A stretch of 64,000 bases of DNA from a virus. Its lineage: Duplodnaviria; Caudoviricetes. The position numbers were made by a program, and so were the translations under genes. Positions within the stretch are counted from its first letter, which is position 1; every line of letters starts with the position of its first letter. The notes beneath the pieces are model-generated. The model did no database searches. It saw nothing but the letters and a program-made list of their open reading frames with translations, and had not been told where the DNA came from. Of the stretch, positions 1 to 64,000 are shown piece by piece. The stretch covers positions 192,001 to 256,000 of IMG/VR virus record IMGVR_UViG_3300014204_013734. One strand, given 5' to 3'.

Positions 1-8
1 AGTTATGA

Positions 9-617
9 ATGGCCATCAAGGATGCCAGCCGGGTTAGGGCGACTTATGGCCGTACCTGGGCCAAGACGGGGAAGCTTGAAGTTTCCAAGGAATTCCTTGA
101 CGAGATTGGTCTGCTGATTGTCAGCATTGTCCGGACGGAAGCCCGTAACGAATTTGCCAAGCGTGGTTGGTCCGGCAAGGACCCGATGGGCGGACCGGAT
201 ATTGGGGATTCCTTCAAGCATGAAGTTGTCGGGGATTCTACCATCGTCATCAAGTCGTCCTTTTATGGCATTACCGAACTCACGTCGGATGAAGGAATTC
301 CCGAACGTCGCATGACATGGTTGACGCAGAACAGGTCGGGATGGAAACCTCCTACCAGGAAAGCTATGGTAAAGGCTCCAAAACCAAAAGGGACCAGGAA
401 ACCTTTGGTCGTTCCTTTGACGGCTTCCGACGGGGAAGTGATTTTCCGGATGGCCCCGTTAACAATGGCGGACGCGTGGATACATCCTGGGATCGCCCGA
501 TTCACATTTATGGAACGTGCCTTGCGTAAGGGACGGAAACTGTGGGAAAAGATGATAGCTGAATGGACAGTGGAAGTGATTGCCGGGGGTTTTGAGGAGG
601 CGACCAAACGTGGTTGA
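9..617 (+). CDS. phage protein, possibly head-tail/neck (HK97 gp10-like) morphogenesis protein
   Basis: 202-aa basic ORF at start of structural module; C-terminal HPG..RFTFMERAL resembles gp10-like termini; the true start may differ because it lies at the window edge. Confidence 0.45.
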   Translation: MAIKDASRVRATYGRTWAKTGKLEVSKEFLDEIGLLIVSIVRTEARNEFAKRGWSGKDPMGGPDIGDSFKHEVVGDSTIVIKSSFYGITELTSDEGIPERRMTWLTQNRSGWKPPTRKAMVKAPKPKGTRKPLVVPLTASDGEVIFRMAPLTMADAWIHPGIARFTFMERALRKGRKLWEKMIAEWTVEVIAGGFEEATKRG

Positions 618-1197
618 AGCCCGTATCATATGTTTGGTGCCGTCCATCCGTATTCCGGATCTTGATTTGACTTTGGCTAAGGACCAGGAAGCTTACGTGG
701 ACGAAAAGGCTGCCAAAGGTTCCCTTGATTTGGATGTAGCCCGCCGGGCCGGCGGAGTCCAATTGCATTGGGTAGAACGTAGCCGAATCGTTAAGTCCCC
801 CGACCCTCCGGTGCCGCCTGTACGTGTGGATCCGCCAAAACGAGGATTCCAGTCGTTTCCAGCAGAACGGTTGGAATTGGATTTGGATGACTTGGCCAGT
901 CGTGTTGCTGAACGGATGGTTTCCAAGACTAGGGATTCAGAAACGAACAGCAAGATAGACGCCCTCCTTGAACTGGTTGGAAATCTTCGTCAAGAAATTG
1001 CAGGGGCTTCTGTTGCATCGGGTCAGTCCCGTGGTAGGGTAACAGTTGAGGATGACACCCCTGTGTTCATCCCTGGCAAGTTGGTGAACGAAGATTTGGG
1101 GACCGTGGAAGTGAAGACAGACGATTCAGATTCCGGTGATGGTTTGGATAAGGCGGCGGAAGTCTTGAAAGCATTACGGAAACGCAAGAAGAAATGA
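610..1197 (+). CDS. hypothetical phage protein (helical/coiled-coil, basic C-terminal tail), coupled to the actin-like gene
   Basis: GAGGAGG RBS at 594-600 before in-frame GTG at 610; overlaps the upstream stop. Confidence 0.7.
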   Translation: MVEARIICLVPSIRIPDLDLTLAKDQEAYVDEKAAKGSLDLDVARRAGGVQLHWVERSRIVKSPDPPVPPVRVDPPKRGFQSFPAERLELDLDDLASRVAERMVSKTRDSETNSKIDALLELVGNLRQEIAGASVASGQSRGRVTVEDDTPVFIPGKLVNEDLGTVEVKTDDSDSGDGLDKAAEVLKALRKRKKK

Positions 1198-1208
1198 GGA
1201 GAACCGCC

Positions 1209-2237
1209 ATGGCGGACAAGACAGAAAAATCAAATAATTCCAATAGGTTGCCGGGCAGTGGTTTAGATTGTGGCACTATGAATATTGTTTCAGCCAGACG
1301 AGGCCCTTCTGGTATCATTACGAAACGGATGCGGGACGTGTTCCTAGATCTTCCCTTAAGTGCGAAGAAGATGTTGAAGTTATCCAACGCCAGTTTCGTG
1401 GAACGGCCAGACGACGTCCTCATCCTGGGCGATGCGGCCCTGGAAATGGCCAACGTGTTTGGGAAGGATCCTCGCCGTCCATTGGCCCAGGGTATTATTT
1501 CTCCCAGTGAATCGGAAAGTTTGGAAGTTTTGGGGTTGCTCGTCAAGAGTGTTCTTGGTGACCCTATTGTTCCGGGGGAACATTGTTACTTTTCTGTTCC
1601 TGCTATGCCGGTTGACAGGACAGATAAGGATGTCATTTACCATCGTGGGGTGTTTGAACGCATTGTCAAGGAATGTGGGTTCACGCCACATTCCGGCAAC
1701 GAGGCGATGGCCATCATCTATTCGCAGACGGCGGAAGAAGGCTTTTCCGGGATTGCCCTTTCCTTCGGAAGCGGTATGACAAATGTCGCACTTTCGATAA
1801 ATACCGTAGAAGGGTTGACTTTTTCGGTCGCCCGGGGCGGGGATTGGATTGATGCCGGCGCGGCGCATGCCATTGGGCAGACGCCTGCCCGCATCTGTGC
1901 CCTGAAGGAACGCGGGTTTGACCTCATAAGCCCTGTCGGCAGGGAACAGGAAGCCTTGGCTTTCTATTACAAGGAAGCCATCAACTATGCTTTTGACCAG
2001 ATCGAAGCCCAGTTCAAGGCGGTCAAGGACAAGTTCTCCCTTGCGAAGCCTATCCCGATGATCGTGTCGGGCGGGACTTCCCTTGCCGGTGGCTTCATGG
2101 ATTTCTTCACGGGAGTTTTTGAAGCCCGTCGGAAGAAGTTCCCCATTTCCATTTCGGTCATCCGTCAGGCATCTGACCCCTTGAATGCCGTGGCTCATGG
2201 TTTGCTGGTGCAGGCGATGCAAGAGCACGAACAATAG
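1209..2237 (+). CDS. actin-fold ATPase (MreB/FtsA/ParM-like)
   Basis: Phosphate-1 GLDCGTMNI, connect-1 NEAMAII, phosphate-2 SFGSGMTNV followed by RGGDWID, adenosine motif VSGGTSLAGG, connect-2 DPLNAVAHG; RBS GAGGAG before ATG 1209. Confidence 0.85.
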   Translation: MADKTEKSNNSNRLPGSGLDCGTMNIVSARRGPSGIITKRMRDVFLDLPLSAKKMLKLSNASFVERPDDVLILGDAALEMANVFGKDPRRPLAQGIISPSESESLEVLGLLVKSVLGDPIVPGEHCYFSVPAMPVDRTDKDVIYHRGVFERIVKECGFTPHSGNEAMAIIYSQTAEEGFSGIALSFGSGMTNVALSINTVEGLTFSVARGGDWIDAGAAHAIGQTPARICALKERGFDLISPVGREQEALAFYYKEAINYAFDQIEAQFKAVKDKFSLAKPIPMIVSGGTSLAGGFMDFFTGVFEARRKKFPISISVIRQASDPLNAVAHGLLVQAMQEHEQ

Positions 2238-2269
2238 TTTCAGTTCTTGGCGGAATCCGTGGTGGATTT

Positions 2270-2278
2270 TGTTAAGTT
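2270..2278 (+). promoter_or_regulatory. possible extended -10 sigma70-type promoter for the 2308 operon
   Basis: TGT-TAAGTT (TGn + TAnnnT) in the intergenic gap, about 30 nt upstream of ATG 2308. Confidence 0.3.
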
Positions 2279-2307
2279 TGATAGACAGACAAAGGAAGGC
2301 AAGGATC

Positions 2308-2712
2308 ATGAAAACGTTTGACGAAATCTACAAAGACACGGATTCATTGGACGACAAGGCCCTCTTGGATTCCTTGCGGGAAGAATCCAGGTGCAAGCTG
2401 GCGTCGGAAAAGTTTCTCCACCAATTCGGTGATCTGTTTGCTGCTGTTGAACACAACAATGTTCGGGTGTCTGATGTCGTCACGTCTGTGACCATTTGGA
2501 CGGACTTGCGGAAAAACTATCCAGAATACGTGGATCCTGAAACGGAACTGTCCGTTCTGAAGGATGGCAGGATGGGAGGTTTGTGGGGCGCCAATGTGTG
2601 GGTTGACAAGACGGTGCCTCCCAACCATATCCGCGTCTATGGAGAAGATGACCCGGCGTTCGCATCCGAATGGCCCAAGTTCGCATCTGCAGCGGAAAAG
2701 TTGTGGACCTGA
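2308..2712 (+). CDS. small protein resembling a fragment (A-domain region) of an HK97-fold major capsid protein
   Basis: AAGGAAGG-type RBS before ATG 2308; segment FAAVEHNNVRVSDVV...WTDLRK...VDPETELSVLKDGRMGGLWGANVWVDKTVPP shows the G-x-L-W-G-x-x-V-x-V-x-x-x-VP pattern of HK97-type capsids; only 134 aa. Confidence 0.5.
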   Translation: MKTFDEIYKDTDSLDDKALLDSLREESRCKLASEKFLHQFGDLFAAVEHNNVRVSDVVTSVTIWTDLRKNYPEYVDPETELSVLKDGRMGGLWGANVWVDKTVPPNHIRVYGEDDPAFASEWPKFASAAEKLWT

Positions 2713-2761
2713 ACTTCTACGGCAAAAGCCATTTGACGACCGAACAAAGGAGTTTTTGAAT

Positions 2762-3655
2762 ATGACCGAAAAGAAGACATTTCAACCATTTCCTGTTCAG
2801 CGGGTCATCATCAAGGCTTTTCGTGGCATTCAATTGGATTCCGTTGCCAAGTTCAGCATCCTGTCGGATTGGAAAAAAGGGAAGAAGGAAACCGTTACTG
2901 AGACGTCCCTCCTTCATTACCTTCACGATGAAGGCATGTGCAACACTTGGAAAATTGAAGTTGGAAGACCCTTCCAACAACTCGTTCTTTGTGCTGGACG
3001 TCGGGCTGGCAAGAGCTTTGTGGGGCACCGTCTCGTGGCGGATGCTTTCAACGAATTACGGTCTACGGATGATTTCCGAGTCGGTTTGGGTCTTGGGGAA
3101 GAAGAAGACCTGAACATGGCGGTTGTCGGCGCATGCAAGGAAATGACAGATTATTCCATGAATGCTATTTGGGATAATTTGAAGGGGGATGATTCGTTAG
3201 CACGGGTTGTCGGACGGATTTCAGATCCTAAACGCCGTTGTCGCATTGTAGCCATGTCGGCTTCCGGCAAGGCGTTGCACGGCAGTAAGAATTATTTCAC
3301 CTTTCTGGATGGAACCATACACGGCCCGAACCCCGATAAGGTTTACAGGTTGGCTCTGATGTCCGGTAAGGGCTTTAAGGGGTCTGCGGAAAGTAAAGTT
3401 GTGTCTGTATTTTCTCCGCCGATCATGCAGAAAGGTGCTGATTTCGCTTACAGGTTTTGGTTGTCGGCCCACCAGGATGCCGGGAATACCCTTTGTTTTC
3501 GCATCCCTTCTTGGGTGATGAACCCGACGATTTCCCGGGATGTGTGGAAGCAGGAAGCAGATCGTATGGACGAAGCCGTATTCCGGGCGGAATACGGGGC
3601 TGAATTTGTTAGTGCTGATGGAAAGCCGTGGAAAAATACAAAGGACCTTTACTAA
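2762..3655 (+). CDS. truncated terminase large subunit-like protein (ATPase domain only, degenerate Walker B)
   Basis: RBS AAGGAG; Walker A LVLCAGRRAGKS; Walker B-like YFTFLDG lacks the catalytic Glu; C-terminal PSWVMNPTI...FRAEYGAEF is typical of the TerL ATPase-nuclease linker; no RNase H-like nuclease follows. Confidence 0.7.
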   Translation: MTEKKTFQPFPVQRVIIKAFRGIQLDSVAKFSILSDWKKGKKETVTETSLLHYLHDEGMCNTWKIEVGRPFQQLVLCAGRRAGKSFVGHRLVADAFNELRSTDDFRVGLGLGEEEDLNMAVVGACKEMTDYSMNAIWDNLKGDDSLARVVGRISDPKRRCRIVAMSASGKALHGSKNYFTFLDGTIHGPNPDKVYRLALMSGKGFKGSAESKVVSVFSPPIMQKGADFAYRFWLSAHQDAGNTLCFRIPSWVMNPTISRDVWKQEADRMDEAVFRAEYGAEFVSADGKPWKNTKDLY

Positions 3656-3674
3656 GCGTTGACGGGAGGATTCT

Positions 3675-5009
3675 ATGCTTCATCAATGGGCTGGATGGGA
3701 AGTAGATCTACTGTCGGCGACACGCCCTTGGCTTCCTGCATCCGATCTTATTAGTTTGTTCAAGGCGTGCGGATCCGTCAGATCCAAAGATTCTTTGAAC
3801 AACAAGGCAACTGCTCTTGGTATTGACATACGGGGGCACAATGCCGAAAAGGCACTGTCAGCGGTCATCAAGTCAAAAATCCCACAAAACCTGAAACAAT
3901 TGGCGGTTACGTTCCTTGGAGGGGTTCCTATCGATACGTCGGAAATCGGGGATCCTTCAAAGGTAGCTGACCGAGTGGAAATTGACAAACTTCGGGGTAG
4001 GGTCCGGTCCCTTGAAAAGGACTTGGAAGAAGGCACCTATTTCGGCAAAATCGTGAAGGATCTGTTTTCCAAACCGGTTTCGGTTCCGGATTGGGTTCTG
4101 GCAGCCCCCAAGAAGAAATCAGGGAAGGTAGCGACCCCCCAACTGCTCATCAGTGATTGGCATTATGGGGAAGTCGTGGACCCGAATGCCATTTGGGGAG
4201 TCAACGAATACAACCCAGAAATAGCTGTCCGGCGCCTGCACCGTGTAGCACAAGCTGCTACCTCCATGTTCAAGGAATACTTGTCGGGATGGCGGTATGA
4301 CGGCATCATAGTCCCCTTGGCAGGGGACATGATTTCCGGCAAGATTCATGCAGAGTTGGAACGTACAAACGCCGAACAGTTGACTGATTCCGTTTTGTCC
4401 TGGTCAGCCGAATTGGCGCGTATGCTTACTGTCCTGGCGGATGCCTTCGGCAAAGTTTACGTTCCAGCGGTAGTTGGAAATCATGGCAGGGAAGATCTTA
4501 AACCTTCCATGAAGCAGGCCGTGGCCCGGAACTACGATTATCTGTTGTACCGACTTGTGAAACGGGAAGTGCATAATGATCCCCGTATTACGGTGGATGT
4601 GTCCCTTTCTACTTCACGTAGGTACACGGTTTACGGGCAGGGATACCACTTGATGCACGGTGACGATTTCAAGGGTGGTAGCGGTATTGCCGGTTCCTGG
4701 TCCCCTTTGAAACTCGGAGAACACCGGACGACGCAACAGTTCATGGATTTGGGACATGATTTTGAGTCTGGGTGTTTGGTTCTTGGGCACTTCCATCGTC
4801 GGATGACCGATATTGGTCTGATTGTCAACGGGTCAGGGATCGGTTACAATGAATTTGCATTCCGGAAACATTACAAATTCGAAAGACCCCAGCAGGCGGC
4901 GTGGATCACAACCCCGGAAAATGGCCAGACTTTGGAATTCCCTGTATTCTGTGATTCCCACGAGGAATACGAAGCCCAGATAGTTGCCGCCAGACTCTTG
5001 AACAAGTGA
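3675..5009 (+). CDS. calcineurin-like metallophosphoesterase with N-terminal helical/coiled-coil extension
   Basis: All five motifs present: SDWHYGE, GDMISG, GNHG, HGD, GHFH; RBS GGGAGG. Confidence 0.85.
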   Translation: MLHQWAGWEVDLLSATRPWLPASDLISLFKACGSVRSKDSLNNKATALGIDIRGHNAEKALSAVIKSKIPQNLKQLAVTFLGGVPIDTSEIGDPSKVADRVEIDKLRGRVRSLEKDLEEGTYFGKIVKDLFSKPVSVPDWVLAAPKKKSGKVATPQLLISDWHYGEVVDPNAIWGVNEYNPEIAVRRLHRVAQAATSMFKEYLSGWRYDGIIVPLAGDMISGKIHAELERTNAEQLTDSVLSWSAELARMLTVLADAFGKVYVPAVVGNHGREDLKPSMKQAVARNYDYLLYRLVKREVHNDPRITVDVSLSTSRRYTVYGQGYHLMHGDDFKGGSGIAGSWSPLKLGEHRTTQQFMDLGHDFESGCLVLGHFHRRMTDIGLIVNGSGIGYNEFAFRKHYKFERPQQAAWITTPENGQTLEFPVFCDSHEEYEAQIVAARLLNK

Positions 5010-5038
5010 AGGAGGTAGATTACAAATAATTTCCTTAT

Positions 5039-5255
5039 CGTTCCCCCACTTATGTGGGGTGATCTTGGAACCCCTTTGGTGAGTATTCCCCACATCAGTG
5101 GGGATGAACCGCGGCGTGGATTACGTTCCCTACACACGTGGGGATGGCCCGTGCTCGGCGTTTGTTCGTTCCTAATTCCCCACGTTAGTGGGGGTGACCC
5201 GTGGGACATCACCTTAGATTTTGATGTTGTTCCCCACATTAGTGGGCGTTGACTG
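5039..5255 (+). CRISPR. degenerate type I-E-like CRISPR mini-array (5 repeats, 4 short spacers), no cas genes in window
   Basis: Repeats at 5039-~5065, 5083-5111 (GTATTCCCCACATCAGTGGGGATGAACCG), 5123-5151, 5173-5201 and 5227-5255; 29-nt unit with CCCCAC-N4-GTGGGG hairpin and GRTGRNCCG 3' end like I-E repeats; spacers ~17, 11, 21 and 25 nt. Confidence 0.85.
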
Positions 5256-5271
5256 ACCAGAGGGGTTCCAA

Positions 5272-6471
5272 TTGTACTTTCAGTTAACCGAACAATTGAA
5301 ACGACGGTTCATTTTAGAACTCCGTCGTTTCTGGTCTACACATCCCCACTACTCCGACATTGTTGACAAAATTCAAGGGAAGTTTTCCTTCAAGGAACGT
5401 CCTTCCTACGGCATTATTGTCAAGACTTCCGGAGGTAACCGGGTTGACCTTTCCGCCGACAACTATATGGCTATGACGATCAGTTACGTCCACTTGGCGC
5501 GTGCAAGAAACAATCCTGGGGTTGCCATAGAATGGGTTCGTGAAGATTCTGTTGCCATTCAAAATAATGGAGGTATTTTTCCGTCTCTGCCTGGTGTTTA
5601 CTGGATTGAATTGACGGAGGATACTGAATTTTACGTTGACCCTCTCCTGAACATTGTCGGGGAAATCCCAACCCCTATTGACCTTACGACGTTTCAGTTG
5701 CAGCACGCCCCTGTTGCTGGGACTGTCCGTTTGTATGAGATGCCTGCCCGTTATATGTTGGTAGAGGGACAGAACTACACACTTTCCCTTGGACCTGATG
5801 GGAAACCGAATGGTGAAATCATTCTGACGACTCCGTTGACCAGAGACCGCTTTCTGGTAGCGGATTATCGTTTTCCAGCCCCCTCCCGTGGACCTTTCGT
5901 TTTGAACCCCGGTTATGCTGATAACAAAGCAATCCCGGGTGTGATTTTGGCATTTGGTAGGAGGAATCAGAAGGGTGATAAACTTGTTGTCATCGTTGAC
6001 GAAATTCGTCGTCCAGTTGCGTTGGAGTATGGTGGAAAATGGGACGTCACCTTAGATTTTGATGTCATTGCCAGAGATGTTCATGCACAGCAGGAAATTG
6101 CAGATGCAACCGTCGTCTGGATTTGGGCTGTCCTTCGGTCTTGGATGTCCCAGGAAGGTTTGGAAATTACCGACCTGTCCATGGGGGGTGAATCGGAGGA
6201 AACCTACGATGAAGCTGGTGACGACTATTTCTACAACTCTTCGTTTTCCTTGACCGTTCAGACTGATTGGCGCCTCCAGGTTCCTTTGAGTGCCTTTATC
6301 CGGCAAGTTACTCCTGAAACCAGCATTTATGCCCGGGGATTGGCTTCTATCCCGGATGCCCAGTTGGCTTTAACCCAACAGGGGATTAGGGCGGCTACCG
6401 ACTTGGGTTTGGAACTGGTTTCCGACCCCTTCTTTTCCGGGCGTATTGCCACATACGAACAAGTCCGGTGA
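5272..6471 (+). CDS. tail completion/neck-like virion structural protein
   Basis: 399 aa, TTG start after GAGGGG RBS; beta-rich, C-terminal DFDVIARD...QQEIAD...SFSLTVQTDW resembles tail-terminator folds; located upstream of sheath. Confidence 0.55.
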   Translation: MYFQLTEQLKRRFILELRRFWSTHPHYSDIVDKIQGKFSFKERPSYGIIVKTSGGNRVDLSADNYMAMTISYVHLARARNNPGVAIEWVREDSVAIQNNGGIFPSLPGVYWIELTEDTEFYVDPLLNIVGEIPTPIDLTTFQLQHAPVAGTVRLYEMPARYMLVEGQNYTLSLGPDGKPNGEIILTTPLTRDRFLVADYRFPAPSRGPFVLNPGYADNKAIPGVILAFGRRNQKGDKLVVIVDEIRRPVALEYGGKWDVTLDFDVIARDVHAQQEIADATVVWIWAVLRSWMSQEGLEITDLSMGGESEETYDEAGDDYFYNSSFSLTVQTDWRLQVPLSAFIRQVTPETSIYARGLASIPDAQLALTQQGIRAATDLGLELVSDPFFSGRIATYEQVR

Positions 6472-6540
6472 TTTTCGTTATTCTCCTTATCGGACACAAC
6501 TTTTGGTGAGGGTTATATCCTTTTTCCAAGGAGGTACGGC

Positions 6541-6993
6541 TTGCCGATTTTTGATTATCAGTGTTCGTGCGGAATCCGGTTTGAAGCCCCAGGTAAAATG
6601 TCGGAAAACATGAAGCCTTGTCTTTGTCCGGGATGTGGGAAGGATGCCGAACGGATTGTTCCTTCTACGTTGGAAAGTGTATTCCACCAAGACGTGACAG
6701 GTCCGGTTCCCCAGAACACGGGGATTTCCGCAATTGATGCGGACATTGACCGAGCCATCGGCAAATCGTCGGAAACCGGCTGGAAGGCGCATGTCGAACG
6801 TGTGGCTGAGAAAAAGAGGATACTTTCTGAAAATCCCGAAGCTTCAGGTTACGACCTTACGGAAACCCCGGATGGGGATTTTGAAGTTATGCCGAAGGAT
6901 AAACGGGGGTTCCAGGATAGGGCTTTGGAAATCAACACCTTGGCTGTTGGAACATTGAAAAAAGAAGCCCTTCCAAAAGGGGATGGAAAATAA
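6541..6993 (+). CDS. FmdB-like zinc-ribbon protein
   Basis: MPIFDYQCSCGIRFE...CPGCG signature; AAGGAGG RBS before TTG. Confidence 0.75.
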   Translation: MPIFDYQCSCGIRFEAPGKMSENMKPCLCPGCGKDAERIVPSTLESVFHQDVTGPVPQNTGISAIDADIDRAIGKSSETGWKAHVERVAEKKRILSENPEASGYDLTETPDGDFEVMPKDKRGFQDRALEINTLAVGTLKKEALPKGDGK

Positions 6994-7809
6994 GTGCGGA
7001 CCTATTTGATTTACAAGGCAACTTCTCCTTCCGGGAAGATTTACGTAGGGCTTACCAGCCAAAAAATGAAGGTGAGAAAACACCAACATTATTCGTCAGC
7101 TAAGCGGTTTCAAAGTTCTGGGGCTTTCCAGAAGGCCCTTCTCAAGTACAGGACTGCTATGACGTGGGACATCTTGGAATCTGGACTTCCTGACTTTGAA
7201 GCTGCCGCTGCCAGGGAACGGTATTACATAGCCTTGTTTGGAGCAAATATCTCAGGTAAAGGCTACAACCACACGGAAGGAGGGGGTCAAGGAAGACCCT
7301 TGAATTCCAAGAATTCCAAATCTAATATTGATCCGGTCTTGCGTTCTGATGGGATTGTTTTTCCTTCTGCACGGGCTGCTGCTTTGGCTATGGGAGCAAA
7401 GTGTGATTGGGCTGTTGGAAAGGCCATCAAGAATAAAGGCACCTGTGGTGGATTTTCTTTTCGGCGGATATCCGTTGAAGAATATGAATCTTTGAAAGAA
7501 ACATGTACCCCTAAGAACGTTCCCATTGTTCATTGGACTTATGCTAGGACTTTTTCTGATGCCGTCAGACGGAAGATATCGGAAACAAAAAAAGGGAAAC
7601 CTTTAAAGCACACCAGCAAACCTGTTAGGCGTTCGGATGGGGTTTTGTTTCCGTCCATAAAAGAAGCAGCGATTTCGGTTGGTACGACATCAGACGCTTT
7701 ACGCTATGCTGCACAAAGAAACCAACTTTGTCATGGGTTTTTATTTGAGATTTTTCCGAAAGGAATTTCGGTGGTCGCCCTATTGAAACCCCTTGGTGGA
7801 CAGGATTGA
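6994..7809 (+). CDS. free-standing GIY-YIG homing endonuclease (Seg-like) with NUMOD-type DNA-binding repeats
   Basis: LIYKATSPSGKIYVGLT (GIY-YIG), R..QH, ERYYI, GYN; duplicated PV.RSDG..FPS...AA..G modules; RRKISETKKG NUMOD3-like. Confidence 0.85.
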   Translation: MRTYLIYKATSPSGKIYVGLTSQKMKVRKHQHYSSAKRFQSSGAFQKALLKYRTAMTWDILESGLPDFEAAAARERYYIALFGANISGKGYNHTEGGGQGRPLNSKNSKSNIDPVLRSDGIVFPSARAAALAMGAKCDWAVGKAIKNKGTCGGFSFRRISVEEYESLKETCTPKNVPIVHWTYARTFSDAVRRKISETKKGKPLKHTSKPVRRSDGVLFPSIKEAAISVGTTSDALRYAAQRNQLCHGFLFEIFPKGISVVALLKPLGGQD

Positions 7810-7830
7810 TCCTCCAGAAGGAGAACCAAA

Positions 7831-10800
7831 ATGGCTTTTTTCGATAGCAAGAACTATGCGCCGCCGGGAGTTTTCACGAGGACACAGTTCGAAAATCCCA
7901 TTGCCGGGGCACTTGAAACCTTTAAGATTCCGGTCTTCATTGGGGAAGGTAATGAATATCTGACCCAAAACGATCTGGAAATCGTCCGCGGTTCTTCTTC
8001 TACCGTGGATCAACGGATCGTAGGGGAAGACGAGACGGGAAGGGCTGTGGTGTCCATTTCCCAAGCTGGGGCAGTGACCCTTGGGGCTTATGACGGCATC
8101 CTGGACAAAATTCAGGTCCACAAATTCCCCATCACGGACGGAAGCGGTACAGGCCGTGTGGCTACTGGTCGCGGTGACGTGCTTGTTACCTTCAATAACC
8201 AGCCCGTTGTTGTTCGTGCCCTGGATGGCACCAATGGTATCATCCAGGTAGCAACGCCTCCCAAGTTGACGGATCTTGTCCGTGTCACGTATTACTTCAA
8301 ACGGACGGACACGCAGATCACGGATGACTTGTCCGATCAAGTGTCTCCAGATCCCGCAATTGTCAGGGGCACGGTTGGTGTTGCAGATGCAAATTCCCCG
8401 GTCGGTCAGGCGGGTTCTATCGGGTACGCAGAAGTCATCAACCTGCATGGGGATATCACGAATTCCCAGGGACAGGTTGTTGTTCCCGCCAATAACGTGT
8501 TGAGTCTGGCGGTAGATGGAATTCGTTACACGATCACCATTTCTCCTCGTACCGATTACACGATGGCTCAGATTGCATCCGCCATCACGGCAGCGGGAGC
8601 CGGAACCCTTGTGGGTTCTTCCTTTATCAACAACTACGGCTTGTCGGCATTGCAACTTTCCGCCGACAGCAGCATCGTGGTTTACACGTCTACAGCCAAC
8701 GCTCCTCTGGGTCTCCAGACGGGTCAGGCGGATTTGCGCACGTCCACGTTTTATACGTTCCAAGGTCCTATCGTGGATGGCAGCAACGGCGGTGTTACTA
8801 CGACTGATCCGGCGCATGTTACCGTTAGGGTTGACGGCAGGCAGGTTATCCCAAGTTCGGTTGACGGGGCAAACCGTGCCGTTGTTCTTCCCTATGCTCC
8901 GAAGGCCGGATCCAGGGTTGCTGTGACTTACTGGTTCAATGCGTGGCAAGACACGTTTGACTATCTGGCCAATTATGGGGTCACGGAAATTACCAAGTGT
9001 GGGGACGTTCCAGGAGGAAGTTCCTACACGCAGGACGCCGATTTTATCCTGAAGGACAGCTTGGTCGTTTGGGGAACCGCTTCTCTTATCAGCAGCGGCG
9101 TAAATACCCAAGGTTCGGAACGGTTTGATTCTACGCAGGTGACCGCCAACTTGATTGACAACCGAACGTATTTGTCCGCTTGCACGGAAGTGGCCGGGGG
9201 CGGTCGGTTGCAGTTCCTGCTTCCCTTTGAACCAACGTTGGGCAACGGCCGCGACACCCCCCTGGGACAGAGTCTTTTCCAGACGGTTTCCAACGGGCGC
9301 ATCGACCTTCCTGTTGACCGTCCTGATGTCATTTTTGCTTACTGGGGATTCGATGTCCAGGACGCCTTGGAACGGGGTCGGGTCACTGTCTTGAAAGTCG
9401 TGGACGGTGTCATCACTCTGTCGGAAACCGTTCCTGTTGGGGCGAACGTCTATGCGACGTTCTGGCACAACCTCTTGACCGACAATACATTCACCCTGAC
9501 GTGTGTCAACCCCGGTGTTTCCAGTGTCGGCACCTATTCCATTCAGGATCAGGGGGAAAACGACATCTTCGGGGCCACCTACGACATGGGGACGAAAGGT
9601 GCGTCCCTGAACGGTATTACCATCGAGTTCCCGTCAGGATCCGAATGGGTCCCTGACCTGCATTTTGAAGGCCTGTCAGGCAATGATTTTTCCGGTCCTG
9701 TTGAGGAAATCGTTACCGTTCAGTTTGCCAGCCGTGATGCTACACCGGCCAAGTGGACGGTTCCCGGGGCTGGTCCTTATGAGTTCATCAAGAATCAGTC
9801 CGACCGCCTGAATGTCAAAGTGCATAGCGTGCCGTCGGGAGATGCAGGGATCAACCTGACATCCCCTGTCCCGGAATCCGGCCAGGACGGCGGGTTCTTC
9901 GCCAGTTTGGTGAGTGAAGAAATCGTCTACACGGGAGGTACGGGTTCAACGAGAGGCAAGAGCTATTCTTTTGATTCGTCAGAAGAATTCAGCGTCATCG
10001 TTGACCAGGTTACTGTGTCGGCCAAAACTTCCAGCGGAACTCCGTTCCAGAACCAGACCATCGGTTATTTGGCTACGGTCCTCAACGAAGCGGCTGGCGG
10101 GCACACCGCCTTGGCGCAGGGCGCCGGTACGACGGACACCATTGTCCTTCGTTCTACTTCCCGGTCCAACGTGAACAACTACTATGTCGGTTGGAGGGTA
10201 GTCATCGGCAATGGTGCGGCGGCTATCACCGCCGGACAGACGAGGACGATTACGGCTTATGACGGCACGACCGGCATTGCAACCATTGACGGTGTGTGGA
10301 GTGGTGGTGGGGCGACGGCCAACAATGATCCGTATCACATCTATAACCCGTCTGCCCGCAGTGTGATGGTTGGGGCTACGGAATTCAACGGACCCGTGAC
10401 GATTACGGCGGGTCATCATGACCGCATCAGTCTCGTGTACGGTGATTTGGTCGGAAATCTGATCTTTTCGGCGCAACTCGGGGCAAGCACTTACGCTACA
10501 CCAAATGAACTGGCCATCGAGGTCCAGGACAAGATTCAGGCTGTCATTGACGCTGCTGTTGTGGCTACGGATCGTCTTGGTTTGGCTGTGGAAGTCGCTG
10601 CGGATGCCAGCGGCAGACTTGAATTCCGTCTGCAACTTCCCGGCAAGGCGGCGGCAGGATTTATACAATTCCTTAACGCTGCTACCGTAGCCCAGGACTT
10701 CAGTATCCTTGCCGGACTTGACACGGCAGCGGCCGTCAAGGGCGGGCAGGCCATGCTTTTGCAAGGTCCTGTCGCCAGAACGTATGAATGCCCCGACGCT

Positions 10801-13128
10801 AACAGCGTCCGTCCTTACGACCGTTTAATCCTTCGTAACCGGCTCACCCCTGGTGGTGGAGCAGGTTCTTCCATGGATCCGCACTGGAATGAATCCCAGA
10901 TGTCCCTGGAAGTTCAGGTTGGCAATGAAAAGGCAGGCCTTGTGTCCGGGGCTTGGGGTGAGGGCGGCAAGTCCGCTTCCGTTCGTCCCGCTACGACTAT
11001 GGGGCGTGTCGGATTTTCCGGTGGTATGAACGGTCTGACCGGGGAACCGGTTGTTACCTTCTATGACGGTGCAGGAGTTGTTGCTGCCAACAACGTGTTT
11101 TCGTTCACTATGGACGGAACTCCGGTGACAGCAACCTTCACCGGATCGTCTACCGGTACGGCAACTGATCTGGGACCTGTTTCATCCGCCGCTTCTGTCC
11201 TTGGACAGATTGCAGCCGCTATGGCAGCAGTTCCCGGCGCTCCGTTCGGCACCTTGGTTAATATCAGGGATACCCTCAAGTTGGTCCGGCAGGAAGGTGC
11301 AGGCATCCGATTCACTGGAACCCGCACGGACACCCGTTCAAGGATCGTTATCGGAAGCGGAAGTGCAAACAGTGTCCTCGGATTTTCCGCCGGCACTATC
11401 GCTCTTCGCGAAACGGTATCAGCCCGCAAGACAGCGTCCGCCTTGATGGCCGATTCCAACACCAATTCCATTGTTTGGTGGCTGTCATTCACGTCTGTCA
11501 CCAACCATTTCGCCAACAACGGTATTGCATCCGTTGAAACGGACGCTTCCGGTTCTGAATACCTCTACTTGCAGGATACGCCTACGGTTTATACGAACCT
11601 TGGGGCTGCTTCTACCATTCGGGTGTCCGACACGACCGGAAGCATTCAGAATGCCCTGTCCTTCAACACCGGTTTGAACATCAGGAGCGGTTCCGGGGCG
11701 GCTGGTGAATCGGCTCTTGACGGGTACTTCGTGATTTCCAACATCACTGATGGATCAGGATCCATCAACACGTCCATTCTCAACAATGGAATTGGACAGG
11801 ACGGTATTGTCGGGCAGACTTACCGGGACGAAATCACGGGTTTGACTTTCACAATCCTCCCCCGCGGGTGGGGTTCCAACCAAATCGGTCCGTGGCTTTC
11901 GTATCCTACCGGGGCTAATGCAACGTTCCGGTTCAATGTGTCCAAGACGTTCGTGACGAACGCCAACCTTCCGATCAATGCCCTCAACGGCGTTGAATTG
12001 ACTGTTTCCAATACGGACGGTGTTGGTATTGGCGACACGGCTTTGGTGGAAACGTTTGAACGTGGCGGGCAGGAACCGGTGAACGGCGACCTGTACTACG
12101 TGTCCTATGTTTACCAGAAAGAGGCGTTCACGACCGCCTTCTACACGAAGTTGTCGGCCATCGAGGCGGCTTACGGAACGGAAAGTGTCAACAACCCATT
12201 GACCTTGGCAGCTTATCTGTCCATCATCAATGGCGCCGTTTTGGTCGGCCTTACACAAGTCCCAAGAGAAGAAGGACAGCAATACGCTTCCTTGGCGTCT
12301 TACCGGAATGCCATTGATTCGTTGGAAGGAACACTCCCTGGTTTCGTGAAACCGGACGAGGTTATCCCGCTTCGGGGCGATTCCACAGACCTTTACCAGT
12401 ACCTCAAACGCAGCAATGAGTTGATGTCCTCAGTGCGTTACAAGTCCGAACGTACGTCCATTATCGGGGTTGCCGCAGGCACACTTCCGGAAGCGGCTGG
12501 AACGTTGGCCCAGGCACTTGGTGACATGCGTATGCGGCTCGTTTACCCTGACATCGCCGTCATCACTTTGACGGATAACACCGGGGCCAGCAAGGAAGAA
12601 CTGGTTGACGGTCCCATGATCGCCGCCGGTTTGGCAGGTTCAGTTGTGAGTCCGAACCTTGACGTGGCTACCCCGTGGACGGGGCGGAGGCTGGTCGGTT
12701 ACACGCAGCTTGGCCGCGTTCTGGATATGGTGGAACAGAATCAGTTGGCCCAGAAAGGTATTACGATCCTTGAAGATCGGCCTCCCTTCCTTCGGGTACG
12801 TCATGGTCTTACGACAGACATGACCAACAATCTGACGAAGTTGCCGACCATCGTACTGATTGCCGACGAAGTTCAACAGCAGTCTCGGGCCGCGTTGGAG
12901 CCGTTCATCGGAACCAAGTTCCTGCCGGGCATCTTGACTCAGGTGGAAGGTCGGTTGGCAATGACCCTGAAACAACTCGTGAAGGCCCAGATCATCAGTG
13001 CGTACACGGGAGTTAAGGCTACGGTGTCGGTTGACGATCCCACAAGTGCCGAAATCTCTGCCTACTACTCACCCGTTTTCCCACTTTTATATTTGCTTTT
13101 GACATTTGGGCTTCGGAGTTCCTTGTAA
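7831..13128 (+). CDS. contractile tail sheath protein with large internal insertion
   Basis: N-terminal YAPPGVFTRT..., C-terminal sheath core (LAQKGITILED...RVRHGLTT...IADEVQQQSRAALEPFIG...YSPVFPLLYL); 1765 aa. Confidence 0.85.
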   Translation: MAFFDSKNYAPPGVFTRTQFENPIAGALETFKIPVFIGEGNEYLTQNDLEIVRGSSSTVDQRIVGEDETGRAVVSISQAGAVTLGAYDGILDKIQVHKFPITDGSGTGRVATGRGDVLVTFNNQPVVVRALDGTNGIIQVATPPKLTDLVRVTYYFKRTDTQITDDLSDQVSPDPAIVRGTVGVADANSPVGQAGSIGYAEVINLHGDITNSQGQVVVPANNVLSLAVDGIRYTITISPRTDYTMAQIASAITAAGAGTLVGSSFINNYGLSALQLSADSSIVVYTSTANAPLGLQTGQADLRTSTFYTFQGPIVDGSNGGVTTTDPAHVTVRVDGRQVIPSSVDGANRAVVLPYAPKAGSRVAVTYWFNAWQDTFDYLANYGVTEITKCGDVPGGSSYTQDADFILKDSLVVWGTASLISSGVNTQGSERFDSTQVTANLIDNRTYLSACTEVAGGGRLQFLLPFEPTLGNGRDTPLGQSLFQTVSNGRIDLPVDRPDVIFAYWGFDVQDALERGRVTVLKVVDGVITLSETVPVGANVYATFWHNLLTDNTFTLTCVNPGVSSVGTYSIQDQGENDIFGATYDMGTKGASLNGITIEFPSGSEWVPDLHFEGLSGNDFSGPVEEIVTVQFASRDATPAKWTVPGAGPYEFIKNQSDRLNVKVHSVPSGDAGINLTSPVPESGQDGGFFASLVSEEIVYTGGTGSTRGKSYSFDSSEEFSVIVDQVTVSAKTSSGTPFQNQTIGYLATVLNEAAGGHTALAQGAGTTDTIVLRSTSRSNVNNYYVGWRVVIGNGAAAITAGQTRTITAYDGTTGIATIDGVWSGGGATANNDPYHIYNPSARSVMVGATEFNGPVTITAGHHDRISLVYGDLVGNLIFSAQLGASTYATPNELAIEVQDKIQAVIDAAVVATDRLGLAVEVAADASGRLEFRLQLPGKAAAGFIQFLNAATVAQDFSILAGLDTAAAVKGGQAMLLQGPVARTYECPDANSVRPYDRLILRNRLTPGGGAGSSMDPHWNESQMSLEVQVGNEKAGLVSGAWGEGGKSASVRPATTMGRVGFSGGMNGLTGEPVVTFYDGAGVVAANNVFSFTMDGTPVTATFTGSSTGTATDLGPVSSAASVLGQIAAAMAAVPGAPFGTLVNIRDTLKLVRQEGAGIRFTGTRTDTRSRIVIGSGSANSVLGFSAGTIALRETVSARKTASALMADSNTNSIVWWLSFTSVTNHFANNGIASVETDASGSEYLYLQDTPTVYTNLGAASTIRVSDTTGSIQNALSFNTGLNIRSGSGAAGESALDGYFVISNITDGSGSINTSILNNGIGQDGIVGQTYRDEITGLTFTILPRGWGSNQIGPWLSYPTGANATFRFNVSKTFVTNANLPINALNGVELTVSNTDGVGIGDTALVETFERGGQEPVNGDLYYVSYVYQKEAFTTAFYTKLSAIEAAYGTESVNNPLTLAAYLSIINGAVLVGLTQVPREEGQQYASLASYRNAIDSLEGTLPGFVKPDEVIPLRGDSTDLYQYLKRSNELMSSVRYKSERTSIIGVAAGTLPEAAGTLAQALGDMRMRLVYPDIAVITLTDNTGASKEELVDGPMIAAGLAGSVVSPNLDVATPWTGRRLVGYTQLGRVLDMVEQNQLAQKGITILEDRPPFLRVRHGLTTDMTNNLTKLPTIVLIADEVQQQSRAALEPFIGTKFLPGILTQVEGRLAMTLKQLVKAQIISAYTGVKATVSVDDPTSAEISAYYSPVFPLLYLLLTFGLRSSL

Positions 13129-13159
13129 TTTCAGGTACTTACAAACCTGAACAAACCGT

Positions 13160-13188
13160 TTGACAACCTCCTTGGGCCATGGTAATGT
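13160..13188 (+). promoter_or_regulatory. sigma70-like promoter for the endonuclease gene
   Basis: TTGACA (13160-13165), 17-bp spacer, TAATGT with TG upstream; GGAGG RBS at 13196-13200. Confidence 0.6.
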
Positions 13189-13209
13189 GACCCAAGGAGG
13201 TTGTTTTTT

Positions 13210-15123
13210 ATGGGTGGTCCCAAGTCTAAAGCATCCCACGAAGAAATCATTTCCGTTTTCCACACGGAAGAACCCTTCAAAGCTTTTGCCGCCCGGATCG
13301 GAATGAGCCCGAATACCCTTCGGGATATTTGGAAAGCTGAATTTGGGGAAGCAGCTTTCTTTGAACGGGGAAAGCGTTTGCAGGCAAAAGCGGCTTCGGC
13401 TGTTGCCAAGGCAAGTGCTGCCGCTGGGCGGGTTTACCGTGACGTTGAACTTGTCTGTTCTTCTTGTGGACGGAAGGTTATCCTGAAGTCCAACCAAGTA
13501 GGCCAGATGGACGATCCTTCAAAATTCATATGCCATGATTGCCGTGGGGATCGGAAGTGTCCCATCTGTGGGTTGGCTATTGAAGGGAAACAAGGGCTTT
13601 CTACGCACTTTCGGTGCCGCCAGAAGGCGGGGGATGCTGCCCATACTGCCTATCTTGAAGATCAAGCAAATGCCGTTTGGGCTGGTAAGACAGAAGGGGA
13701 AGATTACGTCACTTGTTTGGAATGTGGGCACAAAGCAGAAACCCTTGCCAGGCATTTGAAGGCCGCGCATGGGTTGGATGCAGTTGCTTACACGAACAAA
13801 CACGGTTCTGGTGTTCCTATTAGGGCTGACAAAGTGACCCAGAATATGTCAAAAGCGGCTCTTGCCAGGTGTCTTATCAGCACCGGCAAGGGTGAAGTTA
13901 AGACCGTGGCGTGTCCTTCTTGTGGGGTTCTTAGGAAAGTTTCCAAGTTCATTGTCCCTGGGGTCCACGAATTGAGATGTTCTGATTGTCGGAAGAAGGA
14001 TGAGGACCTTTACTGGTCCAAATTTTCAGAACCACAGGATTTCGTGACCTGCTTGGAATGTGGTTACAGGGCTGAAAATCTTACGAGTCATCTGCAAAAC
14101 AGTCATCCTGAATACAGGAAAAAATATCCAGAGGCTTTGGTTGTAGCGTTAGGTTCGGAAGTTCGAAACAAGGATTGTTTGAAAAACGTTCCCCTTTCTT
14201 TAGAAACCCGACAGAAAATGTCACGAAATGCTGGGCGTTGGAACAAAGGGTTGACCAAAGAATCTGATTCAAGAATAGCGGCATTGGCGAAAAAATGTTT
14301 GGGTCGTGTGTCTTGGAATACGGGTTTGACGGCAGATAAGGATGAACGTGTACGCAGTATGGCTGAAAAATTGAAATTGTATGTGGGGGATTCCAGACCT
14401 TGGAGCAATGGATTGGCGGCAAATTTGACTTTGGATGATTTCAAACCTTTCCTGGATTTGGAAGGGTGCGTTGATCACCGTGCCGTTATTGAAAAGACTG
14501 GGTTTGATGAAGTTACGATTCGGAAGTGGATGAAGATTGTGGGTTTGAAGCCGAGTAAGAAATACATTAAAAATGCGGCAGAAGCACGAATTGTCCGAAT
14601 AGAAAAGGCTGATTTGGAACGCTTTCGTTTAGCCAACGGGAAAGTGGTTATTGGAAGAGTTATGGTTGGTTTAAGACATACTTTCCAGACGGTAAGGAGG
14701 GAATGTAAACGTCACGGGTTGCCTACTTGTCATCAACATATTCGGCAGACGCGTTTTTTGGACATAGTTTCCAAAATTTTAGGGGTCCCCTATGAAGAAG
14801 AATGGAATTCTCGTCGGTTTGTCAACCCAGTGTCGGGACGCCGGTTTAAGTTTGATGGTTACTTTCCATCCATCGGTTTGATTGTTGAATTTCATGGGCA
14901 CCAGCATTACACATTTCCGAATGTTTTCATGCCTCACGAATCCTATCGTCCTTTGTGGGAAGCCATGTTGGAACGGGATCGAATCAAGAAGGTCTTGATA
15001 GACGCGACACCAGATTTGATTTGGTTCAGTGTTCTGGAAAAAGAACCTTGGGAAGACGTTTCGTACTTGAAAGGACGCTTGATTGATTCAGGTGTTCTTC
15101 CTGAAGAGGAAAAAGAAACATGA
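13210..15123 (+). CDS. multi-zinc-finger endonuclease (MucR/Ros-like Zn fingers, WNxGL repeats, C-terminal PD-(D/E)XK/DUF559-like nuclease); probable homing endonuclease
   Basis: N-terminal HTH; several CxxC; two VTCLECG...L..HL...H units; WNKGLTKESD/WNTGLTADKD/WSNGL repeats; C-terminal FKFDGYFPSIGLIVEFHGHQHY. Confidence 0.7.
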   Translation: MGGPKSKASHEEIISVFHTEEPFKAFAARIGMSPNTLRDIWKAEFGEAAFFERGKRLQAKAASAVAKASAAAGRVYRDVELVCSSCGRKVILKSNQVGQMDDPSKFICHDCRGDRKCPICGLAIEGKQGLSTHFRCRQKAGDAAHTAYLEDQANAVWAGKTEGEDYVTCLECGHKAETLARHLKAAHGLDAVAYTNKHGSGVPIRADKVTQNMSKAALARCLISTGKGEVKTVACPSCGVLRKVSKFIVPGVHELRCSDCRKKDEDLYWSKFSEPQDFVTCLECGYRAENLTSHLQNSHPEYRKKYPEALVVALGSEVRNKDCLKNVPLSLETRQKMSRNAGRWNKGLTKESDSRIAALAKKCLGRVSWNTGLTADKDERVRSMAEKLKLYVGDSRPWSNGLAANLTLDDFKPFLDLEGCVDHRAVIEKTGFDEVTIRKWMKIVGLKPSKKYIKNAAEARIVRIEKADLERFRLANGKVVIGRVMVGLRHTFQTVRRECKRHGLPTCHQHIRQTRFLDIVSKILGVPYEEEWNSRRFVNPVSGRRFKFDGYFPSIGLIVEFHGHQHYTFPNVFMPHESYRPLWEAMLERDRIKKVLIDATPDLIWFSVLEKEPWEDVSYLKGRLIDSGVLPEEEKET

Positions 15124-15623
15124 GAACCTTAACCCTTTTCCTAATCCTCTTGGTTTTGACGGCGTGTGCCGGGCCTCAGCGTGTTCCGAGAAGTTTCCCT
15201 ACTGCTTTTTCCGCTGTGAATCTTTCCGGGGACGAAAAGAAGCTTGTGTCGGCGTGTTATTCCAAGGTATCCAGGAATGACGCGAAGGTAGCTGCTTACA
15301 AGGACAAGACGGAAACAACGGGAAAGATACTGGCCCTTGTTTCCGGGGGTGTCGGGGGGTCAGGTTCGTTGGCAGCAGGGTTGACGGCCAAGTATGGGGG
15401 CACGAAGGACGGAACCCTTACTATTGCCATTGTCACTGGGGCCATCACACTGGCAAGTGGGATTGCTGCCGCGGCGGTTGGGAGTAGGGATAGCACTATT
15501 GCCTTGCTTGAAGAAGAGTCGGGCAAGATACTTGACTGTGTAGACAGTGTTTGCGCCTTGGAAGGGGGATCAGATAAGGCTTTGTCTTCTTGTTGGGAAT
15601 TTTTGGATTCGGTTTGCCGGTGA
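15120..15623 (+). CDS. lipoprotein with two hydrophobic Gly/Ala-rich segments
   Basis: Signal peptide MRTLTLFLILLVLTA-C lipobox; hydrophobic helices; Cys-containing C-terminus. Confidence 0.7.
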   Translation: MRTLTLFLILLVLTACAGPQRVPRSFPTAFSAVNLSGDEKKLVSACYSKVSRNDAKVAAYKDKTETTGKILALVSGGVGGSGSLAAGLTAKYGGTKDGTLTIAIVTGAITLASGIAAAAVGSRDSTIALLEEESGKILDCVDSVCALEGGSDKALSSCWEFLDSVCR

Positions 15624-15634
15624 TTTTTGAAAAA

Positions 15635-15680
15635 CAGGGACCATTTCGCCGATGTTAGCAAAATGGTCCCTGGCCTTTTT
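15635..15680. terminator. bidirectional intrinsic terminator between convergent genes
   Basis: CAGGGACCATTT / AAATGGTCCCTG 12-bp stem, with an A tract before and a T tract after. Confidence 0.75.
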
Positions 15681-15682
15681 GT

Positions 15683-16945
15683 TCACATGTCCAAAAGGGC
15701 TTCGTTCCTCACTTTGTCTTGTTTCATTTTCACGATGGCTGCTACCTTTTCAACGGCGGTGTTAACGATCTGTTGAAGGGTCGTTTGGATGTCTGGGACG
15801 CATTTGATCTTCCAAAGTTCGTCTTGGGGCATCCCGAGGAAATGGGCACAGTTCGCCAGGGCTACCTTGTTTTCATCCGTCAGCAGATTACGGAACCCGT
15901 CCGGTGTAGGGGATGGGGTTTGCGGATTCCCGTCGTTTGACCGGAACCAATTGGGCAGGTATTCATGGGCATGTTCCCAAGGTCCCAAATTTGATGGAGA
16001 CGTCTCAGGGGCGCACGTTTTTTGGGGTCTAGTTCCGACCTGACCAACGCCTTTGTATTCGGTGTCATCCCGAACATTAGTGCCTACTGAAGGTTTCGGT
16101 GGGGCGGGGGGTCGGATGTTTCCGACGTAGGTTTCGGATTTGATGGGTGTCGGGAAGTCCAGTTTTCCAACGTCGGCGACAGCGGGATCCTCAAAGACTT
16201 TTGGTTTGACGGTGCATTCCCAAGTGAATGATCTCTGGCCAGGAATCCGGGTTTTCTTGAATTTGTCGGGATTTTCGCTGAGAATTTTCTGTGCCGTGGT
16301 GCTATCCACAATCAGGAGCTTTTCGTTTTCCAGTTCCTTTACGGTCTTTCCGGGGAACGCCCGCAGGATGCGAATCAACAGTTCCAGTTTCCAGGTCTGT
16401 TCGAAATCCTTTTTGAAAATGCAGATGGGGTCCGTGCCATCAAGGACGGCGTAATAGAAATTCCTTCCGTGCTTGTTTGGAGACCATTTTCGTGGTTTTC
16501 CTGCGGATTCCTTCATTAGGAGTCCCGCATCGATCAGTGAACGCATGTGTCCGACTATTTCCAGGGCAGAAGGCAATCTGGGGTCAGAAACGGAACCTAC
16601 TGCCCTATAGGCGGCTAGGTTCTTGTTTTTGAACGCGAACTTTCTGAACATTGTGATGCCATGTTGGTAGATTTCTTCTTCCGTGAAACTGTCGTTTCTG
16701 TCACCCATATTCGCCAAGATGATGAAGGTCTTGATGGCTCCTGCCGAAATCGGGGGCTTTCGCATTTCCTTTTTTGGTGTGAAGTCTGTCATTTTCGTTT
16801 CTCCTTTTTTGGTTTCCTGTTGGTTTGCACTTGATTCTGGGAATCCTCTTGGGAAATCATTCATCAGTTCCCGGAAATCCAACAACTCTTCTTGGAAAGC
16901 AAGGGACCTGATTTCTTCCCTCGAAAACGGGATGCCTTTTTTCAT
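15683..16945 (-). CDS. hypothetical protein (possible winged-helix DNA-binding), only substantial minus-strand gene
   Basis: 420-aa ORF not overlapped by a longer + ORF, ends at the terminator, GGAGG RBS on minus strand; internal alternative start (MTDFTPKK) possible. Confidence 0.6.
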   Translation of the reverse strand: MKKGIPFSREEIRSLAFQEELLDFRELMNDFPRGFPESSANQQETKKGETKMTDFTPKKEMRKPPISAGAIKTFIILANMGDRNDSFTEEEIYQHGITMFRKFAFKNKNLAAYRAVGSVSDPRLPSALEIVGHMRSLIDAGLLMKESAGKPRKWSPNKHGRNFYYAVLDGTDPICIFKKDFEQTWKLELLIRILRAFPGKTVKELENEKLLIVDSTTAQKILSENPDKFKKTRIPGQRSFTWECTVKPKVFEDPAVADVGKLDFPTPIKSETYVGNIRPPAPPKPSVGTNVRDDTEYKGVGQVGTRPQKTCAPETSPSNLGPWEHAHEYLPNWFRSNDGNPQTPSPTPDGFRNLLTDENKVALANCAHFLGMPQDELWKIKCVPDIQTTLQQIVNTAVEKVAAIVKMKQDKVRNEALLDM

Positions 16946-17027
16946 TTGCTTCCTCCAAAATCTAACACCTAGTCTTTTCTACCCGAAAAAGCGTAAAAGT
17001 TTCCTTTCTAAAACTATTTTCTTTTTG

Positions 17028-17069
17028 TTGACAGTTTTCTTGGCAGTTCTTGACAGAACGGGGTATTAT
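17028..17069 (+). promoter_or_regulatory. promoter with three TTG(A/G)CAG direct repeats
   Basis: TTGACAG 17028, TTGGCAG 17040, TTGACAG 17050; TATTAT -10 at 17064-17069. Confidence 0.55.
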
Positions 17070-17103
17070 GGAAGGGTGTTTGTTGGAATGGAGGTTTTCT
17101 AAC

Positions 17104-17493
17104 ATGAAGATGAAATTGAGTGAGTTGGCGGAAAGAACGGGAGTATCAGTTAGGACGATACGGTACTGGATCGCGGAAGGGGTTCTGCAAGGACCTTCCG
17201 GGATGGGTCCGGGCGGGCATTACACGTCTGTCCATGAAGCGGCGGTATTGCGGATCAAGAAACTGAAGTTTAATGGCCTGTCCCTGACCGAAATCAAGAT
17301 GAAGTCAGGACGGGACGGACCTCCGTTGCCCATGGAACCGATTTTGGTCCCGACCAAAACCCTTCTTTTTTCAAAGGGTTCAGAAGTGCAAGTCCTTGTG
17401 GACGACGGACTTCCGGAAGGGATGAAACAGATGGTTTTTGAAGAAGTGTTCCGGTTTTTCAAAAGGTTGGAAGGACAGGAGGAAAGCAGATGA
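17104..17493 (+). CDS. MerR-type HTH transcriptional regulator
   Basis: MKLSELAERTGVSVRTIRYWIAEGVL...Y...GLSLTEIK; GGAGG RBS. Confidence 0.9.
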   Translation: MKMKLSELAERTGVSVRTIRYWIAEGVLQGPSGMGPGGHYTSVHEAAVLRIKKLKFNGLSLTEIKMKSGRDGPPLPMEPILVPTKTLLFSKGSEVQVLVDDGLPEGMKQMVFEEVFRFFKRLEGQEESR

Positions 17494-19988
17494 ACTTCGT
17501 GAATATTCAGGGTGGGAACGCCCTTGTGAATGCAGAAAATGGGACCCCTATTCCTTTGGCGATGCAGAGGCTTGACCTATCGGGCCGGGCTACTCCTGCG
17601 GGCGCCATGCTTCGGGTCACCCACAGCTTCAGGTGCGAAGACACGGAACCCATGGAAGCCCTTTACACGTTCATGCTTCCGAGAACGGGGATCGTGCGTC
17701 GGTTCGTCGTCAAGGGTGAGAACTTTGAGGCGGAATCCAAACTGGCCCCGCGAGAAGAAGCCAGGAAGGAATATGAAACAGGAGTTGAAGCGGGACACCT
17801 TTCCGTTTTATCTGAAACGAACCCTGATGGGATGGTGACCTTGTCCGTCGGGCAGGTTCGTCCCGACGAGACGATCACGGTCGCCATCGACATTGTTTCC
17901 GGTGTAGAAGTCAAGGATAAGAGCTTTCGTTTCCGTTTTCCCTTCACCTTGGCGCCGAGTTACCATTCCTTGGCGAAGATTACGGCAACTCCTGGTGGGG
18001 GAAAGACGGAACTTCCTTCCGATGTGTTTGGGGATATCATCCTTCCGGAATGGAAGAGGGATGCTTCCGGACTCCATCAGGTGTCTTTCAGGATGTCTGT
18101 TGACGTTGGGGGCCCCCTGGATTCCGTATCGTCTCCATCCCACCGCATCCTTGTCCGTCCAGGGGCCAACGGGACGGCTGAAATTGAACTGGCGGGGGTT
18201 TCGGACGTCCCCAACCGTGATTTGGTCATTGATGTGCGTGGAAAGGAAGCAGTTCCTACCTTGTTTGTTGATGAATCTTTGGTCGGGAAGAAATCTCACA
18301 AAGATTGCAGGCTTCCAGATGGGGCTCCTCGTTGGTCTGTAGCCATCCCGTCCGTTTCAACCCTCCTTCACCCGAAAACAAAAGAAGAGTTGAAACGGAA
18401 GATGTGCTTTGTTCTTGATTGTTCCGGGTCCATGGGGGGACAGCCGATCACTAGGGCCATCCTGGCTTTGAAAGCGTGCTTAGCGGCCCTTCAACCCAAG
18501 GACGAATTCGGTTTGATTAAGTTTGGCAGCACGTCTGTTGCTTTTGATCCTTCTTTGGCGAAGGCCACTGAAACTAACCGCAAGAATGCGGCAAAGTTCC
18601 TTGGTTCAAATACCAACCTAGGGGGTACGCAACTTTGCGGGGCTTTGGGCAAGGCCATTTCCGTGCTTGGCGGATCGGGAGGGGACATCTTTCTCCTCAC
18701 AGACGGGCAGGTTTTTGGTACCGGGGACATTTTGAAACAGTGTGTCGGTACGGGGACGCGGATACATGTCCTTGGTATCGGGTCGGCAAGTCAGGACAGG
18801 TTTTTGGCGTCTTTAGCCCGTCGGACAGGGGGTGTAGAACGCATGGTAGGGGTGAACGAGGACGTAGCGGGGAGTGCCTTAGCACTTTTCAACGCGGTTC
18901 ATCAACCTGTCAGGACCGATGTGGACGTGTCAGTTTCGGTAGGAGGCAAGAAGACAGTTCAGAAGCACAGGGTTGAGACTGTGTGGGACGGGGTGCCCAT
19001 TATCATTTTCGATGACGGGTCAACCGGAAAAAGCATTCCCTCTGCCGTGACCCTTTGTTGGGGGAAAGGCAAGAAGGACAAGGTCAAGGTTCCCATCCAG
19101 GAAACGCGTTCCGTTATGGACGGGTTGAACGCCATTTTGTGGGCTGGTCAGGAAGCGGAAGACCTTGATTCAGACCTTGATCGGGAAAACGAAGATCCAG
19201 CCGGGGCAGTTTCCAGGCTGAGGTTGGTTTCCTTGTCTACTCGTTACGGTTTAGCAACCAGGGTCATGTCGTTGGTTGCCGTCATTCACCGTGTCGGGGA
19301 TCAAGCCAAGGATGTGGTTCAGAAGGTCGTGGCGGTCGGTGTTCCGGAAGGAATGGATGCCGATGGTGTGTTTGGAACTCCCAAAAAATCGGGGATTCTC
19401 CGGTCTTGCGGGTTCCAGACCTATTCCAACACCCAAGCAATAGGGTTCGACACCACCAGAGGGCCTCTAAAGTCAAGTGTTCCGAGGTCAATTGATGCGT
19501 TTTCCTGCAAGGGTTCTTCAGATTCCGTCATTCCTTCCTCATTTTTTACGGAAATCTGTGATTCTGGACCTTTGCAGGATGATCGTGTCTGGGATTCGGC
19601 ACTGAACTTGGAAGATCCTGCCCCTGCCAAAGATTTGTTTGCTTACTTGGCCGACTTGCAGGATGATGGCGGGATCTTTGCGCCTAACCCCTTCCTGAGT
19701 CTTGTCAGAACGGCCCTGGTTGCCCTTCTGGCCCACGCCAGTGATTATGGCATGGGTTCAGACGTGGGTTCGTTGTACGGCCAGCATATCAACAGGATGA
19801 CCCGATTCCTGAATAATCGTTTGCAGGACGAAACGACAAAGGCCATCATCGCTATTTTGGAGGGGTACAAACCCGTTGCAGAAACGTCAAGGTTGGAAGA
19901 AATGTTGATCCGGATGTCAGGAACTCCTTCTGCCGCTGACACCAAGAAGGCATGGACAGAAGTCAAGGTTATCGTTTCCGTTGCTTGA
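17490..19988 (+). CDS. VIT + von Willebrand A domain protein
   Basis: N-terminal VIT (VTHSF...MEALYTFMLP...EARKEYE...GHLSVL), vWA MIDAS FVLDCSGSM, GGT, LLTDG, HVLGIG; ATGA overlap with the MerR gene. Confidence 0.88.
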   Translation: MNFVNIQGGNALVNAENGTPIPLAMQRLDLSGRATPAGAMLRVTHSFRCEDTEPMEALYTFMLPRTGIVRRFVVKGENFEAESKLAPREEARKEYETGVEAGHLSVLSETNPDGMVTLSVGQVRPDETITVAIDIVSGVEVKDKSFRFRFPFTLAPSYHSLAKITATPGGGKTELPSDVFGDIILPEWKRDASGLHQVSFRMSVDVGGPLDSVSSPSHRILVRPGANGTAEIELAGVSDVPNRDLVIDVRGKEAVPTLFVDESLVGKKSHKDCRLPDGAPRWSVAIPSVSTLLHPKTKEELKRKMCFVLDCSGSMGGQPITRAILALKACLAALQPKDEFGLIKFGSTSVAFDPSLAKATETNRKNAAKFLGSNTNLGGTQLCGALGKAISVLGGSGGDIFLLTDGQVFGTGDILKQCVGTGTRIHVLGIGSASQDRFLASLARRTGGVERMVGVNEDVAGSALALFNAVHQPVRTDVDVSVSVGGKKTVQKHRVETVWDGVPIIIFDDGSTGKSIPSAVTLCWGKGKKDKVKVPIQETRSVMDGLNAILWAGQEAEDLDSDLDRENEDPAGAVSRLRLVSLSTRYGLATRVMSLVAVIHRVGDQAKDVVQKVVAVGVPEGMDADGVFGTPKKSGILRSCGFQTYSNTQAIGFDTTRGPLKSSVPRSIDAFSCKGSSDSVIPSSFFTEICDSGPLQDDRVWDSALNLEDPAPAKDLFAYLADLQDDGGIFAPNPFLSLVRTALVALLAHASDYGMGSDVGSLYGQHINRMTRFLNNRLQDETTKAIIAILEGYKPVAETSRLEEMLIRMSGTPSAADTKKAWTEVKVIVSVA

Positions 19989-20000
19989 TTTTTGGAAGAA

Positions 20001-20036
20001 AGGCCCCCGGATTTCGGTCTGGGGGCCTTTCTTGTT
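20001..20036 (+). terminator. intrinsic terminator
   Basis: AAGGCCCCCGGA-tttcgg-TCTGGGGGCCTT followed by TCTTGTT. Confidence 0.8.
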
Positions 20037-20107
20037 ACGTTGGATTGCCTATGGGGTTGACTTTGGTGTAGCCTACGTATGTTGGGCATCAAAAATTGGA
20101 GGATCCC

Positions 20108-20968
20108 ATGGCAGCAGATGCAACCTCGAAAGCCATACCTGGAAACGCAGATAACCATCCCGCTAACGGCGTGGGCGGAACGTCTTATCTGTATGATTTC
20201 GGCACCAGCCCCAATACCAGGACGGCAGTGTCACAGAAGGTCAGGATTTTGACCCCGCATTACGGGGATTCGTCGGCAATGAATCAAATGGGAGTAATTT
20301 CCCAGTTTGCCCCGACCGAAAGTAAAACGGTTGAACCGGTCCGCGGTATCGGTTTTGGCGACAAGGTTGCCGAACTGGTTCCGTCGGTTACGGAACCAAC
20401 TACCGCGAACTTTGAAAGAGCCTTGCTCTATCTCTGCAATCTCTGGCAGGCGACCGGGTATGCGGCAGGGGTTGATGGGCCTGTCCGGTCGTTACGTCAT
20501 CACCGGTGGCCATTTGACGTTGAACAGCAGTTGGTGTTTTCCAGCCTCGTGGACAGTGACATGGGCCCGGATTATGCCAACGTGGGATGGAATGGGACTT
20601 CGGGCAAGTTTGACGGCGGCGTCAAGTCAATATCCTATCCATCCGTAACGCCAGACCCCCGCAACGAACCATCAAATGGGAAGCACGGTCATTCCGCACT
20701 CATCACCATCTACGAAGCGTGCTGGTTTACCAGTTGGAATGCGACTTTCGCCAAGGATTCCGGGATGATTATGGAATCGGGCGACATCATGGTTTCTGAC
20801 GTCCATGACTTTGCCAGCATGTACGGGGAATTCCTTGCTACCGGCAATGATCCGACCATCGGGCAGCTTGGATCCATCCGCTTTATTGGGGCTGAAGGCT
20901 TTGCTACGGCGCAAGCCGGCAGTGGCATTAGTGGTGGGTCGTCAACTTCTGCCTTCGTGAACGCTTGA
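20108..20968 (+). CDS. tail tube protein
   Basis: GGAGG RBS; ESKTVEPVRGIGFGD..AELVP, ERALLY, PFDVEQ, TIYEACWFTSW...IMESG pattern of gp19-like tubes; lies between sheath and tape measure. Confidence 0.75.
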   Translation: MAADATSKAIPGNADNHPANGVGGTSYLYDFGTSPNTRTAVSQKVRILTPHYGDSSAMNQMGVISQFAPTESKTVEPVRGIGFGDKVAELVPSVTEPTTANFERALLYLCNLWQATGYAAGVDGPVRSLRHHRWPFDVEQQLVFSSLVDSDMGPDYANVGWNGTSGKFDGGVKSISYPSVTPDPRNEPSNGKHGHSALITIYEACWFTSWNATFAKDSGMIMESGDIMVSDVHDFASMYGEFLATGNDPTIGQLGSIRFIGAEGFATAQAGSGISGGSSTSAFVNA

Positions 20969-20974
20969 TTTTGA

Positions 20975-21004
20975 GTCCCGACGGCTGTAACAGGTCGTCG
21001 GGAC
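20975..21004 (+). other. stable stem-loop downstream of tube gene
   Basis: GTCCCGACGGC / GTCGTCGGGAC 11-bp stem. Confidence 0.6.
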
Positions 21005-21202
21005 ATTTACAGGTTGGGACCGGGATTTCGGCCTGGCGACCTTGTTCAGATGGACTGACACATGTACGGATGGTTCGGACCGCGTTTCTTCCGCCCTGAT
21101 GTATGGGTTGGTAAGATTGATGTGAAAATACGGACGGAAAACGCTTCTTGAGCTGTCCCTGTCGCCTATGGCCGTTTCCCATGAAACAGGGAGACGGTTT
21201 CT

Positions 21203-22429
21203 ATGTCAAACATTTCCTTTACTGTCCTGGAAAAGGTTTTTGCTCCCATTGAAGCCATTGGCCACGATGAATTGGTGGTTGATGCGGGGGGGACTTCGGT
21301 CACGCTTCGGGTGCTTCTCCCGGAAGAAGAAAACAACGTCCAGCGGTGGGCGTCGGAAGTCATGCCGGAAGAAAACCGGAAGACGACTGTAGACGCCATG
21401 GACTACCTGGAACGGTTCAAGGTCGGCATTTTGTCCTATGCCATTATTGGCGTTAGCGGGCAGGATTTGCATGACGTTGATTTCGTGGAAACCGGAGAAA
21501 CCCTCCCTAACGGGGCCAAAGTCAAGGTGTCTCGTAACGTAGCGTTGCGGGGGGTTCTTTTCAAATGGTCCGGCGCCCTGAGGACTCGGTTGTTCAACAA
21601 GTATGCAGAACTTCTGAAGCACATGGAAACACGGGCTGAAGAAGCCATCGTTTACGAACCTTCTGATTTGGATACCGAGATTGAACGTCTTGAAATTCGT
21701 CTAAAAGACCTGAAGAATGAAAGGGATCGGCAAAAGGCCGGAACCTATTCGGGATTGTCCGAACAGATTCGTGCCGTAGCAGCACTGGATTCTGACCGTC
21801 GTCAGGACAATTTGGATGCCATGGCCAAACTTTCGGCTGTACGGGCGGATGCGTCCCAGCAAACCTTAGCTGAAGCAGCCGGAATTGATCCAAATCAAAT
21901 CGACCCAACCCAGGTCAAGGTAAGAACCCCCGGATGGGAAAAAACCCCTTCCGTCCCCCCGCCTGAAAGAATTGAAACAGCTCCCGCCCAGCAGCCCCCT
22001 GTTTCTTCCCCTGTTGGAGGGGATTCATTTGTGAATGCTTCTGATCCTGATGCTTTGGCAGCGGAAGCTATTGCGGAAACCAACAGGTTGGTTGCAATGC
22101 GGAGAAGAGTAGCTAAAGAAGAAGCGGAAAAGGCATCTGTTGAAACTCCGCAAGCATTTGCTGCCGGGCACCGTCCCCCGCACCTGGATGCGGCCGAAAC
22201 GGTTGTGGAAACGAATTTGGATTCTGAAGAACTGCGTTTGTTGCGGAAGGCTCGGGAAGATCGGGAGACACCTGTTGGGACTCTGGAAGGGGCTCCGGTG
22301 TACAAGATGCCTTCGGAACCACTGGAACGAAAAATGCCGGCTTTTGACGGTAAGCGGCTACCCTTGAACAGTCCTGTTCCGAATCAAGGACGGAACCCAA
22401 GATTTCAACCACCAAGAAACAAGATTTGA
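21203..22429 (+). CDS. probable tail assembly chaperone (N-terminal) with long low-complexity C-terminus
   Basis: VTLRVLLPEEE...ILSYAI pattern; position between tube and tape measure. Confidence 0.55.
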   Translation: MSNISFTVLEKVFAPIEAIGHDELVVDAGGTSVTLRVLLPEEENNVQRWASEVMPEENRKTTVDAMDYLERFKVGILSYAIIGVSGQDLHDVDFVETGETLPNGAKVKVSRNVALRGVLFKWSGALRTRLFNKYAELLKHMETRAEEAIVYEPSDLDTEIERLEIRLKDLKNERDRQKAGTYSGLSEQIRAVAALDSDRRQDNLDAMAKLSAVRADASQQTLAEAAGIDPNQIDPTQVKVRTPGWEKTPSVPPPERIETAPAQQPPVSSPVGGDSFVNASDPDALAAEAIAETNRLVAMRRRVAKEEAEKASVETPQAFAAGHRPPHLDAAETVVETNLDSEELRLLRKAREDRETPVGTLEGAPVYKMPSEPLERKMPAFDGKRLPLNSPVPNQGRNPRFQPPRNKI

Positions 22430-22435
22430 TGTTCT

Positions 22436-23644
22436 ATGCGTGCCCTTCCTCCTACAACGGTTGAACAGCGATCTTCACTTTACGGTGATGTTGAAACACT
22501 TGTAACAGTGGGGTTTCTTTCACATACGGTCCAAGTAGGGGATTGGCCTGTTGCTTTGAGAACGTTGTGCCCGGGGGATTTGCATTTGTTCCGGTCCCGT
22601 ACTTTCAAAGGGGCGGATGCAGACTGGCAGGTGTGGATGTTGGCGGCATCCATTTGGATGGTAGACGGTTATTCCTTCCTGGAAGAATCCAATTCTGCCT
22701 GGAAGTTGCACGAAGCCATCAAAAAGTTTCCCAAGTCCGTCAAGGACCTGTTGTTCAGTTTGGTAGCTGGGTTGTTTGCCCGACAAGACAAGGCGTTTGA
22801 AGCTCTGGAACCTTGGTGTTTTGAAGGGCAGTCCCGGTTTAGATGGCGGGCTTTGAAGGGTCTTTCTGTTGGAATGTGGTCTGGCATTCCTGGAGTTGAA
22901 AAGCTTGGCCTTAATTCCTTCCAACAGATGTGGAGGGCGTTTAACGAAGTTGAAGATCAACGCCGCGATGATGAAAGTTTGTGGGAAGGTTTTAAGTTGG
23001 TAGCTTCGGCTTCAGCCCCCAAAGGGGTCAAGAAGATTGACCAGCAAGACAGAAACCGACGCAAGGCTGAAGAAGACCGGCGTCAGATGGTTCTCGATCG
23101 ATTTTACTACATGACGAAAGGGATAATTTCCGGAAAGACGGAAAAGGGTTCTGACCTAAGTGAGGATCTTCCTGCTTTGGTTTATGCCTCCAAGGATCCT
23201 GAACTGCTAGCTGATGAAATGTACAGGTGGGTTACGGGCCAAGAGGATGCCCATGACCAGGTGGTTAGTGCTTATAAGCGTCAGATCAGGGAACGGCATG
23301 AAGCTGAAAAGGCAGCACGGGAAGCACGGCGGTTGGAACTTCAACGGAAGCAAAAGGAATTGGAAGAATCGGGAATGCCGAACCGATTGATTGCATGCAC
23401 GGCGGAACAGCTTGAACACATGCTCCGGGACCGTAAGCCCGGTATCAGGACTGTTGTTGACGGAAAAGGTGCAATCAATCCGGAACGATTGTATGACAAG
23501 TATGTGGCTAAGCAACCGAATTCCGGTTTACTTCAAGGAACGGCAGACGGAAAGGTTGTGGATCCAACTGGGGTCACCAAAGAAGTTTTGCAGGATTTGG
23601 TAAATTCCAGACAGGTTCCTTTCAGCGTTAGCAAAGAAGGATGA
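22436..23644 (+). CDS. probable second tail assembly chaperone
   Basis: VALRTLCPGD...LAASIWMVDG; coiled-coil; immediately precedes tape measure. Confidence 0.5.
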   Translation: MRALPPTTVEQRSSLYGDVETLVTVGFLSHTVQVGDWPVALRTLCPGDLHLFRSRTFKGADADWQVWMLAASIWMVDGYSFLEESNSAWKLHEAIKKFPKSVKDLLFSLVAGLFARQDKAFEALEPWCFEGQSRFRWRALKGLSVGMWSGIPGVEKLGLNSFQQMWRAFNEVEDQRRDDESLWEGFKLVASASAPKGVKKIDQQDRNRRKAEEDRRQMVLDRFYYMTKGIISGKTEKGSDLSEDLPALVYASKDPELLADEMYRWVTGQEDAHDQVVSAYKRQIRERHEAEKAAREARRLELQRKQKELEESGMPNRLIACTAEQLEHMLRDRKPGIRTVVDGKGAINPERLYDKYVAKQPNSGLLQGTADGKVVDPTGVTKEVLQDLVNSRQVPFSVSKEG

Positions 23645-26600
23645 TGGGTATGGCTGGCGCTCATGATACAGTAATGCAACTGGCGATCAATCCCCGGCTT
23701 ATGGGGCGAAATCTCACCAGGGATATGCAGAAGATGCAAGCGACTCTGGGACGTAACCTCGGTCAGGTTATGTCTGAAGCGGCGGGCGGTCGCTTTACGG
23801 ACAAGATGGCAGCCGAAGTCCGGAAAAAATTTGAATCGCTGCAAAGTGATCTGAAGGATTCCAGGGAAAAAGCGGAAAGGGCTGCGGAAAAATTGCGGGA
23901 TACTGCAATTTCCGTACAAGAACGTTTGCAGCAACGGGCTATTTTGGATTCTGCCAAACTGGAATACGATGCCTTACTTAAGCGATACAAGGCAGAAGAA
24001 GACAACGTTAAAGCAGTCGCTTCGCGTCGTGTCAAATCTTACGATAAGGAACTGGAAACCGTTGGTATGAAGATGGGCCAGAACGCCGAAAGCTTCGGCG
24101 AATCTTTGCATGACATTTTTTCCGACCTGACGTCCAAGGACCTTGGGTCCATGCTTCAAATTATTTCGAAAATGGGTCAAAAAGCCAAGTCTGCTGGGGA
24201 CATGGCTCGTGCGGGTCAGGGTGTAGGGACTACGGGTAAAGTTTTGGATAAAGTAGGCGGGGTGTTAGGGAAAATCGGGCCTGCTTTGATGGCCATTGGT
24301 GCTGTTGTCGCTGGTTTTGCCGCCGTGATAAAACTGATCATTGATGCAGACGCACAGGCTAAGGAACTGCACCGTACCTTGATGGAAAGCGGTACTTCTC
24401 TTGGGGATATGGTAGGGGGGGCACAAAATGTTAAGAAAGCATTTGATGAGGTCAGGGACGCCGCCGTTGACCTTCGGAACAACTACAAGTGGGGAACGCT
24501 GGCAGCGGACCAGTTAAAAATCCTTGGGGCGTTCAACAACACGGTCTACACCCTGAAAAAAATGGGAGATGGGTTGGGAAATGCCGAAGATAGGATGAAG
24601 GCATACCAGCAAGCTACATCGGCCGCCTTAATTTATTCAAAGCTGTTGGGGGAATCTGCTGAAACCGTTACACAGCAGATGGGCGACATGATGGAAGAAC
24701 TTGGGTTGTCCTTGACGGGAGTTAAGGAAAAGTTTGCCGCCATTTACGATGCGGCCCAATCCAGCGGATACGGGACAAAACGATTTTTCGGAATGGTCCT
24801 TCAGGCGACAACCGGCATGTCTATGTACAATGTCAGGCTGGAACAGACTTCCGCCATGCTCCTGAGTTTGAATAAAATACTCGGGTCCAAGTTCGGGCAA
24901 GAGTTTTTCAGTAAGCTGACCCAGGGGTTTTCTAAGCAAAGTGCGCAAGAAGGCATGAAGACTATCATGATGGCAGGAGCGGACACTGTAGGGAAAGCTT
25001 TGTCCGGTACGGCAAAATATGCTGCTGACGGTTTCGTCGACATTTTTGAAAAATCCATAAAACCAGGGGGTGATTTTGGGGATGCGTTGTCCAAAGCCTT
25101 CAATATTGACGGTAAGAAATTGGCGGCGGATCTTAAGGATCGGGACAAACGGGAAACCGCTTTGGATGCGTTGGTCGGTAAGTTGAAACAGATGGATCCG
25201 AAAGCTTTTGCATCGGCTGTGGCGACTGTGACCAAGGATTCAAACAGTAATGTTGCCAGGGGATTGCAACAACTCAGGACGCAGGCCAAAGGCATCGGAG
25301 GGGATCTTGGGGATCAAATGCAGGCCTTGCGGGCGTTGGATCCTGGGGCCGCTTTGGTCATGCACTTCAAAGTCTTGGAAAAGTGGACAAAGAAAACCCC
25401 AGAAGAACTTCAGGATTTAGGGGCCATCAACCAGATGTTTGCAGAAAATTCTTTGGGGATGGACACAGAGATGCAGGATCAATTGAAGAACATCGGAATT
25501 AGTTCGGTAGGCGCCTGGAAGGAAATGTCTACTTTGAAGGATAAACAGTTGTCTCCTGCGGATTTGGAAAAGGAACAAGCTAAACAGGTAGCGGCATGGG
25601 GGGCTTTTTCCGACAAGAGTGGCAAGATATGGGCCGGTAAGTTGGATGAGAATGGGAAAGCTGTTGCTACCAGTATGGGTCCTTTGAAGGATGTCTACGA
25701 CCTTATGTCTGGGCGTGTATCCGCAGATCAGAAAGTCAACGAAGTCATGAGCAAGCAGGAAGCTTTGGCTCAGCAAGTGGCTTCAAACACAACTGAAATG
25801 ACTAAAATTCTTGAACAAGGTGTTCAGGCTGTCTTGAACAAAATATACACCGCTGTCCAAGGTATTTGGGGGAAAATGGGAGGTTTGTCTGAAGGTGAAC
25901 AAAAGGCACAAAGGAAGGCACTTGAAGCACAGGATGCAATCATCAAGTCGCTCCAAGAAAGACAACGCGAATTAGCTATGAAAGCATCAACTGCCGAATT
26001 GGGTGTGAAAACGGCGACGACACCGGAAGAAAAATTAGCGAAACAGAAAGAATTGGACACCCTCAATTCGGAAATGGATCGAAACCGTCAGCGTATTGCT
26101 GATGAAACGGAACTTTCAAAAGCGATCCAAAACCAGACCTCAAGTAATTGGACCTTTGATAAAAAGGCATCGGAATTTCTGTCGGAAGCCCAAAAAATGC
26201 GGGAAGATCAAAAAAAGGCTCCTGCTGCCGGCACTGTGGTTACAGGCGAACAGGTAGCCGGAGGGGTTTCCGGGCAATTTATGAAGGACATATCGGGGAT
26301 AGCTAAGTGGGTGTCAGGCGTGTTCACCGACGGGATGGAAGGAGTGGAAAAGACCGACGTCAACCTTTCCAAAAAGGAAGAAATACAGAATAAGTACGAA
26401 GACAAGAAAATGGAGGACAAACGGATTGCTACTGCCAAGAACAAGTTGAATCCTGACTTGGCCAAGAAGATTGCGGAAGAAAACCAGAAGGGATCACTCA
26501 AGTCGGCCCTGGCGGCCGGAGGGGTTCCGACCAACATGATTGATGAAGTCGCCGAAGCCATTATGGGCGGGCGTCCTGCTGGAATCAACATCGCTCCTGA

Positions 26601-26919
26601 CAAAGCTCAGGAATTGTTGGATAAATTTGAAACTACAATGGGTCCGGCAGGTGCAAGCAAATTCCGCGTTTGGGCTGGAGCGCAGAAGGACTTTATGGCC
26701 AGGATTGACGGAGGCGGAGCTATTCGGGATGTTGTTTCTATTGACGATCAAGACACCATCATGGGGGTCAAACCCGGCGGCGCCGTAGCTAAGGCCGGAC
26801 GTAAGGTTGCCGGAAAAGAGGGAAGCGGCAAGACCGTAATCAATTATTTTACGCTTAACGACACTGGCAGGGGGGCCTTGAAGGTGATTCAGGACGCCCA
26901 AGATGCCGGGGCTTTGTGA
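23641..26919 (+). CDS. tape measure protein
   Basis: 1092 aa, Ala/Lys/Gly-rich helical, one hydrophobic segment (IGPALMAIGAVVAGFAAVI); synteny. Confidence 0.8.
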   Translation: MMGMAGAHDTVMQLAINPRLMGRNLTRDMQKMQATLGRNLGQVMSEAAGGRFTDKMAAEVRKKFESLQSDLKDSREKAERAAEKLRDTAISVQERLQQRAILDSAKLEYDALLKRYKAEEDNVKAVASRRVKSYDKELETVGMKMGQNAESFGESLHDIFSDLTSKDLGSMLQIISKMGQKAKSAGDMARAGQGVGTTGKVLDKVGGVLGKIGPALMAIGAVVAGFAAVIKLIIDADAQAKELHRTLMESGTSLGDMVGGAQNVKKAFDEVRDAAVDLRNNYKWGTLAADQLKILGAFNNTVYTLKKMGDGLGNAEDRMKAYQQATSAALIYSKLLGESAETVTQQMGDMMEELGLSLTGVKEKFAAIYDAAQSSGYGTKRFFGMVLQATTGMSMYNVRLEQTSAMLLSLNKILGSKFGQEFFSKLTQGFSKQSAQEGMKTIMMAGADTVGKALSGTAKYAADGFVDIFEKSIKPGGDFGDALSKAFNIDGKKLAADLKDRDKRETALDALVGKLKQMDPKAFASAVATVTKDSNSNVARGLQQLRTQAKGIGGDLGDQMQALRALDPGAALVMHFKVLEKWTKKTPEELQDLGAINQMFAENSLGMDTEMQDQLKNIGISSVGAWKEMSTLKDKQLSPADLEKEQAKQVAAWGAFSDKSGKIWAGKLDENGKAVATSMGPLKDVYDLMSGRVSADQKVNEVMSKQEALAQQVASNTTEMTKILEQGVQAVLNKIYTAVQGIWGKMGGLSEGEQKAQRKALEAQDAIIKSLQERQRELAMKASTAELGVKTATTPEEKLAKQKELDTLNSEMDRNRQRIADETELSKAIQNQTSSNWTFDKKASEFLSEAQKMREDQKKAPAAGTVVTGEQVAGGVSGQFMKDISGIAKWVSGVFTDGMEGVEKTDVNLSKKEEIQNKYEDKKMEDKRIATAKNKLNPDLAKKIAEENQKGSLKSALAAGGVPTNMIDEVAEAIMGGRPAGINIAPDKAQELLDKFETTMGPAGASKFRVWAGAQKDFMARIDGGGAIRDVVSIDDQDTIMGVKPGGAVAKAGRKVAGKEGSGKTVINYFTLNDTGRGALKVIQDAQDAGAL

Positions 26920-26926
26920 GGGATGA

Positions 26927-27634
26927 GTGGGTGACAAACAGCCAGTATTCAGATCCGCTTTTCAGTCGGCGGATGATGAAAATAACACCAGTCTTGGGAT
27001 CAAACCTGTCATCTTTGATATCCTTGGACCAGACCAGGAAACAAGTTTGTTGCCGGATTACATGAAGATGGTTCTGCATGTGAACCCGTCTACCATGACG
27101 GTTAACTACAGTAAGATCATCGAACGTATTCAGACCAAGGGGGGGTTCGTTGAACAGCATTGGGGTGAAGGTCTTGACACCTTGGACTTCAACATGGCCA
27201 CCGGCGGTTTTATGCGCCTTTTTTCTGGTCTGTCAAATATCACCGGGGGTCCTGGGTCTTTGGATGTCCAGGGAAACCGTAGGGAAACCATTTCTTATGA
27301 CAAGTATTTGGATTTTCTGGCCTTATTCCATAACAACGGGTCTGTGTATGACATTACTGGAAAGATCGTGTTTCAAGGTGTCGTTAAGGTGACTTTTGAT
27401 GGTGGCGTTTACTTTGGTGTTTTCAATGATCTGAACGTTGACGAAACAGCGGAAAAACCTTATCAGTTTACGTTGAGTTCCACGTTTACGATCCAGCGGG
27501 AAATTTTGCGTATTAGAACGGTTCCAAACTGGAACCCGGATGTTGGAAGTTATTGGCAAGAAAACCAGACCCCGGATTGGGTGCCGGATTTGTTTGATCC
27601 TAATCGCTTGAATCAAGGGCAAAGGGTTGAATGA
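26927..27634 (+). CDS. baseplate/tube-initiator protein (gp48/gp54-like)
   Basis: LHVNPSTM..YSK..ERIQTKGGFVEQHWGE...YFGVF..L...ETAEKPYQF; follows TMP. Confidence 0.6.
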   Translation: MGDKQPVFRSAFQSADDENNTSLGIKPVIFDILGPDQETSLLPDYMKMVLHVNPSTMTVNYSKIIERIQTKGGFVEQHWGEGLDTLDFNMATGGFMRLFSGLSNITGGPGSLDVQGNRRETISYDKYLDFLALFHNNGSVYDITGKIVFQGVVKVTFDGGVYFGVFNDLNVDETAEKPYQFTLSSTFTIQREILRIRTVPNWNPDVGSYWQENQTPDWVPDLFDPNRLNQGQRVE

Positions 27635-29004
27635 TGGCAGCCGAACTTCAAACTTTGGACCAGGCGTCCGCACAAAACGCTTCCCAGGAAGGTTCTACTA
27701 GTTACGGGGATGCACGTTCGCGTTTGGTCACTTTGTCCGTGCAGACGCCGCCTGCACCTTCGGCTTTCAAAGGAATACCGACAGGTCCTGAAATAGCCCT
27801 TGAATGGGAAGCGCAGCAAACTGACCAGGTGGAGTTGTCTGATTCACTTCTCCGTAATCTGTCTCCGTTCATTATCCAGATTGAACCGCCGGCCGTGTTC
27901 GCTGATTTGCTGGCCCCTTCCGAACAGGCGTCCGGCGTTCCACAACTTGACCTCTACGGAACCGCAAACGGTGGGTTGGCTACTTACGCCGTTGCCAGAG
28001 AAGCGTTGGTTGCGTCGTCTTTGTACGGTGGATTGATGGGACAAGGGACAGGTAGTGTTGAATCCGTGGAAGAATTTGCTGTTCGTTCCTATGGATCTGA
28101 AACACTTGCTTCTGGGGAGGACATTCCCGTCGGTAGTCCGGTTCAGGAAGATTGGTTGGCGGCTGCCGACACTATCCGACAGATCGTTGCTATATTGGAT
28201 GCTCCTCCACTTGTTTTGTTGATCAACCCTACATCGTTGAGGCTTGCCACTAATAAGGTGCAGCAGTTTCAAGACCGGACGCGTTACGGTTATATTCTGC
28301 ACACTTGGGGCGATGATCAACTGAAGGTTTCCATTACCGCTACGTGTGGGGCTTTTGTGTCTGGGGGGCGGGGTGTTTCGGCTGCCAGCAAACGGGATTC
28401 TTTAGCATGGCAGAACATGATGAATTTGGTTCATTTCTACCGCCACAACGGATATATTTACGATACGATAGGTAAGTCAAACGCAAATCTTCACGTTGGT
28501 GCATTGTCCATCCGGTATGACAATTGGATATACTACGGGAACATGGAAAGCCTGAACTTCACGTTTGACGAAACCAAAAACCTTGGCGGGATTGAATTTA
28601 GCATGGAGTTCACGGCGAATCGGAAATTGGATGTAGATCAACAGTGGTTTAACGTCCTGCCTATGAAGTCTCCGATCCCCAGTTTGTCGGATCCCCGCTA
28701 CCAGGGGGAAAATTCCAGGGGTTCCGGTCAATTGGGTCATTGGCAGTGGGATATTGGGGAAAATCGGGTTGAAAGGTCTTCCGCGTCGGAAAGTGTAGAT
28801 GCCGGGACCGAATCTTCTGGTTTTCTTGCTTCCGCTGGAAACGTAGAAGGCGTTGTTCAACAACCTACGGGTCTTGGAGGGTTGCAGGATACAGGTGTTG
28901 TTGTAGAAGAACGACCGGTGACACAAGTAACCCCTAATTTTTCTGCACCGTTCGGAAACCGTAATGGGGTGATGGTTCCCCCAACTTCGTCTAACGGGGT
29001 GTAA
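27631..29004 (+). CDS. baseplate/tube-initiator paralog
   Basis: LLINPTSL..K...DRTRYGYILHTWGD...YYGNMESLNFTFDE parallels the previous gene. Confidence 0.55.
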   Translation: MMAAELQTLDQASAQNASQEGSTSYGDARSRLVTLSVQTPPAPSAFKGIPTGPEIALEWEAQQTDQVELSDSLLRNLSPFIIQIEPPAVFADLLAPSEQASGVPQLDLYGTANGGLATYAVAREALVASSLYGGLMGQGTGSVESVEEFAVRSYGSETLASGEDIPVGSPVQEDWLAAADTIRQIVAILDAPPLVLLINPTSLRLATNKVQQFQDRTRYGYILHTWGDDQLKVSITATCGAFVSGGRGVSAASKRDSLAWQNMMNLVHFYRHNGYIYDTIGKSNANLHVGALSIRYDNWIYYGNMESLNFTFDETKNLGGIEFSMEFTANRKLDVDQQWFNVLPMKSPIPSLSDPRYQGENSRGSGQLGHWQWDIGENRVERSSASESVDAGTESSGFLASAGNVEGVVQQPTGLGGLQDTGVVVEERPVTQVTPNFSAPFGNRNGVMVPPTSSNGV

Positions 29005-29007
29005 CCA

Positions 29008-32000
29008 ATGCCTTTGGAAAACAGACCTTTCGTAGGGTCTTGGAGGTTAGGACGCCAAGGGGTTGTCCAACACACGCCGGACGCTTTGGTTTACATCAAC
29101 GGGGATTTGTCAGTTCCGGGTTGTCGTACATGTAATGGCAGAATCAACATCCAGGAATTTCTGACAGAAGTTTCTGTAGACCACGGAACTGAACCTGGGT
29201 CGTCGTCCGCCAGTTTTACATTGTCCGTTCCTGTTCACCATAATGAAACCCTGGCCAGGGATGCACAGTTTATTTTCCGTCCTGGTCTTGAAATTCACAT
29301 TTACATGCGAGGATACTTTCCGGTATCGGGAATGTTTTCTGAAAACTCCGCGTACAAAGATGTGTTTCATTATCCATACTATCCTGTGTTTCATGGGGTT
29401 GTGATACAGACGGGTCATAGCTACAGTGCTGGGGTGCAGACGATCAGCATTCAGTGCGCCAGCATGTTGCATTTTTGGCAGTTCCAGCAGGTGTCCACGA
29501 ATGCCAGCATCTTTGGTCCTCGGGCACGGAATTCGCATCTGCAATCTTCTTTGGTTGGACACAACTATTCGGGCAAGCATCCATATGAAATCATATGGCA
29601 TTTGCACAACGATTTTGTCAGTGCGGCAGCAGGCGTTGGGTTTGCCTTGTCGCAACGGACCAACCAGACGGCCAGTTTCGGGTCGGAATCGCTCATGTCA
29701 ATCACGGCCCGGTATTGGGAGGAACGATTCAAGACGCGATTCATCAAGCTCAGGATGCACGGGGCGACAGGGAATCTGTTCAGTGCGGCGCAGGCAGCTT
29801 ATGTTGGTCGTGCTTCCAGTTCCGAATTGCTTCGGGAATTCAAGAATCGGTTCAACATCAACACAGGACCCAGTGCTACTGGGAATCCTTTTTCTACTGC
29901 CAAGGCGGTAGACGGCACGACCATTCCGACTCGTTTGGATTCAATCAAGGTATACAATCCTGGCCCGGAAGACGGTTTTGATTTGAATCTTGTGGAAATG
30001 AAGGCGTTCGTTTCCGACTTGTCCCAGTGGGGTCAGCCCAACCTGTTTGAATCCACCTATGAATCCAAGTTGGATATTGCCAACAAGATATGTGAAGTTA
30101 CCGGGTTTGAGTTCTATCAAGATGTGGACGGTGATTTTGTTTTCAAACCTCCAATGTACAATCTTGACACGTCCGGGTCTCGGGTTTACAGGATTGAAGA
30201 TATTGACATCATCAACATCAATTTTGACGAAAAAGAACCGCAGGCTACCTACATTACGGCCAAAGGGTCGCAGATGAAGAACTTGGCCGGGACCGGGTTG
30301 GATAACGAATGGGGTGTTCAAGGGCAATATATTGATTGGCGATTGGTAGCACAATATGGATGGCGGCCCCATGACTTTGAAACAGCTTACTTCAACAATC
30401 GGTCAGCTATGTTCTTTGCCGCCATGAATCGGCTGGATCTTTTGAATGCTCCTTGTAAGTCGGCAACGGTGACAATTCCAATCAGACCGGAAATCCGGCC
30501 TGGTTATCCTGTTTACATACCTTCTTTGGATTGCTTTTTTTACTGCAATAGTTTTAGCCATAGCCATTCGGTTGGTGGACAATGTACGACAAACCTTCAG
30601 CTTATTGCGAAGAGGGCGAAATTCTTTGCCCCTAAAGACCCGACGAAGACGGGCATAGAAGCGGTTGACTTGTCAGACCTTACACTTCCTCCTGGACCTT
30701 TGCAAATTCAGGATGATGATGGGCGTCCGGCTTTGGCGGGTTTCCCAAACGTAGTCATGTCTCTTGATCCTTTCAGGATTGATCCTCGTATGTTGATGCT
30801 TGGCGGGGACATTTACACTTTGGATAAGGATACCTTGGGAGGAATTATCAAGATTGCTCTGGATAAAAACATCATTGCGCACCTTCCCGGCATGAAAGGG
30901 GGCCCGTATTACCTTTGGACGACGGGCAAGGAAGGTGTTGGGGACGTGATCCTGCATTTTGCGTCTGATTTTGATCCGGCATCCTCGGGAAGTGGGGATG
31001 CTGATTTGGAAGACAGACCGGTCATTCCGTTGGAAGAAGGTCTGAACGCTTTGGTAACGCAGCAAAAGAACCTGGAACAGAAAAAGAAGGATATCCAGGA
31101 GAAGCGGGACAAACTTGTCAAGAAGGAATTGATGCCCGCACAGAAGAAATTGGATGACATCGGGGATCCTGGGTCCCAGGCGTACAAGGATCAGTATGCC
31201 AAGGTTCAGGATATCCAAGACCAGATCAACAGGTGTGATAGTGATGCGGCAAATCTCCAGTCCGATTTTGAAAGGGAAATGGAAATAGGGGACGGTACGG
31301 TTACGTCAGTCAAGACGTTGTGGTTGCTTATTCATACAATCATTGAAAAATCATTTGGGGGTCGTATTGACTTAGCCTCTACAACTTTTCTCTTGAGTAT
31401 GTTAGCTGATAAGAAGGCCGTTATCAGTACGGCAAGTATGCCTGGAAGTTATCGTTACTATTCTGCGTCACATCCGAAACCGGAACATCAGGGACTTCGA
31501 CTCGCCACTGTTGATACCAGGGCTGGAAATGCGAAAGTATCCCTCGGGTCCTCCGGGTTGGATAGCCCGGCTACAGTTAAGGGTTTCACCAACGCCGCAT
31601 CACAAATGCAGCCTGGGGGATGGGTTCCTGAGGCTCAGTTTGCTGACATTACCGTGGTGAACGGGATCAAGGTCCGTAATGGGGATCCTTCAAAACCGGA
31701 TGGGGTCGTTTTGCCGACGTCCGAAATCAGGGAATTGATGTTCACTCCCATCCGTCTTGAATTAGACAGTCAACGAATCACGACCATGACGGAAAAAGAT
31801 GTAGGAACGGCATCGGAATCCATTCGGCAGGCTTTGATTGCGTCAGCACGGTTGACAGCGTCAACCAATGGCAAGGACGGAGTGACTATCGCTGAGGTTT
31901 TTGATCCTTGGGTTCAGACTGTTGATGGTTGGTTTCAGACTGCTTTCGTGGCGTCCCAGGGCATATCCGGCAACATCCCAGAATTTGGGACCATTGAACC

Positions 32001-33096
32001 CATCATGTCGTGTGAAATTAAGGGGGTGAACGTTTCGTCGGAAAGTGATCCTCGGTCGACAGGAATTTATGGAATTTCCCAGATGTCAGAAGGGGAATTA
32101 TGGGATTTGGTTGGAAACCAGTACGCTGCTAGGTTGTGGGATCGGCAGATAGCCCCGAAAGGGTCCGATTGGCCAATAGCGTTGGCCGGGGTCGGGGGTT
32201 TGGATGAAAACGGACGCAAGAACATTCTGACTACGTTTTATAACAGTCTCCTTGGATCATTGGGGATTGACACGATTCCCGTTTTCCGCAAACGGGAATC
32301 TGTGAAAGTAAAAGCGAAGACGAAAGGCAGCAAAGGGGTACAACAGCCGACTGCTTACGCTCCGGTATTTCCGGTGTCAGACCTGCTCGGGTATGAAGTA
32401 GTGGGGTCGTTTCGCTACGGTCGGGATGTGGACATTGACGTTGGAGGTGTTTGGTCAGACCTGATCAATCGGGATCCATTGGAAGCACTTGATAGCCGAA
32501 CGGTTGACGACATTGTTAACAATGCGTATTTAAAAAGGAAGGGTTTGGCAGGGGAAAGGACCCGGCAATTGCTGCTTAACATTATCAAGCAATATCCTGG
32601 AGCTACCTTCAGAGGAGAAGGTGCGACTGTCCTTGACGCTAAGGCCATTGAAACGACTAAAGATGCAAACCAACTTACGTGGGGTTTGAAAAACTGGTAT
32701 CTTGATCGCAAAAGCGACAGTGTGACGAAAATCCAACTTGTAAATGCTGCTTACACGTTGGCTGATCTTGCCCCCTTTGGGCGGTCAACAGCTCCGTGTG
32801 CTTGTAGGGCAGCGGAAGCAAATATTGTTTTGGAAGATGCACAGAATGCTAATTTCATTCCTGTCGTTGAAGGTTTGACAGTGGCGCCGGATGCTGATGC
32901 AATAACCCAGTACGTTGCCAAAGCTACTGCCGCAGCGGGCATGGAATGGACGGTTCGTCAAGATGCTTTGCGTGGGACTGCTTTGGACAGGTCGTCTAGC
33001 GGAACCGTTGCTTTTTTCCAGAATCTTGATGAATTGTATGCGGAAGCCAATCGTCAGGTTAGCGTGTCCGTTAACCTGCTGGAAGAAGAGGTGTAA
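29008..33096 (+). CDS. baseplate hub protein (gp27/gpD-like) with long C-terminal extension
   Basis: SASFTLSVP, FEFYQDVDGDFVFKPP, TIPIRPEIRPGYPVY...YCNSFSHS typical of hub proteins. Confidence 0.65.
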   Translation: MPLENRPFVGSWRLGRQGVVQHTPDALVYINGDLSVPGCRTCNGRINIQEFLTEVSVDHGTEPGSSSASFTLSVPVHHNETLARDAQFIFRPGLEIHIYMRGYFPVSGMFSENSAYKDVFHYPYYPVFHGVVIQTGHSYSAGVQTISIQCASMLHFWQFQQVSTNASIFGPRARNSHLQSSLVGHNYSGKHPYEIIWHLHNDFVSAAAGVGFALSQRTNQTASFGSESLMSITARYWEERFKTRFIKLRMHGATGNLFSAAQAAYVGRASSSELLREFKNRFNINTGPSATGNPFSTAKAVDGTTIPTRLDSIKVYNPGPEDGFDLNLVEMKAFVSDLSQWGQPNLFESTYESKLDIANKICEVTGFEFYQDVDGDFVFKPPMYNLDTSGSRVYRIEDIDIININFDEKEPQATYITAKGSQMKNLAGTGLDNEWGVQGQYIDWRLVAQYGWRPHDFETAYFNNRSAMFFAAMNRLDLLNAPCKSATVTIPIRPEIRPGYPVYIPSLDCFFYCNSFSHSHSVGGQCTTNLQLIAKRAKFFAPKDPTKTGIEAVDLSDLTLPPGPLQIQDDDGRPALAGFPNVVMSLDPFRIDPRMLMLGGDIYTLDKDTLGGIIKIALDKNIIAHLPGMKGGPYYLWTTGKEGVGDVILHFASDFDPASSGSGDADLEDRPVIPLEEGLNALVTQQKNLEQKKKDIQEKRDKLVKKELMPAQKKLDDIGDPGSQAYKDQYAKVQDIQDQINRCDSDAANLQSDFEREMEIGDGTVTSVKTLWLLIHTIIEKSFGGRIDLASTTFLLSMLADKKAVISTASMPGSYRYYSASHPKPEHQGLRLATVDTRAGNAKVSLGSSGLDSPATVKGFTNAASQMQPGGWVPEAQFADITVVNGIKVRNGDPSKPDGVVLPTSEIRELMFTPIRLELDSQRITTMTEKDVGTASESIRQALIASARLTASTNGKDGVTIAEVFDPWVQTVDGWFQTAFVASQGISGNIPEFGTIEPIMSCEIKGVNVSSESDPRSTGIYGISQMSEGELWDLVGNQYAARLWDRQIAPKGSDWPIALAGVGGLDENGRKNILTTFYNSLLGSLGIDTIPVFRKRESVKVKAKTKGSKGVQQPTAYAPVFPVSDLLGYEVVGSFRYGRDVDIDVGGVWSDLINRDPLEALDSRTVDDIVNNAYLKRKGLAGERTRQLLLNIIKQYPGATFRGEGATVLDAKAIETTKDANQLTWGLKNWYLDRKSDSVTKIQLVNAAYTLADLAPFGRSTAPCACRAAEANIVLEDAQNANFIPVVEGLTVAPDADAITQYVAKATAAAGMEWTVRQDALRGTALDRSSSGTVAFFQNLDELYAEANRQVSVSVNLLEEEV

Positions 33097-33099
33097 CCT

Positions 33100-35556
33100 A
33101 TGGCCAAGGTCCCTGAAGGTATTCGGTTCCGGCAACCCGTCGGGGGTTATACGGGAATCCCGAGATCTGCTATTACGGGATCCCCTAAAGGAATGAGGAC
33201 CAAGGTTGAAAAAGGTGATCCTGACCGTAACTGGGGTTTGGGCGTAGCTACGGTTACGAACGTTGACTACGAAGAATTTTACGTCACCCTCAAAACAGTC
33301 ATAGGAACGTCACAGGAATTTGACCGGGTTCCTGTCCCTATGACTTTCCCAGGGGCCGGAGCTCGGCATTTTTTCGGGTCAATGCCGGAAATCGGTGACC
33401 GTTGTGTTGTTGGTTGGATGCCTCAGGAAAGTTCCGCATCCAATACGACCCGCACGCCAGTCATTCTGGCGTGGGTCATTCCTGGTGTTTGGCCAGGACG
33501 TGACTGGGTGACGACTGCTGAATTTGATCCTGAAGAATACGATATGGACAGCCCACAGGACGCTGAACTCATGCGGGGGGTCTACCAGCGCGTCCGGCAT
33601 AAGCTCAGGCACATGCAACCGGGGAACATCGTCGCATCTTCTTCACAGGGTTCTGATCTTGTTTTGGATGAAGGTGTTACGCTTTCCAATCGGCGGGGCA
33701 ACGAAATTCGGTTGCGGGATCAGGATCAGGCTATTGTTGTCCGATCTCTTCAGCAGTTTCATGCCATGGCGGGTGCTCGTGTCTACGCCGGAATGGTCCA
33801 GCGTGATGCCCGCCGGTTGCCGGCCATGGTTGTGTCCGACGGCAAGGAATGGGATGCCCTTGTTCAGGCTAATGACGGGGCGCCGATTCCCGACACGTTG
33901 CTTGGTCCAGACAGTACCGCGCCTGACGGATTCTACACCCCGGCCAAAATGTTCCAGAAGCGCAGGACTTCATCTGACGAAGGGTGGATTGCCCCCGGAT
34001 CGCCGTTTGACTTGGATTCCTGGGTTGACCCTTACATGTTCCTCCAGCTCGGGGGCATCTTGGACGGGGCGGGTTTTGTAGTGGATGGTCAGCAGGCTGT
34101 CAGTGACGCTGTTTACGGCGGCAAACCTATCTTTCGAGTAGCCCAACAAGACCCCAGAAATGCAACCAATTTCCCTGATGTTCCGACCCTGACGGAAATC
34201 CGGTTTGAATTGGCCCACACGTCAGACGGGAGATTGCCTGTCACTGAACAGACGGACTTGTTTGATGCTGAACGGCTGCCGGACACCCAGGCCGGGATTG
34301 AAGGGTCCTCTTCCACAAACCAACCGTTTGTGGAATGGGTTTTAGGGTCCGTAGTGGGAAACGACCCGTATTCAGTGCAGGGGCGACAAAAGTACGGGCT
34401 CCCTATTGTCCCAGTAGTCTTTGAACCGGGATCTGATACGCCTGCACCGCGACTGGAAGCAGCGAAAATCACGTCATCCGCCGATGGTCTGACTCCGACC
34501 CCGTTGACTGACCATGCTGCCCTATTGTTCCATCTTGTTCCGCCGACGGCGGAAGGCGGTACGGAAACGTTCTGGGCGGTCAACAAATCGGGCCAACTTC
34601 GGGCTTACATTGGTGGAGATACAAAGCAGGATTCAGCAGAGATTTTCTTGCAGGGGGGCTTGAAGTTCGGTGTCGGGGGTGCTTGTCGTTTTCTGACGTC
34701 AGGGTCCTTGGAATTCGGGTCTCTCAGCAAAGGAAGCCTGCATCTGAACGCTGAAGAAGGTGCTGTCACCATTTACGGTGGTGGACCGGTCAAGACGAAC
34801 GAAACTATGGCGGAACGGATTTCCGGGTCCAGTGGGGGTGAAGCGGATGTCCCCGCTGTTGACATAGGGGCAAAGACGAATCTTCGTCTTTCCGCTGAAC
34901 GTAAGATCGTCATGAAAGGCGGTGCCGTCAACATTAACGCTTCGGCTATTGATATCGTTGGTAACGACACGGTTTTCATCAACGGGACCAAGTCGGTAGA
35001 ACTGTCGTCCGAAAATTTCAAAACTTCCGTGTCCGGGCAGATGTCGCAATCGTTTTCCGGACCGAAATATCTGCTGCCGACGAACTTCCCGCTTCATGAA
35101 CGTTCTTACGTGAGTCCATACCCTGGATTCGCTGGGGAGAAGGTTTCCTATGTTATGTGCGACAGGGAAGAAACCTTCAAGATACTGGGCAATCACACAA
35201 CAACAATCCAGATCGGGAACATGATTTACCAGACGATCTTGGGCACCTGGAAGGCACAGGCGGCAGCCAATTATATGGAATTGACTCCCGGTTCGGCTTC
35301 CGTGCAGGCAACTGCCGGTCCTATCACATTGACGGCGGCCGCCGGAGCTATTACCGCCACGGCATCAGCCGCTGTAGTTTTGACGGCTACGGGAGGACCC
35401 GCTGTTTTGGGGGGTTTGGCAGGAGTGTTCCTTCGGGCGCCGATCACGGGTCCTGATGTCGGTCCGATCTTATGTGCCGGGTCCTTGGAACCTTTCACGA
35501 ATCTTCCCTTTGCTACTTGGGGTCTGGGCGCTAAATTGCACAATGTGACGGTTTAG
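33100..35556 (+). CDS. baseplate central spike (gp5/gpV/VgrG-like)
   Basis: N-terminal OB-fold-like (ATVTNVDYE...MPEIGDRCVVGW), C-terminal beta-strand repeats (INASAIDIVG, ITLTAAAGAITATAS). Confidence 0.65.
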   Translation: MAKVPEGIRFRQPVGGYTGIPRSAITGSPKGMRTKVEKGDPDRNWGLGVATVTNVDYEEFYVTLKTVIGTSQEFDRVPVPMTFPGAGARHFFGSMPEIGDRCVVGWMPQESSASNTTRTPVILAWVIPGVWPGRDWVTTAEFDPEEYDMDSPQDAELMRGVYQRVRHKLRHMQPGNIVASSSQGSDLVLDEGVTLSNRRGNEIRLRDQDQAIVVRSLQQFHAMAGARVYAGMVQRDARRLPAMVVSDGKEWDALVQANDGAPIPDTLLGPDSTAPDGFYTPAKMFQKRRTSSDEGWIAPGSPFDLDSWVDPYMFLQLGGILDGAGFVVDGQQAVSDAVYGGKPIFRVAQQDPRNATNFPDVPTLTEIRFELAHTSDGRLPVTEQTDLFDAERLPDTQAGIEGSSSTNQPFVEWVLGSVVGNDPYSVQGRQKYGLPIVPVVFEPGSDTPAPRLEAAKITSSADGLTPTPLTDHAALLFHLVPPTAEGGTETFWAVNKSGQLRAYIGGDTKQDSAEIFLQGGLKFGVGGACRFLTSGSLEFGSLSKGSLHLNAEEGAVTIYGGGPVKTNETMAERISGSSGGEADVPAVDIGAKTNLRLSAERKIVMKGGAVNINASAIDIVGNDTVFINGTKSVELSSENFKTSVSGQMSQSFSGPKYLLPTNFPLHERSYVSPYPGFAGEKVSYVMCDREETFKILGNHTTTIQIGNMIYQTILGTWKAQAAANYMELTPGSASVQATAGPITLTAAAGAITATASAAVVLTATGGPAVLGGLAGVFLRAPITGPDVGPILCAGSLEPFTNLPFATWGLGAKLHNVTV

Positions 35557-35558
35557 CT

Positions 35559-36161
35559 ATGTCCTTGAATCCTGGAATCATCTACGGAGCGTATACTACT
35601 TGCAAGGCGGCGGGCGGACTGGCTTTCAACGGGGCAGCTTTTGATTCAATGGCTCGTGGTGTTGCTAACGGGGTTTGCCAATGGGGAATCAACCAACCTG
35701 CGAATTTAGCTTTGGTTGGTATTGCTTCAGGTACTGTTGGTGTAGGCGTCATCAACCAGGCTACGACGAAACTGGTTGTCCCTCCGAACATCCAGGCTGT
35801 GTCCAGTGCCCTGACAGGCGCCGGGATGGTTGGTCCTTTAAGTACGAGCCTAGCCATCGTCACGGCTCTGGCAATTTCCCAGGCATTTTCGTCATCGGGA
35901 CAGTATCATGGAGTAGTAGCTGGTGTCGGGGTTGGGACGGATGTGTCTAAAATCATTGTAGTGAATGCTACAACCTTGATAGCGGCATTGATGTTGAATC
36001 TAGCAGCGACCGGGGGTTCCGGTCCGGCCTTGACAATGATGGCCATTGGTTTAGGTAACGGCATTGCCGCTGAATTGGCTTTGGGGGCGGGGGCGGGGGC
36101 CGTGACAGGTATTCCACTTCCGGGTCCAGGGACGGGACCTTCTACGTCCGTGGTAGTCTGA
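35559..36161 (+). CDS. Gly/Ala-rich hydrophobic virion protein (possible spike-tip associated)
   Basis: 200 aa, directly after spike gene. Confidence 0.5.
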   Translation: MSLNPGIIYGAYTTCKAAGGLAFNGAAFDSMARGVANGVCQWGINQPANLALVGIASGTVGVGVINQATTKLVVPPNIQAVSSALTGAGMVGPLSTSLAIVTALAISQAFSSSGQYHGVVAGVGVGTDVSKIIVVNATTLIAALMLNLAATGGSGPALTMMAIGLGNGIAAELALGAGAGAVTGIPLPGPGTGPSTSVVV

Positions 36162-36177
36162 CAGAAAAGAGTGCTCT

Positions 36178-39100
36178 ATGTTCAGATTTACAGGTCAAGT
36201 TCTTGAAGGTGTGAGGGTTTCGCCCGCCAACCAACCGACAACTGAAGAACCCAGTGACGGTGTGGTTCGCGATGTGCGTGAAGTTCCAGGCACCTATATC
36301 ACGAAACCGGGGGCACCTTCTTTCATTGATGCCCGTGCAGATCAATGGCGGGCGGCAGTCATTGACGCTCCGGGAACGACCCCCCAGGAATGGTTGGTTT
36401 GGGCTGAAAACACTTCCCAATTGGCCTTGGTTGATGATCCCGATTGGTGGACTTCTCAGGGTTTGGGGACGATTCCAGAAAACGGTGTCTTGGATGTACC
36501 GGATGTCAAAACCTTTGAGATTCATACCGATGGGAGCAGCAAATTTCTTGTTACGGATGACGGAAACCGAAGCATAGGGACTGTTCTTCTGTTTGTTGCT
36601 GCCCGGGGTGATGTTGATTATGATGACAACGGTTGGGAAGACCCCAACAACCCTTCTGCTGGGCGTAAAGGGGATAACCCTTATCCGTGGTGGTTTGTAG
36701 ATACGACAGATCAGAATCCCGTTTCAGGGGTAGTTACGCTTTCAGCGGCGCAACTGGTTGTTTTGGGGGGTGGTTTATCTCCGTCTCGCGGGGATTCTCT
36801 TGTTGAAGTTCGGTATACAATTGCTCCGTCCCGATTCTGGTGGACAAAAAACGACCGATACGAAACCCGATTCGGATGGAATGGCAAGACGCAACGTTGG
36901 GAACCTTGGAAAGGTTCCCCCGTCAAGAATCTTGGCCTTCTGCTTCTTGATCAAACAACATTCCACATGGATCCAAAAGTTCGGAATCTTCCTGTTGGAT
37001 CTTTCCTTCCTGGGGACTTGGTTGTTCCTGACAGTTGGTCCATGATCCGACTTGGGTCTGATCCCGGTGTAACAAGCATTCCTGTTGCACCTGATTCCAG
37101 CGGAGCTTCCGATTTTTCAGGGGTTTTGGTTCAGCCTGATTCCGAAATTGCTGACTTTGATTTTGGACTTGTTCCTGATGTGGCGGGGGTTATGGGTCAG
37201 TCTGGTGGGGAATTATCCTTTAATCCGGCATTTGTTCGCAAGCATGCCGGAAAGACGGTTTGGTATTCTTATCGGGGATTTTCTGAATCTGAAACGGGTG
37301 TAGTTGGCAAACTGCTGGATGCAAAAACCACTTCCTTGTTCCTTGCTCCTCTGCCTGGACCTACCGATTTCCCGATAATTCGTTTTGGAAATCGGACGCC
37401 TGTGGCAGTTCAGTTGTTTCTGACTGATGCTGACATGAACTTGGCCGTTAGTCCGTCGGCAGGGGTTGTTTACGTATCTTTGGCAACGGGGCGTTTGGTG
37501 ATTAGTCAAGCGGACCTTGCCAAGTCTGATCCTGATAACGTGACGGCATTTGATAAACAATGGTACGGGGCTGATGTGATTTATGATGGGGTAGCCCTGA
37601 ATCAGATCCCTCAACCGTCATCATATCCTGTTCCTTTGGTAGACATTTTCGGGAATCCTCAGCTTTGCGGACCGGATGTTGATTTCTATATCCCTGACGC
37701 TTCTATGCTGCCTGGTTTGGGGTTGTCTGGCATTCTTCAAGTGTCTGACCGGACCGGATCGGTTCCGATGGCGGGTGTTGTCGGTACGCGTCCTGGAGGT
37801 GATAATCCTGGTGATGCCAATACAGGATTGATCAGGAGTCTTTCTGACGGTGTGGGGGACACCATTCTGTTTTCCAAGACGCATGCGTTGACGAATATCA
37901 GGACTGTTACTTTACCTGCGGATCTTCCCGATCCTGGTAAAGTACGAACGGGTTGGGCTACGGTTTGTTTGAAGAATGCTAGTCTTCCGGGATTGCCGGG
38001 GTTGTCTCAGGTAATTCTTTCCAAAACGGACATCCAGGCGTTTGCGGATGATTACGTCTATTTCCTTCAGTCTTCATTCACTCCCGCTGTTTACACAACA
38101 ACCGCCAGGATATATTCCAGGAATAGAGACATCTTTCGTTTTGATGGTACGGAAGTTTTCCACTTCGCTTTCACGACCCCTTTGATTTGGAATTCCGCTT
38201 CCTTAATTTCAGCATTTCCGGAAAAGGACTTCTTCACTGCCGAAGAAGTTGCTGCGTCAATTGATGCAATTATCCCTCCTGGTGATGGCCGTTCGTGGGC
38301 CTTGAATGGCAGAATAATTCTGGAAGCGGATGATCCTGACACGGGGACCGTGGAAATTGGATGGGGAGTTGGCGGGGTGATGGATTTGTCCGGAGCTGCC
38401 GCTTTGGGATTTCTGCCCGGATGGAAAGCTTCGGGGGGTGTGGCGAACCGGCTTCCGGATTCCGGCGCCGCTGTTGGTCTATTTCGCAGCCCCCTCAATC
38501 TGGATCGTCGGTTGGCGATTCCCGACTTTGCCCACGTGGAACGATTGCGTGGGGCTATTGTCTATGACAGCATTCCGCCCAACCCTTTCACATTTTTGAC
38601 TAACCCCCCATTGGAAGATGTGGCCGGATATGATGAAGGTGTGTTCTTCAATCTTGTCAATACGGTTCAGGATGGCGACAATATCAGAATTGTCAGCAAA
38701 TATCTTGAAAACTGGTCCGATGTTGTCTACAGGTTTGGGCAAGGAAAATTTGACTGGGTTACTTGGGATGCAATTACCGAACCTGTCAACAGGGCCATAA
38801 CGACAATCAACCTCGGGCATTCAGGGGTTGTTCAGGAATCCATGCGTTTGGCTCCTGGTATTCCTGGTTACCTGTCAGCGAACGTGGACGGGGAAGGGGA
38901 TGTCTGGCAGGATCCCGACAACGATTACATAATGCCGCAGGGCGGTATTACTGGGACGGCCACATTCATCAGGCGTTTCGGAAAGCGGGTCCTTTCTGGG
39001 GCCCAGGGATCATTCAGTGCCGGGGCAGGTACTTTTTCAGATCCTTCGGTCAATTTTACTGATCCTCGTTGGGGAATACAGCCGGGTTTCCGTCTGAAAA

Positions 39101-42100
39101 TTACCAGTTCGGAAGGAGAAGGGTCCTACACGGTTTCAACCGTGTCTTCGCTTTCCTTGCAGGTAGCTCCGTTATTCTTGGTTGGAACGACCCGTCCGGC
39201 TACTTGGGAACTTTTTGAAGGATTCGTTGAAGATGTCTACGACCCCATGTTGGTCGCTGATGTTCTTTACCAGAATCTTTCTCCTCTTCCCGACGAACCT
39301 TTCAAGGTTCGGGTTCTGTCTCCGTTGGGGGTTGTTCCTGAAACGGCTTCCGATTTGGCTACAAATCGTCCGAAGGCGGAAGTTGAAGGGGCGTTGTCCA
39401 GCGGTCGTCCGGTGTCTGTTAGATATGGGGCTGTTGCACCGTCCGTCATAAATGTTGCGTCCCTGACGTGGTTGACCAAGACGGATTTGGGAATCATTTC
39501 CAATACCGGCATCATCGTCCCAATCGGGGAACGTTTTGATGCGTTGGCTTTTTCCATTCAGGTAGGTACGGCGAATTTCAGTTTTGCCGCTGGAAGTTTG
39601 TTTGCTGTTACGGCTTTCAGTCCTGATCCTGGGGATGCCATTGAATGTCTTACTGTTTCTTCAGGTGTCTTTCCGAAAGGACAGTTGAAATTCGGCAGCC
39701 TTGTTTTATCCAAATTCCCACAAGCCCGTGTCCTGGCGGTTGATGAATTCATGCCTCCTGCGCTTCTTCTTCCGCTTCAGGCGGAATGTGATCCGGTGAC
39801 GGGGGAGATCAACTATTCCCAGTCGGACATGGATGATTTCCATGGTATTCGTGCCTATTTTGTTGAACAGATGATCACGGACAATGACCAGGATGTTTCA
39901 ATCCAACCCATGACAGGGACATGTGCATTTTTCCGTCCTCTGCCCAAGGGTGTCCTGGTTGAAATGGCTTATTGGGCTTCTGATTTGGAAGGACGAAAGG
40001 TCGGAAACGAAATCGTGGAATTTCTGCCGGTGTTCATCCGGAATGAAGTTGCCAAAAGGGACCGTCCCAATGTCTTTACGTACAATGCTTCCGGGGACAC
40101 CATCAACAGGGTCATAGAACCTATTGTATTCGTCCGAGGTGCGCAGCAAAATTATGGGGAAGTCAATTACGTCGTAGATTATACGGATATTGGGAGGGGA
40201 CGCCTGACGTTCGTTACTTACGACATTACGGATGATTGCGATGTTAAAGTCACCTATGCGGTAGCAGAAGCTCAGGGGGGGGAACGCGTTTACGAAACCA
40301 GCACGAAACCTGTCTACAGACCCCCATTCTTCATCAAAACGGCGCAGAACCGATTTGGGCTTCATGGGGATCGTCGATCGGAATTCAAGGCAGGACAACT
40401 GCTTCGTATTGGTGGGGAATGTTTTTACGTCAAGGGGGTCCGTTATTTCCCTCCGGTCATTATTCCTCCGGTAGTCCCATCGGAATTGCCTGCTTACAAG
40501 CAGCCAATTTCTGTTTCCCCGCCGCCTTCGTCCGGTGATATTACAGCAGTGTATATTTATCCGCCTACGATTCAGGAAGTTGGTTCCAGAGCTCCTGGGA
40601 GAGATGTCTTTCTGGGAATCACCCCGATGGCGGTCACTCCTGTGGTTGATCCTTTTGGGGATTCTCCTGGACCTTACGGTAGTCCTGCTCCCGTACCAAC
40701 GGACGCAGCTTTGGGGATAATGTTTGATCTTGATTTGACGGACTTTCCGTTTGAGCCTGTCAACCGAGGCCAAACTACCATTGTTTTTAAAGGGGATCTG
40801 ACGCGTTTTTCAGTACCGGGACACATTCTTGAAATCGGGGGTGTTCCTTACACAATTTCCGGGGCGGATTTGACCGTAGATGGATCAAGGACAAACGTAT
40901 CTTTGACTTCGGGAATCCGAAAGAGCTTCACTGTTGATATGGCCCCGCCAGTCCGGTTGACTTGGAGGCCGATCTATCCCCCCAACTGCAGGACATTCCT
41001 TGGTGTCGGGCCGTTCGTTCAAGAAGAGGGATGGGAACTTGTCCTGTGGGGTGAATCAGGTCCGAATGGGGAAAACCCTGGTCGCACTTTGGTTCCCAAT
41101 TCTGAATACGTGATTGACCAGAACAGTGGGGCTATAACTCTACTGGAACCTTTTCAGAATGCTATGAATGCCCCGCAAAGGTTGTCTCTGTCATACACTT
41201 TGTTGCGGGGGTTGCAGCCGTGGGTGAAAGACGGTGTTGTAGGAAAACCTTCGTGGACCGCTTTGTATTTGCATAGTGAAAGTCCGAGTGAAGAAAACGG
41301 TATTTTGGGCGGAACCCTGGCAGCAACATACACGTTCCGTAACCCTGATACTTTTTACGTTCGGTCTGCCCCCTTGGAACAACTTATTGTTGATGTGACA
41401 GCGGAAGTCGTCCAAGAAATCAACAGCAAGCAACCGGCAAGCAGCGCCCCCAAACCTGTCGGCAAGCCTAGCAACTGGAATCAGGGGCGGGTTGGTTTGA
41501 GGACGGAACGGAAGCACTTGACCGACAAGGATAGGGTAGCCAGGACATTTCTTGATTTCTACAACACTGCTATCAATGCTTTTGAACAGATTGAAGAAAC
41601 TATTTCGGGTGACATCATTGGAGATAGTGATGGGAAGTTCCGTCATTGGGTTGGCCGTGGTAAGGAATGGTTCACTCCTGGATACGAAGATCCCATCACA
41701 GGGGTGTTGACACGACGGGATATCTGGACGGAAGTGTTTTCTGAATGGCTTCTTCCAGGGACTTGTGTCTATTTTCAACCGACCGACCCAATAGTTGATC
41801 CGTGGTCGTTTACGTTAACGGACGGGGTTATTGACGGAGAAACCCCTGACTTGGATTTCGTTCAAAGCCTTATGGATACGCAGAAGTCACGGGTGAGAAA
41901 TGAAGTTGACGATTACGTCCTTTCTGGTACCTATTCCAGGCGGTCACGTCGGGATGGGTACCCTTACTTCAAACATATTCTCCGGGGACGGTTTTCCCCG
42001 ATGTTCATGCGGCATAAGTATTCCCGTCTGTTCCCTACATGGACCAAGACGTTTCTTCGGACAAACCCCGGTCTGGATTCCAATCCTGCTGCCGGTGATC

Positions 42101-45100
42101 CCGGATTCTTTACAGCGGGTCGTTACTTTTACGATTCCAAACGGGGTGAAAAAATTGTTCGCAAGACCACTGGAGACGATATTGGGCAGGTACAGAACCC
42201 GGTCCTTGGCGACATTACGTCTGTCAACGCCATCACACTTTTCAAACGTCGGGCAAGTGCTCGCGTCTGGGGTTATTTCCCGGACGGTATAGCCGCCGGA
42301 GCTTTTGGGACAGTAGGGGGGATTCCTGTCCCGGCTGTTCCCGTTTTGGGACCGTGTTTTGTGGCGACCCCGCTTTCCCTGAAGGACTTTCCTATCAATC
42401 CGTCGACGGGTTGGCCTGATGTTTCTCAATTGGCTAGCGTGACGGCGACTGGGGTTGCTGATCTGATGTCCGGGGATCCTGACATGGCCATTCCTGGTTT
42501 CCTTGGCGGGTTGCCAACTACCCTTCCTGGTGGCCTCACCATTTCCACGAAAGGTGATCAGATTGCCCTTGGGAAACCAGACGGGACAGTTTGGAGGCTT
42601 TGTGACGCCGACGGTGGAAGTGCTACCAGTGCAGGTATTTTTTCCTTGCGGGGCATCTTCGTCAATGCGATTCTTTACGGTTGCATCATGACCTTGCAGG
42701 ACGGGGACGGAAATGTAATCCTGGATCCCGCCCGGGTACTTCTGGCTAAAGATGACTCAACTGGGGCGCCTGCGGACACTGGGGTTAACGCAGCTACACG
42801 TGGGGACACTTTGATGTCCATTTCCAAGGATGGGGCTGCGGCGCCTGATAACCCCCCGACTTCCGAAGAACTGGAAGAAATCGCGGAAAGTTCTGATAGT
42901 TTCAGGATTGGTTTTGACGTGTCTGTTTTCCGGGATGGGCGGATCGTCGACATGACTTTTCCGTCGGTTCTGGATCCAAGATATTTTGGCATCAAAGAAG
43001 TTCTTGGTCAGAATCCTCCTGAACCTTTGTCCTGCATCGGAGGATCCGTCAACTTCACCTACGAAGGGCAGAATCCGGTTGAAGTGCCAGCTTTGAACGG
43101 GGAGGCTTTGGACGATTCGGGTGATCGGGCAGTCCCTTACCTGAAAGTTTCCAATACGGAACTGGACCGGTTTGAGGACGGGGGTTCCATATTGGCGGAT
43201 GTGCTGAAGGTAGATACTTTGGCGGTTCGTCCTTTGTCTGTTGGTGGACCTTGGGGCGTTTGGCCGGACGAATTTGTCGGTAACGACGGGACTGCCATGA
43301 CAGAACCCCCGTTGCCCGGCGTTACGCCGGATGATCAGCCGGGTTCTCTTATGACCATGGAAGACCTTGGTCCAAGGAAAGCTTCACCGCCCGCTCCGGC
43401 CGCTCCGTGGGGTAACGGGACGGCAAATGTCCGTCCTCACGATATTTTGTTCGTTCAAGTTCAGGACATTGCAGATCCGACTGATGGACCGTTTTCGGCA
43501 GCAGGTCTTCCTATCAAGGGGCCTCAAGGTATCCAGTCTGTCGGTCGGGTTCGTCTTCTTGAGACCGACTGGAATCTTGACCCATCCGGGGTTATTGATC
43601 CGCGGCACGGTATTGGGTCTTTGATTGAAACGCCGAGATTTGTGACCAGGACGAGTCCTCCTGCCGCCCCTCCTTTGCCGGATACTGCATCTCCGGTCCG
43701 GCATGCTATTGAGAATGCCTTGGTTCACGTGTCTGATCCACAACCCCCCGACCCGCCGCCTGTTACCGTTGATGGGGTTAAGATTTATGCGTACAAGGCT
43801 CGGCAACTGTTGATCTTTGATTTGACCGGAACGAATTTTACTTTGCATGATGGCCAGACCGAAGGTGTTGGAGGGTTGAATAACCTGTGGTCCGGGGTAG
43901 GCGCAAAAGCAAACAACAAGATCGTCATCCAGCCCATTTCCAGGAAGGATTCTAATATTCAGTGGGGACCCGGTGGGGCTGACGTGTCTGTCCTGAAACT
44001 TGGCGGTGTCGTTGTCATGACGTTCACTATTCAGGGGACCAACATCACGACCAGGGATTATTGGACGCACCCGCCTGGAACTACCACATTTACTAACGCA
44101 CATTTCGGGGAAAGTATTGTGTCCGTTCTGGGTGGGACACTTCCCGGTATCGTATCCGACCAAACGGATCCCCGATACATTATCCTTGAAAACGTTGTGG
44201 ATACGGACCTTCTGAAACTGTGGCAGACGCCTTCTGGGGCGCCGCCACATCCGACTAGCACCTGGTTCATTCCCTACACTGAAACGGCGGATCCGGGATT
44301 CCCTGGAACTTGGTTCCAAACCATGAATTATGGCGAGGATGTGTCCATTGGGGTTGACACGACGGCAACTGGCGAATCTACAACGGCCTGGATTGATGAA
44401 GACCGTCTGACATTCCACGAAGCGTTTGATTTGCGTTGGATGAAGGAACGGGGTTTCACCCACCCGCTTAATGCAACAACCATCTTGGAATCCCGTTTTG
44501 CTGTTAAAGCCGTGACCGTTGGTCAAACAACGGTGACCAGTTTTTGGTCCGACATTGACACATACTGTAACGGGGCGGACAGTGGTGGGAATCCTCTTCC
44601 CTACACGTTCCTTGCCCGGGCGGGGGTTATAGGGACGTGGGTTCCCAGGACGGCGACGGTATCGGAAGATGGTTCCGTGGCGGTCATGGGATTTGAAGGT
44701 TGGCAAGGAACAACTGGCAATATTCCGGTGCTGTCCACTTTGGCCACGTTTTCCGCCGCTCCATCCAACGAATTCTGTTGGATTGTCAATCCGGCCGGTT
44801 TGGAACAATGTGTCCCAATCTGTTCTGGAACGGGTGTTACGGAAAGCCGATTCAGCATCATTGTCGGTTCAGATCAGCTTGATGACCGAATCACGAGCAT
44901 TGGAGTCACTCTTGGTGACATGGCTAGGATTGAACCGGGGGATGTTGCCGTCGTGTCCAAATCGGTAAATGCGACACATCTGGCTACAACCAAGGCGGGC
45001 ACTTACCTTGTCAGGCATGCCATTGCTGAAAATATTCCTGTTATTGCAGCCGATCAACGTGTTACGGCGCCTTCCATCATGCTTGGGGTGTCTGATGTGG

Positions 45101-47889
45101 GTTGGTGCCCCTTGCAATTCCCAACGGTTGTGTCCTGGAATACGACAACATTTGTTTTGGAATTGTCGGATATGGCTCTTCTCCCGACGCCTGTTCCCAC
45201 TACTTGGGGCGTGCGGGATGTTGGATTCCCTCCGGCTCCTGGCTATGTTTATATCCTTCTGAATCCCGAAGACTTGAAGACGGTAGATCCTCTCGGGACG
45301 CCGGAAGAGTATGCCATTGCATGGGCAAAATTCCAGAAGGCAGTTTTGCGGCTCAGATACACATCCCTGATTCCAGCCAGCAATGAAATGGTCATTGATG
45401 CGACAGCTTGCGTTTTTGCCGACGGTGCTGCCATCTCTTTAGCAGACCTTAATAGTTTGATGTCTGGTGCAACCTGTCAGGTTTCCGGCATGCAGGTGTG
45501 GCCCATCAACGTGTCGGGGGCCGAATATGGGCTTCCTGACGATAACGTAGTCGGCTACGATAATGGCGGTGCAATCCAGATGGGTTTTGAAATGGTGACA
45601 TTGACTCGGGGGGCTGGCACTACTCCCATTGTGTTGACATTCCCAGGCAATTTCGTCCCCCGTCTCGGGACCCCGATCCCCCCCAACGTCTTTGATGCTT
45701 ACGAGCACGCTCCGGTTTATGATAGGGTAGTTTGCGGCGCCACGGTTGACGGCATTTTGGCGGCGGATTGGAAGGACTTGAATGTTCCTGCGACGGCCAT
45801 CAAGTATGCTACCGCAATTGTCAATTGCATCCTGCCCGGCACGACTGCCGCCATTGCTGACTTGACTGTTTCCCCACCGGATCCAAAACATCACGCTGTG
45901 GCCGGCATCTATTTCCAACCGGCTTTTCCGCGTCAAGCGTTGGATTTGATTGCTGATCATCCCAGGGTCGTAGATGCGCAATGGTCATTGCCGTTGCCGG
46001 ATCCGTTACCAGACCCGAACCGTGAACTTGGGATGCGGGATTCTGTGTCCTATTCAATGGGTGTCGCTCCCGTAGTTCCTTCGGAAATTGAATTTACGAT
46101 TCGCCGAATTCGGCGTTTCCATTCCATAGAGGGCATTGACCTTAAGCTTGAACCTTTACGGCATGTTTGGGAAATTAGGAGGGGCAGAATCACCGCTTAC
46201 ACATCTGACAAGCAGCGTGGGGTTGTGACTGCTCGCCAGTTCACAATGGACTTTGACATCGGACGTGTCCCAGGGGACCCCAAGACGCCTGATGTCTGGA
46301 ATGACGGGAAGACATATAGCGGGACAAATTTGGGTTTGTTCACGGATACAGATACCAATATCCACGCTGGGGATATGTTCCGGCTTCTGGCTTCTGATGG
46401 TACGTTGCTGGAAGAAACCCGCATTGAAACGATCCTGAATGGTTGGACCCTTCGCCTTGCATCCCCGGGATTGGTGTCCGTTGCCCCTGGCAGCCTCGTA
46501 GGGATGCGTTTTGAAGTGTGGTTGCATCAAATGCCGGTTCCTCAGGAACAATCGTGTGAACAGATTCTTGATCTGATTACGGACAGTGAAGTGTGCCGGA
46601 CCGATGCTACGTGGGGGGGCGTTGATGAACAGGGAGGTTACGTCCCTGAATACGATTCTTTGATTCCTTGGACAGACCAAACGAATCTGCTGTTTGATGA
46701 CTTGAATGCTGACGGTACAACCCCCAGTAAGACATTTGGTGGGTTGGGTGTTCAGGTTGGTGACATTGTTATCGTTGACCCCTTGGGTACGATTCCCATG
46801 AAGGGGGGGTTGCCGGTTATTCAGGAAAAGGGCGTCCGACCCATCGGGGACGAAGGGGTTCCAGGTCGCAAGGGTTGGATGGGTGGCGTAGATGGTGTGG
46901 ATACTTTCCGGGCGGGTTTTCCGTCAGCTTTGGACGACAACCGGGGATTCTGGAGGGTTGTTAAAGTTGCGGATTCTGAAAGCGGTGCGGCTCCCCACTT
47001 GATTCTTGATCCTCTGAACACCTTTTCCGGGGATTTGGATGCAAATGTCGTGTTTGATCCAACGGATGTCCGACGTGCTTACGCTGTCGTTCCTACCGTA
47101 TCGGCGTCTATGCTGAATCGTGCTGATCCCGATCCTGACACTTGGTTAGAACGACAGATGGATCTTCGTCCCACGAAAGCCAGGAACGCCGTTACCGGAC
47201 GGTTTTCTACGACGCCTCCTACATGGCATTCCATCAGACCTTTTTCCTACAGGATCATCCGTCCATCTTCCTTGTTTTCTACAGAATCCCTTGATCTGGC
47301 GTTGCATACCAGGGAGAGGATGCTGTCTTTGATTGAATTGGTTGGGCGTGGGTTTGATGACAAGAACGGGAATTGGTGGGATTTCCAAAACTTCCTGCAT
47401 GTTCACGACCTGGGGTTTACTTGGAATCCTGAATCCGGGCTCGGGGTGTTGCGGAACGTTCAAGTCATGGCGGTTCTTGGGAGGACGGATGTGACTCCAT
47501 TCATGAACAATGAAGGATGTCTGTCTTTCTTGGACCGACGTTTCTGGATTTTGGACAAAAGGTTGGATAATCTTGTTCCGTCTGAACTGGCAGACCATAG
47601 GCCTTACGGCATGAAGATTGCCGACCATGCGGCGCCGCCGGAATCGTATACGGCGTGGGATGATATTTCAGGTTCCAAGGTTCGTCCCGTACTGCCTGAA
47701 CGCATTGACGAAGTGTTGGATCAGCGAGACCGATTCAGACCCATCAGGTATGTGTGGCTTGCTTACCGGACACACGAGATATTAGGTACGTTGGCGGCGA
47801 TCACACGTTTTGATGTGGAACTGCCAGAACGGCGTGTCCAGCAGTTGGAAGCTCTTCTCAAACTCCTGACTCTGGAGAATGCAACATGA
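36178..47889 (+). CDS. giant (3903 aa) virion structural protein, probable baseplate/appendage
   Basis: Uninterrupted 11.7-kb ORF, beta/Pro/Gly/Thr-rich, inside baseplate cluster. Confidence 0.75.
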   Translation: MFRFTGQVLEGVRVSPANQPTTEEPSDGVVRDVREVPGTYITKPGAPSFIDARADQWRAAVIDAPGTTPQEWLVWAENTSQLALVDDPDWWTSQGLGTIPENGVLDVPDVKTFEIHTDGSSKFLVTDDGNRSIGTVLLFVAARGDVDYDDNGWEDPNNPSAGRKGDNPYPWWFVDTTDQNPVSGVVTLSAAQLVVLGGGLSPSRGDSLVEVRYTIAPSRFWWTKNDRYETRFGWNGKTQRWEPWKGSPVKNLGLLLLDQTTFHMDPKVRNLPVGSFLPGDLVVPDSWSMIRLGSDPGVTSIPVAPDSSGASDFSGVLVQPDSEIADFDFGLVPDVAGVMGQSGGELSFNPAFVRKHAGKTVWYSYRGFSESETGVVGKLLDAKTTSLFLAPLPGPTDFPIIRFGNRTPVAVQLFLTDADMNLAVSPSAGVVYVSLATGRLVISQADLAKSDPDNVTAFDKQWYGADVIYDGVALNQIPQPSSYPVPLVDIFGNPQLCGPDVDFYIPDASMLPGLGLSGILQVSDRTGSVPMAGVVGTRPGGDNPGDANTGLIRSLSDGVGDTILFSKTHALTNIRTVTLPADLPDPGKVRTGWATVCLKNASLPGLPGLSQVILSKTDIQAFADDYVYFLQSSFTPAVYTTTARIYSRNRDIFRFDGTEVFHFAFTTPLIWNSASLISAFPEKDFFTAEEVAASIDAIIPPGDGRSWALNGRIILEADDPDTGTVEIGWGVGGVMDLSGAAALGFLPGWKASGGVANRLPDSGAAVGLFRSPLNLDRRLAIPDFAHVERLRGAIVYDSIPPNPFTFLTNPPLEDVAGYDEGVFFNLVNTVQDGDNIRIVSKYLENWSDVVYRFGQGKFDWVTWDAITEPVNRAITTINLGHSGVVQESMRLAPGIPGYLSANVDGEGDVWQDPDNDYIMPQGGITGTATFIRRFGKRVLSGAQGSFSAGAGTFSDPSVNFTDPRWGIQPGFRLKITSSEGEGSYTVSTVSSLSLQVAPLFLVGTTRPATWELFEGFVEDVYDPMLVADVLYQNLSPLPDEPFKVRVLSPLGVVPETASDLATNRPKAEVEGALSSGRPVSVRYGAVAPSVINVASLTWLTKTDLGIISNTGIIVPIGERFDALAFSIQVGTANFSFAAGSLFAVTAFSPDPGDAIECLTVSSGVFPKGQLKFGSLVLSKFPQARVLAVDEFMPPALLLPLQAECDPVTGEINYSQSDMDDFHGIRAYFVEQMITDNDQDVSIQPMTGTCAFFRPLPKGVLVEMAYWASDLEGRKVGNEIVEFLPVFIRNEVAKRDRPNVFTYNASGDTINRVIEPIVFVRGAQQNYGEVNYVVDYTDIGRGRLTFVTYDITDDCDVKVTYAVAEAQGGERVYETSTKPVYRPPFFIKTAQNRFGLHGDRRSEFKAGQLLRIGGECFYVKGVRYFPPVIIPPVVPSELPAYKQPISVSPPPSSGDITAVYIYPPTIQEVGSRAPGRDVFLGITPMAVTPVVDPFGDSPGPYGSPAPVPTDAALGIMFDLDLTDFPFEPVNRGQTTIVFKGDLTRFSVPGHILEIGGVPYTISGADLTVDGSRTNVSLTSGIRKSFTVDMAPPVRLTWRPIYPPNCRTFLGVGPFVQEEGWELVLWGESGPNGENPGRTLVPNSEYVIDQNSGAITLLEPFQNAMNAPQRLSLSYTLLRGLQPWVKDGVVGKPSWTALYLHSESPSEENGILGGTLAATYTFRNPDTFYVRSAPLEQLIVDVTAEVVQEINSKQPASSAPKPVGKPSNWNQGRVGLRTERKHLTDKDRVARTFLDFYNTAINAFEQIEETISGDIIGDSDGKFRHWVGRGKEWFTPGYEDPITGVLTRRDIWTEVFSEWLLPGTCVYFQPTDPIVDPWSFTLTDGVIDGETPDLDFVQSLMDTQKSRVRNEVDDYVLSGTYSRRSRRDGYPYFKHILRGRFSPMFMRHKYSRLFPTWTKTFLRTNPGLDSNPAAGDPGFFTAGRYFYDSKRGEKIVRKTTGDDIGQVQNPVLGDITSVNAITLFKRRASARVWGYFPDGIAAGAFGTVGGIPVPAVPVLGPCFVATPLSLKDFPINPSTGWPDVSQLASVTATGVADLMSGDPDMAIPGFLGGLPTTLPGGLTISTKGDQIALGKPDGTVWRLCDADGGSATSAGIFSLRGIFVNAILYGCIMTLQDGDGNVILDPARVLLAKDDSTGAPADTGVNAATRGDTLMSISKDGAAAPDNPPTSEELEEIAESSDSFRIGFDVSVFRDGRIVDMTFPSVLDPRYFGIKEVLGQNPPEPLSCIGGSVNFTYEGQNPVEVPALNGEALDDSGDRAVPYLKVSNTELDRFEDGGSILADVLKVDTLAVRPLSVGGPWGVWPDEFVGNDGTAMTEPPLPGVTPDDQPGSLMTMEDLGPRKASPPAPAAPWGNGTANVRPHDILFVQVQDIADPTDGPFSAAGLPIKGPQGIQSVGRVRLLETDWNLDPSGVIDPRHGIGSLIETPRFVTRTSPPAAPPLPDTASPVRHAIENALVHVSDPQPPDPPPVTVDGVKIYAYKARQLLIFDLTGTNFTLHDGQTEGVGGLNNLWSGVGAKANNKIVIQPISRKDSNIQWGPGGADVSVLKLGGVVVMTFTIQGTNITTRDYWTHPPGTTTFTNAHFGESIVSVLGGTLPGIVSDQTDPRYIILENVVDTDLLKLWQTPSGAPPHPTSTWFIPYTETADPGFPGTWFQTMNYGEDVSIGVDTTATGESTTAWIDEDRLTFHEAFDLRWMKERGFTHPLNATTILESRFAVKAVTVGQTTVTSFWSDIDTYCNGADSGGNPLPYTFLARAGVIGTWVPRTATVSEDGSVAVMGFEGWQGTTGNIPVLSTLATFSAAPSNEFCWIVNPAGLEQCVPICSGTGVTESRFSIIVGSDQLDDRITSIGVTLGDMARIEPGDVAVVSKSVNATHLATTKAGTYLVRHAIAENIPVIAADQRVTAPSIMLGVSDVGWCPLQFPTVVSWNTTTFVLELSDMALLPTPVPTTWGVRDVGFPPAPGYVYILLNPEDLKTVDPLGTPEEYAIAWAKFQKAVLRLRYTSLIPASNEMVIDATACVFADGAAISLADLNSLMSGATCQVSGMQVWPINVSGAEYGLPDDNVVGYDNGGAIQMGFEMVTLTRGAGTTPIVLTFPGNFVPRLGTPIPPNVFDAYEHAPVYDRVVCGATVDGILAADWKDLNVPATAIKYATAIVNCILPGTTAAIADLTVSPPDPKHHAVAGIYFQPAFPRQALDLIADHPRVVDAQWSLPLPDPLPDPNRELGMRDSVSYSMGVAPVVPSEIEFTIRRIRRFHSIEGIDLKLEPLRHVWEIRRGRITAYTSDKQRGVVTARQFTMDFDIGRVPGDPKTPDVWNDGKTYSGTNLGLFTDTDTNIHAGDMFRLLASDGTLLEETRIETILNGWTLRLASPGLVSVAPGSLVGMRFEVWLHQMPVPQEQSCEQILDLITDSEVCRTDATWGGVDEQGGYVPEYDSLIPWTDQTNLLFDDLNADGTTPSKTFGGLGVQVGDIVIVDPLGTIPMKGGLPVIQEKGVRPIGDEGVPGRKGWMGGVDGVDTFRAGFPSALDDNRGFWRVVKVADSESGAAPHLILDPLNTFSGDLDANVVFDPTDVRRAYAVVPTVSASMLNRADPDPDTWLERQMDLRPTKARNAVTGRFSTTPPTWHSIRPFSYRIIRPSSLFSTESLDLALHTRERMLSLIELVGRGFDDKNGNWWDFQNFLHVHDLGFTWNPESGLGVLRNVQVMAVLGRTDVTPFMNNEGCLSFLDRRFWILDKRLDNLVPSELADHRPYGMKIADHAAPPESYTAWDDISGSKVRPVLPERIDEVLDQRDRFRPIRYVWLAYRTHEILGTLAAITRFDVELPERRVQQLEALLKLLTLENAT

Positions 47890-48110
47890 CTCCCGAAGAA
47901 ACGGCTGAAAAGTTGAAAGCCCTTGGGATTGATTTCGGGAATTGGGGAACTATGGGAGAACGTATGGTTTCCCCTGTTTCTGTGGGGAAACAGCGTGAAC
48001 TGTTGCTTCAATTTAGAGACATGCTGCAAACATTCGTTGACAAAGATCAGGATCAGGTAGCGAAGCTCAAGGAAAAGATAGCCAGGCTTCAACATGGCGG
48101 AGGAATGTAA
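47886..48110 (+). CDS. small coiled-coil protein
   Basis: ATGA overlap upstream, GGAG RBS, TAATG coupling downstream. Confidence 0.65.
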   Translation: MTPEETAEKLKALGIDFGNWGTMGERMVSPVSVGKQRELLLQFRDMLQTFVDKDQDQVAKLKEKIARLQHGGGM

Positions 48111-51013
48111 TGTCAGATCAGGCCCAATGGGGAACCCTGACAATCAAGGTTCCTGATTTTCTGGAAAACGCCAAGGATGCTGTCAACAGTGTCGCGGAAT
48201 TCCTTGTCAATATTCTGGACATTGTTATGGCTGCCTTGGATTTGGTCAAGGCATTTCTGTCGGCCTACATCGACCCGATATTGTCCCTCATCCAGAAAAT
48301 CATTGATGAATTGAATTCGTTGATAAGAGACATCCGGCAAATGGGGATATACATTACCGGAGACTGGAAATTGTTCAAATATCCTTTTGATGATTTGCGT
48401 GGAGGTTATTCCGCGTTTGAACGTCGAATGCTTGTTCGTATGACCGATAGGACGGACCCGACCAGACCGGACGTGTCCGGTAATATGAAGGTTCTCGGGT
48501 CTTTCTTTTACTTGTCTGTGGATCTTTCCGAAATGCAGCGGCTTGTTGCATTTATCATGCGCCTGATCGCTTTTTTCAAACAAGATTGGTCCAATACCTC
48601 ACTTCCGACTTGCACGATCACAGAAGTTCGTTACGGAACTGGTACTGTTGATATCCTTCATCCAATGTCCCTCGGGGATGCTTTTCAATTGGACAGCACA
48701 CCGCCGCAGATGGCACAGGTACGATGGAAGATTCGGACGGATGTAGGACAGCAGAATCCGTTCAATCCATTTCCTCCTACTATGTTTGGTCCTGATGGGT
48801 TTCTCGTTACGGTGTCTACCTTCCCGGACGGAATCAAGGTGTGCTATGACAAACCTCAAACGGATACAGACACTCAACCGAGTAATTCTGATCCTTCTGT
48901 GAAGATTCAGCCCAGATCTTACGGTTTGGTAAGAAAGCAAGACGGGCGGCCTCTTGTGTTGCATGGTGGGACGCAATTGCTTACTGTCCCTTCATCCATG
49001 GGATGGAATGAGGCCACAACCGATATAGGTACTTCTCCGGGGAAAGTGCGGGTTTATGGCCAAGGTCCGGCCGCCATGAACGCCCCAATTCCATTGGACG
49101 AAATGGAGGACTTTTTTCAAAGGTCCTTCTGGGTTGACACTACATCAACCGTGTTCCAGTCATTTACGGGGGAGTATTCCATCAATTTTGGTTTGAAAGA
49201 CATGCCGCGGGAAGGGGCTGTGGTCATTGGGTCGGGAAATCAGGTTAGCATTGAACCTGTAACCGGTCCTGATGGGGATAGACGGGCGGGGACGGTTCAT
49301 GTCCGGGTTGCAGCATGCAACAAAGCAGCCTTGGAAAAGACTGTGTGGGATCTATCAAACCCCATGGCTTCCAAACTGGGACCTATGCCTGGAATTCTGG
49401 TTGCCCCGACTGCAGAAGGTGTCAACATTACGGATATCGGGGAATTTTCTTCCCCGCAAAGAGTCACCTTTCCGAACGCTTATACGGCGCAATACTTACA
49501 ATCTGTTCAAGCGGCGTTGGTCGTCCTTTTCCTTAGTCGTCCTGATTTGATTCCTGTCGACCAACTCAAGCAGGTTCTTTCCCCCGATCAGATTGCCCAA
49601 ATGACATCGTCTCCCCCCAGTCTTCTCGTGGCGGGCACCGTTCAATCGGTTTGTGGTTTGGAATCCCTGAAGCAGCTTTTACGGGTTTTGTTTGACGGGG
49701 CTCTGGGTCCGCAGTGGCAGTACAAGCAGCGAGGCGGGCAGCCCCCGTCATTCCGGTTGGCACTGTGGCGCCGGATTATGAAATTCACGCAGGATTTGTA
49801 TGCGCGGACCGGTTCCATGCCTGATGTGGAACGATTCGTTGCAACAAATACTACCTATCTTCGCAATGTTACCTGGGGGGACATCTTGCGTCCTGCATAT
49901 CCTGATCTGGCGGACCAGGTAGCGGATGCCTTCTTGCAGACAAAACTTCTGGATTCCTTGAACGCATCCGGGGAATCGGGGAATGACGGGTCTGTAGTCG
50001 GGAACCTGCAAGGTTCTGGTGTAGCGGTCAATCCCTGGTGTATTGGCATTTCGGACGTTGTGGTAGACGATTTATTTTATGATCCGGAAGCCATTTTGGG
50101 TCGAACCGAGGCGGGGATGTATGAAGCGAAGACGGTAGATCCGGGGATCACCCTTCAGCGGATGGTGCTTGCTGTTGATGCACAAGCGTACATTGCGGAA
50201 CTTCCTTCCGGGCTTCGGGAACGCTACAAGAAGTACATCCAGGAAGATGGTTCTATTCTGGTTCCCGACGAAGACTTCAACGCTTTGGAAGAACAGGTTA
50301 CGACAGGCAAGACGGAAGGTTCTGCCGATTGTTCCCCCGTTGTCTACAACGAAAATGGGGCTAATTCTACCATGGTTTTCTGCCGGGGTTTGCTTGTCAA
50401 CCATGAAGGTCCGACCGGGGTTGGCCAGCTCATCACTGAAACGCAGATTGCTCTCGGTTTAGCAGGGTCTTTGTGGAAACGAACTGATGACGGGGCATGG
50501 ATAGCCATCCGATTCTTTGATATTTTCCCTGGTGTTGACGACTTCTTGGAAACGCTCCGCAACTGGATGGAAGCCATCAAAAAGATGGTTCAGTCCATCG
50601 TTGACACCATCATCAAATATATTGAATGGTTAGAAGCCCGCATCATGGATCTTCAGCAGTTGATTCGAAGGATTAACGCCCTTATCCAATCGCTTCTCGG
50701 ATTCATGTTCCAGATTCCCGCCTGTTCATACATGGCGTGCGTATCAGACGGAACCGGAGGATTGCTGTCGGATTTCATGGGCGCCCGCAACAAACCGGGG
50801 GACAGTCCTTTGGCTTACGGGGCTGGGATTGCTTTGGTTGTACCCTTTTGTCCTTCTTTCCTTTACGATTTGTTTTCGGCGTTCTTTGCCCCGGAACCAG
50901 GGCAGGAACCTTCTGGGGTCTTAGCTGCTCCGGCTCCTCCCGATATGATTCCGCTTAACGGTTTGGCACCCCCGGCGGGGGAAAGTCAGGATGATCCTCC
51001 TGACATTTTGTGA
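48110..51013 (+). CDS. virion-associated protein with amphipathic helical termini
   Basis: 967 aa; long helical heptad segments at N- and C-termini. Confidence 0.6.
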   Translation: MSDQAQWGTLTIKVPDFLENAKDAVNSVAEFLVNILDIVMAALDLVKAFLSAYIDPILSLIQKIIDELNSLIRDIRQMGIYITGDWKLFKYPFDDLRGGYSAFERRMLVRMTDRTDPTRPDVSGNMKVLGSFFYLSVDLSEMQRLVAFIMRLIAFFKQDWSNTSLPTCTITEVRYGTGTVDILHPMSLGDAFQLDSTPPQMAQVRWKIRTDVGQQNPFNPFPPTMFGPDGFLVTVSTFPDGIKVCYDKPQTDTDTQPSNSDPSVKIQPRSYGLVRKQDGRPLVLHGGTQLLTVPSSMGWNEATTDIGTSPGKVRVYGQGPAAMNAPIPLDEMEDFFQRSFWVDTTSTVFQSFTGEYSINFGLKDMPREGAVVIGSGNQVSIEPVTGPDGDRRAGTVHVRVAACNKAALEKTVWDLSNPMASKLGPMPGILVAPTAEGVNITDIGEFSSPQRVTFPNAYTAQYLQSVQAALVVLFLSRPDLIPVDQLKQVLSPDQIAQMTSSPPSLLVAGTVQSVCGLESLKQLLRVLFDGALGPQWQYKQRGGQPPSFRLALWRRIMKFTQDLYARTGSMPDVERFVATNTTYLRNVTWGDILRPAYPDLADQVADAFLQTKLLDSLNASGESGNDGSVVGNLQGSGVAVNPWCIGISDVVVDDLFYDPEAILGRTEAGMYEAKTVDPGITLQRMVLAVDAQAYIAELPSGLRERYKKYIQEDGSILVPDEDFNALEEQVTTGKTEGSADCSPVVYNENGANSTMVFCRGLLVNHEGPTGVGQLITETQIALGLAGSLWKRTDDGAWIAIRFFDIFPGVDDFLETLRNWMEAIKKMVQSIVDTIIKYIEWLEARIMDLQQLIRRINALIQSLLGFMFQIPACSYMACVSDGTGGLLSDFMGARNKPGDSPLAYGAGIALVVPFCPSFLYDLFSAFFAPEPGQEPSGVLAAPAPPDMIPLNGLAPPAGESQDDPPDIL

Positions 51014-51025
51014 AAGGGAAAATCC

Positions 51026-51934
51026 ATGTCTTCGTTCAGTAAGATGGGGATCTGGCCGGTCGGATATTGCCGGGCTATTACCAGTTGGCTTCTTCGAAAT
51101 CGAAAGGAAGTTGCCGCTCGTATTGACACGATCACCGCTGAAATAGCTCGGATTGGGTTCGTCAAGGTCAAATACCAAACGAAGACTGATCCGGTCACTG
51201 GCGCACAGGAACCTACCGAAGTCCGGATTGCTGTTTCGGTTACTCCGGGATCGTCCTTGGGGATGCTCATGCGGGCATACATAGCTAACGGGGGGAATCC
51301 ATTAGACATTTCGCCATTTTCTCATCCCGATGGGACAACCGTTTCTGTTGGTCCCGGCGATGAAGCCGTATCGTCTTTTGCCTATCCTCACGGGGGTGTT
51401 GTTGCCCCATTGTCTGCGGAACCCATGGAAAACGTAGAAGTTATGGTTGATGGCCCGGACGGAAATCCGGTAGACTCCGGGTTCGGGCAGGACCGGGGAG
51501 GCTGGCTGAATACCGACCGGTATTATCCTGCCAGACAGGGAGGTCGGGCGGATAGAGGTTCCTGGGATTCGGATAGCATCGTCAAGGCAATTCACCATAC
51601 TCGTCAATGGGCCAACCAGGAAATCAAAGAACGGCTTCAAGACCTTGAATGGCGGATCATCAAGTTGTGTGATTTACGGGAACAACTGATCCGGGAAAGG
51701 GATGAAATTCTGGTTCAGGCGTTCGGCGGGGTGCTTCGGGGGGTAAAATCCTTTGACCAGGGTCGGTTTAATCCTGATTTGTTGGTCCAGAACGTGGTGA
51801 ATCTGCTTTATTATCAGATTTACGAAACGGATGGGAAAGGGCTCGTTTCGACCAAAGCAAGCAAGAAAATTGGATTGTTGCCCTTTACCTTTGAAGACCT
51901 TCCGTCAGAGTTGCGAGATCCGATGGGTTGCTGA
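51026..51934 (+). CDS. hypothetical phage protein (coiled-coil)
   Basis: 302-aa ORF in operon, RBS AAGGGA. Confidence 0.65.
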   Translation: MSSFSKMGIWPVGYCRAITSWLLRNRKEVAARIDTITAEIARIGFVKVKYQTKTDPVTGAQEPTEVRIAVSVTPGSSLGMLMRAYIANGGNPLDISPFSHPDGTTVSVGPGDEAVSSFAYPHGGVVAPLSAEPMENVEVMVDGPDGNPVDSGFGQDRGGWLNTDRYYPARQGGRADRGSWDSDSIVKAIHHTRQWANQEIKERLQDLEWRIIKLCDLREQLIRERDEILVQAFGGVLRGVKSFDQGRFNPDLLVQNVVNLLYYQIYETDGKGLVSTKASKKIGLLPFTFEDLPSELRDPMGC

Positions 51935-51995
51935 TTCCCGGTCAGGAGGTTATGGAAAACCCTTATTTGAAGTTTCTTGTCAAAGGGGTTTTTTG

Positions 51996-53174
51996 ATGTC
52001 ATCAGATGTACGACTTGCGTGGGTTTGCCCCCACCGGACTTTAGAAGAAGTGGTCGCCTTGCAGGCGGATCGCCGATCCTTGCCGACTCGACAACCAATA
52101 GCTGGAGCCGGGTCTGTTCGTATCACGGCAAATGACGAAGTGCTTATTCCCCAAGGGGGTTTGTTCGTGTCGGCGCAGTTGTCCGGGACCGTGTCAGGAC
52201 CTTTTGACCTTGTGGCCGGAGATGATCGGGTTACGGTGACTACCCCAGCGGGTTCGGAAACGGTTTCTTTGGGTGTGTTGGGAACTACCCGTTTGTCTAC
52301 GGACCAAGTTATTAAAAAATTCCAACAGGCTAATTTCCAAGTCGCTTTGTTGGAAAACATCAACGGGCATTTGGTTTTTTCAGATATTTCTACGGTTGGA
52401 CCTGATTCTTTTGTTCGCATGGACGGTCCGGCGGCGTATGCCCTTGGGTTTGGTTCTATTTCCTGTGGGCCTGGCGACCGGCAACGGATTGCTCGGGGGC
52501 GTCAGGCGTATCCAGGTTGGGGCCTTCAGGTCAGGCAAGACACGATCACGAATCGTTATCCGGTGTTCAATTTCCCCGTGACGGCAAACCCGGTCTTTAA
52601 GGTGTCTTACACGGCGCCTAAAAACCGTTGCTTGCGATGTGGAGGAATGGGCACTGAAAACGATTGGCGCTTCGGGGAAGATGGGCAGATAATCCGAGTA
52701 GAAAATGAAAACCTGCTTTATCAAGCATGCCTGAAAATTCTACTGACTAATCGGGGTAGCAACCCTTATCATACGTGGTACGGTACGACTTTACAAAGTC
52801 GTATTGGGGCCAAGGCGGTCAGTGGCATGTCTTCGCTGATAAGTGAGGATGTCAGAACAGCCTTGGTTAAATTTCAGAATCTTCAGGAACAACAAGCCAA
52901 ATATCAGGTTGTTACATTCAAGGAACGCTTGTATGCCGTCACGTCAGTGCAAGCTACGCCACACACGCAGGATCCAACCACATGGTTGGTAGATGTGTCG
53001 GTTCAGAACGCGTCCGGCGAACCAATTACGTTGAATATTGTTTATACGGTGCCTGGTGTTGTTGCTTTGATGGGTTCAAACGGTCTTTTTATGAATAGTG
53101 ATTCCGCAAGTTTGGATACGGGACTTGTGTCTGTTCCTGGGCAATTGGTCGTTGATGGGATTCTTGTGAGGTGA
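51996..53174 (+). CDS. baseplate wedge protein with C-terminal gp25-like domain
   Basis: C-terminal KILLTNRGSNPYHTWYGTTL...IG gp25 signature; CLRCGG Zn knuckle; AAAGGGG RBS before ATG 51996. Confidence 0.7.
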   Translation: MSSDVRLAWVCPHRTLEEVVALQADRRSLPTRQPIAGAGSVRITANDEVLIPQGGLFVSAQLSGTVSGPFDLVAGDDRVTVTTPAGSETVSLGVLGTTRLSTDQVIKKFQQANFQVALLENINGHLVFSDISTVGPDSFVRMDGPAAYALGFGSISCGPGDRQRIARGRQAYPGWGLQVRQDTITNRYPVFNFPVTANPVFKVSYTAPKNRCLRCGGMGTENDWRFGEDGQIIRVENENLLYQACLKILLTNRGSNPYHTWYGTTLQSRIGAKAVSGMSSLISEDVRTALVKFQNLQEQQAKYQVVTFKERLYAVTSVQATPHTQDPTTWLVDVSVQNASGEPITLNIVYTVPGVVALMGSNGLFMNSDSASLDTGLVSVPGQLVVDGILVR

Positions 53175-53176
53175 CC

Positions 53177-56100
53177 ATGGCTGATAACTTGAAGACACCC
53201 AGATTTTACGGTCCCGATAATGTGCTTCGGGACACGTTTATCTTCACGACCGATCTGCCTTTTCGGTTTTTTAATGGTGTCATTGACGCTGATACCGTTG
53301 ATATGCAGGTGTCAATTAGGGGCGGTGCCTTCACCAGCGATCCTGATTGGATTGCTTTTGAAGGTACGGAATTCAGCATCCCAAATCCAACGGCATGGCC
53401 TGATGGTCTTCAATTGCTTCCGGGGGACAATTTAATCGAAGCCCGAGCTATCCTTTCCAATGGCGATGTGTCTCCTGTAGGGTCCGTTCTTGCCAAGTTG
53501 TCTCTTGAACGGGATGTCAAGGCTAGTGTCATTGCCCCTTCGGAGATTTTCGTGGAACGCCTGGACGGGGTCGTGAATATTTGGGTCAACGGTTTAGATG
53601 ACCCGAACGTGACCGGATACCTCTTTTACGCGTCCGTTTCCCCTGGGGGGGGAACTGCCGGATACTTGCAGCTTACCCCACAACCGGTTATTTCCGGGCA
53701 AGCCACAGAAGATGTGCAGGGAATGTCCGAAATGACCGTGGATGCCACGGTAGCCACAAATTCAGAAGGGTTGCATGCAGCGGAACCGCTGTTCCTTCGT
53801 GTCCTGCAGGAACAAACTGATAGACAGGGGACTGTCATTCAGACGGATTGTAACCAAGCCACGACGATCCCAGACACGGTTTCGCAGATTCGAACTACCG
53901 TGTCTATCAGTTCAGTTCGAACGACTACCCGATATATGTTTTCTCATAGCCGGCTCGCGAACAATACAATCACATCGTCAAATCCGACGATCCCCCATGC
54001 GGAATTCAACGCGATTCCAGACACGGAACCGTTGTATTACGTAGTCACTGCCCTTTATTTGATTGATGGTGTTGAATACGAATCATCTTTTTCTCCGGAA
54101 GTTGCGGCCGAACCTTTGACCGTTCGTCCTATGGTGTCCGCCCTTCCTGTCGTGACTAGAGAACAGATTGTTAGGTCTACGGTTTTGTCCATTTACCGGA
54201 CACATCCTGAAGTGGATGTTAAAGAAGGTTCCGTTTATCGGGACACGGTGATTGATCCGTTTTCCAGTGAAGCGGAACGTATACGATTCGTCATAGGATT
54301 CATCCAGGCGGCTCAAAGTTTCACTACATTGTTGGCCATTGATGATCCTGGGGATTCGGGAACGTCGGTTGCCGTATCCCTTTCTCCGTACAAACAAGCT
54401 TTGAAGCAGGCGTTCTACTTGTCGACCGACAAGGATGTCCAGAACCTTATTGACAACGCCTTCGATCACATAGCTGCCCGCAGGGGCGTCAAACGTAAGT
54501 ATGGTTCCAGGGCAAACGGTGAATTGGTTTTCTACCTCCTTGCCCGTCCTGCCGTGTCACAGTTCATTCAAATCGGTCAAATCGCGACTTCTGGGGGGAC
54601 CCAATTCCGTACGACATCCGCCGGTTGGATCACCCCTTACGGGTCGGGTTCCGCTTATAGTGCAAAGACAGGCCGATGGGCTGTCCGTCTGTTTATTCAG
54701 GCATCAAATCCTGGGGCGGCTGGCAATGTGGCGGTAGGGCAAATCAGGTCCTTGGTTGGGGGGCCTCCTGGTGTCCTGTGTTACAACGATGCTACGACCT
54801 TCGGCGGGACGGACACGGAAACCAACAAACAACTCGCTACTAGGGCAGATGGGGTCCTTTCTTCGGTTGATACAGGGACATACCGAGGGTACGTTCAGAG
54901 TGGTAATGACATCCCTGGGGTTCTTGAAGCCAAAGTCGTGGATGCAGGTAATTCGCTCATGCTTCGGGACATTGATCCTTCCACGGGCAAGCATACCGGG
55001 GGGAAGGTAGATGTCTGGATGCGTGGTGAAAGTCTGGCGACGATAAGAGACAGTTTTGCCTTTTCCTTTGAAATCGTGGAAAACGGTCAATTTGAACCGG
55101 TAGGGGCATTGTCTGATTTGAAATTCAGAGCGGTAAATTCCAGCATCAGTGCTGACAACCCGATCATTGAAATGCTGGACATACCTGATTGGGGTTATGA
55201 ATTCGTTGATACCCGCACCGGCAAGGTGTTTGATCTTACGGGTGTGACCATCATTCCACCTGACATGATTCAACTTGCCACTTCTTTGAACGATCCCCTT
55301 GACATTGCTATCACTGATTTGTTCACAGGGTCTTATCGTTGGAGGACCAGTAACAGGCATGTATTTGGGCGGCAACCGGTTCGGGAAGTGACGGAATTGG
55401 TAGGTGAAGTGACGGGAACTGTGAACCCCGATTACTACAAGCTCTTCGCCGGGAGTCAACCGCTTGATCTTGGACGTTCCGTTGAAGCGGGGGATTACCT
55501 TCAGGTTATCCAACCACTTGGACAGACTCCCTTGCAAATCCCATCCGGGCAACCGGTCACTGTTACCGGTGAACGTCATGTTATGCTTGACGGAACGGAA
55601 TGGCTTTGGAGTCTTGGCATCAACCCTCTCACGGTCAAGGTTTGGAATCTTGGCCGAACGGTACAATATTGGAGTCCTTACCAACCGGGTGTTGAACCCG
55701 ATTTCACCTTTGTCCCTGAATCCGGCGAAGACCCCCTTGGCATCAAACCTACCGCTCTTTCCAGGATCACGGATGGTGAGGAAGTTCTGGTTGATTACGA
55801 ACACGATGAAAACTTCGTCGTCACCTATTCCGTGAATGCTATTGTGTCGTCGGGACAAGCTGTTTTGGACAACGAAAGGCATGCAACTGCCGATGTTCTG
55901 GCGAAGGAAACACCACAGACTGGCGTTGACATTACAGCAACAATCGTTCTCAAAAAGAACACCAACACGTCAGCGTCCGACAGTTCTGTCAGGACCGCCC
56001 TCGGGCGCCTGTTTGGGACATTCAAGATGGGGACTCCAATCCGGCAGTCCGATGTTGATGCAACCATCAGGCTGGTTTCCAACGTTGCTTATGTAGTATT

Positions 56101-56698
56101 GCCGTTGACGAAATTGGCTAAATCCGACGAGTCCGAAGTTATTTTGGAAGAGGTTACGGTTTCAGCCAAGACGGACTGGTTCAAAATCACGGATTGGTCA
56201 ACCAGTGAAGTTGACATGATCCTTCTGACGGAACCTTTGGAATCAGGAACCTTGGATGGAGGCGGTAATTTCTGGGAACCAAGGGCGGTTTACTTTAACG
56301 AGGAACTTTTAACAACTTGGGACACCCCTCCAGATGCTGACGGGGTTCCTATGAATCGGACGCAATGGGGGGCATTCATTATCGGGAATGGGGGTCTGAA
56401 TATCCCGAAATACAGTGACGATGCTACGTTGAAGGTTAAGTATCCTTTCGCTTCCGATGCGGAAATCATGCAATGGAGGATCACCTTGACGGCTCGTCGC
56501 ATCATTGTAGCCCTCCCTTCTGGAACGGACCCTACGACAGGGACGTGGAAGGCGGATTACATTGTCCATGGCGACACGGGAGTGAAGAATATTGTCCCAG
56601 GACCTATTGAAGTTTTGACACTCGGGAATCTTGAGTTCACATATGACGAGGAACCTGATTTCTCGTCCCAGGTTAGCGGTGGAACACGGAGTTCTTGA
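53177..56698 (+). CDS. baseplate J / gp6-like wedge protein
   Basis: DVKEGSVYRD, FDHIAARRGVKR, A.NPGAAGNV, FGGTDTETN..LA.R, GGKVDVW motifs. Confidence 0.8.
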   Translation: MADNLKTPRFYGPDNVLRDTFIFTTDLPFRFFNGVIDADTVDMQVSIRGGAFTSDPDWIAFEGTEFSIPNPTAWPDGLQLLPGDNLIEARAILSNGDVSPVGSVLAKLSLERDVKASVIAPSEIFVERLDGVVNIWVNGLDDPNVTGYLFYASVSPGGGTAGYLQLTPQPVISGQATEDVQGMSEMTVDATVATNSEGLHAAEPLFLRVLQEQTDRQGTVIQTDCNQATTIPDTVSQIRTTVSISSVRTTTRYMFSHSRLANNTITSSNPTIPHAEFNAIPDTEPLYYVVTALYLIDGVEYESSFSPEVAAEPLTVRPMVSALPVVTREQIVRSTVLSIYRTHPEVDVKEGSVYRDTVIDPFSSEAERIRFVIGFIQAAQSFTTLLAIDDPGDSGTSVAVSLSPYKQALKQAFYLSTDKDVQNLIDNAFDHIAARRGVKRKYGSRANGELVFYLLARPAVSQFIQIGQIATSGGTQFRTTSAGWITPYGSGSAYSAKTGRWAVRLFIQASNPGAAGNVAVGQIRSLVGGPPGVLCYNDATTFGGTDTETNKQLATRADGVLSSVDTGTYRGYVQSGNDIPGVLEAKVVDAGNSLMLRDIDPSTGKHTGGKVDVWMRGESLATIRDSFAFSFEIVENGQFEPVGALSDLKFRAVNSSISADNPIIEMLDIPDWGYEFVDTRTGKVFDLTGVTIIPPDMIQLATSLNDPLDIAITDLFTGSYRWRTSNRHVFGRQPVREVTELVGEVTGTVNPDYYKLFAGSQPLDLGRSVEAGDYLQVIQPLGQTPLQIPSGQPVTVTGERHVMLDGTEWLWSLGINPLTVKVWNLGRTVQYWSPYQPGVEPDFTFVPESGEDPLGIKPTALSRITDGEEVLVDYEHDENFVVTYSVNAIVSSGQAVLDNERHATADVLAKETPQTGVDITATIVLKKNTNTSASDSSVRTALGRLFGTFKMGTPIRQSDVDATIRLVSNVAYVVLPLTKLAKSDESEVILEEVTVSAKTDWFKITDWSTSEVDMILLTEPLESGTLDGGGNFWEPRAVYFNEELLTTWDTPPDADGVPMNRTQWGAFIIGNGGLNIPKYSDDATLKVKYPFASDAEIMQWRITLTARRIIVALPSGTDPTTGTWKADYIVHGDTGVKNIVPGPIEVLTLGNLEFTYDEEPDFSSQVSGGTRSS

Positions 56699-58089
56699 TG
56701 CCAGACCAACCAGACAACACGACATTTCTGCCGGATTTAGTTCCGCAGAATCCTGCTCCTATCGGGGACAGTCAGGGGCGTAAAGATGTGGTCCGAGACC
56801 AGGTTGACCACATCATGGCGGTTTTCAGCAAGGTGTTGCCTAGCAACTACATTGATCAGGTTTCCGGATCATTCCATTCCCTTCAATTTCAAGCCATGGC
56901 GGAACGGATTGCCGATTTTCAGGTTACGGCCCAAGAAGTATTTGTAGATTCTTTCCACGAATATACGCGACCTGAATTTTTGTGGCAAATCATCGGGGCT
57001 TTGGTTTTCCCTGATGCTAAGACGGATGGTTGGCCTAAAATTGAAGGCGATCTCAGCTACAGGGAATTCGTTCGTCGGATGGTAGAACTCCTGCTCCAGG
57101 GGTCAAAAAAAGAAACCTTGCAAGAAGGTATGGCCCTTCTAACGGATGCTACGGTAGAAATCATTGAATGTGGCATTGAAGCAAGAAAACTAAAGGGAAA
57201 ATCCGCCTGGGGTCCTGATGAGCAATTCACTTTTGAAATAAACATCAGTCAGGAAAACGGGACCGTGGACGTTGATGGCGTTCAAGTTCCTTTGTGGAAG
57301 TTTCCTGACGATCCTTTCACTTTGTTTCGGAATGCACAAATCGTCCTCCGGGCATTGAAACCTGGGCACACCCTCTATGATTGGCGGTATTTGTTCCGGG
57401 AAACCTTTGGGGCACTGTTCACCGATACTTGGTCTTTCACCTGGGAAGATTATCACTACCAGGATTTCAGGCGTTGGTGGCTCGGTGCCGCCAGGATGAC
57501 GGGTTCTTCAGGAACGACCCTTTCGGATCGGACGTTGTTCAGTGATACGACACGGGATTTCACAGCTATAAAACCCGGTGCGACACTTCGTATTCTGGAT
57601 GGTGTAAATTCTGTCAATGACGGCAAGTTGGGGGCTACAAATTCCCTGACGGAGGAAGAATTCCCTGGTTATTTCAGGGTTGTGGAAATCAGGACCTTTC
57701 CGGTCGGGGATGATCCAACCCCTCGGGCTTATACTACTACTCCTTCAGGTTTGTCAGGGACCGCAACTGTGGAGGATGGAAACATCGTCGATCTTTTCCA
57801 GAATTGGGCTTTGGTTGTAGAAGGGGAAATCTTGACCTTTTCGGCAGGCCCAAATGCCGGAAACTACCGACTAAAAACCTTGATTGGGTTGCACGGGGGG
57901 CCAATTGGGGTTCCTACGGCAACTGGACCTTCAACGAAGGTACGTCCGGCCCCCAGTCTCCTTCGTGTTCGGCGTAGAATGAAGATGGCTGTTTCGGGGC
58001 AGAGCTGGGAAGTTGTTGTTGACAGATTGGGTATGCAGACGCCCCGAAGGGTGTCTGGGGAAGACGCTACGCCTTGGTTTGTGAGGTGA
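56698..58089 (+). CDS. baseplate wedge / tail protein I (gp7-like)
   Basis: SYREFVRRMVELLLQGS...LRALKPGHT pattern; follows baseplate J. Confidence 0.6.
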   Translation: MPDQPDNTTFLPDLVPQNPAPIGDSQGRKDVVRDQVDHIMAVFSKVLPSNYIDQVSGSFHSLQFQAMAERIADFQVTAQEVFVDSFHEYTRPEFLWQIIGALVFPDAKTDGWPKIEGDLSYREFVRRMVELLLQGSKKETLQEGMALLTDATVEIIECGIEARKLKGKSAWGPDEQFTFEINISQENGTVDVDGVQVPLWKFPDDPFTLFRNAQIVLRALKPGHTLYDWRYLFRETFGALFTDTWSFTWEDYHYQDFRRWWLGAARMTGSSGTTLSDRTLFSDTTRDFTAIKPGATLRILDGVNSVNDGKLGATNSLTEEEFPGYFRVVEIRTFPVGDDPTPRAYTTTPSGLSGTATVEDGNIVDLFQNWALVVEGEILTFSAGPNAGNYRLKTLIGLHGGPIGVPTATGPSTKVRPAPSLLRVRRRMKMAVSGQSWEVVVDRLGMQTPRRVSGEDATPWFVR

Positions 58090-58154
58090 TTCGTCTATGG
58101 GAACCCCTTCCGTAGGTTCCTTGGGTTTGAAATTAGAGGTTTGGAGAAAGACAC

Positions 58155-61100
58155 ATGCCGGCCAACATTCAGGTTGAAGTTTGGAGAGGCGGGGTTCGGG
58201 TTATCGGTCCGGTTACCAACACCAGCGTTGAAAACCTGTGGAAATCCGATGAAGTCCGTCTGTACTGTCCTGACGACAACCAGACTTCTTACAGATGGGA
58301 CCTTTCCTACACTCCGCTGGGAGCGCATGGTGATCCGGTAACCGATGTGTCCAGTGCGGTTCTTGATACCCCGGACGCCCAGTCTTGTAAATTTACGGTT
58401 GACTGGGATGGTCCATACATTGTCCGGTTGGTCATCAACCGCGGCGATCCCTTAACTGAAGATACCAAATTCATTCGTGCCCGAATCGGTACTTTGTTCG
58501 GTGGGGTCAAACTTGTGGGTGCCGGAGAACGGCGAACGACCGCGCCTTACGTTCCTGTTGACGCGTCTACCGTTGGGTGGACGAATGATATGAATACCAA
58601 CATGGCAAAGATACTGGCAGGGGTCCGTCGTCTGTCCGTATCGGGTCGTATCTTGTACGTGGACGCAAATCGTCCTCTTGGGTACAAAAATGACCAAACG
58701 ACCAACCCTCCGAATGACCCTACGAAAACCGTACGGTTTCCTGGCACTGATTCAACGAGTGTCAGTACGATGCAGAAGACGGGCGTGGAAATGCCGACCG
58801 TCGGGTTTGGGGATTTTGGGACCATTCAGGATGCTATTGATTGGGCGTATGGAGCCGGACGGGCGGCGCCGGTCAAGTGGGCACGGCCAACGGAAGAGAT
58901 TGCGTCGGCCTTGAATCCTTTCTGGATTGTCATTCAGCCGGGGCTTTACGAAGAAAATCTTACCTTGCGGGAACACATTCACCTTTCCGCTGGAGGTTCC
59001 CCACAGAAATCTGCGGTTATTCCGTTTATGGCGTTCGGATCCGCGAGCCTGATTTTGCGTTCTACTTCCGTTATCATCCGGCCAAAAGTTAACGTGTCCC
59101 ACCACGGGGGGCATGTATTCAACGCTCCCAGAATGCCGGAATTCAACCCCTTGGCCCCAATGCCCGCTCCTGTTGTTACGTTCTTGGAAAACTGTCCTGT
59201 CATTCAGATTTCCGGCATCACGATGGAAGTCCGCGATTATTGTCTTGACCCGATGATCACCGTCACGGGGACCGCATTCCTGTCATTCAGCGATTGCAGT
59301 GTACTTTCTACGTCCACTGAATTGCTGCAAGGTCCTCTCTTCAAGTTCCTTAATCCGGTGCAAGGGACAGCTACTTCACCCAATATCCAAATTGACTTGT
59401 TGGGTTGGGTCAGCAAAGACACTTTTTACGGATATTCAGCAGTGACCGGAGGGTCACATGCTGATAGGTGCGCCGTTTTGTTAGATAGTCGGGTAGCCGT
59501 GTTTCATGAAGGTGGTTCTGGCATGGCTGATGCAGTGGAAGGGGGTTTTATCCGGGCGGCATCGGATATGTACACTGCAGGTCCGACCAATATCGGATGC
59601 AAGGCGGCGTTTAGTTCCTTGCAGTTTTTCAACTCCATTTTCGGCGGGACCCTGCTGTTTGAAGGGTTGGTAGAAAGCATCTATTTTGACAATTGCGACA
59701 CCGGCGGCGGTGTCGGACCTGTCTTCATCAATTCGGATGTTGTTCTTCCGGCTCCTCTGGAATTTAGCCCCAGCATTGAATTTAATGGAGGTTCCCTTTG
59801 GAATAAGGTGCAGGTCAACGGGGATTCTTTGATGGCGGGATATCAGTGGACTATTTCTCCGAGGCTTGTTTACGGTGCCCGTGAAGTTTTTGTGTTTCGG
59901 GGGGATTTGAGCCGGATATATTGCGGATGCGACAGGCTTTCAACATCAACCATGGGGTACATAGCGGATTATGCGCGGCCGGAAAACGGTCACGAGGGGA
60001 GTTCTTCCCATCCGGTTTTGCCGGTAGGCCAACCTTGGCCCGTCCTGCCTGGAGGAGAAATTTCTGCTCTCCGGATGCAAGATGTCATGGATACTGTTGT
60101 ACGCCTGACAACCCCGGAAGATGCAAGTGCAAGTCCGGCTACGCCTCCGGATAACAGCGGTGTCACTGCGAGTTGGACACCCACTCTGAATGCAAATTAT
60201 GCCGGTATTTGGGGGTTTGACACTACCGACAAGCAGCGTGGTTTGAATCCGGTCCAGGGGCGGGGTGTCGGTCGGAAGATCAACGTCGTGCGGGATGGCG
60301 GTATCACAGGTACGGACCTTCCCGTTCAATTGCGTCCTCATCCCAACATTGCGGATCCTTTGAATGTGCATCTGTTCCGTGTTGGGGCTGATGCAACATC
60401 AAGTCACGTAGATCTTGGTTTCGTAATGAACGGCATGAACCCAGCCCTCAAAGTTTGGGGTGATGTCGTAGCTGACAATATTTCTGGGGGTGGTTCTCCT
60501 GGTGGTGTCAAGATCGTTGCAAAGTCCGGGGCTCCTTACACAACGATCCCTGCGGCGCAGGCAGCTTGTGTAGCAGGTGATGTCATTGTCGTGTATCCAG
60601 GTACCTATACGGAAACGGTCACGAATTTGATCAATTCCGTCGTCGGGATAGGCATGCCTGTTGTAGGACCTATTTCAATGGGTCAAACAGGGATGGGCAT
60701 GCGCTATCTGGTGTTGGATGGAATCACCATCGCCAGCATGGACACCGTAGCATTGACCGTGACAAGCAATTTATTCGGGGAATTGACAGTACACAATTGC
60801 CGTATCAACGCCAGCCTCAACAACGCGGTTCCCTTACCAGCAGTGGGGGTAGCCCCGGCTATGTACATCGGGTTGATTACGAGTGCGAAGATCACGATTG
60901 TCGATACAGTGTTCAACATCATTTCTTCCAATGTCGGTAAGTCGTCCGGACTTGTTTGTGTTCCAAACCTTGAAAACTACCTTACCTTGTCAGGGGTGAC
61001 CATGAACCTCCAGCAAGGGCCCGTGACACAAGACGTATCGTGCATTGAATGCTGGACGAACATGTGGGCTACCGTGCGTGATTGTAATTTCCAAATTACG

Positions 61101-61364
61101 ACGAACCCCTTGAATCTTGGGGCTGTGTGCTGCATCCATCATGATGGACTCAGATACATGCGGGTAATAAACGTTCACGTTCAGGTGTGGACGGGTTCCC
61201 CTCATGTTTTGGGCGGAACCTGTTGGGTTCTTGACGAAAACACTTCCGTTATTCTGGAAAAGAATGTGACGTATAACCTGGACAACGGTAATTTCAGTTT
61301 GCCGGTGTTTCACACCGGCACGGGTCAGATACGCATCATCCCGAGTGAAGGTTCCTTGGTGTGA
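58155..61364 (+). CDS. tailspike/fibre-like protein with PKD-like N-terminus and two beta-helix (pectin lyase-like) modules
   Basis: YRWDL...FTVDWDGPYIVRL; GDFGTIQDAID...IQPGLYEENL and YTTIPAAQ..GDVIVVYPGTYTETV beta-helix starts. Confidence 0.6.
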   Translation: MPANIQVEVWRGGVRVIGPVTNTSVENLWKSDEVRLYCPDDNQTSYRWDLSYTPLGAHGDPVTDVSSAVLDTPDAQSCKFTVDWDGPYIVRLVINRGDPLTEDTKFIRARIGTLFGGVKLVGAGERRTTAPYVPVDASTVGWTNDMNTNMAKILAGVRRLSVSGRILYVDANRPLGYKNDQTTNPPNDPTKTVRFPGTDSTSVSTMQKTGVEMPTVGFGDFGTIQDAIDWAYGAGRAAPVKWARPTEEIASALNPFWIVIQPGLYEENLTLREHIHLSAGGSPQKSAVIPFMAFGSASLILRSTSVIIRPKVNVSHHGGHVFNAPRMPEFNPLAPMPAPVVTFLENCPVIQISGITMEVRDYCLDPMITVTGTAFLSFSDCSVLSTSTELLQGPLFKFLNPVQGTATSPNIQIDLLGWVSKDTFYGYSAVTGGSHADRCAVLLDSRVAVFHEGGSGMADAVEGGFIRAASDMYTAGPTNIGCKAAFSSLQFFNSIFGGTLLFEGLVESIYFDNCDTGGGVGPVFINSDVVLPAPLEFSPSIEFNGGSLWNKVQVNGDSLMAGYQWTISPRLVYGAREVFVFRGDLSRIYCGCDRLSTSTMGYIADYARPENGHEGSSSHPVLPVGQPWPVLPGGEISALRMQDVMDTVVRLTTPEDASASPATPPDNSGVTASWTPTLNANYAGIWGFDTTDKQRGLNPVQGRGVGRKINVVRDGGITGTDLPVQLRPHPNIADPLNVHLFRVGADATSSHVDLGFVMNGMNPALKVWGDVVADNISGGGSPGGVKIVAKSGAPYTTIPAAQAACVAGDVIVVYPGTYTETVTNLINSVVGIGMPVVGPISMGQTGMGMRYLVLDGITIASMDTVALTVTSNLFGELTVHNCRINASLNNAVPLPAVGVAPAMYIGLITSAKITIVDTVFNIISSNVGKSSGLVCVPNLENYLTLSGVTMNLQQGPVTQDVSCIECWTNMWATVRDCNFQITTNPLNLGAVCCIHHDGLRYMRVINVHVQVWTGSPHVLGGTCWVLDENTSVILEKNVTYNLDNGNFSLPVFHTGTGQIRIIPSEGSLV

Positions 61365-61583
61365 TTGGAAGACTGCCACAAGTCACCCTTCCAAGGGACT
61401 GTTTTGCAACAGGACCGTTTGGGGCAGGCCCGTTCCCGCCTCCGGGTTGGGAAAACCTCCTTGGATGTCCCGCGAACCCGGACAATGCCGGGTTCGGAGG
61501 CGTTGCGTGGACGACCTATCCAATTCCGGAAGACCTTCCGGGCGGGGGGTTGTTCGGGCTTTCCCCGTTTGGTAGTGTCGTGA
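61365..61583 (+). CDS. small hypothetical protein
   Basis: Fills the gap exactly; GTGA overlap with next ORF. Confidence 0.35.
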   Translation: MEDCHKSPFQGTVLQQDRLGQARSRLRVGKTSLDVPRTRTMPGSEALRGRPIQFRKTFRAGGCSGFPRLVVS

Positions 61584-64000
61584 CCCCGGCCCCGCCTATT
61601 CCGGTTGACAGGATGGTTCCGGTCCGTATGGGAGCCCCAACCAGGGACGGGGGGGATCTTGGTGGTGATTCCGGATGGGGCGGTATGGATTGGGGCGGTG
61701 ATCCGTGGGGTCTTGGCGGTAGTGCGGCGGCAGGCCTTTTGGAAGGTGCTGTCAGTCTCAACGGATATGAAATTGAAGTCTTTTTTTCTGAAGGTTCCGG
61801 ACCAACTTCGGCGTCTGCTTACGGTCTTGCTCCCATTATGGGAGCGCCTTCAACGGTTGTTGATGCCCGGCAAACGAGCGTATCCATCATCATCACGCAT
61901 ACTGGAACTACCCTCGGGGGTTTCTATACGCTGAGTGTGTCCTTGGATACGGGAATAGAATCGGTTACGCTTTACACGAAAGGGGATATGCCTCCCTTTG
62001 TCATCCAACCAACAGATTCAGGTGAAGATATCGTTTTCACCTTTGCTGAACGGATGCTTACGGCGGCGCAGGGATCGGACATTGATGATCCAGCTTCATA
62101 TGGGTTCACTTCGGTTCCAGACTATCCTATCTTCTTAACCCCAACCAGGATAGATCATCCTTGGACCGGGAACGCCGCCAAAGTTCATATGACCGTCAAG
62201 GGAATGACTTCGCTGCGTTACGGTTGCAAGATCAGTCCGGCGTTGGCATGGAATTGGACAGGTGCAGTTCTGCCGTCAGAAGATCCGACTTTGGATGGCA
62301 GGGAAGTGAATCCCGGTCAAGGGACTTCAACCATCGCTGAAAACACTATGTGGTTGTCCAGACCGATTTTCAACGTTTACGGTTGGGAATTCTTGGACTT
62401 GTCTGGACGGTTGACGACGACAGCAACGTTCAGGGCGGACTTTGAGTTCAATGCGGAATCCATGATATGCCACCCTCCAATTTTGGCGTTTGATAACCCG
62501 AAGGTCGGGGACCTCATTGTAGAAGACGGACCTGGCGGAACCCGTATCAACATTCAACTTCGGCAATCTCAAAACGAAGATTGGCTCCGAATTTGGAGTG
62601 GGACTTTCAATACGTTTATTCGACAGCCGTGGAGTATCGGGACGAACGTTATTACGGTCATCCGGAACACGAAGGCAGGCATTTGGGCATTCCTTTTTAA
62701 CGGAACCCCCTTCTTATCCGTTCTTCTTGCCGACCTTGACGGACCTGCGGAAGGGGATGCCCCTGGTGTGATCTGGAAGTTTGTCGGGGACGAATGGTTC
62801 AGTCTGGAAGCATTCAATCTCCGGAATGTGAAGGTCACGGCCAGTTCTACCGTGTGGTCCGGTAGTTGGAATTTCCTGCACGAATCCATGTCGAATTTCA
62901 CGGGTAGTGCCATCCTGGCTCGCGACCACGTTATGACTCGGCGCGGGCCCCTTGTCAAAGATTGGGGTGACGCTACTCCGGCTACGAAAGCGGATGTCAG
63001 TGTTTTGGTGTGCGGTGTTCCAGTAGGTGTGGCGGACGTGAACCCCTTCATCGGAAAAATCATTCCCGACATTCCTATCCCTATGATGCCTTTGGGGGAT
63101 CCATTAGGGGATGTGAAGTTGGATTACTACTGGCAGGCCAGTCCTGTTATGGGAATGGTTTTGAACATGCCCGGTCTTGTTATGGGTCAGTGGGACAGGA
63201 AGGACATAGGTCCGCACTATCCGGTAGAACACGGGCAACCTTATACCGCTTGGGTAGAAAATGGAGTATTAGAAGGGTTTATCATTCCCGAACCCGCGCA
63301 TGATTTCCCCAAATGCCGTGTCTGTGGGTCTGATTTGGTTGACCTGGGCCCTCCGTTTTGGTGGTGTGTCAATCCAACTTGTGCGAATTTCCATGTGAAG
63401 CTGATTCCGTCGTGGGAAGACCTCAATCCGGTACGCTTCCCGATGGGGACGGTATTAGGTCCGGTGTCCCGACCTGATCCTTTGCATATTGGTCATCGGT
63501 ACATTGGATTTCAGCGTGAATATTCCGCCCTCCTCGGTAGCCCGACTACCTTGTTGTTGGGTGTGAATCCAATGGCGTCTTCTGTTGACAATTTCAAACG
63601 TGACGTGCAGGGGATTTCTTTTGTATATGACGGGACTGCCGCCCCGAATTTATCCGATCCGGTCTGGTCCTTGACGGGAACCGATTCCGGTCATTTGGAT
63701 GTCGGGGAAGGTACCTGGACATTGGTAGACGCCGACCCTGGCCCTTGGACTCCTGTTGATCCGGCGGTAGCTTTGTGGGGCAAGGAAATTGATCTGACGT
63801 TTCCCGCCGCCATCACGGTAGTCACCCGTTTTCAGATTGAAGATGCTGACAATCTGTTCGGTACGGATGCAAACATTCTTCAGCCGGACGGTGTATTTAC
63901 CGGTGTCGGATTTGGTGTTCACGACAATCACAGGCTTTGGCTTGCTGGAACGTTGCTGGTTAACGGTTTGCAACATGTCGGGATGTTGCTGGATGCCCGA
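61580..64000 (+). CDS. large virion structural protein, 3' end beyond window (absent from ORF track)
   Basis: Frame read from GTG 61580 (alternative ATG 61613): GGDSGWGGMDWGGDPWG...RRGPLVKDWGDATPATKADV...GVGFGVHDN; segments spot-checked showed no stop up to the window end. Confidence 0.7.
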   Translation, partial: MTPAPPIPVDRMVPVRMGAPTRDGGDLGGDSGWGGMDWGGDPWGLGGSAAAGLLEGAVSLNGYEIEVFFSEGSGPTSASAYGLAPIMGAPSTVVDARQTSVSIIITHTGTTLGGFYTLSVSLDTGIESVTLYTKGDMPPFVIQPTDSGEDIVFTFAERMLTAAQGSDIDDPASYGFTSVPDYPIFLTPTRIDHPWTGNAAKVHMTVKGMTSLRYGCKISPALAWNWTGAVLPSEDPTLDGREVNPGQGTSTIAENTMWLSRPIFNVYGWEFLDLSGRLTTTATFRADFEFNAESMICHPPILAFDNPKVGDLIVEDGPGGTRINIQLRQSQNEDWLRIWSGTFNTFIRQPWSIGTNVITVIRNTKAGIWAFLFNGTPFLSVLLADLDGPAEGDAPGVIWKFVGDEWFSLEAFNLRNVKVTASSTVWSGSWNFLHESMSNFTGSAILARDHVMTRRGPLVKDWGDATPATKADVSVLVCGVPVGVADVNPFIGKIIPDIPIPMMPLGDPLGDVKLDYYWQASPVMGMVLNMPGLVMGQWDRKDIGPHYPVEHGQPYTAWVENGVLEGFIIPEPAHDFPKCRVCGSDLVDLGPPFWWCVNPTCANFHVKLIPSWEDLNPVRFPMGTVLGPVSRPDPLHIGHRYIGFQREYSALLGSPTTLLLGVNPMASSVDNFKRDVQGISFVYDGTAAPNLSDPVWSLTGTDSGHLDVGEGTWTLVDADPGPWTPVDPAVALWGKEIDLTFPAAITVVTRFQIEDADNLFGTDANILQPDGVFTGVGFGVHDNHRLWLAGTLLVNGLQHVGMLLDAR

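Follow-up and report, generated by a model that had tools for sequence, protein, structure and literature searches.

Cas-less CRISPR mini-arrays carried by viruses have been described in the Saccharolobus portogloboviruses SPV1 and SPV2, where the spacers target related viruses at loci near the array and point mutations protect the carrier (Medvedeva et al., 2019, PMC6858448; model in PMC7099407). Phages also encode mimics of CRISPR RNA components. Racrs are RNA anti-CRISPRs made of solitary repeat units (Camara-Wilpert et al., 2023, PMC10651486), while the viral Cracr arrays are crlRNA mimics in which the spacers correspond to promoters of host cas genes or creT (Liu et al., bioRxiv 10.1101/2024.10.29.618823). 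The locus described here belongs to a phage of roughly 440 kb from landfill and groundwater, which carries a small degenerate type I-E CRISPR-like array. It lies in a window of 64,000 nt (positions 192,001 to 256,000 of IMG/VR record IMGVR_UViG_3300014204_013734), and coordinates are those of the window unless given as genome positions. The locus amounts to an attenuated version, in a bacterial virus, of the mini-arrays already known from viruses. As in SPV1 and SPV2, the array is Cas-less and intergenic, has host-type repeats and spacers for loci near the array, and the phage's own copy of these loci is point-mutated. It differs in belonging to a bacterial huge phage, in its type I-E repeat, in having four spacers where those viruses have one or two, and in the shortening of the spacers to 11–25 nt and the degeneracy of the repeats. 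Furthermore, SPV1 and SPV2 target each other, whereas no targeted sibling of the present phage was found in the collections. Thus, the general idea has already been published for SPV1 and SPV2 (PMC6858448), and the bacterial type I-E case differs.

A first-pass annotation of the window had reported five I-E-like repeats with four spacers, and these were recovered where it had placed them. The array (5037–5255, plus strand) is preceded by a leader-like A/T-rich stretch, read from the sequence, at 5010–5036 on the same strand, containing an orphan AAGGAGG that no ORF follows. The first psi-repeat (R1, 5037–5065) is the most degenerate copy and has an extra C in its stem. R2 (5083–5111) is a canonical I-E repeat; outside the loop it agrees at 25/25 bases with the repeat of genuine arrays (GTATTCCCCAC-N4-GTGGGGATGAACCG), which have a 61-nt period and occur in many bacterial genomes, those of the cultured Desulfovibrio piger ATCC 29098, Fibrella rubiginis, and Spirosoma panaciterrae among them, and the proposed match of the repeat to I-E arrays was thereby borne out. 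R3 (5123–5151) carries the handle ATGGCCCG and a C>T change in the stem that retains a G-U pair, R4 (5173–5201) has the handle GTGACCCG, and the handle of the terminal copy R5 (5227–5255) is degenerate; all five are on the plus strand. In its 29-nt repeat, its I-E hairpin (kept in 5/5 units) and its ATGAACCG-type handle the locus agrees with canonical I-E arrays. Instead of near-identical repeats, a period of about 61 nt and 32–33-nt spacers, it has repeats that are 67–83% alike, periods of 46, 40, 50, and 54 nt, and the short spacers given above. The linked cas genes of canonical I-E loci are also lacking, as judged from the Cas6e, Cas7e, Cse1, and Cas1 Pfam families, which gave no matches in the 381,280-bp record searched (completeness about 72%); the annotation's description of the array as Cas-less holds to this extent. 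A Cas-less viral array with a host-type repeat is what is expected of a mini-array engaged in interviral conflict.

The stems have been conserved while the remainder of the repeats drifted (3/84 stem changes vs. 28/91 flank changes, p 2e-6). The degenerate 5′ handles were absent from real arrays in the sample examined, and the sampled viral loci gave no backing to a further idea, mimicry of distinct real repeat families by the variant handles. The metagenomes that contain the phage also contain true arrays, which have a near-identical repeat and spacers of about 32 nt and are the origin of the short contigs that add 10–100x depth over R2. No plus-strand terminator was found between the upstream gene and the array, and no Rfam family was matched in the window. 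A 66-aa ORF running through the array (5052–5252) was considered as a gene and rejected, having neither a ribosome-binding site nor a family match.

The array is flanked by two genes on the plus strand. The upstream gene (3675–5009) encodes a 444-aa metallophosphoesterase-type ‘exonuclease’ (PHROG 284 at 2.4e-38), homologues of which carry PF12850 or PF00149. The downstream gene (5272–6471) encodes a 399-aa tail-terminator/neck protein that is conserved in huge phages and has 826 homologues. Its AlphaFold model (pLDDT 80) retrieved the neck protein of phage 812 (E 2e-9) and lambda gpU in Foldseek, and its protein-atlas matches point to SP10_terminator. An exonuclease gene adjoining the tail-terminator block was seen in no relative. 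A GIY-YIG gene, the presence of which varies among relatives, lies 0.5 kb downstream; the region is a landing zone for mobile genes and already known as such.

All four spacers match sites in or next to these two genes, with the flanks and mismatch counts that had been reported. Spacer S1 (5066–5082, 17 nt; all spacers are on the plus strand) matches the minus strand at 5254–5270 in 15/17 positions, with mismatches at positions 11 and 16. The target and its AAT flank together (5254–5273) span the GAGGGG ribosome-binding site of the downstream gene and directly adjoin its TTG start. S2 (5112–5122, 11 nt) matches the plus strand at 4897–4907 toward the 3′ end of the exonuclease gene (4894–4907 with its AGG flank) in 10/11 positions, or 12/13 with two repeat bases. 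A sigma-70-like site is seen at 4822–4850, upstream of the S2 target. S3 (5152–5172, 21 nt) matches the minus strand at 4358–4378 in the middle of the same gene (4358–4381 with its AAC flank) in 19/21 positions; its mismatches, at positions 3 and 15, are both silent and in third-codon positions. S4 (5202–5226, 25 nt) matches the plus strand at 6040–6064 (6037–6064 with its AAA flank) in 24/25 positions, within EYGG[KR]W[DE][LIV]TLDFD, the most conserved motif of the downstream gene, a core structural one; the single mismatch, at position 7, changes Val to Ile.

For S1, S3, and S4 these sites, less than 850 bp from the array, are the unique best non-self matches in the whole record, while the S2 match is statistically weak, five other places scoring equally well. 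Shuffling 5000 times within ±1 kb gave p values of 8e-4 (S1), 0.03 (S2), and less than 2e-4 (S3 and S4 alike). As the annotation had held, all four flanks fall into the permissive I-E PAM set (chance about 3e-4) and the mismatches in coding targets are synonymous (ATC/ATT, GAA/GAG, CGT/CGA) or Val/Ile (GTC/ATC); an AAA/AAG difference at the S4 flank would likewise be silent, since AAA is a Lys codon. The two longest spacers mismatch the phage's own copy in the seed, also as claimed, and S1 and S2 keep perfect 10-nt seeds. Mutation of the carrier's own sites that avoids self-targeting is thus seen for S3 (position 3, AAC) and S4 (position 7, AAA). Spacers differ from their targets at 6/74 positions, less than the drift in the repeat flanks (15/52, p 0.003). 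As the coding mismatches are all silent or Ile/Val, this divergence is either allelic in origin or arose in the genes while their proteins were under constraint.

The annotation had read the spacers as a different allele of the two genes, and had named as support relatives that match the spacers perfectly and a diversity sweep centred on the array. The mismatches do look allelic or escape-like, but no relative in any collection beat the phage itself, the best relative match to a spacer being 21/25 vs. 24/25 for self. Exact and wobble-degenerate scans of viral and metagenome contigs for S3 and S4 alleles gave nothing better, and a better-matching sibling allele was absent from IMG/VR, the JGI metagenomes, the protein collection, and four sequencing runs. 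The closest relatives in the collections reached no amino-acid identity above 78%. Neither relatives of the tail-terminator gene (23 loci) nor the closest exonuclease homologue had I-E units or better alleles, and an orthologous array was found in no relative examined. Phage contigs at the array locus were identical in the four runs, which come from three studies, with no variant alleles. The repeat itself is spread over many phyla and pins down no host. Against 120 candidate host I-E loci (0.77 Mb), including cas-locus targets, the array spacers gave chance-level matches only. Overall, the interpretation of the first-pass annotation is partly supported.

We consider the locus to be, with a probability of about 0.4 as judged from sequence, a virus-borne, Cas-less type I-E mini-CRISPR array, attenuated and crlRNA-like, that would supply guides against the unmutated allele of co-infecting relatives. 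The array would be transcribed by read-through from the exonuclease gene, its hairpins would be cut one by one by host Cas6e, and the short guides would enter host Cascade. The source of the guides may have been a sibling about 7% divergent or an earlier form of the same phage, and primed adaptation is proposed as the reason that all four come from one 1.7-kb stretch. In co-infecting relatives the guides would recognize the unmutated allele. The carrier would be spared because, in its own genome, the only guides of sufficient length to act, those of 21 and 25 nt, encounter seed mismatches as well as flanks other than AAG. In addition, the five hairpins, along with three solitary repeats in the phage's tRNA cluster, may tie up Cas6e and Cascade.

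In E. coli I-E, interference persists down to spacers of roughly 20 nt, and protection against M13 was lost with a 26-nt spacer (PMC5159557). By these data, the 11–25-nt spacers with degenerate handles would allow weak interference at most. S3 and S4 alone exceed the roughly 20-nt length, and it is exactly these two that have seed mismatches to self. The shortening would probably favor binding, weak interference, and priming over clean cutting; clean Cas3 interference by the array appears unlikely. Host Cas1-Cas2 inserts spacers of 32–33 nt, and the truncation, a point against this reading, must therefore be secondary.

A less probable reading makes the locus a decoy, an RNA anti-CRISPR akin to the Racrs or Cracrs, with hairpins that would capture Cas6e and Cascade into undersized, useless complexes and spacers that would be vestigial. 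A host array raised against the phage by primed adaptation would have been captured by an escaper phage via recombination at the protospacers, which would account for the position of the array beside its targets, and the spacers would have shortened later, making them harmless to the carrier. Conservation of the stems over the handles is in keeping with this, and the PAM -1 and seed changes resemble escape from host immunity. Three further solitary I-E repeat units occur inside the tRNA cluster of the phage, on the transcribed strand. They fit the Racr definition of a solitary repeat mimic, and the sequences downstream of them have no self-match and served as an internal negative control, as did another repeat locus (genome positions 350,950–351,160), the spacers of which have no self-matches. 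Degenerate handles and 20–25-nt spacers also occur in several other viral mini-arrays, and both I-E Racrs and I-E Cracr arrays, the latter with 21- and 24-nt psi-spacers, have been documented experimentally.

The array shares with the Racrs that it consists of phage repeat mimics without cas genes, but it is a five-unit array with target-matching spacers rather than a solitary repeat. The resemblance to Cracr arrays extends to the multi-unit phage array, the degenerate psi-repeats, and the short psi-spacers (24 and 21 nt in the I-E example, 25 and 21 nt here), and by analogy Cascade may be expected to bind without cutting and to compete with immune crRNAs. Unlike in Cracr arrays, the spacers match the phage's own flanking genes, and none was matched in the candidate host loci. 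In a decoy, moreover, the spacer sequence would be unconstrained, yet drift on the spacer side, which would look non-silent, is absent. None of the seven host-array spacers derived from the runs, nor any spacer in the 120 genome loci, matches the phage, and the supposed recombination left no direct trace at the junctions.

Less probable still is that the array encodes cis-regulatory crlRNAs similar to CreR/CreA, by which the phage would borrow host Cascade to repress its own exonuclease and tail-terminator genes. The locus has in common with host CreR/CreA its short psi-spacers and the partial matches with PAM-like flanks a few hundred bp from the guide gene, such adjoining targets being a hallmark of CreR/CreA. 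S1 (AAT) and S2 (AGG) are perfect over the 10 PAM-proximal nt and satisfy the crlRNA threshold of at least 9 bp. At the RNA level, S1 might act by sequestering the ribosome-binding site of the tail-terminator gene until Cas6e cuts the transcript; RNA folding paired S1 with its own target site, with a predicted 16-bp S1/ribosome-binding-site helix (z -6). A comparable case was found in a second, complete phage genome of 86 kb, in which a 25-nt spacer has a 24/25 target 657 nt away with an AAG flank and an intact seed. Yet the seed mismatches and weak flanks of S3 and S4 are the opposite of what binding guides need, and no promoter was identified at any of the four targets. The locus differs from CreR/CreA in lying outside a cas locus, in targeting coding regions or a ribosome-binding site, and in having two of four seeds broken. 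S2 is statistically weak, and it is not obvious what a phage would gain if a structural gene relied on a host defense complex.

The annotation had also put forward a protein-free form of homing. In such a scheme the array would be a selfish element: host Cascade-Cas3 would attack sibling alleles that lack the array, to the left and right of its insertion point, and carrier-templated repair would copy the array in. Such a process is improbable, and evidence for homing or a gene drive is lacking. Searches yielded neither an array-less sibling nor a conversion tract nor a second carrier, and shortened guides would cut poorly. The arrangement is what homing would predict, in that targets lie to either side of the array at distances of no more than 850 bp, the carrier copies are mismatched at seed or PAM, and the landing zone holds the variable GIY-YIG gene. 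Target proximity has also been reported, unexplained, in SPV1 and SPV2 (PMC6858448), and homing, if true, would explain the closeness of targets to the mini-arrays there as well. Lastly, a non-CRISPR origin, in which structural hairpins or terminators, or the 66-aa ORF, bear chance similarities, would be in line with the one frame that is open through the whole array and reads S4 in the same frame as the tail-terminator gene, but it is close to refuted by the genuine I-E repeat in R2 and by match statistics and PAM-like flanks far beyond chance.

From the silent differences in PAM and seed it is evident that CRISPR pressure has shaped the locus. It is a clean bacterial example of a Cas-less viral array all the spacers of which map to adjoining sequence, and it joins three strands hitherto apart, namely interviral mini-arrays, RNA anti-CRISPRs, and crRNA-like regulators. 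Its five units and four targets are a concrete construct for asking why the targets of viral mini-arrays cluster beside the array, and what type I-E guides shortened in nature do, be it cutting, priming, repression, or mere sequestration.

The five I-E-like repeats (R1-R5, window 5037-5255) and their four spacers (S1-S4; 17, 11, 21 and 25 nt) lie where the first-pass annotation had placed them, and the observation of the array and its matches is solid. Each spacer had been assigned a nearby self-target: for S1 (5254-5270, minus strand), S3 (4358-4378, minus) and S4 (6040-6064, plus) the named site is the best non-self match record-wide, but the 11-nt S2 (4897-4907, plus) ties with five further places in the record. 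Shuffling within ±1 kb gave p = 8e-4 for S1, 0.03 for S2 and <2e-4 for S3 and S4. The flanks, described earlier as PAM-like, are AAT, AGG, AAC and AAA, all four in the permissive I-E set (chance ~3e-4); the PAM-side flank of every match adjoins the spacer end that comes after the repeat handle, and similarity ends at the spacer borders. As had been described, of the four mismatches in coding targets three fall silently in third codon positions and one is a Val/Ile exchange, and the two longest spacers are mismatched to self in the seed (S3 at position 3, S4 at position 7). The flanks of S3 and S4 on resident DNA are non-AAG, and the seeds of S1 and S2 are perfect over 10 nt against resident DNA. 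Spacers diverge from their targets less than the repeat flanks have drifted (6/74 vs. 15/52, p 0.003), and all of the spacer-target divergence looks like gene-side or allelic change.

The array departs from a normal one in its period (40-54 nt) and in its spacer length (11-25 nt). Across seven repeat units the hairpin is retained and the handle lost, with 3/84 differences from the canonical type I-E repeat in stems vs. 28/91 in flanks (p 2e-6). The phage's variant handles are absent from real arrays in 94 viral loci and turn up again only in other units of the solitary or mini kind; 20-25-nt spacers also occur in several of those viral mini-arrays. In E. coli type I-E, Cas6e processes units independently of spacer length, a 26-nt spacer gives weak interference only and no M13 protection, interference drops further at 20 nt, and at 14 nt only priming is left (PMC5159557). 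By this scale, only S3 and S4 could still interfere. The same architecture has been described for viral Cracr arrays (crlRNA mimics), the I-E example of which carries psi-spacers of 24 and 21 nt (bioRxiv 10.1101/2024.10.29.618823). We rank first, at a probability of roughly 0.4, a mini-array of crlRNA-like design used in interviral conflict.

Second comes a decoy with vestigial spacers, a possible reading held tentatively. Degenerate handles and solitary repeats fit it, and capture of a host array at protospacers would account for an array adjoining its targets. Three solitary I-E-like repeat units lie, outside the window, on the plus, transcribed strand within the tRNA cluster (genome C1:48959-48987, 53397-53425 and 56250-56278), one between tRNA-Arg and tRNA-Gly; the sequences downstream of them have no match in the genome. 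All three are candidates for RNA anti-CRISPRs that are co-expressed with the tRNAs. Also outside the window, at genome C1:350950-351160, three ~37-nt hairpin-forming repeats end in ACACGTTGAA; their spacers (35 and 44 nt) have no other match in the genome. In another viral contig (L135:8450-9250) a gene segment is duplicated in tandem, and an I-E mini-array lies behind each of the two copies; in the first array the final repeat breaks off at the hairpin and leads directly into a duplicate of that array's upstream sequence.

Cis-regulation, ranked third and unlikely, stays alive because of two points, one about S1 at the RNA level and one about a second phage. S1 shows complementarity to the ribosome-binding site of the downstream tail-terminator gene; in the predicted RNA fold this helix closes the array (z -6). 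The second phage (G001, locus L197, C1:38419-39121), complete at 86 kb with terminal repeats, carries a two-repeat I-E mini-array whose 25-nt spacer matches 24/25 at a target 657 nt away, in an iteron-like motif near the integrase; the target is flanked by AAG, and the seed is intact. This spacer also matches two tandem 61-nt units adjoining the integrase gene, and the genome additionally holds two solitary repeats.

Homing or gene drive, ranked fourth, is unsupported and quite improbable. Sibling phages had been expected to match the spacers better than self; none was found, a result that also counts against the first-ranked reading. Scans with exact and degenerate sequences, retrieval of relatives through their proteins and alignment of the four runs to the locus gave either copies that were 100% identical or relatives sharing ≤78% amino-acid identity. 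The best foreign S4 match was 21/25 vs. 24/25 for self. None of the relatives has I-E units, and in no relative examined does the exonuclease gene adjoin the tail-terminator block.

That gene, a metallophosphoesterase-type 'exonuclease' (3675-5009, PHROG 284), lies upstream of the array and is non-syntenic, other small genes preceding the tail-terminator gene in relatives; its closest homologue (63% identity) has other surroundings and lies close to a ParB gene. Exonuclease gene and array may have arrived jointly. Downstream, the 399-aa tail-terminator/neck-like protein is conserved in huge phages (826 homologues), and its model (pLDDT 80) matches phage proteins of the neck and tail-terminator type, among them the neck protein of phage 812 (E 2e-9) and lambda gpU. 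The S4 target lies in its most conserved motif, with the Ile variant in 21/120 homologues. A free-standing GIY-YIG homing endonuclease gene (6994-7809) sits between a zinc-ribbon gene and a 1765-aa gene; it occupies the equivalent place in relatives L226, L236 and L241 and is missing from L005, L006, L008, L228 and L233. The window also encodes a 640-aa protein with a ROS/MucR domain (13201-15123) and a single ORF of 3903 codons (36178-47889). All large ORFs of the phage are on the plus strand, and it has 35 tRNA genes. Its DNA comes from landfill and groundwater metagenomes; 3 kb (3600-6600) are identical between 2018 landfill and 2022 groundwater runs from three studies, and a 444-kb contig carries a protein identical to one of the 381,280-bp IMG/VR record, of which the window covers bases 192,001-256,000.

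A non-CRISPR origin ranks last and is very improbable: the suggested check against I-E arrays found R2 identical, outside its loop, to the repeat of genuine 61-nt-period arrays (Chloroflexi, Desulfovibrio, Leptospiraceae, Cytophagales and others). In all four runs, short contigs add 10-100x depth over R2 with ~3 mismatches in 31, and 32-35 unrelated letters separate their repeat copies; thus real arrays with nearly R2's repeat live in the same communities. In line with the claim of a Cas-less array, the phage's 381,280-bp record, about 72% complete, matches none of the four cas families searched (Cas6e, Cas7e, Cse1 and Cas1). A 66-codon frame open across the whole array (5052-5252), which reads S4 in the tail-terminator gene's frame (WDITLDFDV), has no ribosome-binding site or family match and is probably due to chance.

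There is precedent for an interviral-conflict mini-array. In the Saccharolobus portogloboviruses SPV1 and SPV2, Cas-less mini-arrays target relatives, carriers have point mutations in their own sites, and target sites lie near the arrays for unknown reasons (PMC6858448); modelling counts imperfect self-matching as a cost (PMC7099407). Given that precedent, the present array, which differs in being bacterial, type I-E and attenuated, is a form of an already published kind. Only S3 and S4 would be long enough to interfere, yet these are seed-mismatched to self; together with the low, gene-side or allelic-looking spacer divergence, this says that the guides have mattered to this phage genome.

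Follow-up and report, generated by a model that had tools for sequence, protein, structure and literature searches.

Why does a huge phage carry a row of CRISPR-like repeats immediately upstream of a conserved structural gene, and what does it mean that the first of the sequences between these repeats is complementary to the ribosome-binding site (RBS) of this gene? The locus belongs to the window, i.e., the whole stretch of 64,000 nucleotides analysed here, which corresponds to positions 192,001 to 256,000 of the Caudoviricetes record IMGVR_UViG_3300014204_013734 (at least 381 kb in total). The 262-nt region preceding the gene is a cas-less array of five degenerate mimics of type I-E repeats. 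In the initial annotation, spacer 1 was viewed as an antisense element and the array as the loop of an RBS-masking hairpin, whose cleavage by Cas6 or loading by Cascade could change the translation of the gene.

The array is located between two genes of the same orientation and is preceded by a short conserved element:

3675..5009, plus strand: upstream gene, 444 aa, exonuclease-type (phrog_284, PHROG match with an E-value of 2.4e-38; no Pfam match)
5026..5039, plus strand: leader element ATAAT-N2-CC-N-TAT, conserved upstream of the neck-gene family; possible promoter -10 or 5'-UTR element
5272..6471, plus strand: neck or tail-terminator-like structural gene, 399 aa, TTG start

The neck gene has 826 homologues at E ≤ 1e-10 and is conserved in huge phages. 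The best Foldseek matches of the protein model (pLDDT 78.7) were the neck protein of phage 812 (8qkh_G, E-value of 8e-9), the neck protein of E217, and lambda gpU, a neck/tail-terminator-like fold that is close to the label "tail-completion gene" first given to this protein. The TTG start at 5272 is supported because the products of the homologues begin with MYFQLTE or MYYQLT at the aligned codon. In the leader, CCTAT was found at -45 to -30 in about 20 of 61 non-redundant relatives, versus 0.057 per 100 nt in gene bodies. The complete element occurs once in the 381-kb record, at 5026-5039, and is for this reason probably specific to the neck gene and not a common phage promoter; a general promoter role was rejected on the same ground. 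The scan for sigma-70 promoters and terminators gave counts at chance level, and one sigma-70-like promoter match (10/12) is located at 4822-4850. The array is located inside the putative 5' leader of the neck gene and, if the element 5' of the first repeat marks the start of this leader, the neck-gene transcript would carry both arms of the pairing.

The array is composed of five repeat units (R1 to R5) separated by four pseudo-spacers (S1 to S4):

5039..5067, plus strand: R1, degenerate I-E repeat mimic with an extra C in the stem and an aberrant 3' handle, TGATCTTG
5068..5082, plus strand: register of pseudo-spacer S1, 15 nt
5083..5111, plus strand: R2, near-canonical I-E repeat
5112..5122, plus strand: pseudo-spacer S2, 11 nt
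5123..5151, plus strand: R3, stem with one G-U pair
5152..5172, plus strand: pseudo-spacer S3, 21 nt
5173..5201, plus strand: R4, repeat mimic
5202..5226, plus strand: pseudo-spacer S4, 25 nt
5227..5255, plus strand: R5, degenerate, handle GTTGACTG

The repeat units exhibit CCCCAC-N4-GTGGGG stems followed by I-E handles, with start spacings of 45, 40, 50, and 54 nt according to the repeat finder. Their I-E stem and handle are retained and every loop is different, the mutual likeness of the units being 67-83%. A comparison of R2 with the most frequent 29-nt repeat found in real arrays showed a single difference among 25 non-loop positions (the third base), and real repeats with at most three mismatches to R2 are abundant in the same metagenomes as the phage. 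The 29-nt repeat form with a 61-nt period was recovered at 82 loci from real arrays of diverse bacteria and archaea, and the repeat form of the array is common to arrays of many phyla. The locus is not a canonical type I-E array, which would combine near-identical 29-nt repeats, a period of 61 nt, and spacers of 32-33 nt. In R5, where Cas6e would be expected to cut, the base closing the stem is C instead of G. By appearance, only R2 to R4 look fully competent for Cas6e, and the S1 RNA may fail to load into Cascade because the R1 handle is aberrant.

A protein-coding reading of the array (an ORF of 66 aa at 5052-5252) was discarded: it has no Pfam match and an unremarkable length, and the conserved stems with variable loops fit an RNA. 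An Rfam scan of the region 4500-5800 produced only chance-level matches; the one to CRISPR-DR6 at 5265-5302 (E-value of 4.7) corresponds to a small hairpin around the start codon and not to a repeat.

Cas6e, Cas7e, Cse1, and Cas1 (PF08798, PF09344, PF09481, and PF01867) were absent from the 381-kb record, whose completeness is estimated at 72%. Three further solitary repeat units are present on the same strand, at genome positions 48962, 53400, and 56253, and in all eight units of the genome the stem is kept and the loops differ. Virus-borne RNAs of this kind have been described as Racr RNA anti-CRISPRs, which are solitary repeat units and among which RacrIE1/2 are active (Camara-Wilpert et al., 2023, PMC10651486), and as type I-E Cracr arrays, with pseudo-spacers of 21-24 nt and degenerate repeats (Liu et al., bioRxiv 10.1101/2024.10.29.618823). 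Judged from its sequence, the array is best regarded as a variant of such crRNA-like arrays (Racr/Cracr, mini-arrays). Our preferred explanation, which we hold with moderate confidence, is that S1 is one of four truncated pseudo-spacers in a cas-less, phage-borne I-E crRNA-like array, situated in the neck-gene leader and acting mainly as an RNA anti-CRISPR. The pseudo-spacer lengths of 11-25 nt, the defective R1 handle, and the defective R5 cut site speak against this explanation. Work on Cascade with shortened spacers indicates that normal I-E interference needs more than 11-25 nt of spacer.

The pairing between spacer 1 and the RBS involves two segments:

5065..5084, plus strand: 5' arm, S1 (register 5068-5082, 15 nt) extended by 3 nt into the R1 handle and by 2 nt into R2
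5252..5271, plus strand: 3' arm, holding the Shine-Dalgarno (SD) sequence AGAGGGG (5259-5265)

The two arms, of 20 nt each and 167 nt apart, are complementary at 18 of 20 positions (90%). The reading of the sequence and the repeat finder agreed on a 16-bp core (5065-5080 with 5256-5271) including one U-G pair (5076:5260); after a single G:G mismatch (5081:5255), AGT at 5082-5084 pairs with ACT at 5252-5254. We also recovered the other elements of the original description, namely a 3' arm that includes the SD and stops one base short of the TTG at 5272, and a loop that holds the CRISPR hairpins, since the array consists of five units of the type I-E repeat form, four Cas6e-type hairpins being located between the arms. 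When the region 5010-5300 was folded, as had been proposed, the minimum free energy structure included the helix (z = -5.8), and the duplex of the arms was predicted at -33.3 kcal/mol. None of 2000 shuffles of the 20-mer reached its score within ±1.2 kb, and the pairing with the 3' arm was the best non-self match of this 20-mer across the whole 381-kb record. The predicted pairing of the SD was 0.99-1.0 in every transcript containing both arms, as expected from the claim that the RBS is occluded on a single transcript, versus 0.1-0.66 when the 5' arm was removed.

Relatives bearing the leader element bury their SD in a local hairpin (predicted pairing of 0.96 in L246, 0.91 in L189, and 0.91 in L234). 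Over the whole family, the predicted SD pairing was 0.66; it was 0.62 when the upstream sequence was shuffled (p = 0.004) and 0.52 in 50 neighbouring genes. This excess is modest across the family and individually clear in 8 of the 61 relatives. Start codons other than ATG were observed in 52% of the family, 20% of them being ATT or ATC. The masking of the RBS looks ancestral because several relatives hide the SD in a local hairpin and half of the family uses weak starts, and it is plausibly functional for the neck gene. No homologous array was detected in relatives at 43-77% protein identity, whose upstream genes also differ. The only other copy of the array locus (L163) was 100% identical, and the array is placed at the edge of a variable hotspot.

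The pseudo-spacers were then compared with the DNA of the phage itself. Significant near-matches were obtained for all four of them, each at most 900 bp from the array and in the two flanking genes:

4358..4378, minus strand: protospacer of S3, 19/21, flank AAC; both mismatches at silent third-codon positions
4897..4907, plus strand: protospacer of S2, 10/11, flank AGG; mismatch silent
5254..5268, minus strand: protospacer of S1, flank TTG; within the 3' arm at the SD
6040..6064, plus strand: protospacer of S4, 24/25, flank AAA; mismatch V/I

The upstream gene contains the protospacers of S2 and S3, and that of S4 falls in the most conserved motif of the neck protein (GGKW..TLDFD). Every alignment begins at spacer position 1, and two protospacers are found on each strand. 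For S1, S3, and S4, the best non-self match in the whole genome is at most 850 bp from the array; S2, the weakest of the four, has equal-scoring matches elsewhere in the genome. The observed scores were reached by 0/2000 shuffles for S1ext, 4/1000 for S2, 0/1000 for S3, and 0/1000 for S4. The four coding mismatches consist of three synonymous changes and one V/I replacement. Relative to the phage's own sites, the spacer alleles correspond to A at 6046, A at 4364 with G at 4376, T at 4907, and A at 5260. Three of the four protospacers have A-rich flanks (AGG, AAC, and AAA), which we take to be of the I-E PAM type according to the E. coli I-E PAM set. The PAM-proximal matches free of mismatches cover 8 nt for S1 and 10 nt for S2, and the seeds of S3 and S4 differ from the phage's own genome (positions 3 and 7). 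Matches in cis did not exceed background around the three solitary units, and the same was true of 26 pseudo-spacers from short-spaced I-E-like units of other viruses and of 36 spacers of another huge phage (G004).

The pairing between spacer 1 and the RBS would thus be one among four spacer-protospacer pairs. A spacer-protospacer origin, and not a purpose-built riboregulator, is indicated because all four pseudo-spacers copy nearby phage DNA; since the S1 site directly adjoins the array and lies on the other strand, a transcript with both arms is predicted to form the 20-bp helix that buries the SD. Spacer 1 does not stand out as a dedicated antisense element among these four copies, two of which are sense-oriented and cannot pair with the mRNA.

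These results also bear on the possibility of a dedicated device responding to Cas6e or Cascade, in which the neck gene would be silent until Cas6e cuts the hairpins of the loop or Cascade captures spacer 1, and late structural expression would report on, or be timed by, the CRISPR machinery of the host in a riboswitch-like manner. The parts are arranged just as in engineered cis-repressors released by Csy4, with the leader element positioned 5' of R1; the predicted pairing of the SD is complete when both arms are present, and most of the SD is freed when the 5' arm resides on a separate molecule. Masking of the RBS is, in addition, recurrent across the neck-gene family. The S1 match overruns the spacer register on both sides, into the R1 handle (3 nt) and R2 (2 nt), unlike those of S2-S4, and for this reason selection on an RNA helix fits better than a plain spacer. 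However, S2 to S4 match the phage's own DNA likewise without any RBS, a conserved structural gene would be made dependent on a host enzyme absent or silenced in many hosts, and there is no homologous array among the relatives for covariation. After cleavage by Cas6e, the arms are predicted to keep a trans duplex that is still favoured (-26 kcal/mol), so that a simple release of the SD by the Cas6 cut is doubtful. We consider such a dedicated device quite improbable. The switch proposed at the outset was upheld as far as the strong predicted SD-burying helix and the hairpins in its loop are concerned, but spacer 1 is not special and the duplex would persist in trans; a Cas6e-gated switch is plausible but unproven.

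The spacers could also be aimed at near-identical siblings devoid of the array, as an inter-phage weapon or a homing element, the RBS complementarity being a by-product of the position of protospacer 1. The phage's own copies would then be protected by silent, seed, or flank differences, and the weapon would stay with its antidote through the tight linkage of spacers and immune sites. The four targets are all found on either side of the array at distances of at most 900 bp, their mismatches are silent or conservative, as between alleles, and S3 and S4 carry seed mismatches to the phage's own genome. The three flanks that we take to be of the I-E PAM type, the targeting by S4 of the most conserved motif of the neck protein, and the location of the array at the edge of a variable hotspot would agree with this explanation. 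Proximity and own-locus mutations are shared with the SPV1/SPV2 mini-arrays (PMC6858448). In contrast, spacers of 11-25 nt and diverged repeats are unlike a working I-E interference array, and neither a sibling nor an array-less allele was found in four metagenomes and the contig collections. The contigs of four runs from three studies showed 0 differences and no joint skipping the array. Outside the phage's own records, viral and metagenome contigs yielded neither allele of the S4 site, and the nearest relatives have 4-6 mismatches to S4. Overall, this explanation seems unlikely.

A further possibility is that a piece of a host I-E array, primed against the phage, was captured by recombination near its protospacers and subsequently lost its activity as spacers were truncated, repeats decayed, and escape mutations arose. 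The pairing of spacer 1 with the RBS would be functionless, and the array would be kept, if at all, as repeat decoys. We regard this scenario as rather improbable, although it accounts for several features: the targets are clustered, their PAM-type flanks are one step away from AAG, the mismatches are silent and resemble escape mutations, the spacers are truncated down to their PAM-proximal part, and the end repeats are degenerate. The presence of three solitary units at other genome positions also suggests that repeat decoys as such are selected. A strong strand bias is expected of I-E priming, and the split of the protospacers (two plus, two minus) lacks it. Covering the RBS of a conserved gene with a 20-bp helix ought moreover to carry a cost unless the helix is tolerated or useful, the S1 match extends past the spacer register, and the identity of the sequence in three studies argues against free decay.

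We finally considered repression guided by Cascade, similar to that of CreA/CreR, in which mini-Cascades carrying S1 and S2 would flank the array and throttle the transcription of the neck gene or of the array without cutting. Regulatory crRNA-like RNAs have partial matches similar to the PAM-proximal ones of S1 (8 nt) and S2 (10 nt), the S2 site is located about 40-50 nt downstream of the sigma-70-like match at 4822-4850, and silencing of the gene in trans by the released crRNA had been the alternative offered in the initial annotation itself. Such repression is nonetheless very unlikely in our opinion: promoter matches are no more numerous than chance, the R1 handle is aberrant, the TTG flank is outside the standard I-E PAMs, the seeds of S3 and S4 do not fully match the phage's own DNA, and partial matches would risk priming against the phage itself.

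In the preferred RNA anti-CRISPR explanation, host Cas6e would bind and cut the array RNA, which would function mainly as an anti-CRISPR of the Racr/Cracr type, the short crRNA-like RNAs soaking up Cas6e, Cas7, and Cas5. The spacers would be derived from, or aimed at, the same locus of this phage or of near-identical siblings, as in the Sulfolobus mini-arrays, and the spacer 1/SD helix would replace the local SD-masking hairpin found in the leaders of relatives. On unprocessed transcripts, this helix may hold down the translation of the low-copy neck protein, and a Cas6e cut between the arms would loosen the block. In a more elaborate scenario, with the array in the loop of the RBS-masking hairpin, host Cas6e/Cascade, the very machinery decoyed by the array, would decide the timing of neck-gene translation. 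This combination of a natural Cas6e-gated switch sensing the CRISPR status of the host with other spacers marking the phage's own locus for sibling exclusion or homing appears distinctly doubtful.

Racr (2023, PMC10651486) and Cracr (preprint 2024, latest version 2026) are recent discoveries, known until now only as decoys or as guides against host promoters. The present locus departs from them in three respects: its placement within the leader of a conserved structural gene, the fact that all its pseudo-spacers copy the phage's own neighbourhood, and the masking of the gene's RBS by one of them. Should this masking prove responsive to Cas6e, the design that synthetic biologists built with Csy4 would have its first natural example, and the phage would have a means of reading the CRISPR state of its host. 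If the spacers target siblings, the unexplained pattern of targets next to a mini-array would extend from archaeal viruses to huge bacteriophages, suggesting a linkage of weapon and immune site or a homing logic.

Among known systems, Cracr arrays such as CracrIE of a Salmonella prophage share with this array their phage-borne and cas-less nature, degenerate I-E-like units flanking short pseudo-spacers, several units per transcription unit, and an end repeat that looks defective in processing. Degenerate units with shortened pseudo-spacers, several per array, are what was found here, with four spacers versus two or three in known Cracr arrays. The spacers of the latter copy host CreR/CreA and match host cas or toxin (creT) promoters over at least 9 PAM-proximal bp (10.1101/2024.10.29.618823), whereas the pseudo-spacers of our array, compared with the phage's own record, match its flanking genes, one of them over the RBS. 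The likeness to Racrs consists of a virus without cas genes and of repeat mimics with stem and handle retained; the sequence is virus-encoded and, like its hairpin, resembles the repeats of a single CRISPR subtype. Racrs are single repeats without spacer-repeat organisation or spacer logic, a description that fits the three units found elsewhere in the genome and not the array, with its five units and self-matching pseudo-spacers in a structural-gene leader.

The SPV1/SPV2 mini-arrays of Sulfolobus portogloboviruses have spacer targets near the array and mutations in their own locus (Medvedeva et al., 2019, PMC6858448). They are, like this array, cas-less and viral, with close targets and point mutations in the carrier's own sites. 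These archaeal arrays combine leaders and uniform repeats with spacers of full length, and their targets in siblings have been demonstrated, whereas our array has truncated spacers and diverged repeats, and no sibling was found in the contigs examined. It does not qualify as a mini-array defined by full-length spacers and uniform host-like repeats with a leader.

Late genes of phage T4, such as e (lysozyme), have RBS-masking hairpins on read-through transcripts. In both cases the SD is paired with an upstream complement, limiting translation to some transcripts or conditions. In T4, the hairpin is local and the late promoter internal, whereas a CRISPR-like array forms the loop at this locus. 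Cis-repressors of translation released by Cas6f (Csy4) work in synthetic circuits (reviewed in PMC8621321). The order of parts is the same here, i.e., an RBS-complementary element, Cas6 hairpins, and the RBS; this separation of the two elements by Cas6 hairpins was recovered in silico, their placement on a single RNA being deduced from the leader element. The Csy4 system was engineered with a single hairpin and a release by design, whereas the locus described here is natural, with four hairpins and a 20-bp helix predicted to persist in trans.

The start codon of the neck gene at 5272 directly follows an intergenic stretch that holds five repeat units (R1 to R5).

Array-bearing region and flanking genes
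3675-5009: exonuclease-type gene, 444 aa, with a phrog_284 match
5010-5271: array-bearing intergenic stretch between the exonuclease-type gene and the neck gene
5272 onward: neck gene, 399 aa, TTG start, from ORF calling and sequence

All five units have the form 5 nt + CCCCAC-N4-GTGGGG + 8 nt, with start-to-start distances of 45, 40, 50 and 54 nt. In many bacterial and archaeal arrays the TTCCCCAC-N4-GTGGGGATGAACCG pattern recurs every 61 nt, and R2 differs from the commonest real 29-nt repeat at only one of 25 non-loop positions (the third base). Judged by sequence, the five units are type I-E repeat mimics. Neither Cas6e, Cas7e, Cse1 nor Cas1 was found in the 381-kb virus record, which carries 35 tRNA genes. 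The stem was kept in all eight units of the genome (five in the array, three solitary) and each loop was different, a signature of selection on the hairpin. We consider it rather improbable that the array is the disarmed remnant of an array captured from a host. A 66-codon frame (5052-5252) is open across the whole array, from an ATG in the R1 loop to a TGA in the R5 handle; it had no match in a Pfam search and is probably due to chance.

The four pseudo-spacers between the units (S1 to S4), delimited in the canonical I-E register, all matched nearby sequence.

Pseudo-spacers and their matches
S1, 5068-5082, 15 nt: minus strand 5254-5268, 13/15 (18/20 with overhangs), flank TTG
S2, 5112-5122, 11 nt: plus strand 4897-4907, 10/11, flank AGG
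S3, 5152-5172, 21 nt: minus strand 4358-4378, 19/21, flank AAC
S4, 5202-5226, 25 nt: plus strand 6040-6064, 24/25, flank AAA

For S1, S3 and S4, the nearby match, at most 850 bp away in each case, was the best non-self match genome-wide, and the four alignments all start at the PAM-proximal end of the spacer (position 1). The observed score was reached by 4/1000 shuffles for S2 and 0/1000 for both S3 and S4; for S1, it was reached by 43/2000 in the canonical register and 0/2000 with overhangs. Two control sets, 26 pseudo-spacers from other short-spaced I-E-like units in viruses and 36 canonical spacers from a second huge phage, yielded only background cis scores. Of the four mismatches to coding DNA, three are synonymous changes at third codon positions and one is a V/I change; from their sequence, they look like allelic or escape differences. 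The matches of S2 and S4 are in sense orientation, making pairing with mRNA impossible; with two of four matches in this orientation, the common denominator is thus a DNA-level spacer-protospacer relation and not RNA regulation. Two other readings are that Cascade is guided to repress the phage's own DNA, which we regard as very unlikely, and that the array serves sibling exclusion or homing, which seems unlikely. The population data bear on the latter: the array sequence occurred with no differences in contigs of four metagenome runs from three studies (landfill, groundwater), and neither an array-less allele nor a spacer-matching sibling allele was seen in those contigs or in the contig collections searched. 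In the same runs (X1-X4), short contigs with genuine I-E repeats were abundant and deeply covered; these repeats are up to 3-4 mismatches from R2 (in 5081-5122) and separated by 32-35-nt spacers. These contigs are candidate host arrays, and organisms with a matching I-E system thus share the habitat.

Type I-E repeats were also observed in the huge phage G004 (IMGVR_UViG_3300021978_000001, 437 kb, terminal repeats; loci L178/L179, G004:C1:13000-31300), which has 47 of them. They form eight or more small, separate arrays, on a single strand throughout, whose spacers have the canonical 32 nt; a further element consists of two units around a 20-nt spacer. The spacers of G004 had no match inside the 40 kb examined, save one spacer common to two arrays.

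The initial annotation had described spacer 1 as antisense to the RBS of the neck gene, and this pairing was confirmed: 5065-5084 (5' arm) and 5252-5271 (3' arm) are complementary at 18/20 positions, with a 16-bp core including one U-G pair. The 3' arm extends to the base immediately preceding the start codon. Homologues begin at the codon aligned with TTG 5272, corroborating this start. The match score of the arms was reached by 0/2000 shuffles (within ±1.2 kb), and the 3' arm was the best non-self match of the S1-containing 20-mer genome-wide. In predicted folding of 5010-5300 the helix was present in the MFE structure (z = -5.8), with an arm duplex energy of -33.3 kcal/mol. The proposed RBS occlusion was borne out in these predictions, the SD being 0.99-1.0 paired in every transcript holding both arms and dropping to 0.1-0.66 without the 5' arm. 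A second inverted repeat (11 nt, 91%; 5265-5275/5292-5302) brackets the TTG start, shares 7 nt with the end of the 3' arm and forms in arm-free mRNA; this small hairpin would compete with the long-range S1/SD helix.

We surveyed leaders, SDs and start codons in 61 non-redundant relatives of the neck gene. An ATAAT-N2-CC-N-TAT element lies 30-43 nt upstream of the start in about 20 of them. It occurs once in the 381-kb genome, at 5026-5039 directly 5' of R1, which places the array inside the leader of the neck gene itself. Relatives that have the element carry their SD on the 3' side of a local hairpin, whose arm sequences vary among relatives (predicted SD pairing: L246 0.96, L189 0.91, L234 0.91, L209 0.85). 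Over the family, SD pairing was 0.66, versus 0.62 with the upstream sequence shuffled (Wilcoxon p = 0.004; individually significant in 8/61) and 0.52 for 50 neighbouring genes. Start codons (n = 61; loci L186-L265) were ATG in 29, GTG in 14, TTG in 6, ATT in 8 and ATC in 4, the ATT and ATC cases having no canonical in-frame start upstream. Taken together, weak initiation seems to be favoured for the neck gene, which we infer to encode a low-copy protein. The S1/SD helix may represent the same SD masking as the relatives' local hairpins, over a 167-nt loop. By analogy, masking in the family lends indirect support to a function of the S1/SD pairing, but does not amount to covariation of the helix itself, as none of the relatives has the array.

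The product of the neck gene has a predicted neck/tail-terminator-like fold (model pLDDT 78.7), with Foldseek matches to the phage 812 neck (E 8e-9), the E217 neck and lambda gpU, all with low TM scores. The gene is conserved across huge phages (826 homologues; the same protein is encoded on a 444-kb contig). Gene order around it is constant: the Volactin gene is followed by a variable stretch, the neck gene, the Zn-ribbon gene and a gene of about 1770 aa. The variable hotspot (2238-5271), between the Volactin (actin-like, PF25216) and neck genes, contains no gene in one of six relatives compared (L180) and 1-6 small genes in the other five (L181-L185); in the present phage it comprises a 175-aa ORF, a TerL-like 363-aa ORF, the 444-aa exonuclease-type gene and, at its right edge, the array. 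The Zn-ribbon and 1765-aa genes are separated by a homing-endonuclease-like ORF (6994-7809; phrog_314, E 5e-18), and a gene at this position is absent in the six relatives.

We give an even chance to a cas-less crRNA-like array of the Racr (RNA anti-CRISPR) or Cracr (viral crRNA-like array) kind, with pseudo-spacers derived from or aimed at its own locus. If the array is transcribed, host Cas6e would bind R2-R4 and cleave them, with R1 and R5 as less certain substrates, and the resulting short crRNA-like RNAs would act as decoys tying up Cas proteins. On unprocessed leader-containing mRNA, the S1/SD helix would mask the RBS in place of the relatives' local hairpin, and Cas6e cutting between the arms would weaken this block of translation. 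The trans duplex left after such cutting has a predicted energy of -26 kcal/mol and would persist, so that freeing the RBS would call for Cascade loading, RNase III or decay. A dedicated Cas6e-gated switch, as the initial annotation proposed, has a synthetic precedent with Csy4 (PMC8621321) and would have to overcome this duplex; we hold it to be rather improbable. The four rival readings overlap in part.

Beside the crRNA-like array, the genome carries solitary units outside the window, on the same strand as the array.

Solitary units
G000:C1:48962-48987, 53400-53425 and 56253-56278 (L004, L001, L005), plus strand: three solitary I-E repeat mimics

They lie inside the phage's tRNA cluster (21 tRNA genes, 49.2-59.2 kb of the record). 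One is flanked by tRNA-Arg and tRNA-Gly, one precedes tRNA-Ile by about 90 nt, and one is about 130 nt downstream of a promoter-like TTGACA...TAATAG site. Co-transcription with tRNAs, which are not mentioned in the Racr paper (PMC10651486), could ensure strong early expression along with processing that is already in place. Around the three units, cis-match scores of the flanks were at background only.

Among known systems, the viral Cracr arrays (bioRxiv 10.1101/2024.10.29.618823) are closest in anatomy, but their pseudo-spacers are copied from host regulators. Racrs (PMC10651486) share the repeat mimicry but are solitary, whereas the SPV1/SPV2 mini-arrays (PMC6858448) share the target logic but have full-length spacers. 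The present array differs from the Cracr, Racr, SPV1/SPV2 and Csy4 systems in bringing together a position inside a leader, four truncated spacers that match the phage itself, and predicted RBS masking.

Follow-up and report, generated by a model that had tools for sequence, protein, structure and literature searches.

In the gap between two of its genes, a huge phage carries a Cas-less array of crRNA-like units derived from type I-E CRISPR, whose shortened spacers copy those same two genes. This identity is secure. As to function, we infer that the phage most likely supplies short guide-like RNAs to the CRISPR proteins of its host, and that these RNAs serve to discriminate self from relatives, to jam the host proteins, or both.

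A phage-borne array of diverged type I-E-like repeats

The array occupies 218 nt (positions 5038-5255) of the window, the 64,000-nt stretch of phage DNA that was analysed. It comprises five diverged type I-E-like repeats, all on the plus strand, which is the strand of essentially all genes there:

5038..5067, plus strand: R1, degenerate; its stem contains an extra C and its handle departs from the consensus
5083..5111, plus strand: R2, the best I-E-like copy, handle ATGAACCG
5123..5151, plus strand: R3, with a C-to-U stem change that still allows a G.U pair, handle ATGGCCCG
5173..5201, plus strand: R4, handle GTGACCCG
5227..5255, plus strand: R5, the terminal copy, with its bottom pair lost, a weakened stem and a degenerate handle

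An earlier note on this DNA had drawn attention to five diverged repeats with start-to-start periods of 44, 40, 50 and 54 nt, as against 61 nt in genuine arrays, and the observation is real. Among 2335 distances measured in genomic arrays and viral loci that share the repeat class of R2, a distance of 61 nt accounts for 1868, and just 13 do not exceed 58 nt; because the reference arrays are so overwhelmingly of 61 nt, four consecutive periods of 40-54 nt are not ordinary variation. Nor is the array an assembly artefact, since its sequence is identical to the letter across five independent assemblies (contigs of four sequencing runs and a fifth JGI contig). The four runs come from three studies, of a landfill in 2018 and of groundwater in 2022, and their contigs contain no array variants.

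The units, of 29-30 nt, consist of 2-3 variable bases, TTCCCC-AC, a 4-nt loop, GT-GGGG and an 8-nt tail, and the expected 6-7-bp hairpin is obtained by folding in every copy. They thus have the repeat of a canonical I-E array (28-29 nt, with a 7-bp/4-nt hairpin and an 8-nt 3' handle). Long arrays of 61-nt period with the pattern of R2, ending ATGAACCG, occur at over 120 genomic loci across many phyla, and Cas6e (PF08798) is encoded in 5/5 tested genomes with arrays of this class. Other canonical features are absent: the period is not ~61 nt, the repeats are far from near-identical (pairwise identity 62-79%, or differences at 6-11 of 29 positions), and there is neither an adjacent cas operon nor a leader, the stop codon of gene A lying only 28 nt from R1 with no leader-sized region upstream. 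The 381,280-bp virus record (72% complete) contains no homologue of Cas6e, Cas7e or Cas1, and no Rfam family matches the array. What remains is a Cas-less, intergenic array in a virus genome, as viral mini-arrays are.

The loops read TTAT, ATCA, ACAC, GTTA and ATTA from R1 to R5. These loops, and a stem largely kept with one change each in R3 and R5, had been listed before and are borne out, the extra C of R1 being an addition. Across R2-R4, 11 of 29 positions vary and only two of these fall within the 14 stem positions, both keeping a wobble pair (P=0.014), which upholds the claim that structure is preferentially retained. Over all eight copies of the repeat in the genome (three more are described below), 92.9% of stem cells are paired and no compensatory double change occurs, so that the structural evidence is one of conservation alone; a genome-wide scan for I-E-like hairpins with other stems yielded none beyond these eight. 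Of the handles, those of R2-R4, each followed by a real spacer, stay close to the consensus xTGxxCCG, and those of R1 and R5 are degenerate. Transcription may start at a promoter-like site, which is a consensus match only, or the array may just as well be read through from gene A:

4822..4850, plus strand: sigma-70-like promoter match (TTGTCA-17-TACAAT, 10/12), inside the 3' part of gene A and 190 nt 5' of R1

Shortened spacers copy the flanking genes

With 29-nt repeats, the spacers measure 15 nt (sp1), 11 nt (sp2), 21 nt (sp3) and 25 nt (sp4). The last three have copies in the genes on either side:

3675..5009, plus strand: gene A, a predicted exonuclease of 444 aa (phrog_284, E 2e-38), carrying the phage's own copies of sp2 and sp3
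5272..6471, plus strand: gene B, 399 aa, a clade-conserved core gene, carrying the phage's own copy of sp4
5112..5122, plus strand: sp2, 11 nt; homology to gene A extends to 5124
5152..5172, plus strand: sp3, 21 nt
5202..5226, plus strand: sp4, 25 nt; gene B family homology may reach a few bases into R5
4896..4909, plus strand: own copy of sp2 in gene A, 10/11 within the spacer (4897-4907) and 13/14 with flanks; AGG at 4894-4896
4358..4378, minus strand: own copy of sp3 in gene A, 19/21; flank AAC
6040..6064, plus strand: own copy of sp4 in gene B, 24/25; flank AAA (a lysine codon)

Significance was taken as the number of shuffles, out of 3000, that equalled the match within ±2 kb. None did so for sp3 or sp4 (0/3000 each) and 28/3000 did for sp1, whose match is the reverse complement of 5254-5268. 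The match of sp2 is marginal (177/3000, reaching 3/3000 only with flanking bases added post hoc), and six equally good matches to this spacer exist genome-wide. For each of sp2-sp4, the stretch homologous to its source opens at spacer position 1, or with the repeat's final G, and breaks off at the following repeat, so we regard all three as true spacers minus their PAM-distal part. The proposal that matches begin at the 3' end of the repeat with the seed side kept therefore stands for sp2-sp4; it fails for sp1, which is an arm of an RNA helix (see below). By estimate, the chance that random deletions of 7, 11 and ~20 nt would keep the PAM-proximal end in 3/3 spacers is ~0.006. To judge from a 77% relative, sp4 could have come from a 32-nt spacer by the loss of just 7 nt where spacer and repeat meet. 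A stepping of spacer lengths by 6 nt (26/20/14) is at odds with the observed 25/21/11.

The differences between spacers and own copies are few. The single difference in sp2 is a synonymous third-codon change (I->I), and its own copy has the perfect 10-nt start next to AGG that had been pointed out before. Both differences in sp3 are likewise synonymous third-codon changes (R->R, E->E), one of them at spacer position 3, in the seed; the difference in sp4 changes V to I at spacer position 7, also in the seed. The synonymous share is thus 3/4, a weak excess (about P=0.04-0.1 on 4-6 sites). The flanks of the own copies, AGG, AAC and AAA, define no single PAM. Loops differ at 9/12 pairwise positions, as against 4/57 for spacers and their sources: either selection holds the spacers, or the repeats diversified, for example against recombination between direct repeats.

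In E. coli, I-E Cascade still interferes with spacers of more than 20 nt and still primes with spacers of at least 14 nt (PMC5159557). This bears on the earlier note's proposal that short guides mean a non-cutting role: the guides are indeed shortened, but sp3 (21 nt) and sp4 (25 nt) could license cutting of perfect alleles, given that guides of this length interfere in E. coli. These two, the only spacers long enough to interfere, are exactly the two whose own copies are mismatched in the seed.

A variable slot next to a core gene with a hidden ribosome-binding site

Gene A and the array lie within a slot that varies between related phages. Gene A has 361 homologues, the closest at 63%, and no relatives in the PDB. 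Gene B has 826, on contigs of up to 536 kb, and no match in Pfam, PHROG or the PDB. Comparing window 1194-6471 with three related loci (L241-L243) gives the clade synteny: Volactin, 0-6 variable small genes, gene B, a Zn-ribbon gene and a giant protein of ~1770 aa. Between the Zn-ribbon gene and the giant gene (here of 1765 aa), at window 6994-7809, the phage has a GIY-YIG homing-endonuclease-like gene. It is missing there in L241-L243, which marks the neighbourhood as a target of selfish insertions.

The match of sp1, rejected as a spacer/protospacer pair, is one arm of a helix that covers the ribosome-binding site of gene B:

5065..5084, plus strand: 5' arm of the helix ('sp1'), an anti-Shine-Dalgarno sequence that pairs with 5252-5271
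5252..5271, plus strand: 3' arm of the helix, including the Shine-Dalgarno sequence of gene B, AGAGGGG (5259-5265)

The 20-bp helix has 18 Watson-Crick pairs and one G.U pair, with a duplex energy of -33.3 kcal/mol, and AGAGGGG lies 6 nt upstream of the TTG start of gene B; homologues whose alignments include residue 1 fix this start at 5272. The target that the earlier note had placed at 5254 is explained by this helix. At the equivalent site, the relatives L009 (736-773) and L010 (3769-3809) have a 14-bp hairpin with a 10-13-nt loop, and minimum-energy folds also put the Shine-Dalgarno sequence in a hairpin in L241 and L243 (L243:2440-2470). Since 'sp1' is the 5' arm and the hairpin of relatives is small-looped, R2-R5 fill the 167-nt loop of a hairpin that hides a ribosome-binding site. 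That such hairpins occur in several relatives suggests conserved translational control of the core gene B. Another hairpin, at 5299-5332, lies within the conserved N-terminus of gene B, which rules out a role as terminator of the array.

Allele discrimination as the favoured reading

We tentatively favour, as plausible rather than probable, that this crRNA-like array uses host Cascade to discriminate the alleles of related phages and at the same time competes for Cas proteins. The array region would be transcribed together with gene A, and host Cas6e would cut after each hairpin to release RNAs of 40, 50 and 54 nt, each with an 8-nt handle, a short guide and a hairpin. Loaded into undersized host Cascade complexes, these guides would stand for alternative alleles of genes A and B. 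The phage's own copies would escape through seed or flank differences (sp3, sp4) or through a guide that is too short (sp2), while a close relative that co-infects the cell and has the matching alleles would face binding, priming or cleavage. A secondary effect, possibly even the principal one, would be that the five hairpins and the three solitary repeats elsewhere in the genome compete with host crRNAs for Cas6e, Cas5 and Cas7.

This reading is favoured because it explains together the retained seeds, the handles of R2-R4, the conservation of the spacers and the seed mismatches of the own copies. By analogy, the inter-virus conflict logic of mini-arrays would apply, with targets tightly linked to the array, and the mini-arrays of SPV1 and SPV2, compared below, are a direct precedent; a second mini-array in the same genome likewise matches an adjacent gene. 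Several findings speak against it: sp2, at 11 nt, is below the 14-nt priming limit of E. coli and its self-match is marginal, the repeats are non-identical, unlike those of the interference-competent mini-arrays described so far, the flanks of the own copies have no single PAM, and no perfectly matching relative was found. Spacers acquired from self, followed by mutation on both sides that ended self-targeting, would give the same pattern.

The search for a host and for matching alleles covered several collections. The four metagenomes that hold the phage also contain high-depth 31-mers ~90% identical to R2, with 22-35-nt inserts between them; these are genuine I-E arrays of co-occurring organisms. 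No host emerged: the repeat class is spread over many phyla, and of 2335 spacers in the reference arrays of this class, none matches the phage beyond 15-mers expected by chance. In 1.7 Mb of array-bearing loci from organisms other than the host, the spacers have chance-level matches only. Relatives with alleles that match the spacers perfectly are absent from every collection searched; the GenBank phage collection holds no relative, and scans of IMG/VR and metagenomes with gene A returned distant homologues only. In the 63% homologue of gene A (L107), which has a different context, the sites for sp2 and sp3 have diverged further than those of the phage itself; relatives of gene B at 42-77% (L009-L011, L237-L239) match sp4 more poorly than the phage's own copy does; and degenerate-codon patterns for alleles matching sp3 or sp4 hit unrelated DNA only.

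Solitary repeats and further mini-arrays

Three further I-E-like repeats are found in the same genome, all solitary, on the plus strand and in or beside the tRNA cluster:

G000:C1:48959-48987 (L005:1498-1526), plus strand: solitary I-E-like repeat
G000:C1:53397-53425 (L001:1498-1526), plus strand: solitary I-E-like repeat
G000:C1:56250-56278 (L002:1498-1526), plus strand: solitary I-E-like repeat

One of them lies between tRNA-Arg(ACG) and tRNA-Gly(UCC) and is hence probably part of a tRNA polycistron. None is followed by downstream sequence that matches the phage itself, and none overlaps an Rfam match. Having no neighbouring repeat within ~100 bp, they show the defining feature of solitary-repeat RNA anti-CRISPRs (Racr), which the five-repeat array does not, and we consider all three candidate RNA anti-CRISPRs. 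Nearby, tRNA-His is followed directly by a match to an HDV-like ribozyme (RF02682) at L005:1824-1909, whose 35.5 bits fall short of the gathering score.

In a relative with a 75% identical gene B (L237), a solitary CRISPR-type repeat at 1707-1739, ~45 nt upstream of gene B, takes the same slot as the array. Its hairpin is followed by GTGGATTGAAAC, a 3' end as in known CRISPR repeats such as those of Xanthomonas citri, and we take it to be I-C-like.

The phage genome has a second Cas-less mini-array outside the window, at G000:C1:350950-351220. It is made of a different, 35-39-nt hairpin repeat ending ACACGTTGAA, preceded by a TTGACA promoter-like site and followed by a terminator; its spacer 2 matches the adjacent gene (351533) at 27/31. 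A 20-23-nt motif (CTTCACCATACGTT.GGCAC) occurs three times, at 132-171-nt spacing, in G000:C1:356094-356700, likewise outside the window, and may represent either a further repeat unit or a group of regulatory sites. A distant relative, the 322-kb phage G002, carries a Cas-less I-E-like mini-array of three repeats with two full-length 32-nt spacers at another locus:

G002:C1:250520-250690 (L231:1430-1590), minus strand: mini-array with diverged stems, including a swapped upper stem

It has no self-match within ±30 kb. On an unrelated 86-kb viral contig (L077, minus strand, 850-940) we observed a two-repeat I-E mini-array whose 25-nt spacer matches a motif repeated several times nearby in the contig's own DNA, with a further solitary repeat 1.8 kb away.

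Alternative explanations

The array could be a pure RNA anti-CRISPR decoy, in effect a tandem Racr, in which hairpins and handles trap Cas6e, Cas5e and Cas7 and the spacers are leftovers shortened against self-targeting. We consider this unlikely as the whole account, if a serious contender. The three solitary repeats on the same strand, with no self-matching sequence downstream, argue for it, as do the solitary repeat in the same slot of the 75% gene B relative and the preference with which stems are kept over other positions; degenerate repeats and shortened spacers are moreover typical of phage Cracr and Racr elements. A role in titrating Cas proteins, which the earlier note had also raised, would fit the solitary copies of the array's repeat elsewhere in the genome. 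The difficulty is what trapping leaves unexplained: the PAM-proximal end kept in every spacer, spacers that are 93% identical to their source despite diverged loops, and seed mismatches in the two long spacers. Described Racrs, besides, are solitary repeats.

An inert relic is improbable. On this explanation a once-canonical mini-array, possibly with self-acquired spacers, suffered junction deletions and escape mutations and has no function now. The divergence of the repeats at 6-11 of 29 positions, the degeneracy of R1 and R5, the shortening of every spacer and the mere 28 nt upstream, with no leader, all speak for it, as does the mini-array of G002 with its two full-length 32-nt spacers. Yet 5/5 hairpins survive even though every spacer has lost 7-21 nt, variation avoids the stem (P=0.014), and the handles of R2-R4 stay near consensus. 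The array is also unchanged between samples taken four years apart, a weak argument given that its flanks are equally unchanged.

A more elaborate version of targeting, gene-drive-like homing, strikes us as distinctly improbable. Here the array and its linked, resistant flanking alleles would form one cassette: in a mixed infection the guides would send Cascade-Cas3 to the sensitive alleles that flank the empty site in a rival, and repair templated by the carrier would then copy the array together with its flanks into the rival. If true, it would explain why targets adjoin the array, as they do twice in this genome and in the viruses SPV1 and SPV2.

Self-regulation, in which the short guides bring host Cascade to the phage's own flanking genes for repression without cutting, is very unlikely. 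Short, partially matching guides do repress in CreR, CreA and Cracr systems, and the sp2 copy in gene A has its perfect 10-nt start and AGG flank. However, both significant matches (sp3 and sp4) are mismatched in the seed and flanked by AAC or AAA, the match of sp2 is near chance, and the supposed target at 5254 is an arm of the RNA helix. The three remaining sites lie within ORFs, 0.2-0.8 kb from the array, and not at promoters. The idea that the array tunes the transcription of its neighbours was part of the earlier note and is poorly supported by these observations.

The helix over the ribosome-binding site opens another, highly unlikely possibility: a Cas6e-responsive translational switch, in which cutting by Cas6e and assembly of Cascade on the 5' arm would alter access to the ribosome-binding site of gene B. 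A 20-bp helix of -33 kcal/mol covering the Shine-Dalgarno sequence, a 167-nt loop full of Cas6e-type hairpins and the small-loop hairpin at the same place in several relatives speak for it. But the 20-bp duplex would probably remain paired in trans after cutting, there is no known reason for the core gene B to respond to CRISPR, and the loop may be just a tolerant insertion site.

Finally, a non-CRISPR origin, in which a 66-codon ORF (5052-5252) specifies a repetitive peptide, or the hairpins serve as generic terminators or as REP-like elements, is scarcely credible: one open frame does span the array and R2, R4 and R5 share it, but R1 and R3 fall outside that frame, the start codon ATG sits within the R1 hairpin and has no ribosome-binding site, the ORF has no Pfam or PHROG match, and genuine I-E arrays share the repeat down to its 8-nt tail.

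Comparison with known systems

The closest described elements are Cracr arrays (Liu et al., bioRxiv 10.1101/2024.10.29.618823), which are also Cas-less and borne by mobile elements, with multiple degenerate repeat-like units and shortened spacers; the type I-E example that has been characterised carries psi-spacers of 24 and 21 nt. Degenerate units and shortened spacers on a mobile element are what we find in the phage. Cracr RNAs are matured by the Cas6e of the host and compete with its crRNAs, as those of the phage array would. Their spacers mimic host CreR or CreA and match promoters of host cas or toxin genes, mimicry being recognised by at least nine PAM-proximal matches to a host cas or creT promoter (Cracr/crlRNA), whereas those of the phage are copies of its own flanking genes. 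The described I-E examples have 2-3 spacers; the phage array, in addition, sits inside the loop of a helix that hides a ribosome-binding site.

The mini-arrays of SPV1 and SPV2 (Medvedeva et al. 2019, PMC6858448) resemble it in another way. They too are Cas-less and intergenic, their targets lie close to the array, with spacers that correspond to nearby virus genes, and the carrier's own copies are point-mutated. Unlike the phage array, they have full-length spacers, a leader and host-like repeats; its own spacers span 11-25 nt, its repeats have individually diverged, the arrays that co-occur with it are only ~90% like R2, and the searches gave no matching rival. With Racrs (Camara-Wilpert et al. 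2023, PMC10651486) the array shares repeat mimics, carried by a phage, that would bind Cas6 and Cas7. Racrs, however, are solitary by definition, in contrast to a five-repeat array with recognisable spacers. Shortened spacers give smaller Cascade complexes in E. coli (Kuznedelov et al. 2016, PMC5159557), but those constructs are engineered and the phage array is a natural element.

Shortened-spacer phage arrays, solitary-repeat RNA anti-CRISPRs and virus-borne mini-arrays have thus all been described already. What is new is the combination: shortened guides drawn from the carrier's own flanks, diverged repeats, a position in the loop of a ribosome-binding-site hairpin, and a slot that holds different classes of repeat mimic in related phages. 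The array thereby mixes features of three described kinds of element: one jams Cas proteins with solitary repeats, another silences host cas genes by means of short-guide arrays, and the third directs full-length mini-arrays against rival viruses. If its guides are inactive, it would clearly exemplify a natural tandem RNA decoy carried by a huge phage. If they are active, it would be a natural in vivo test of type I-E guides of 11-25 nt, and could explain why the targets of viral mini-arrays adjoin the array.
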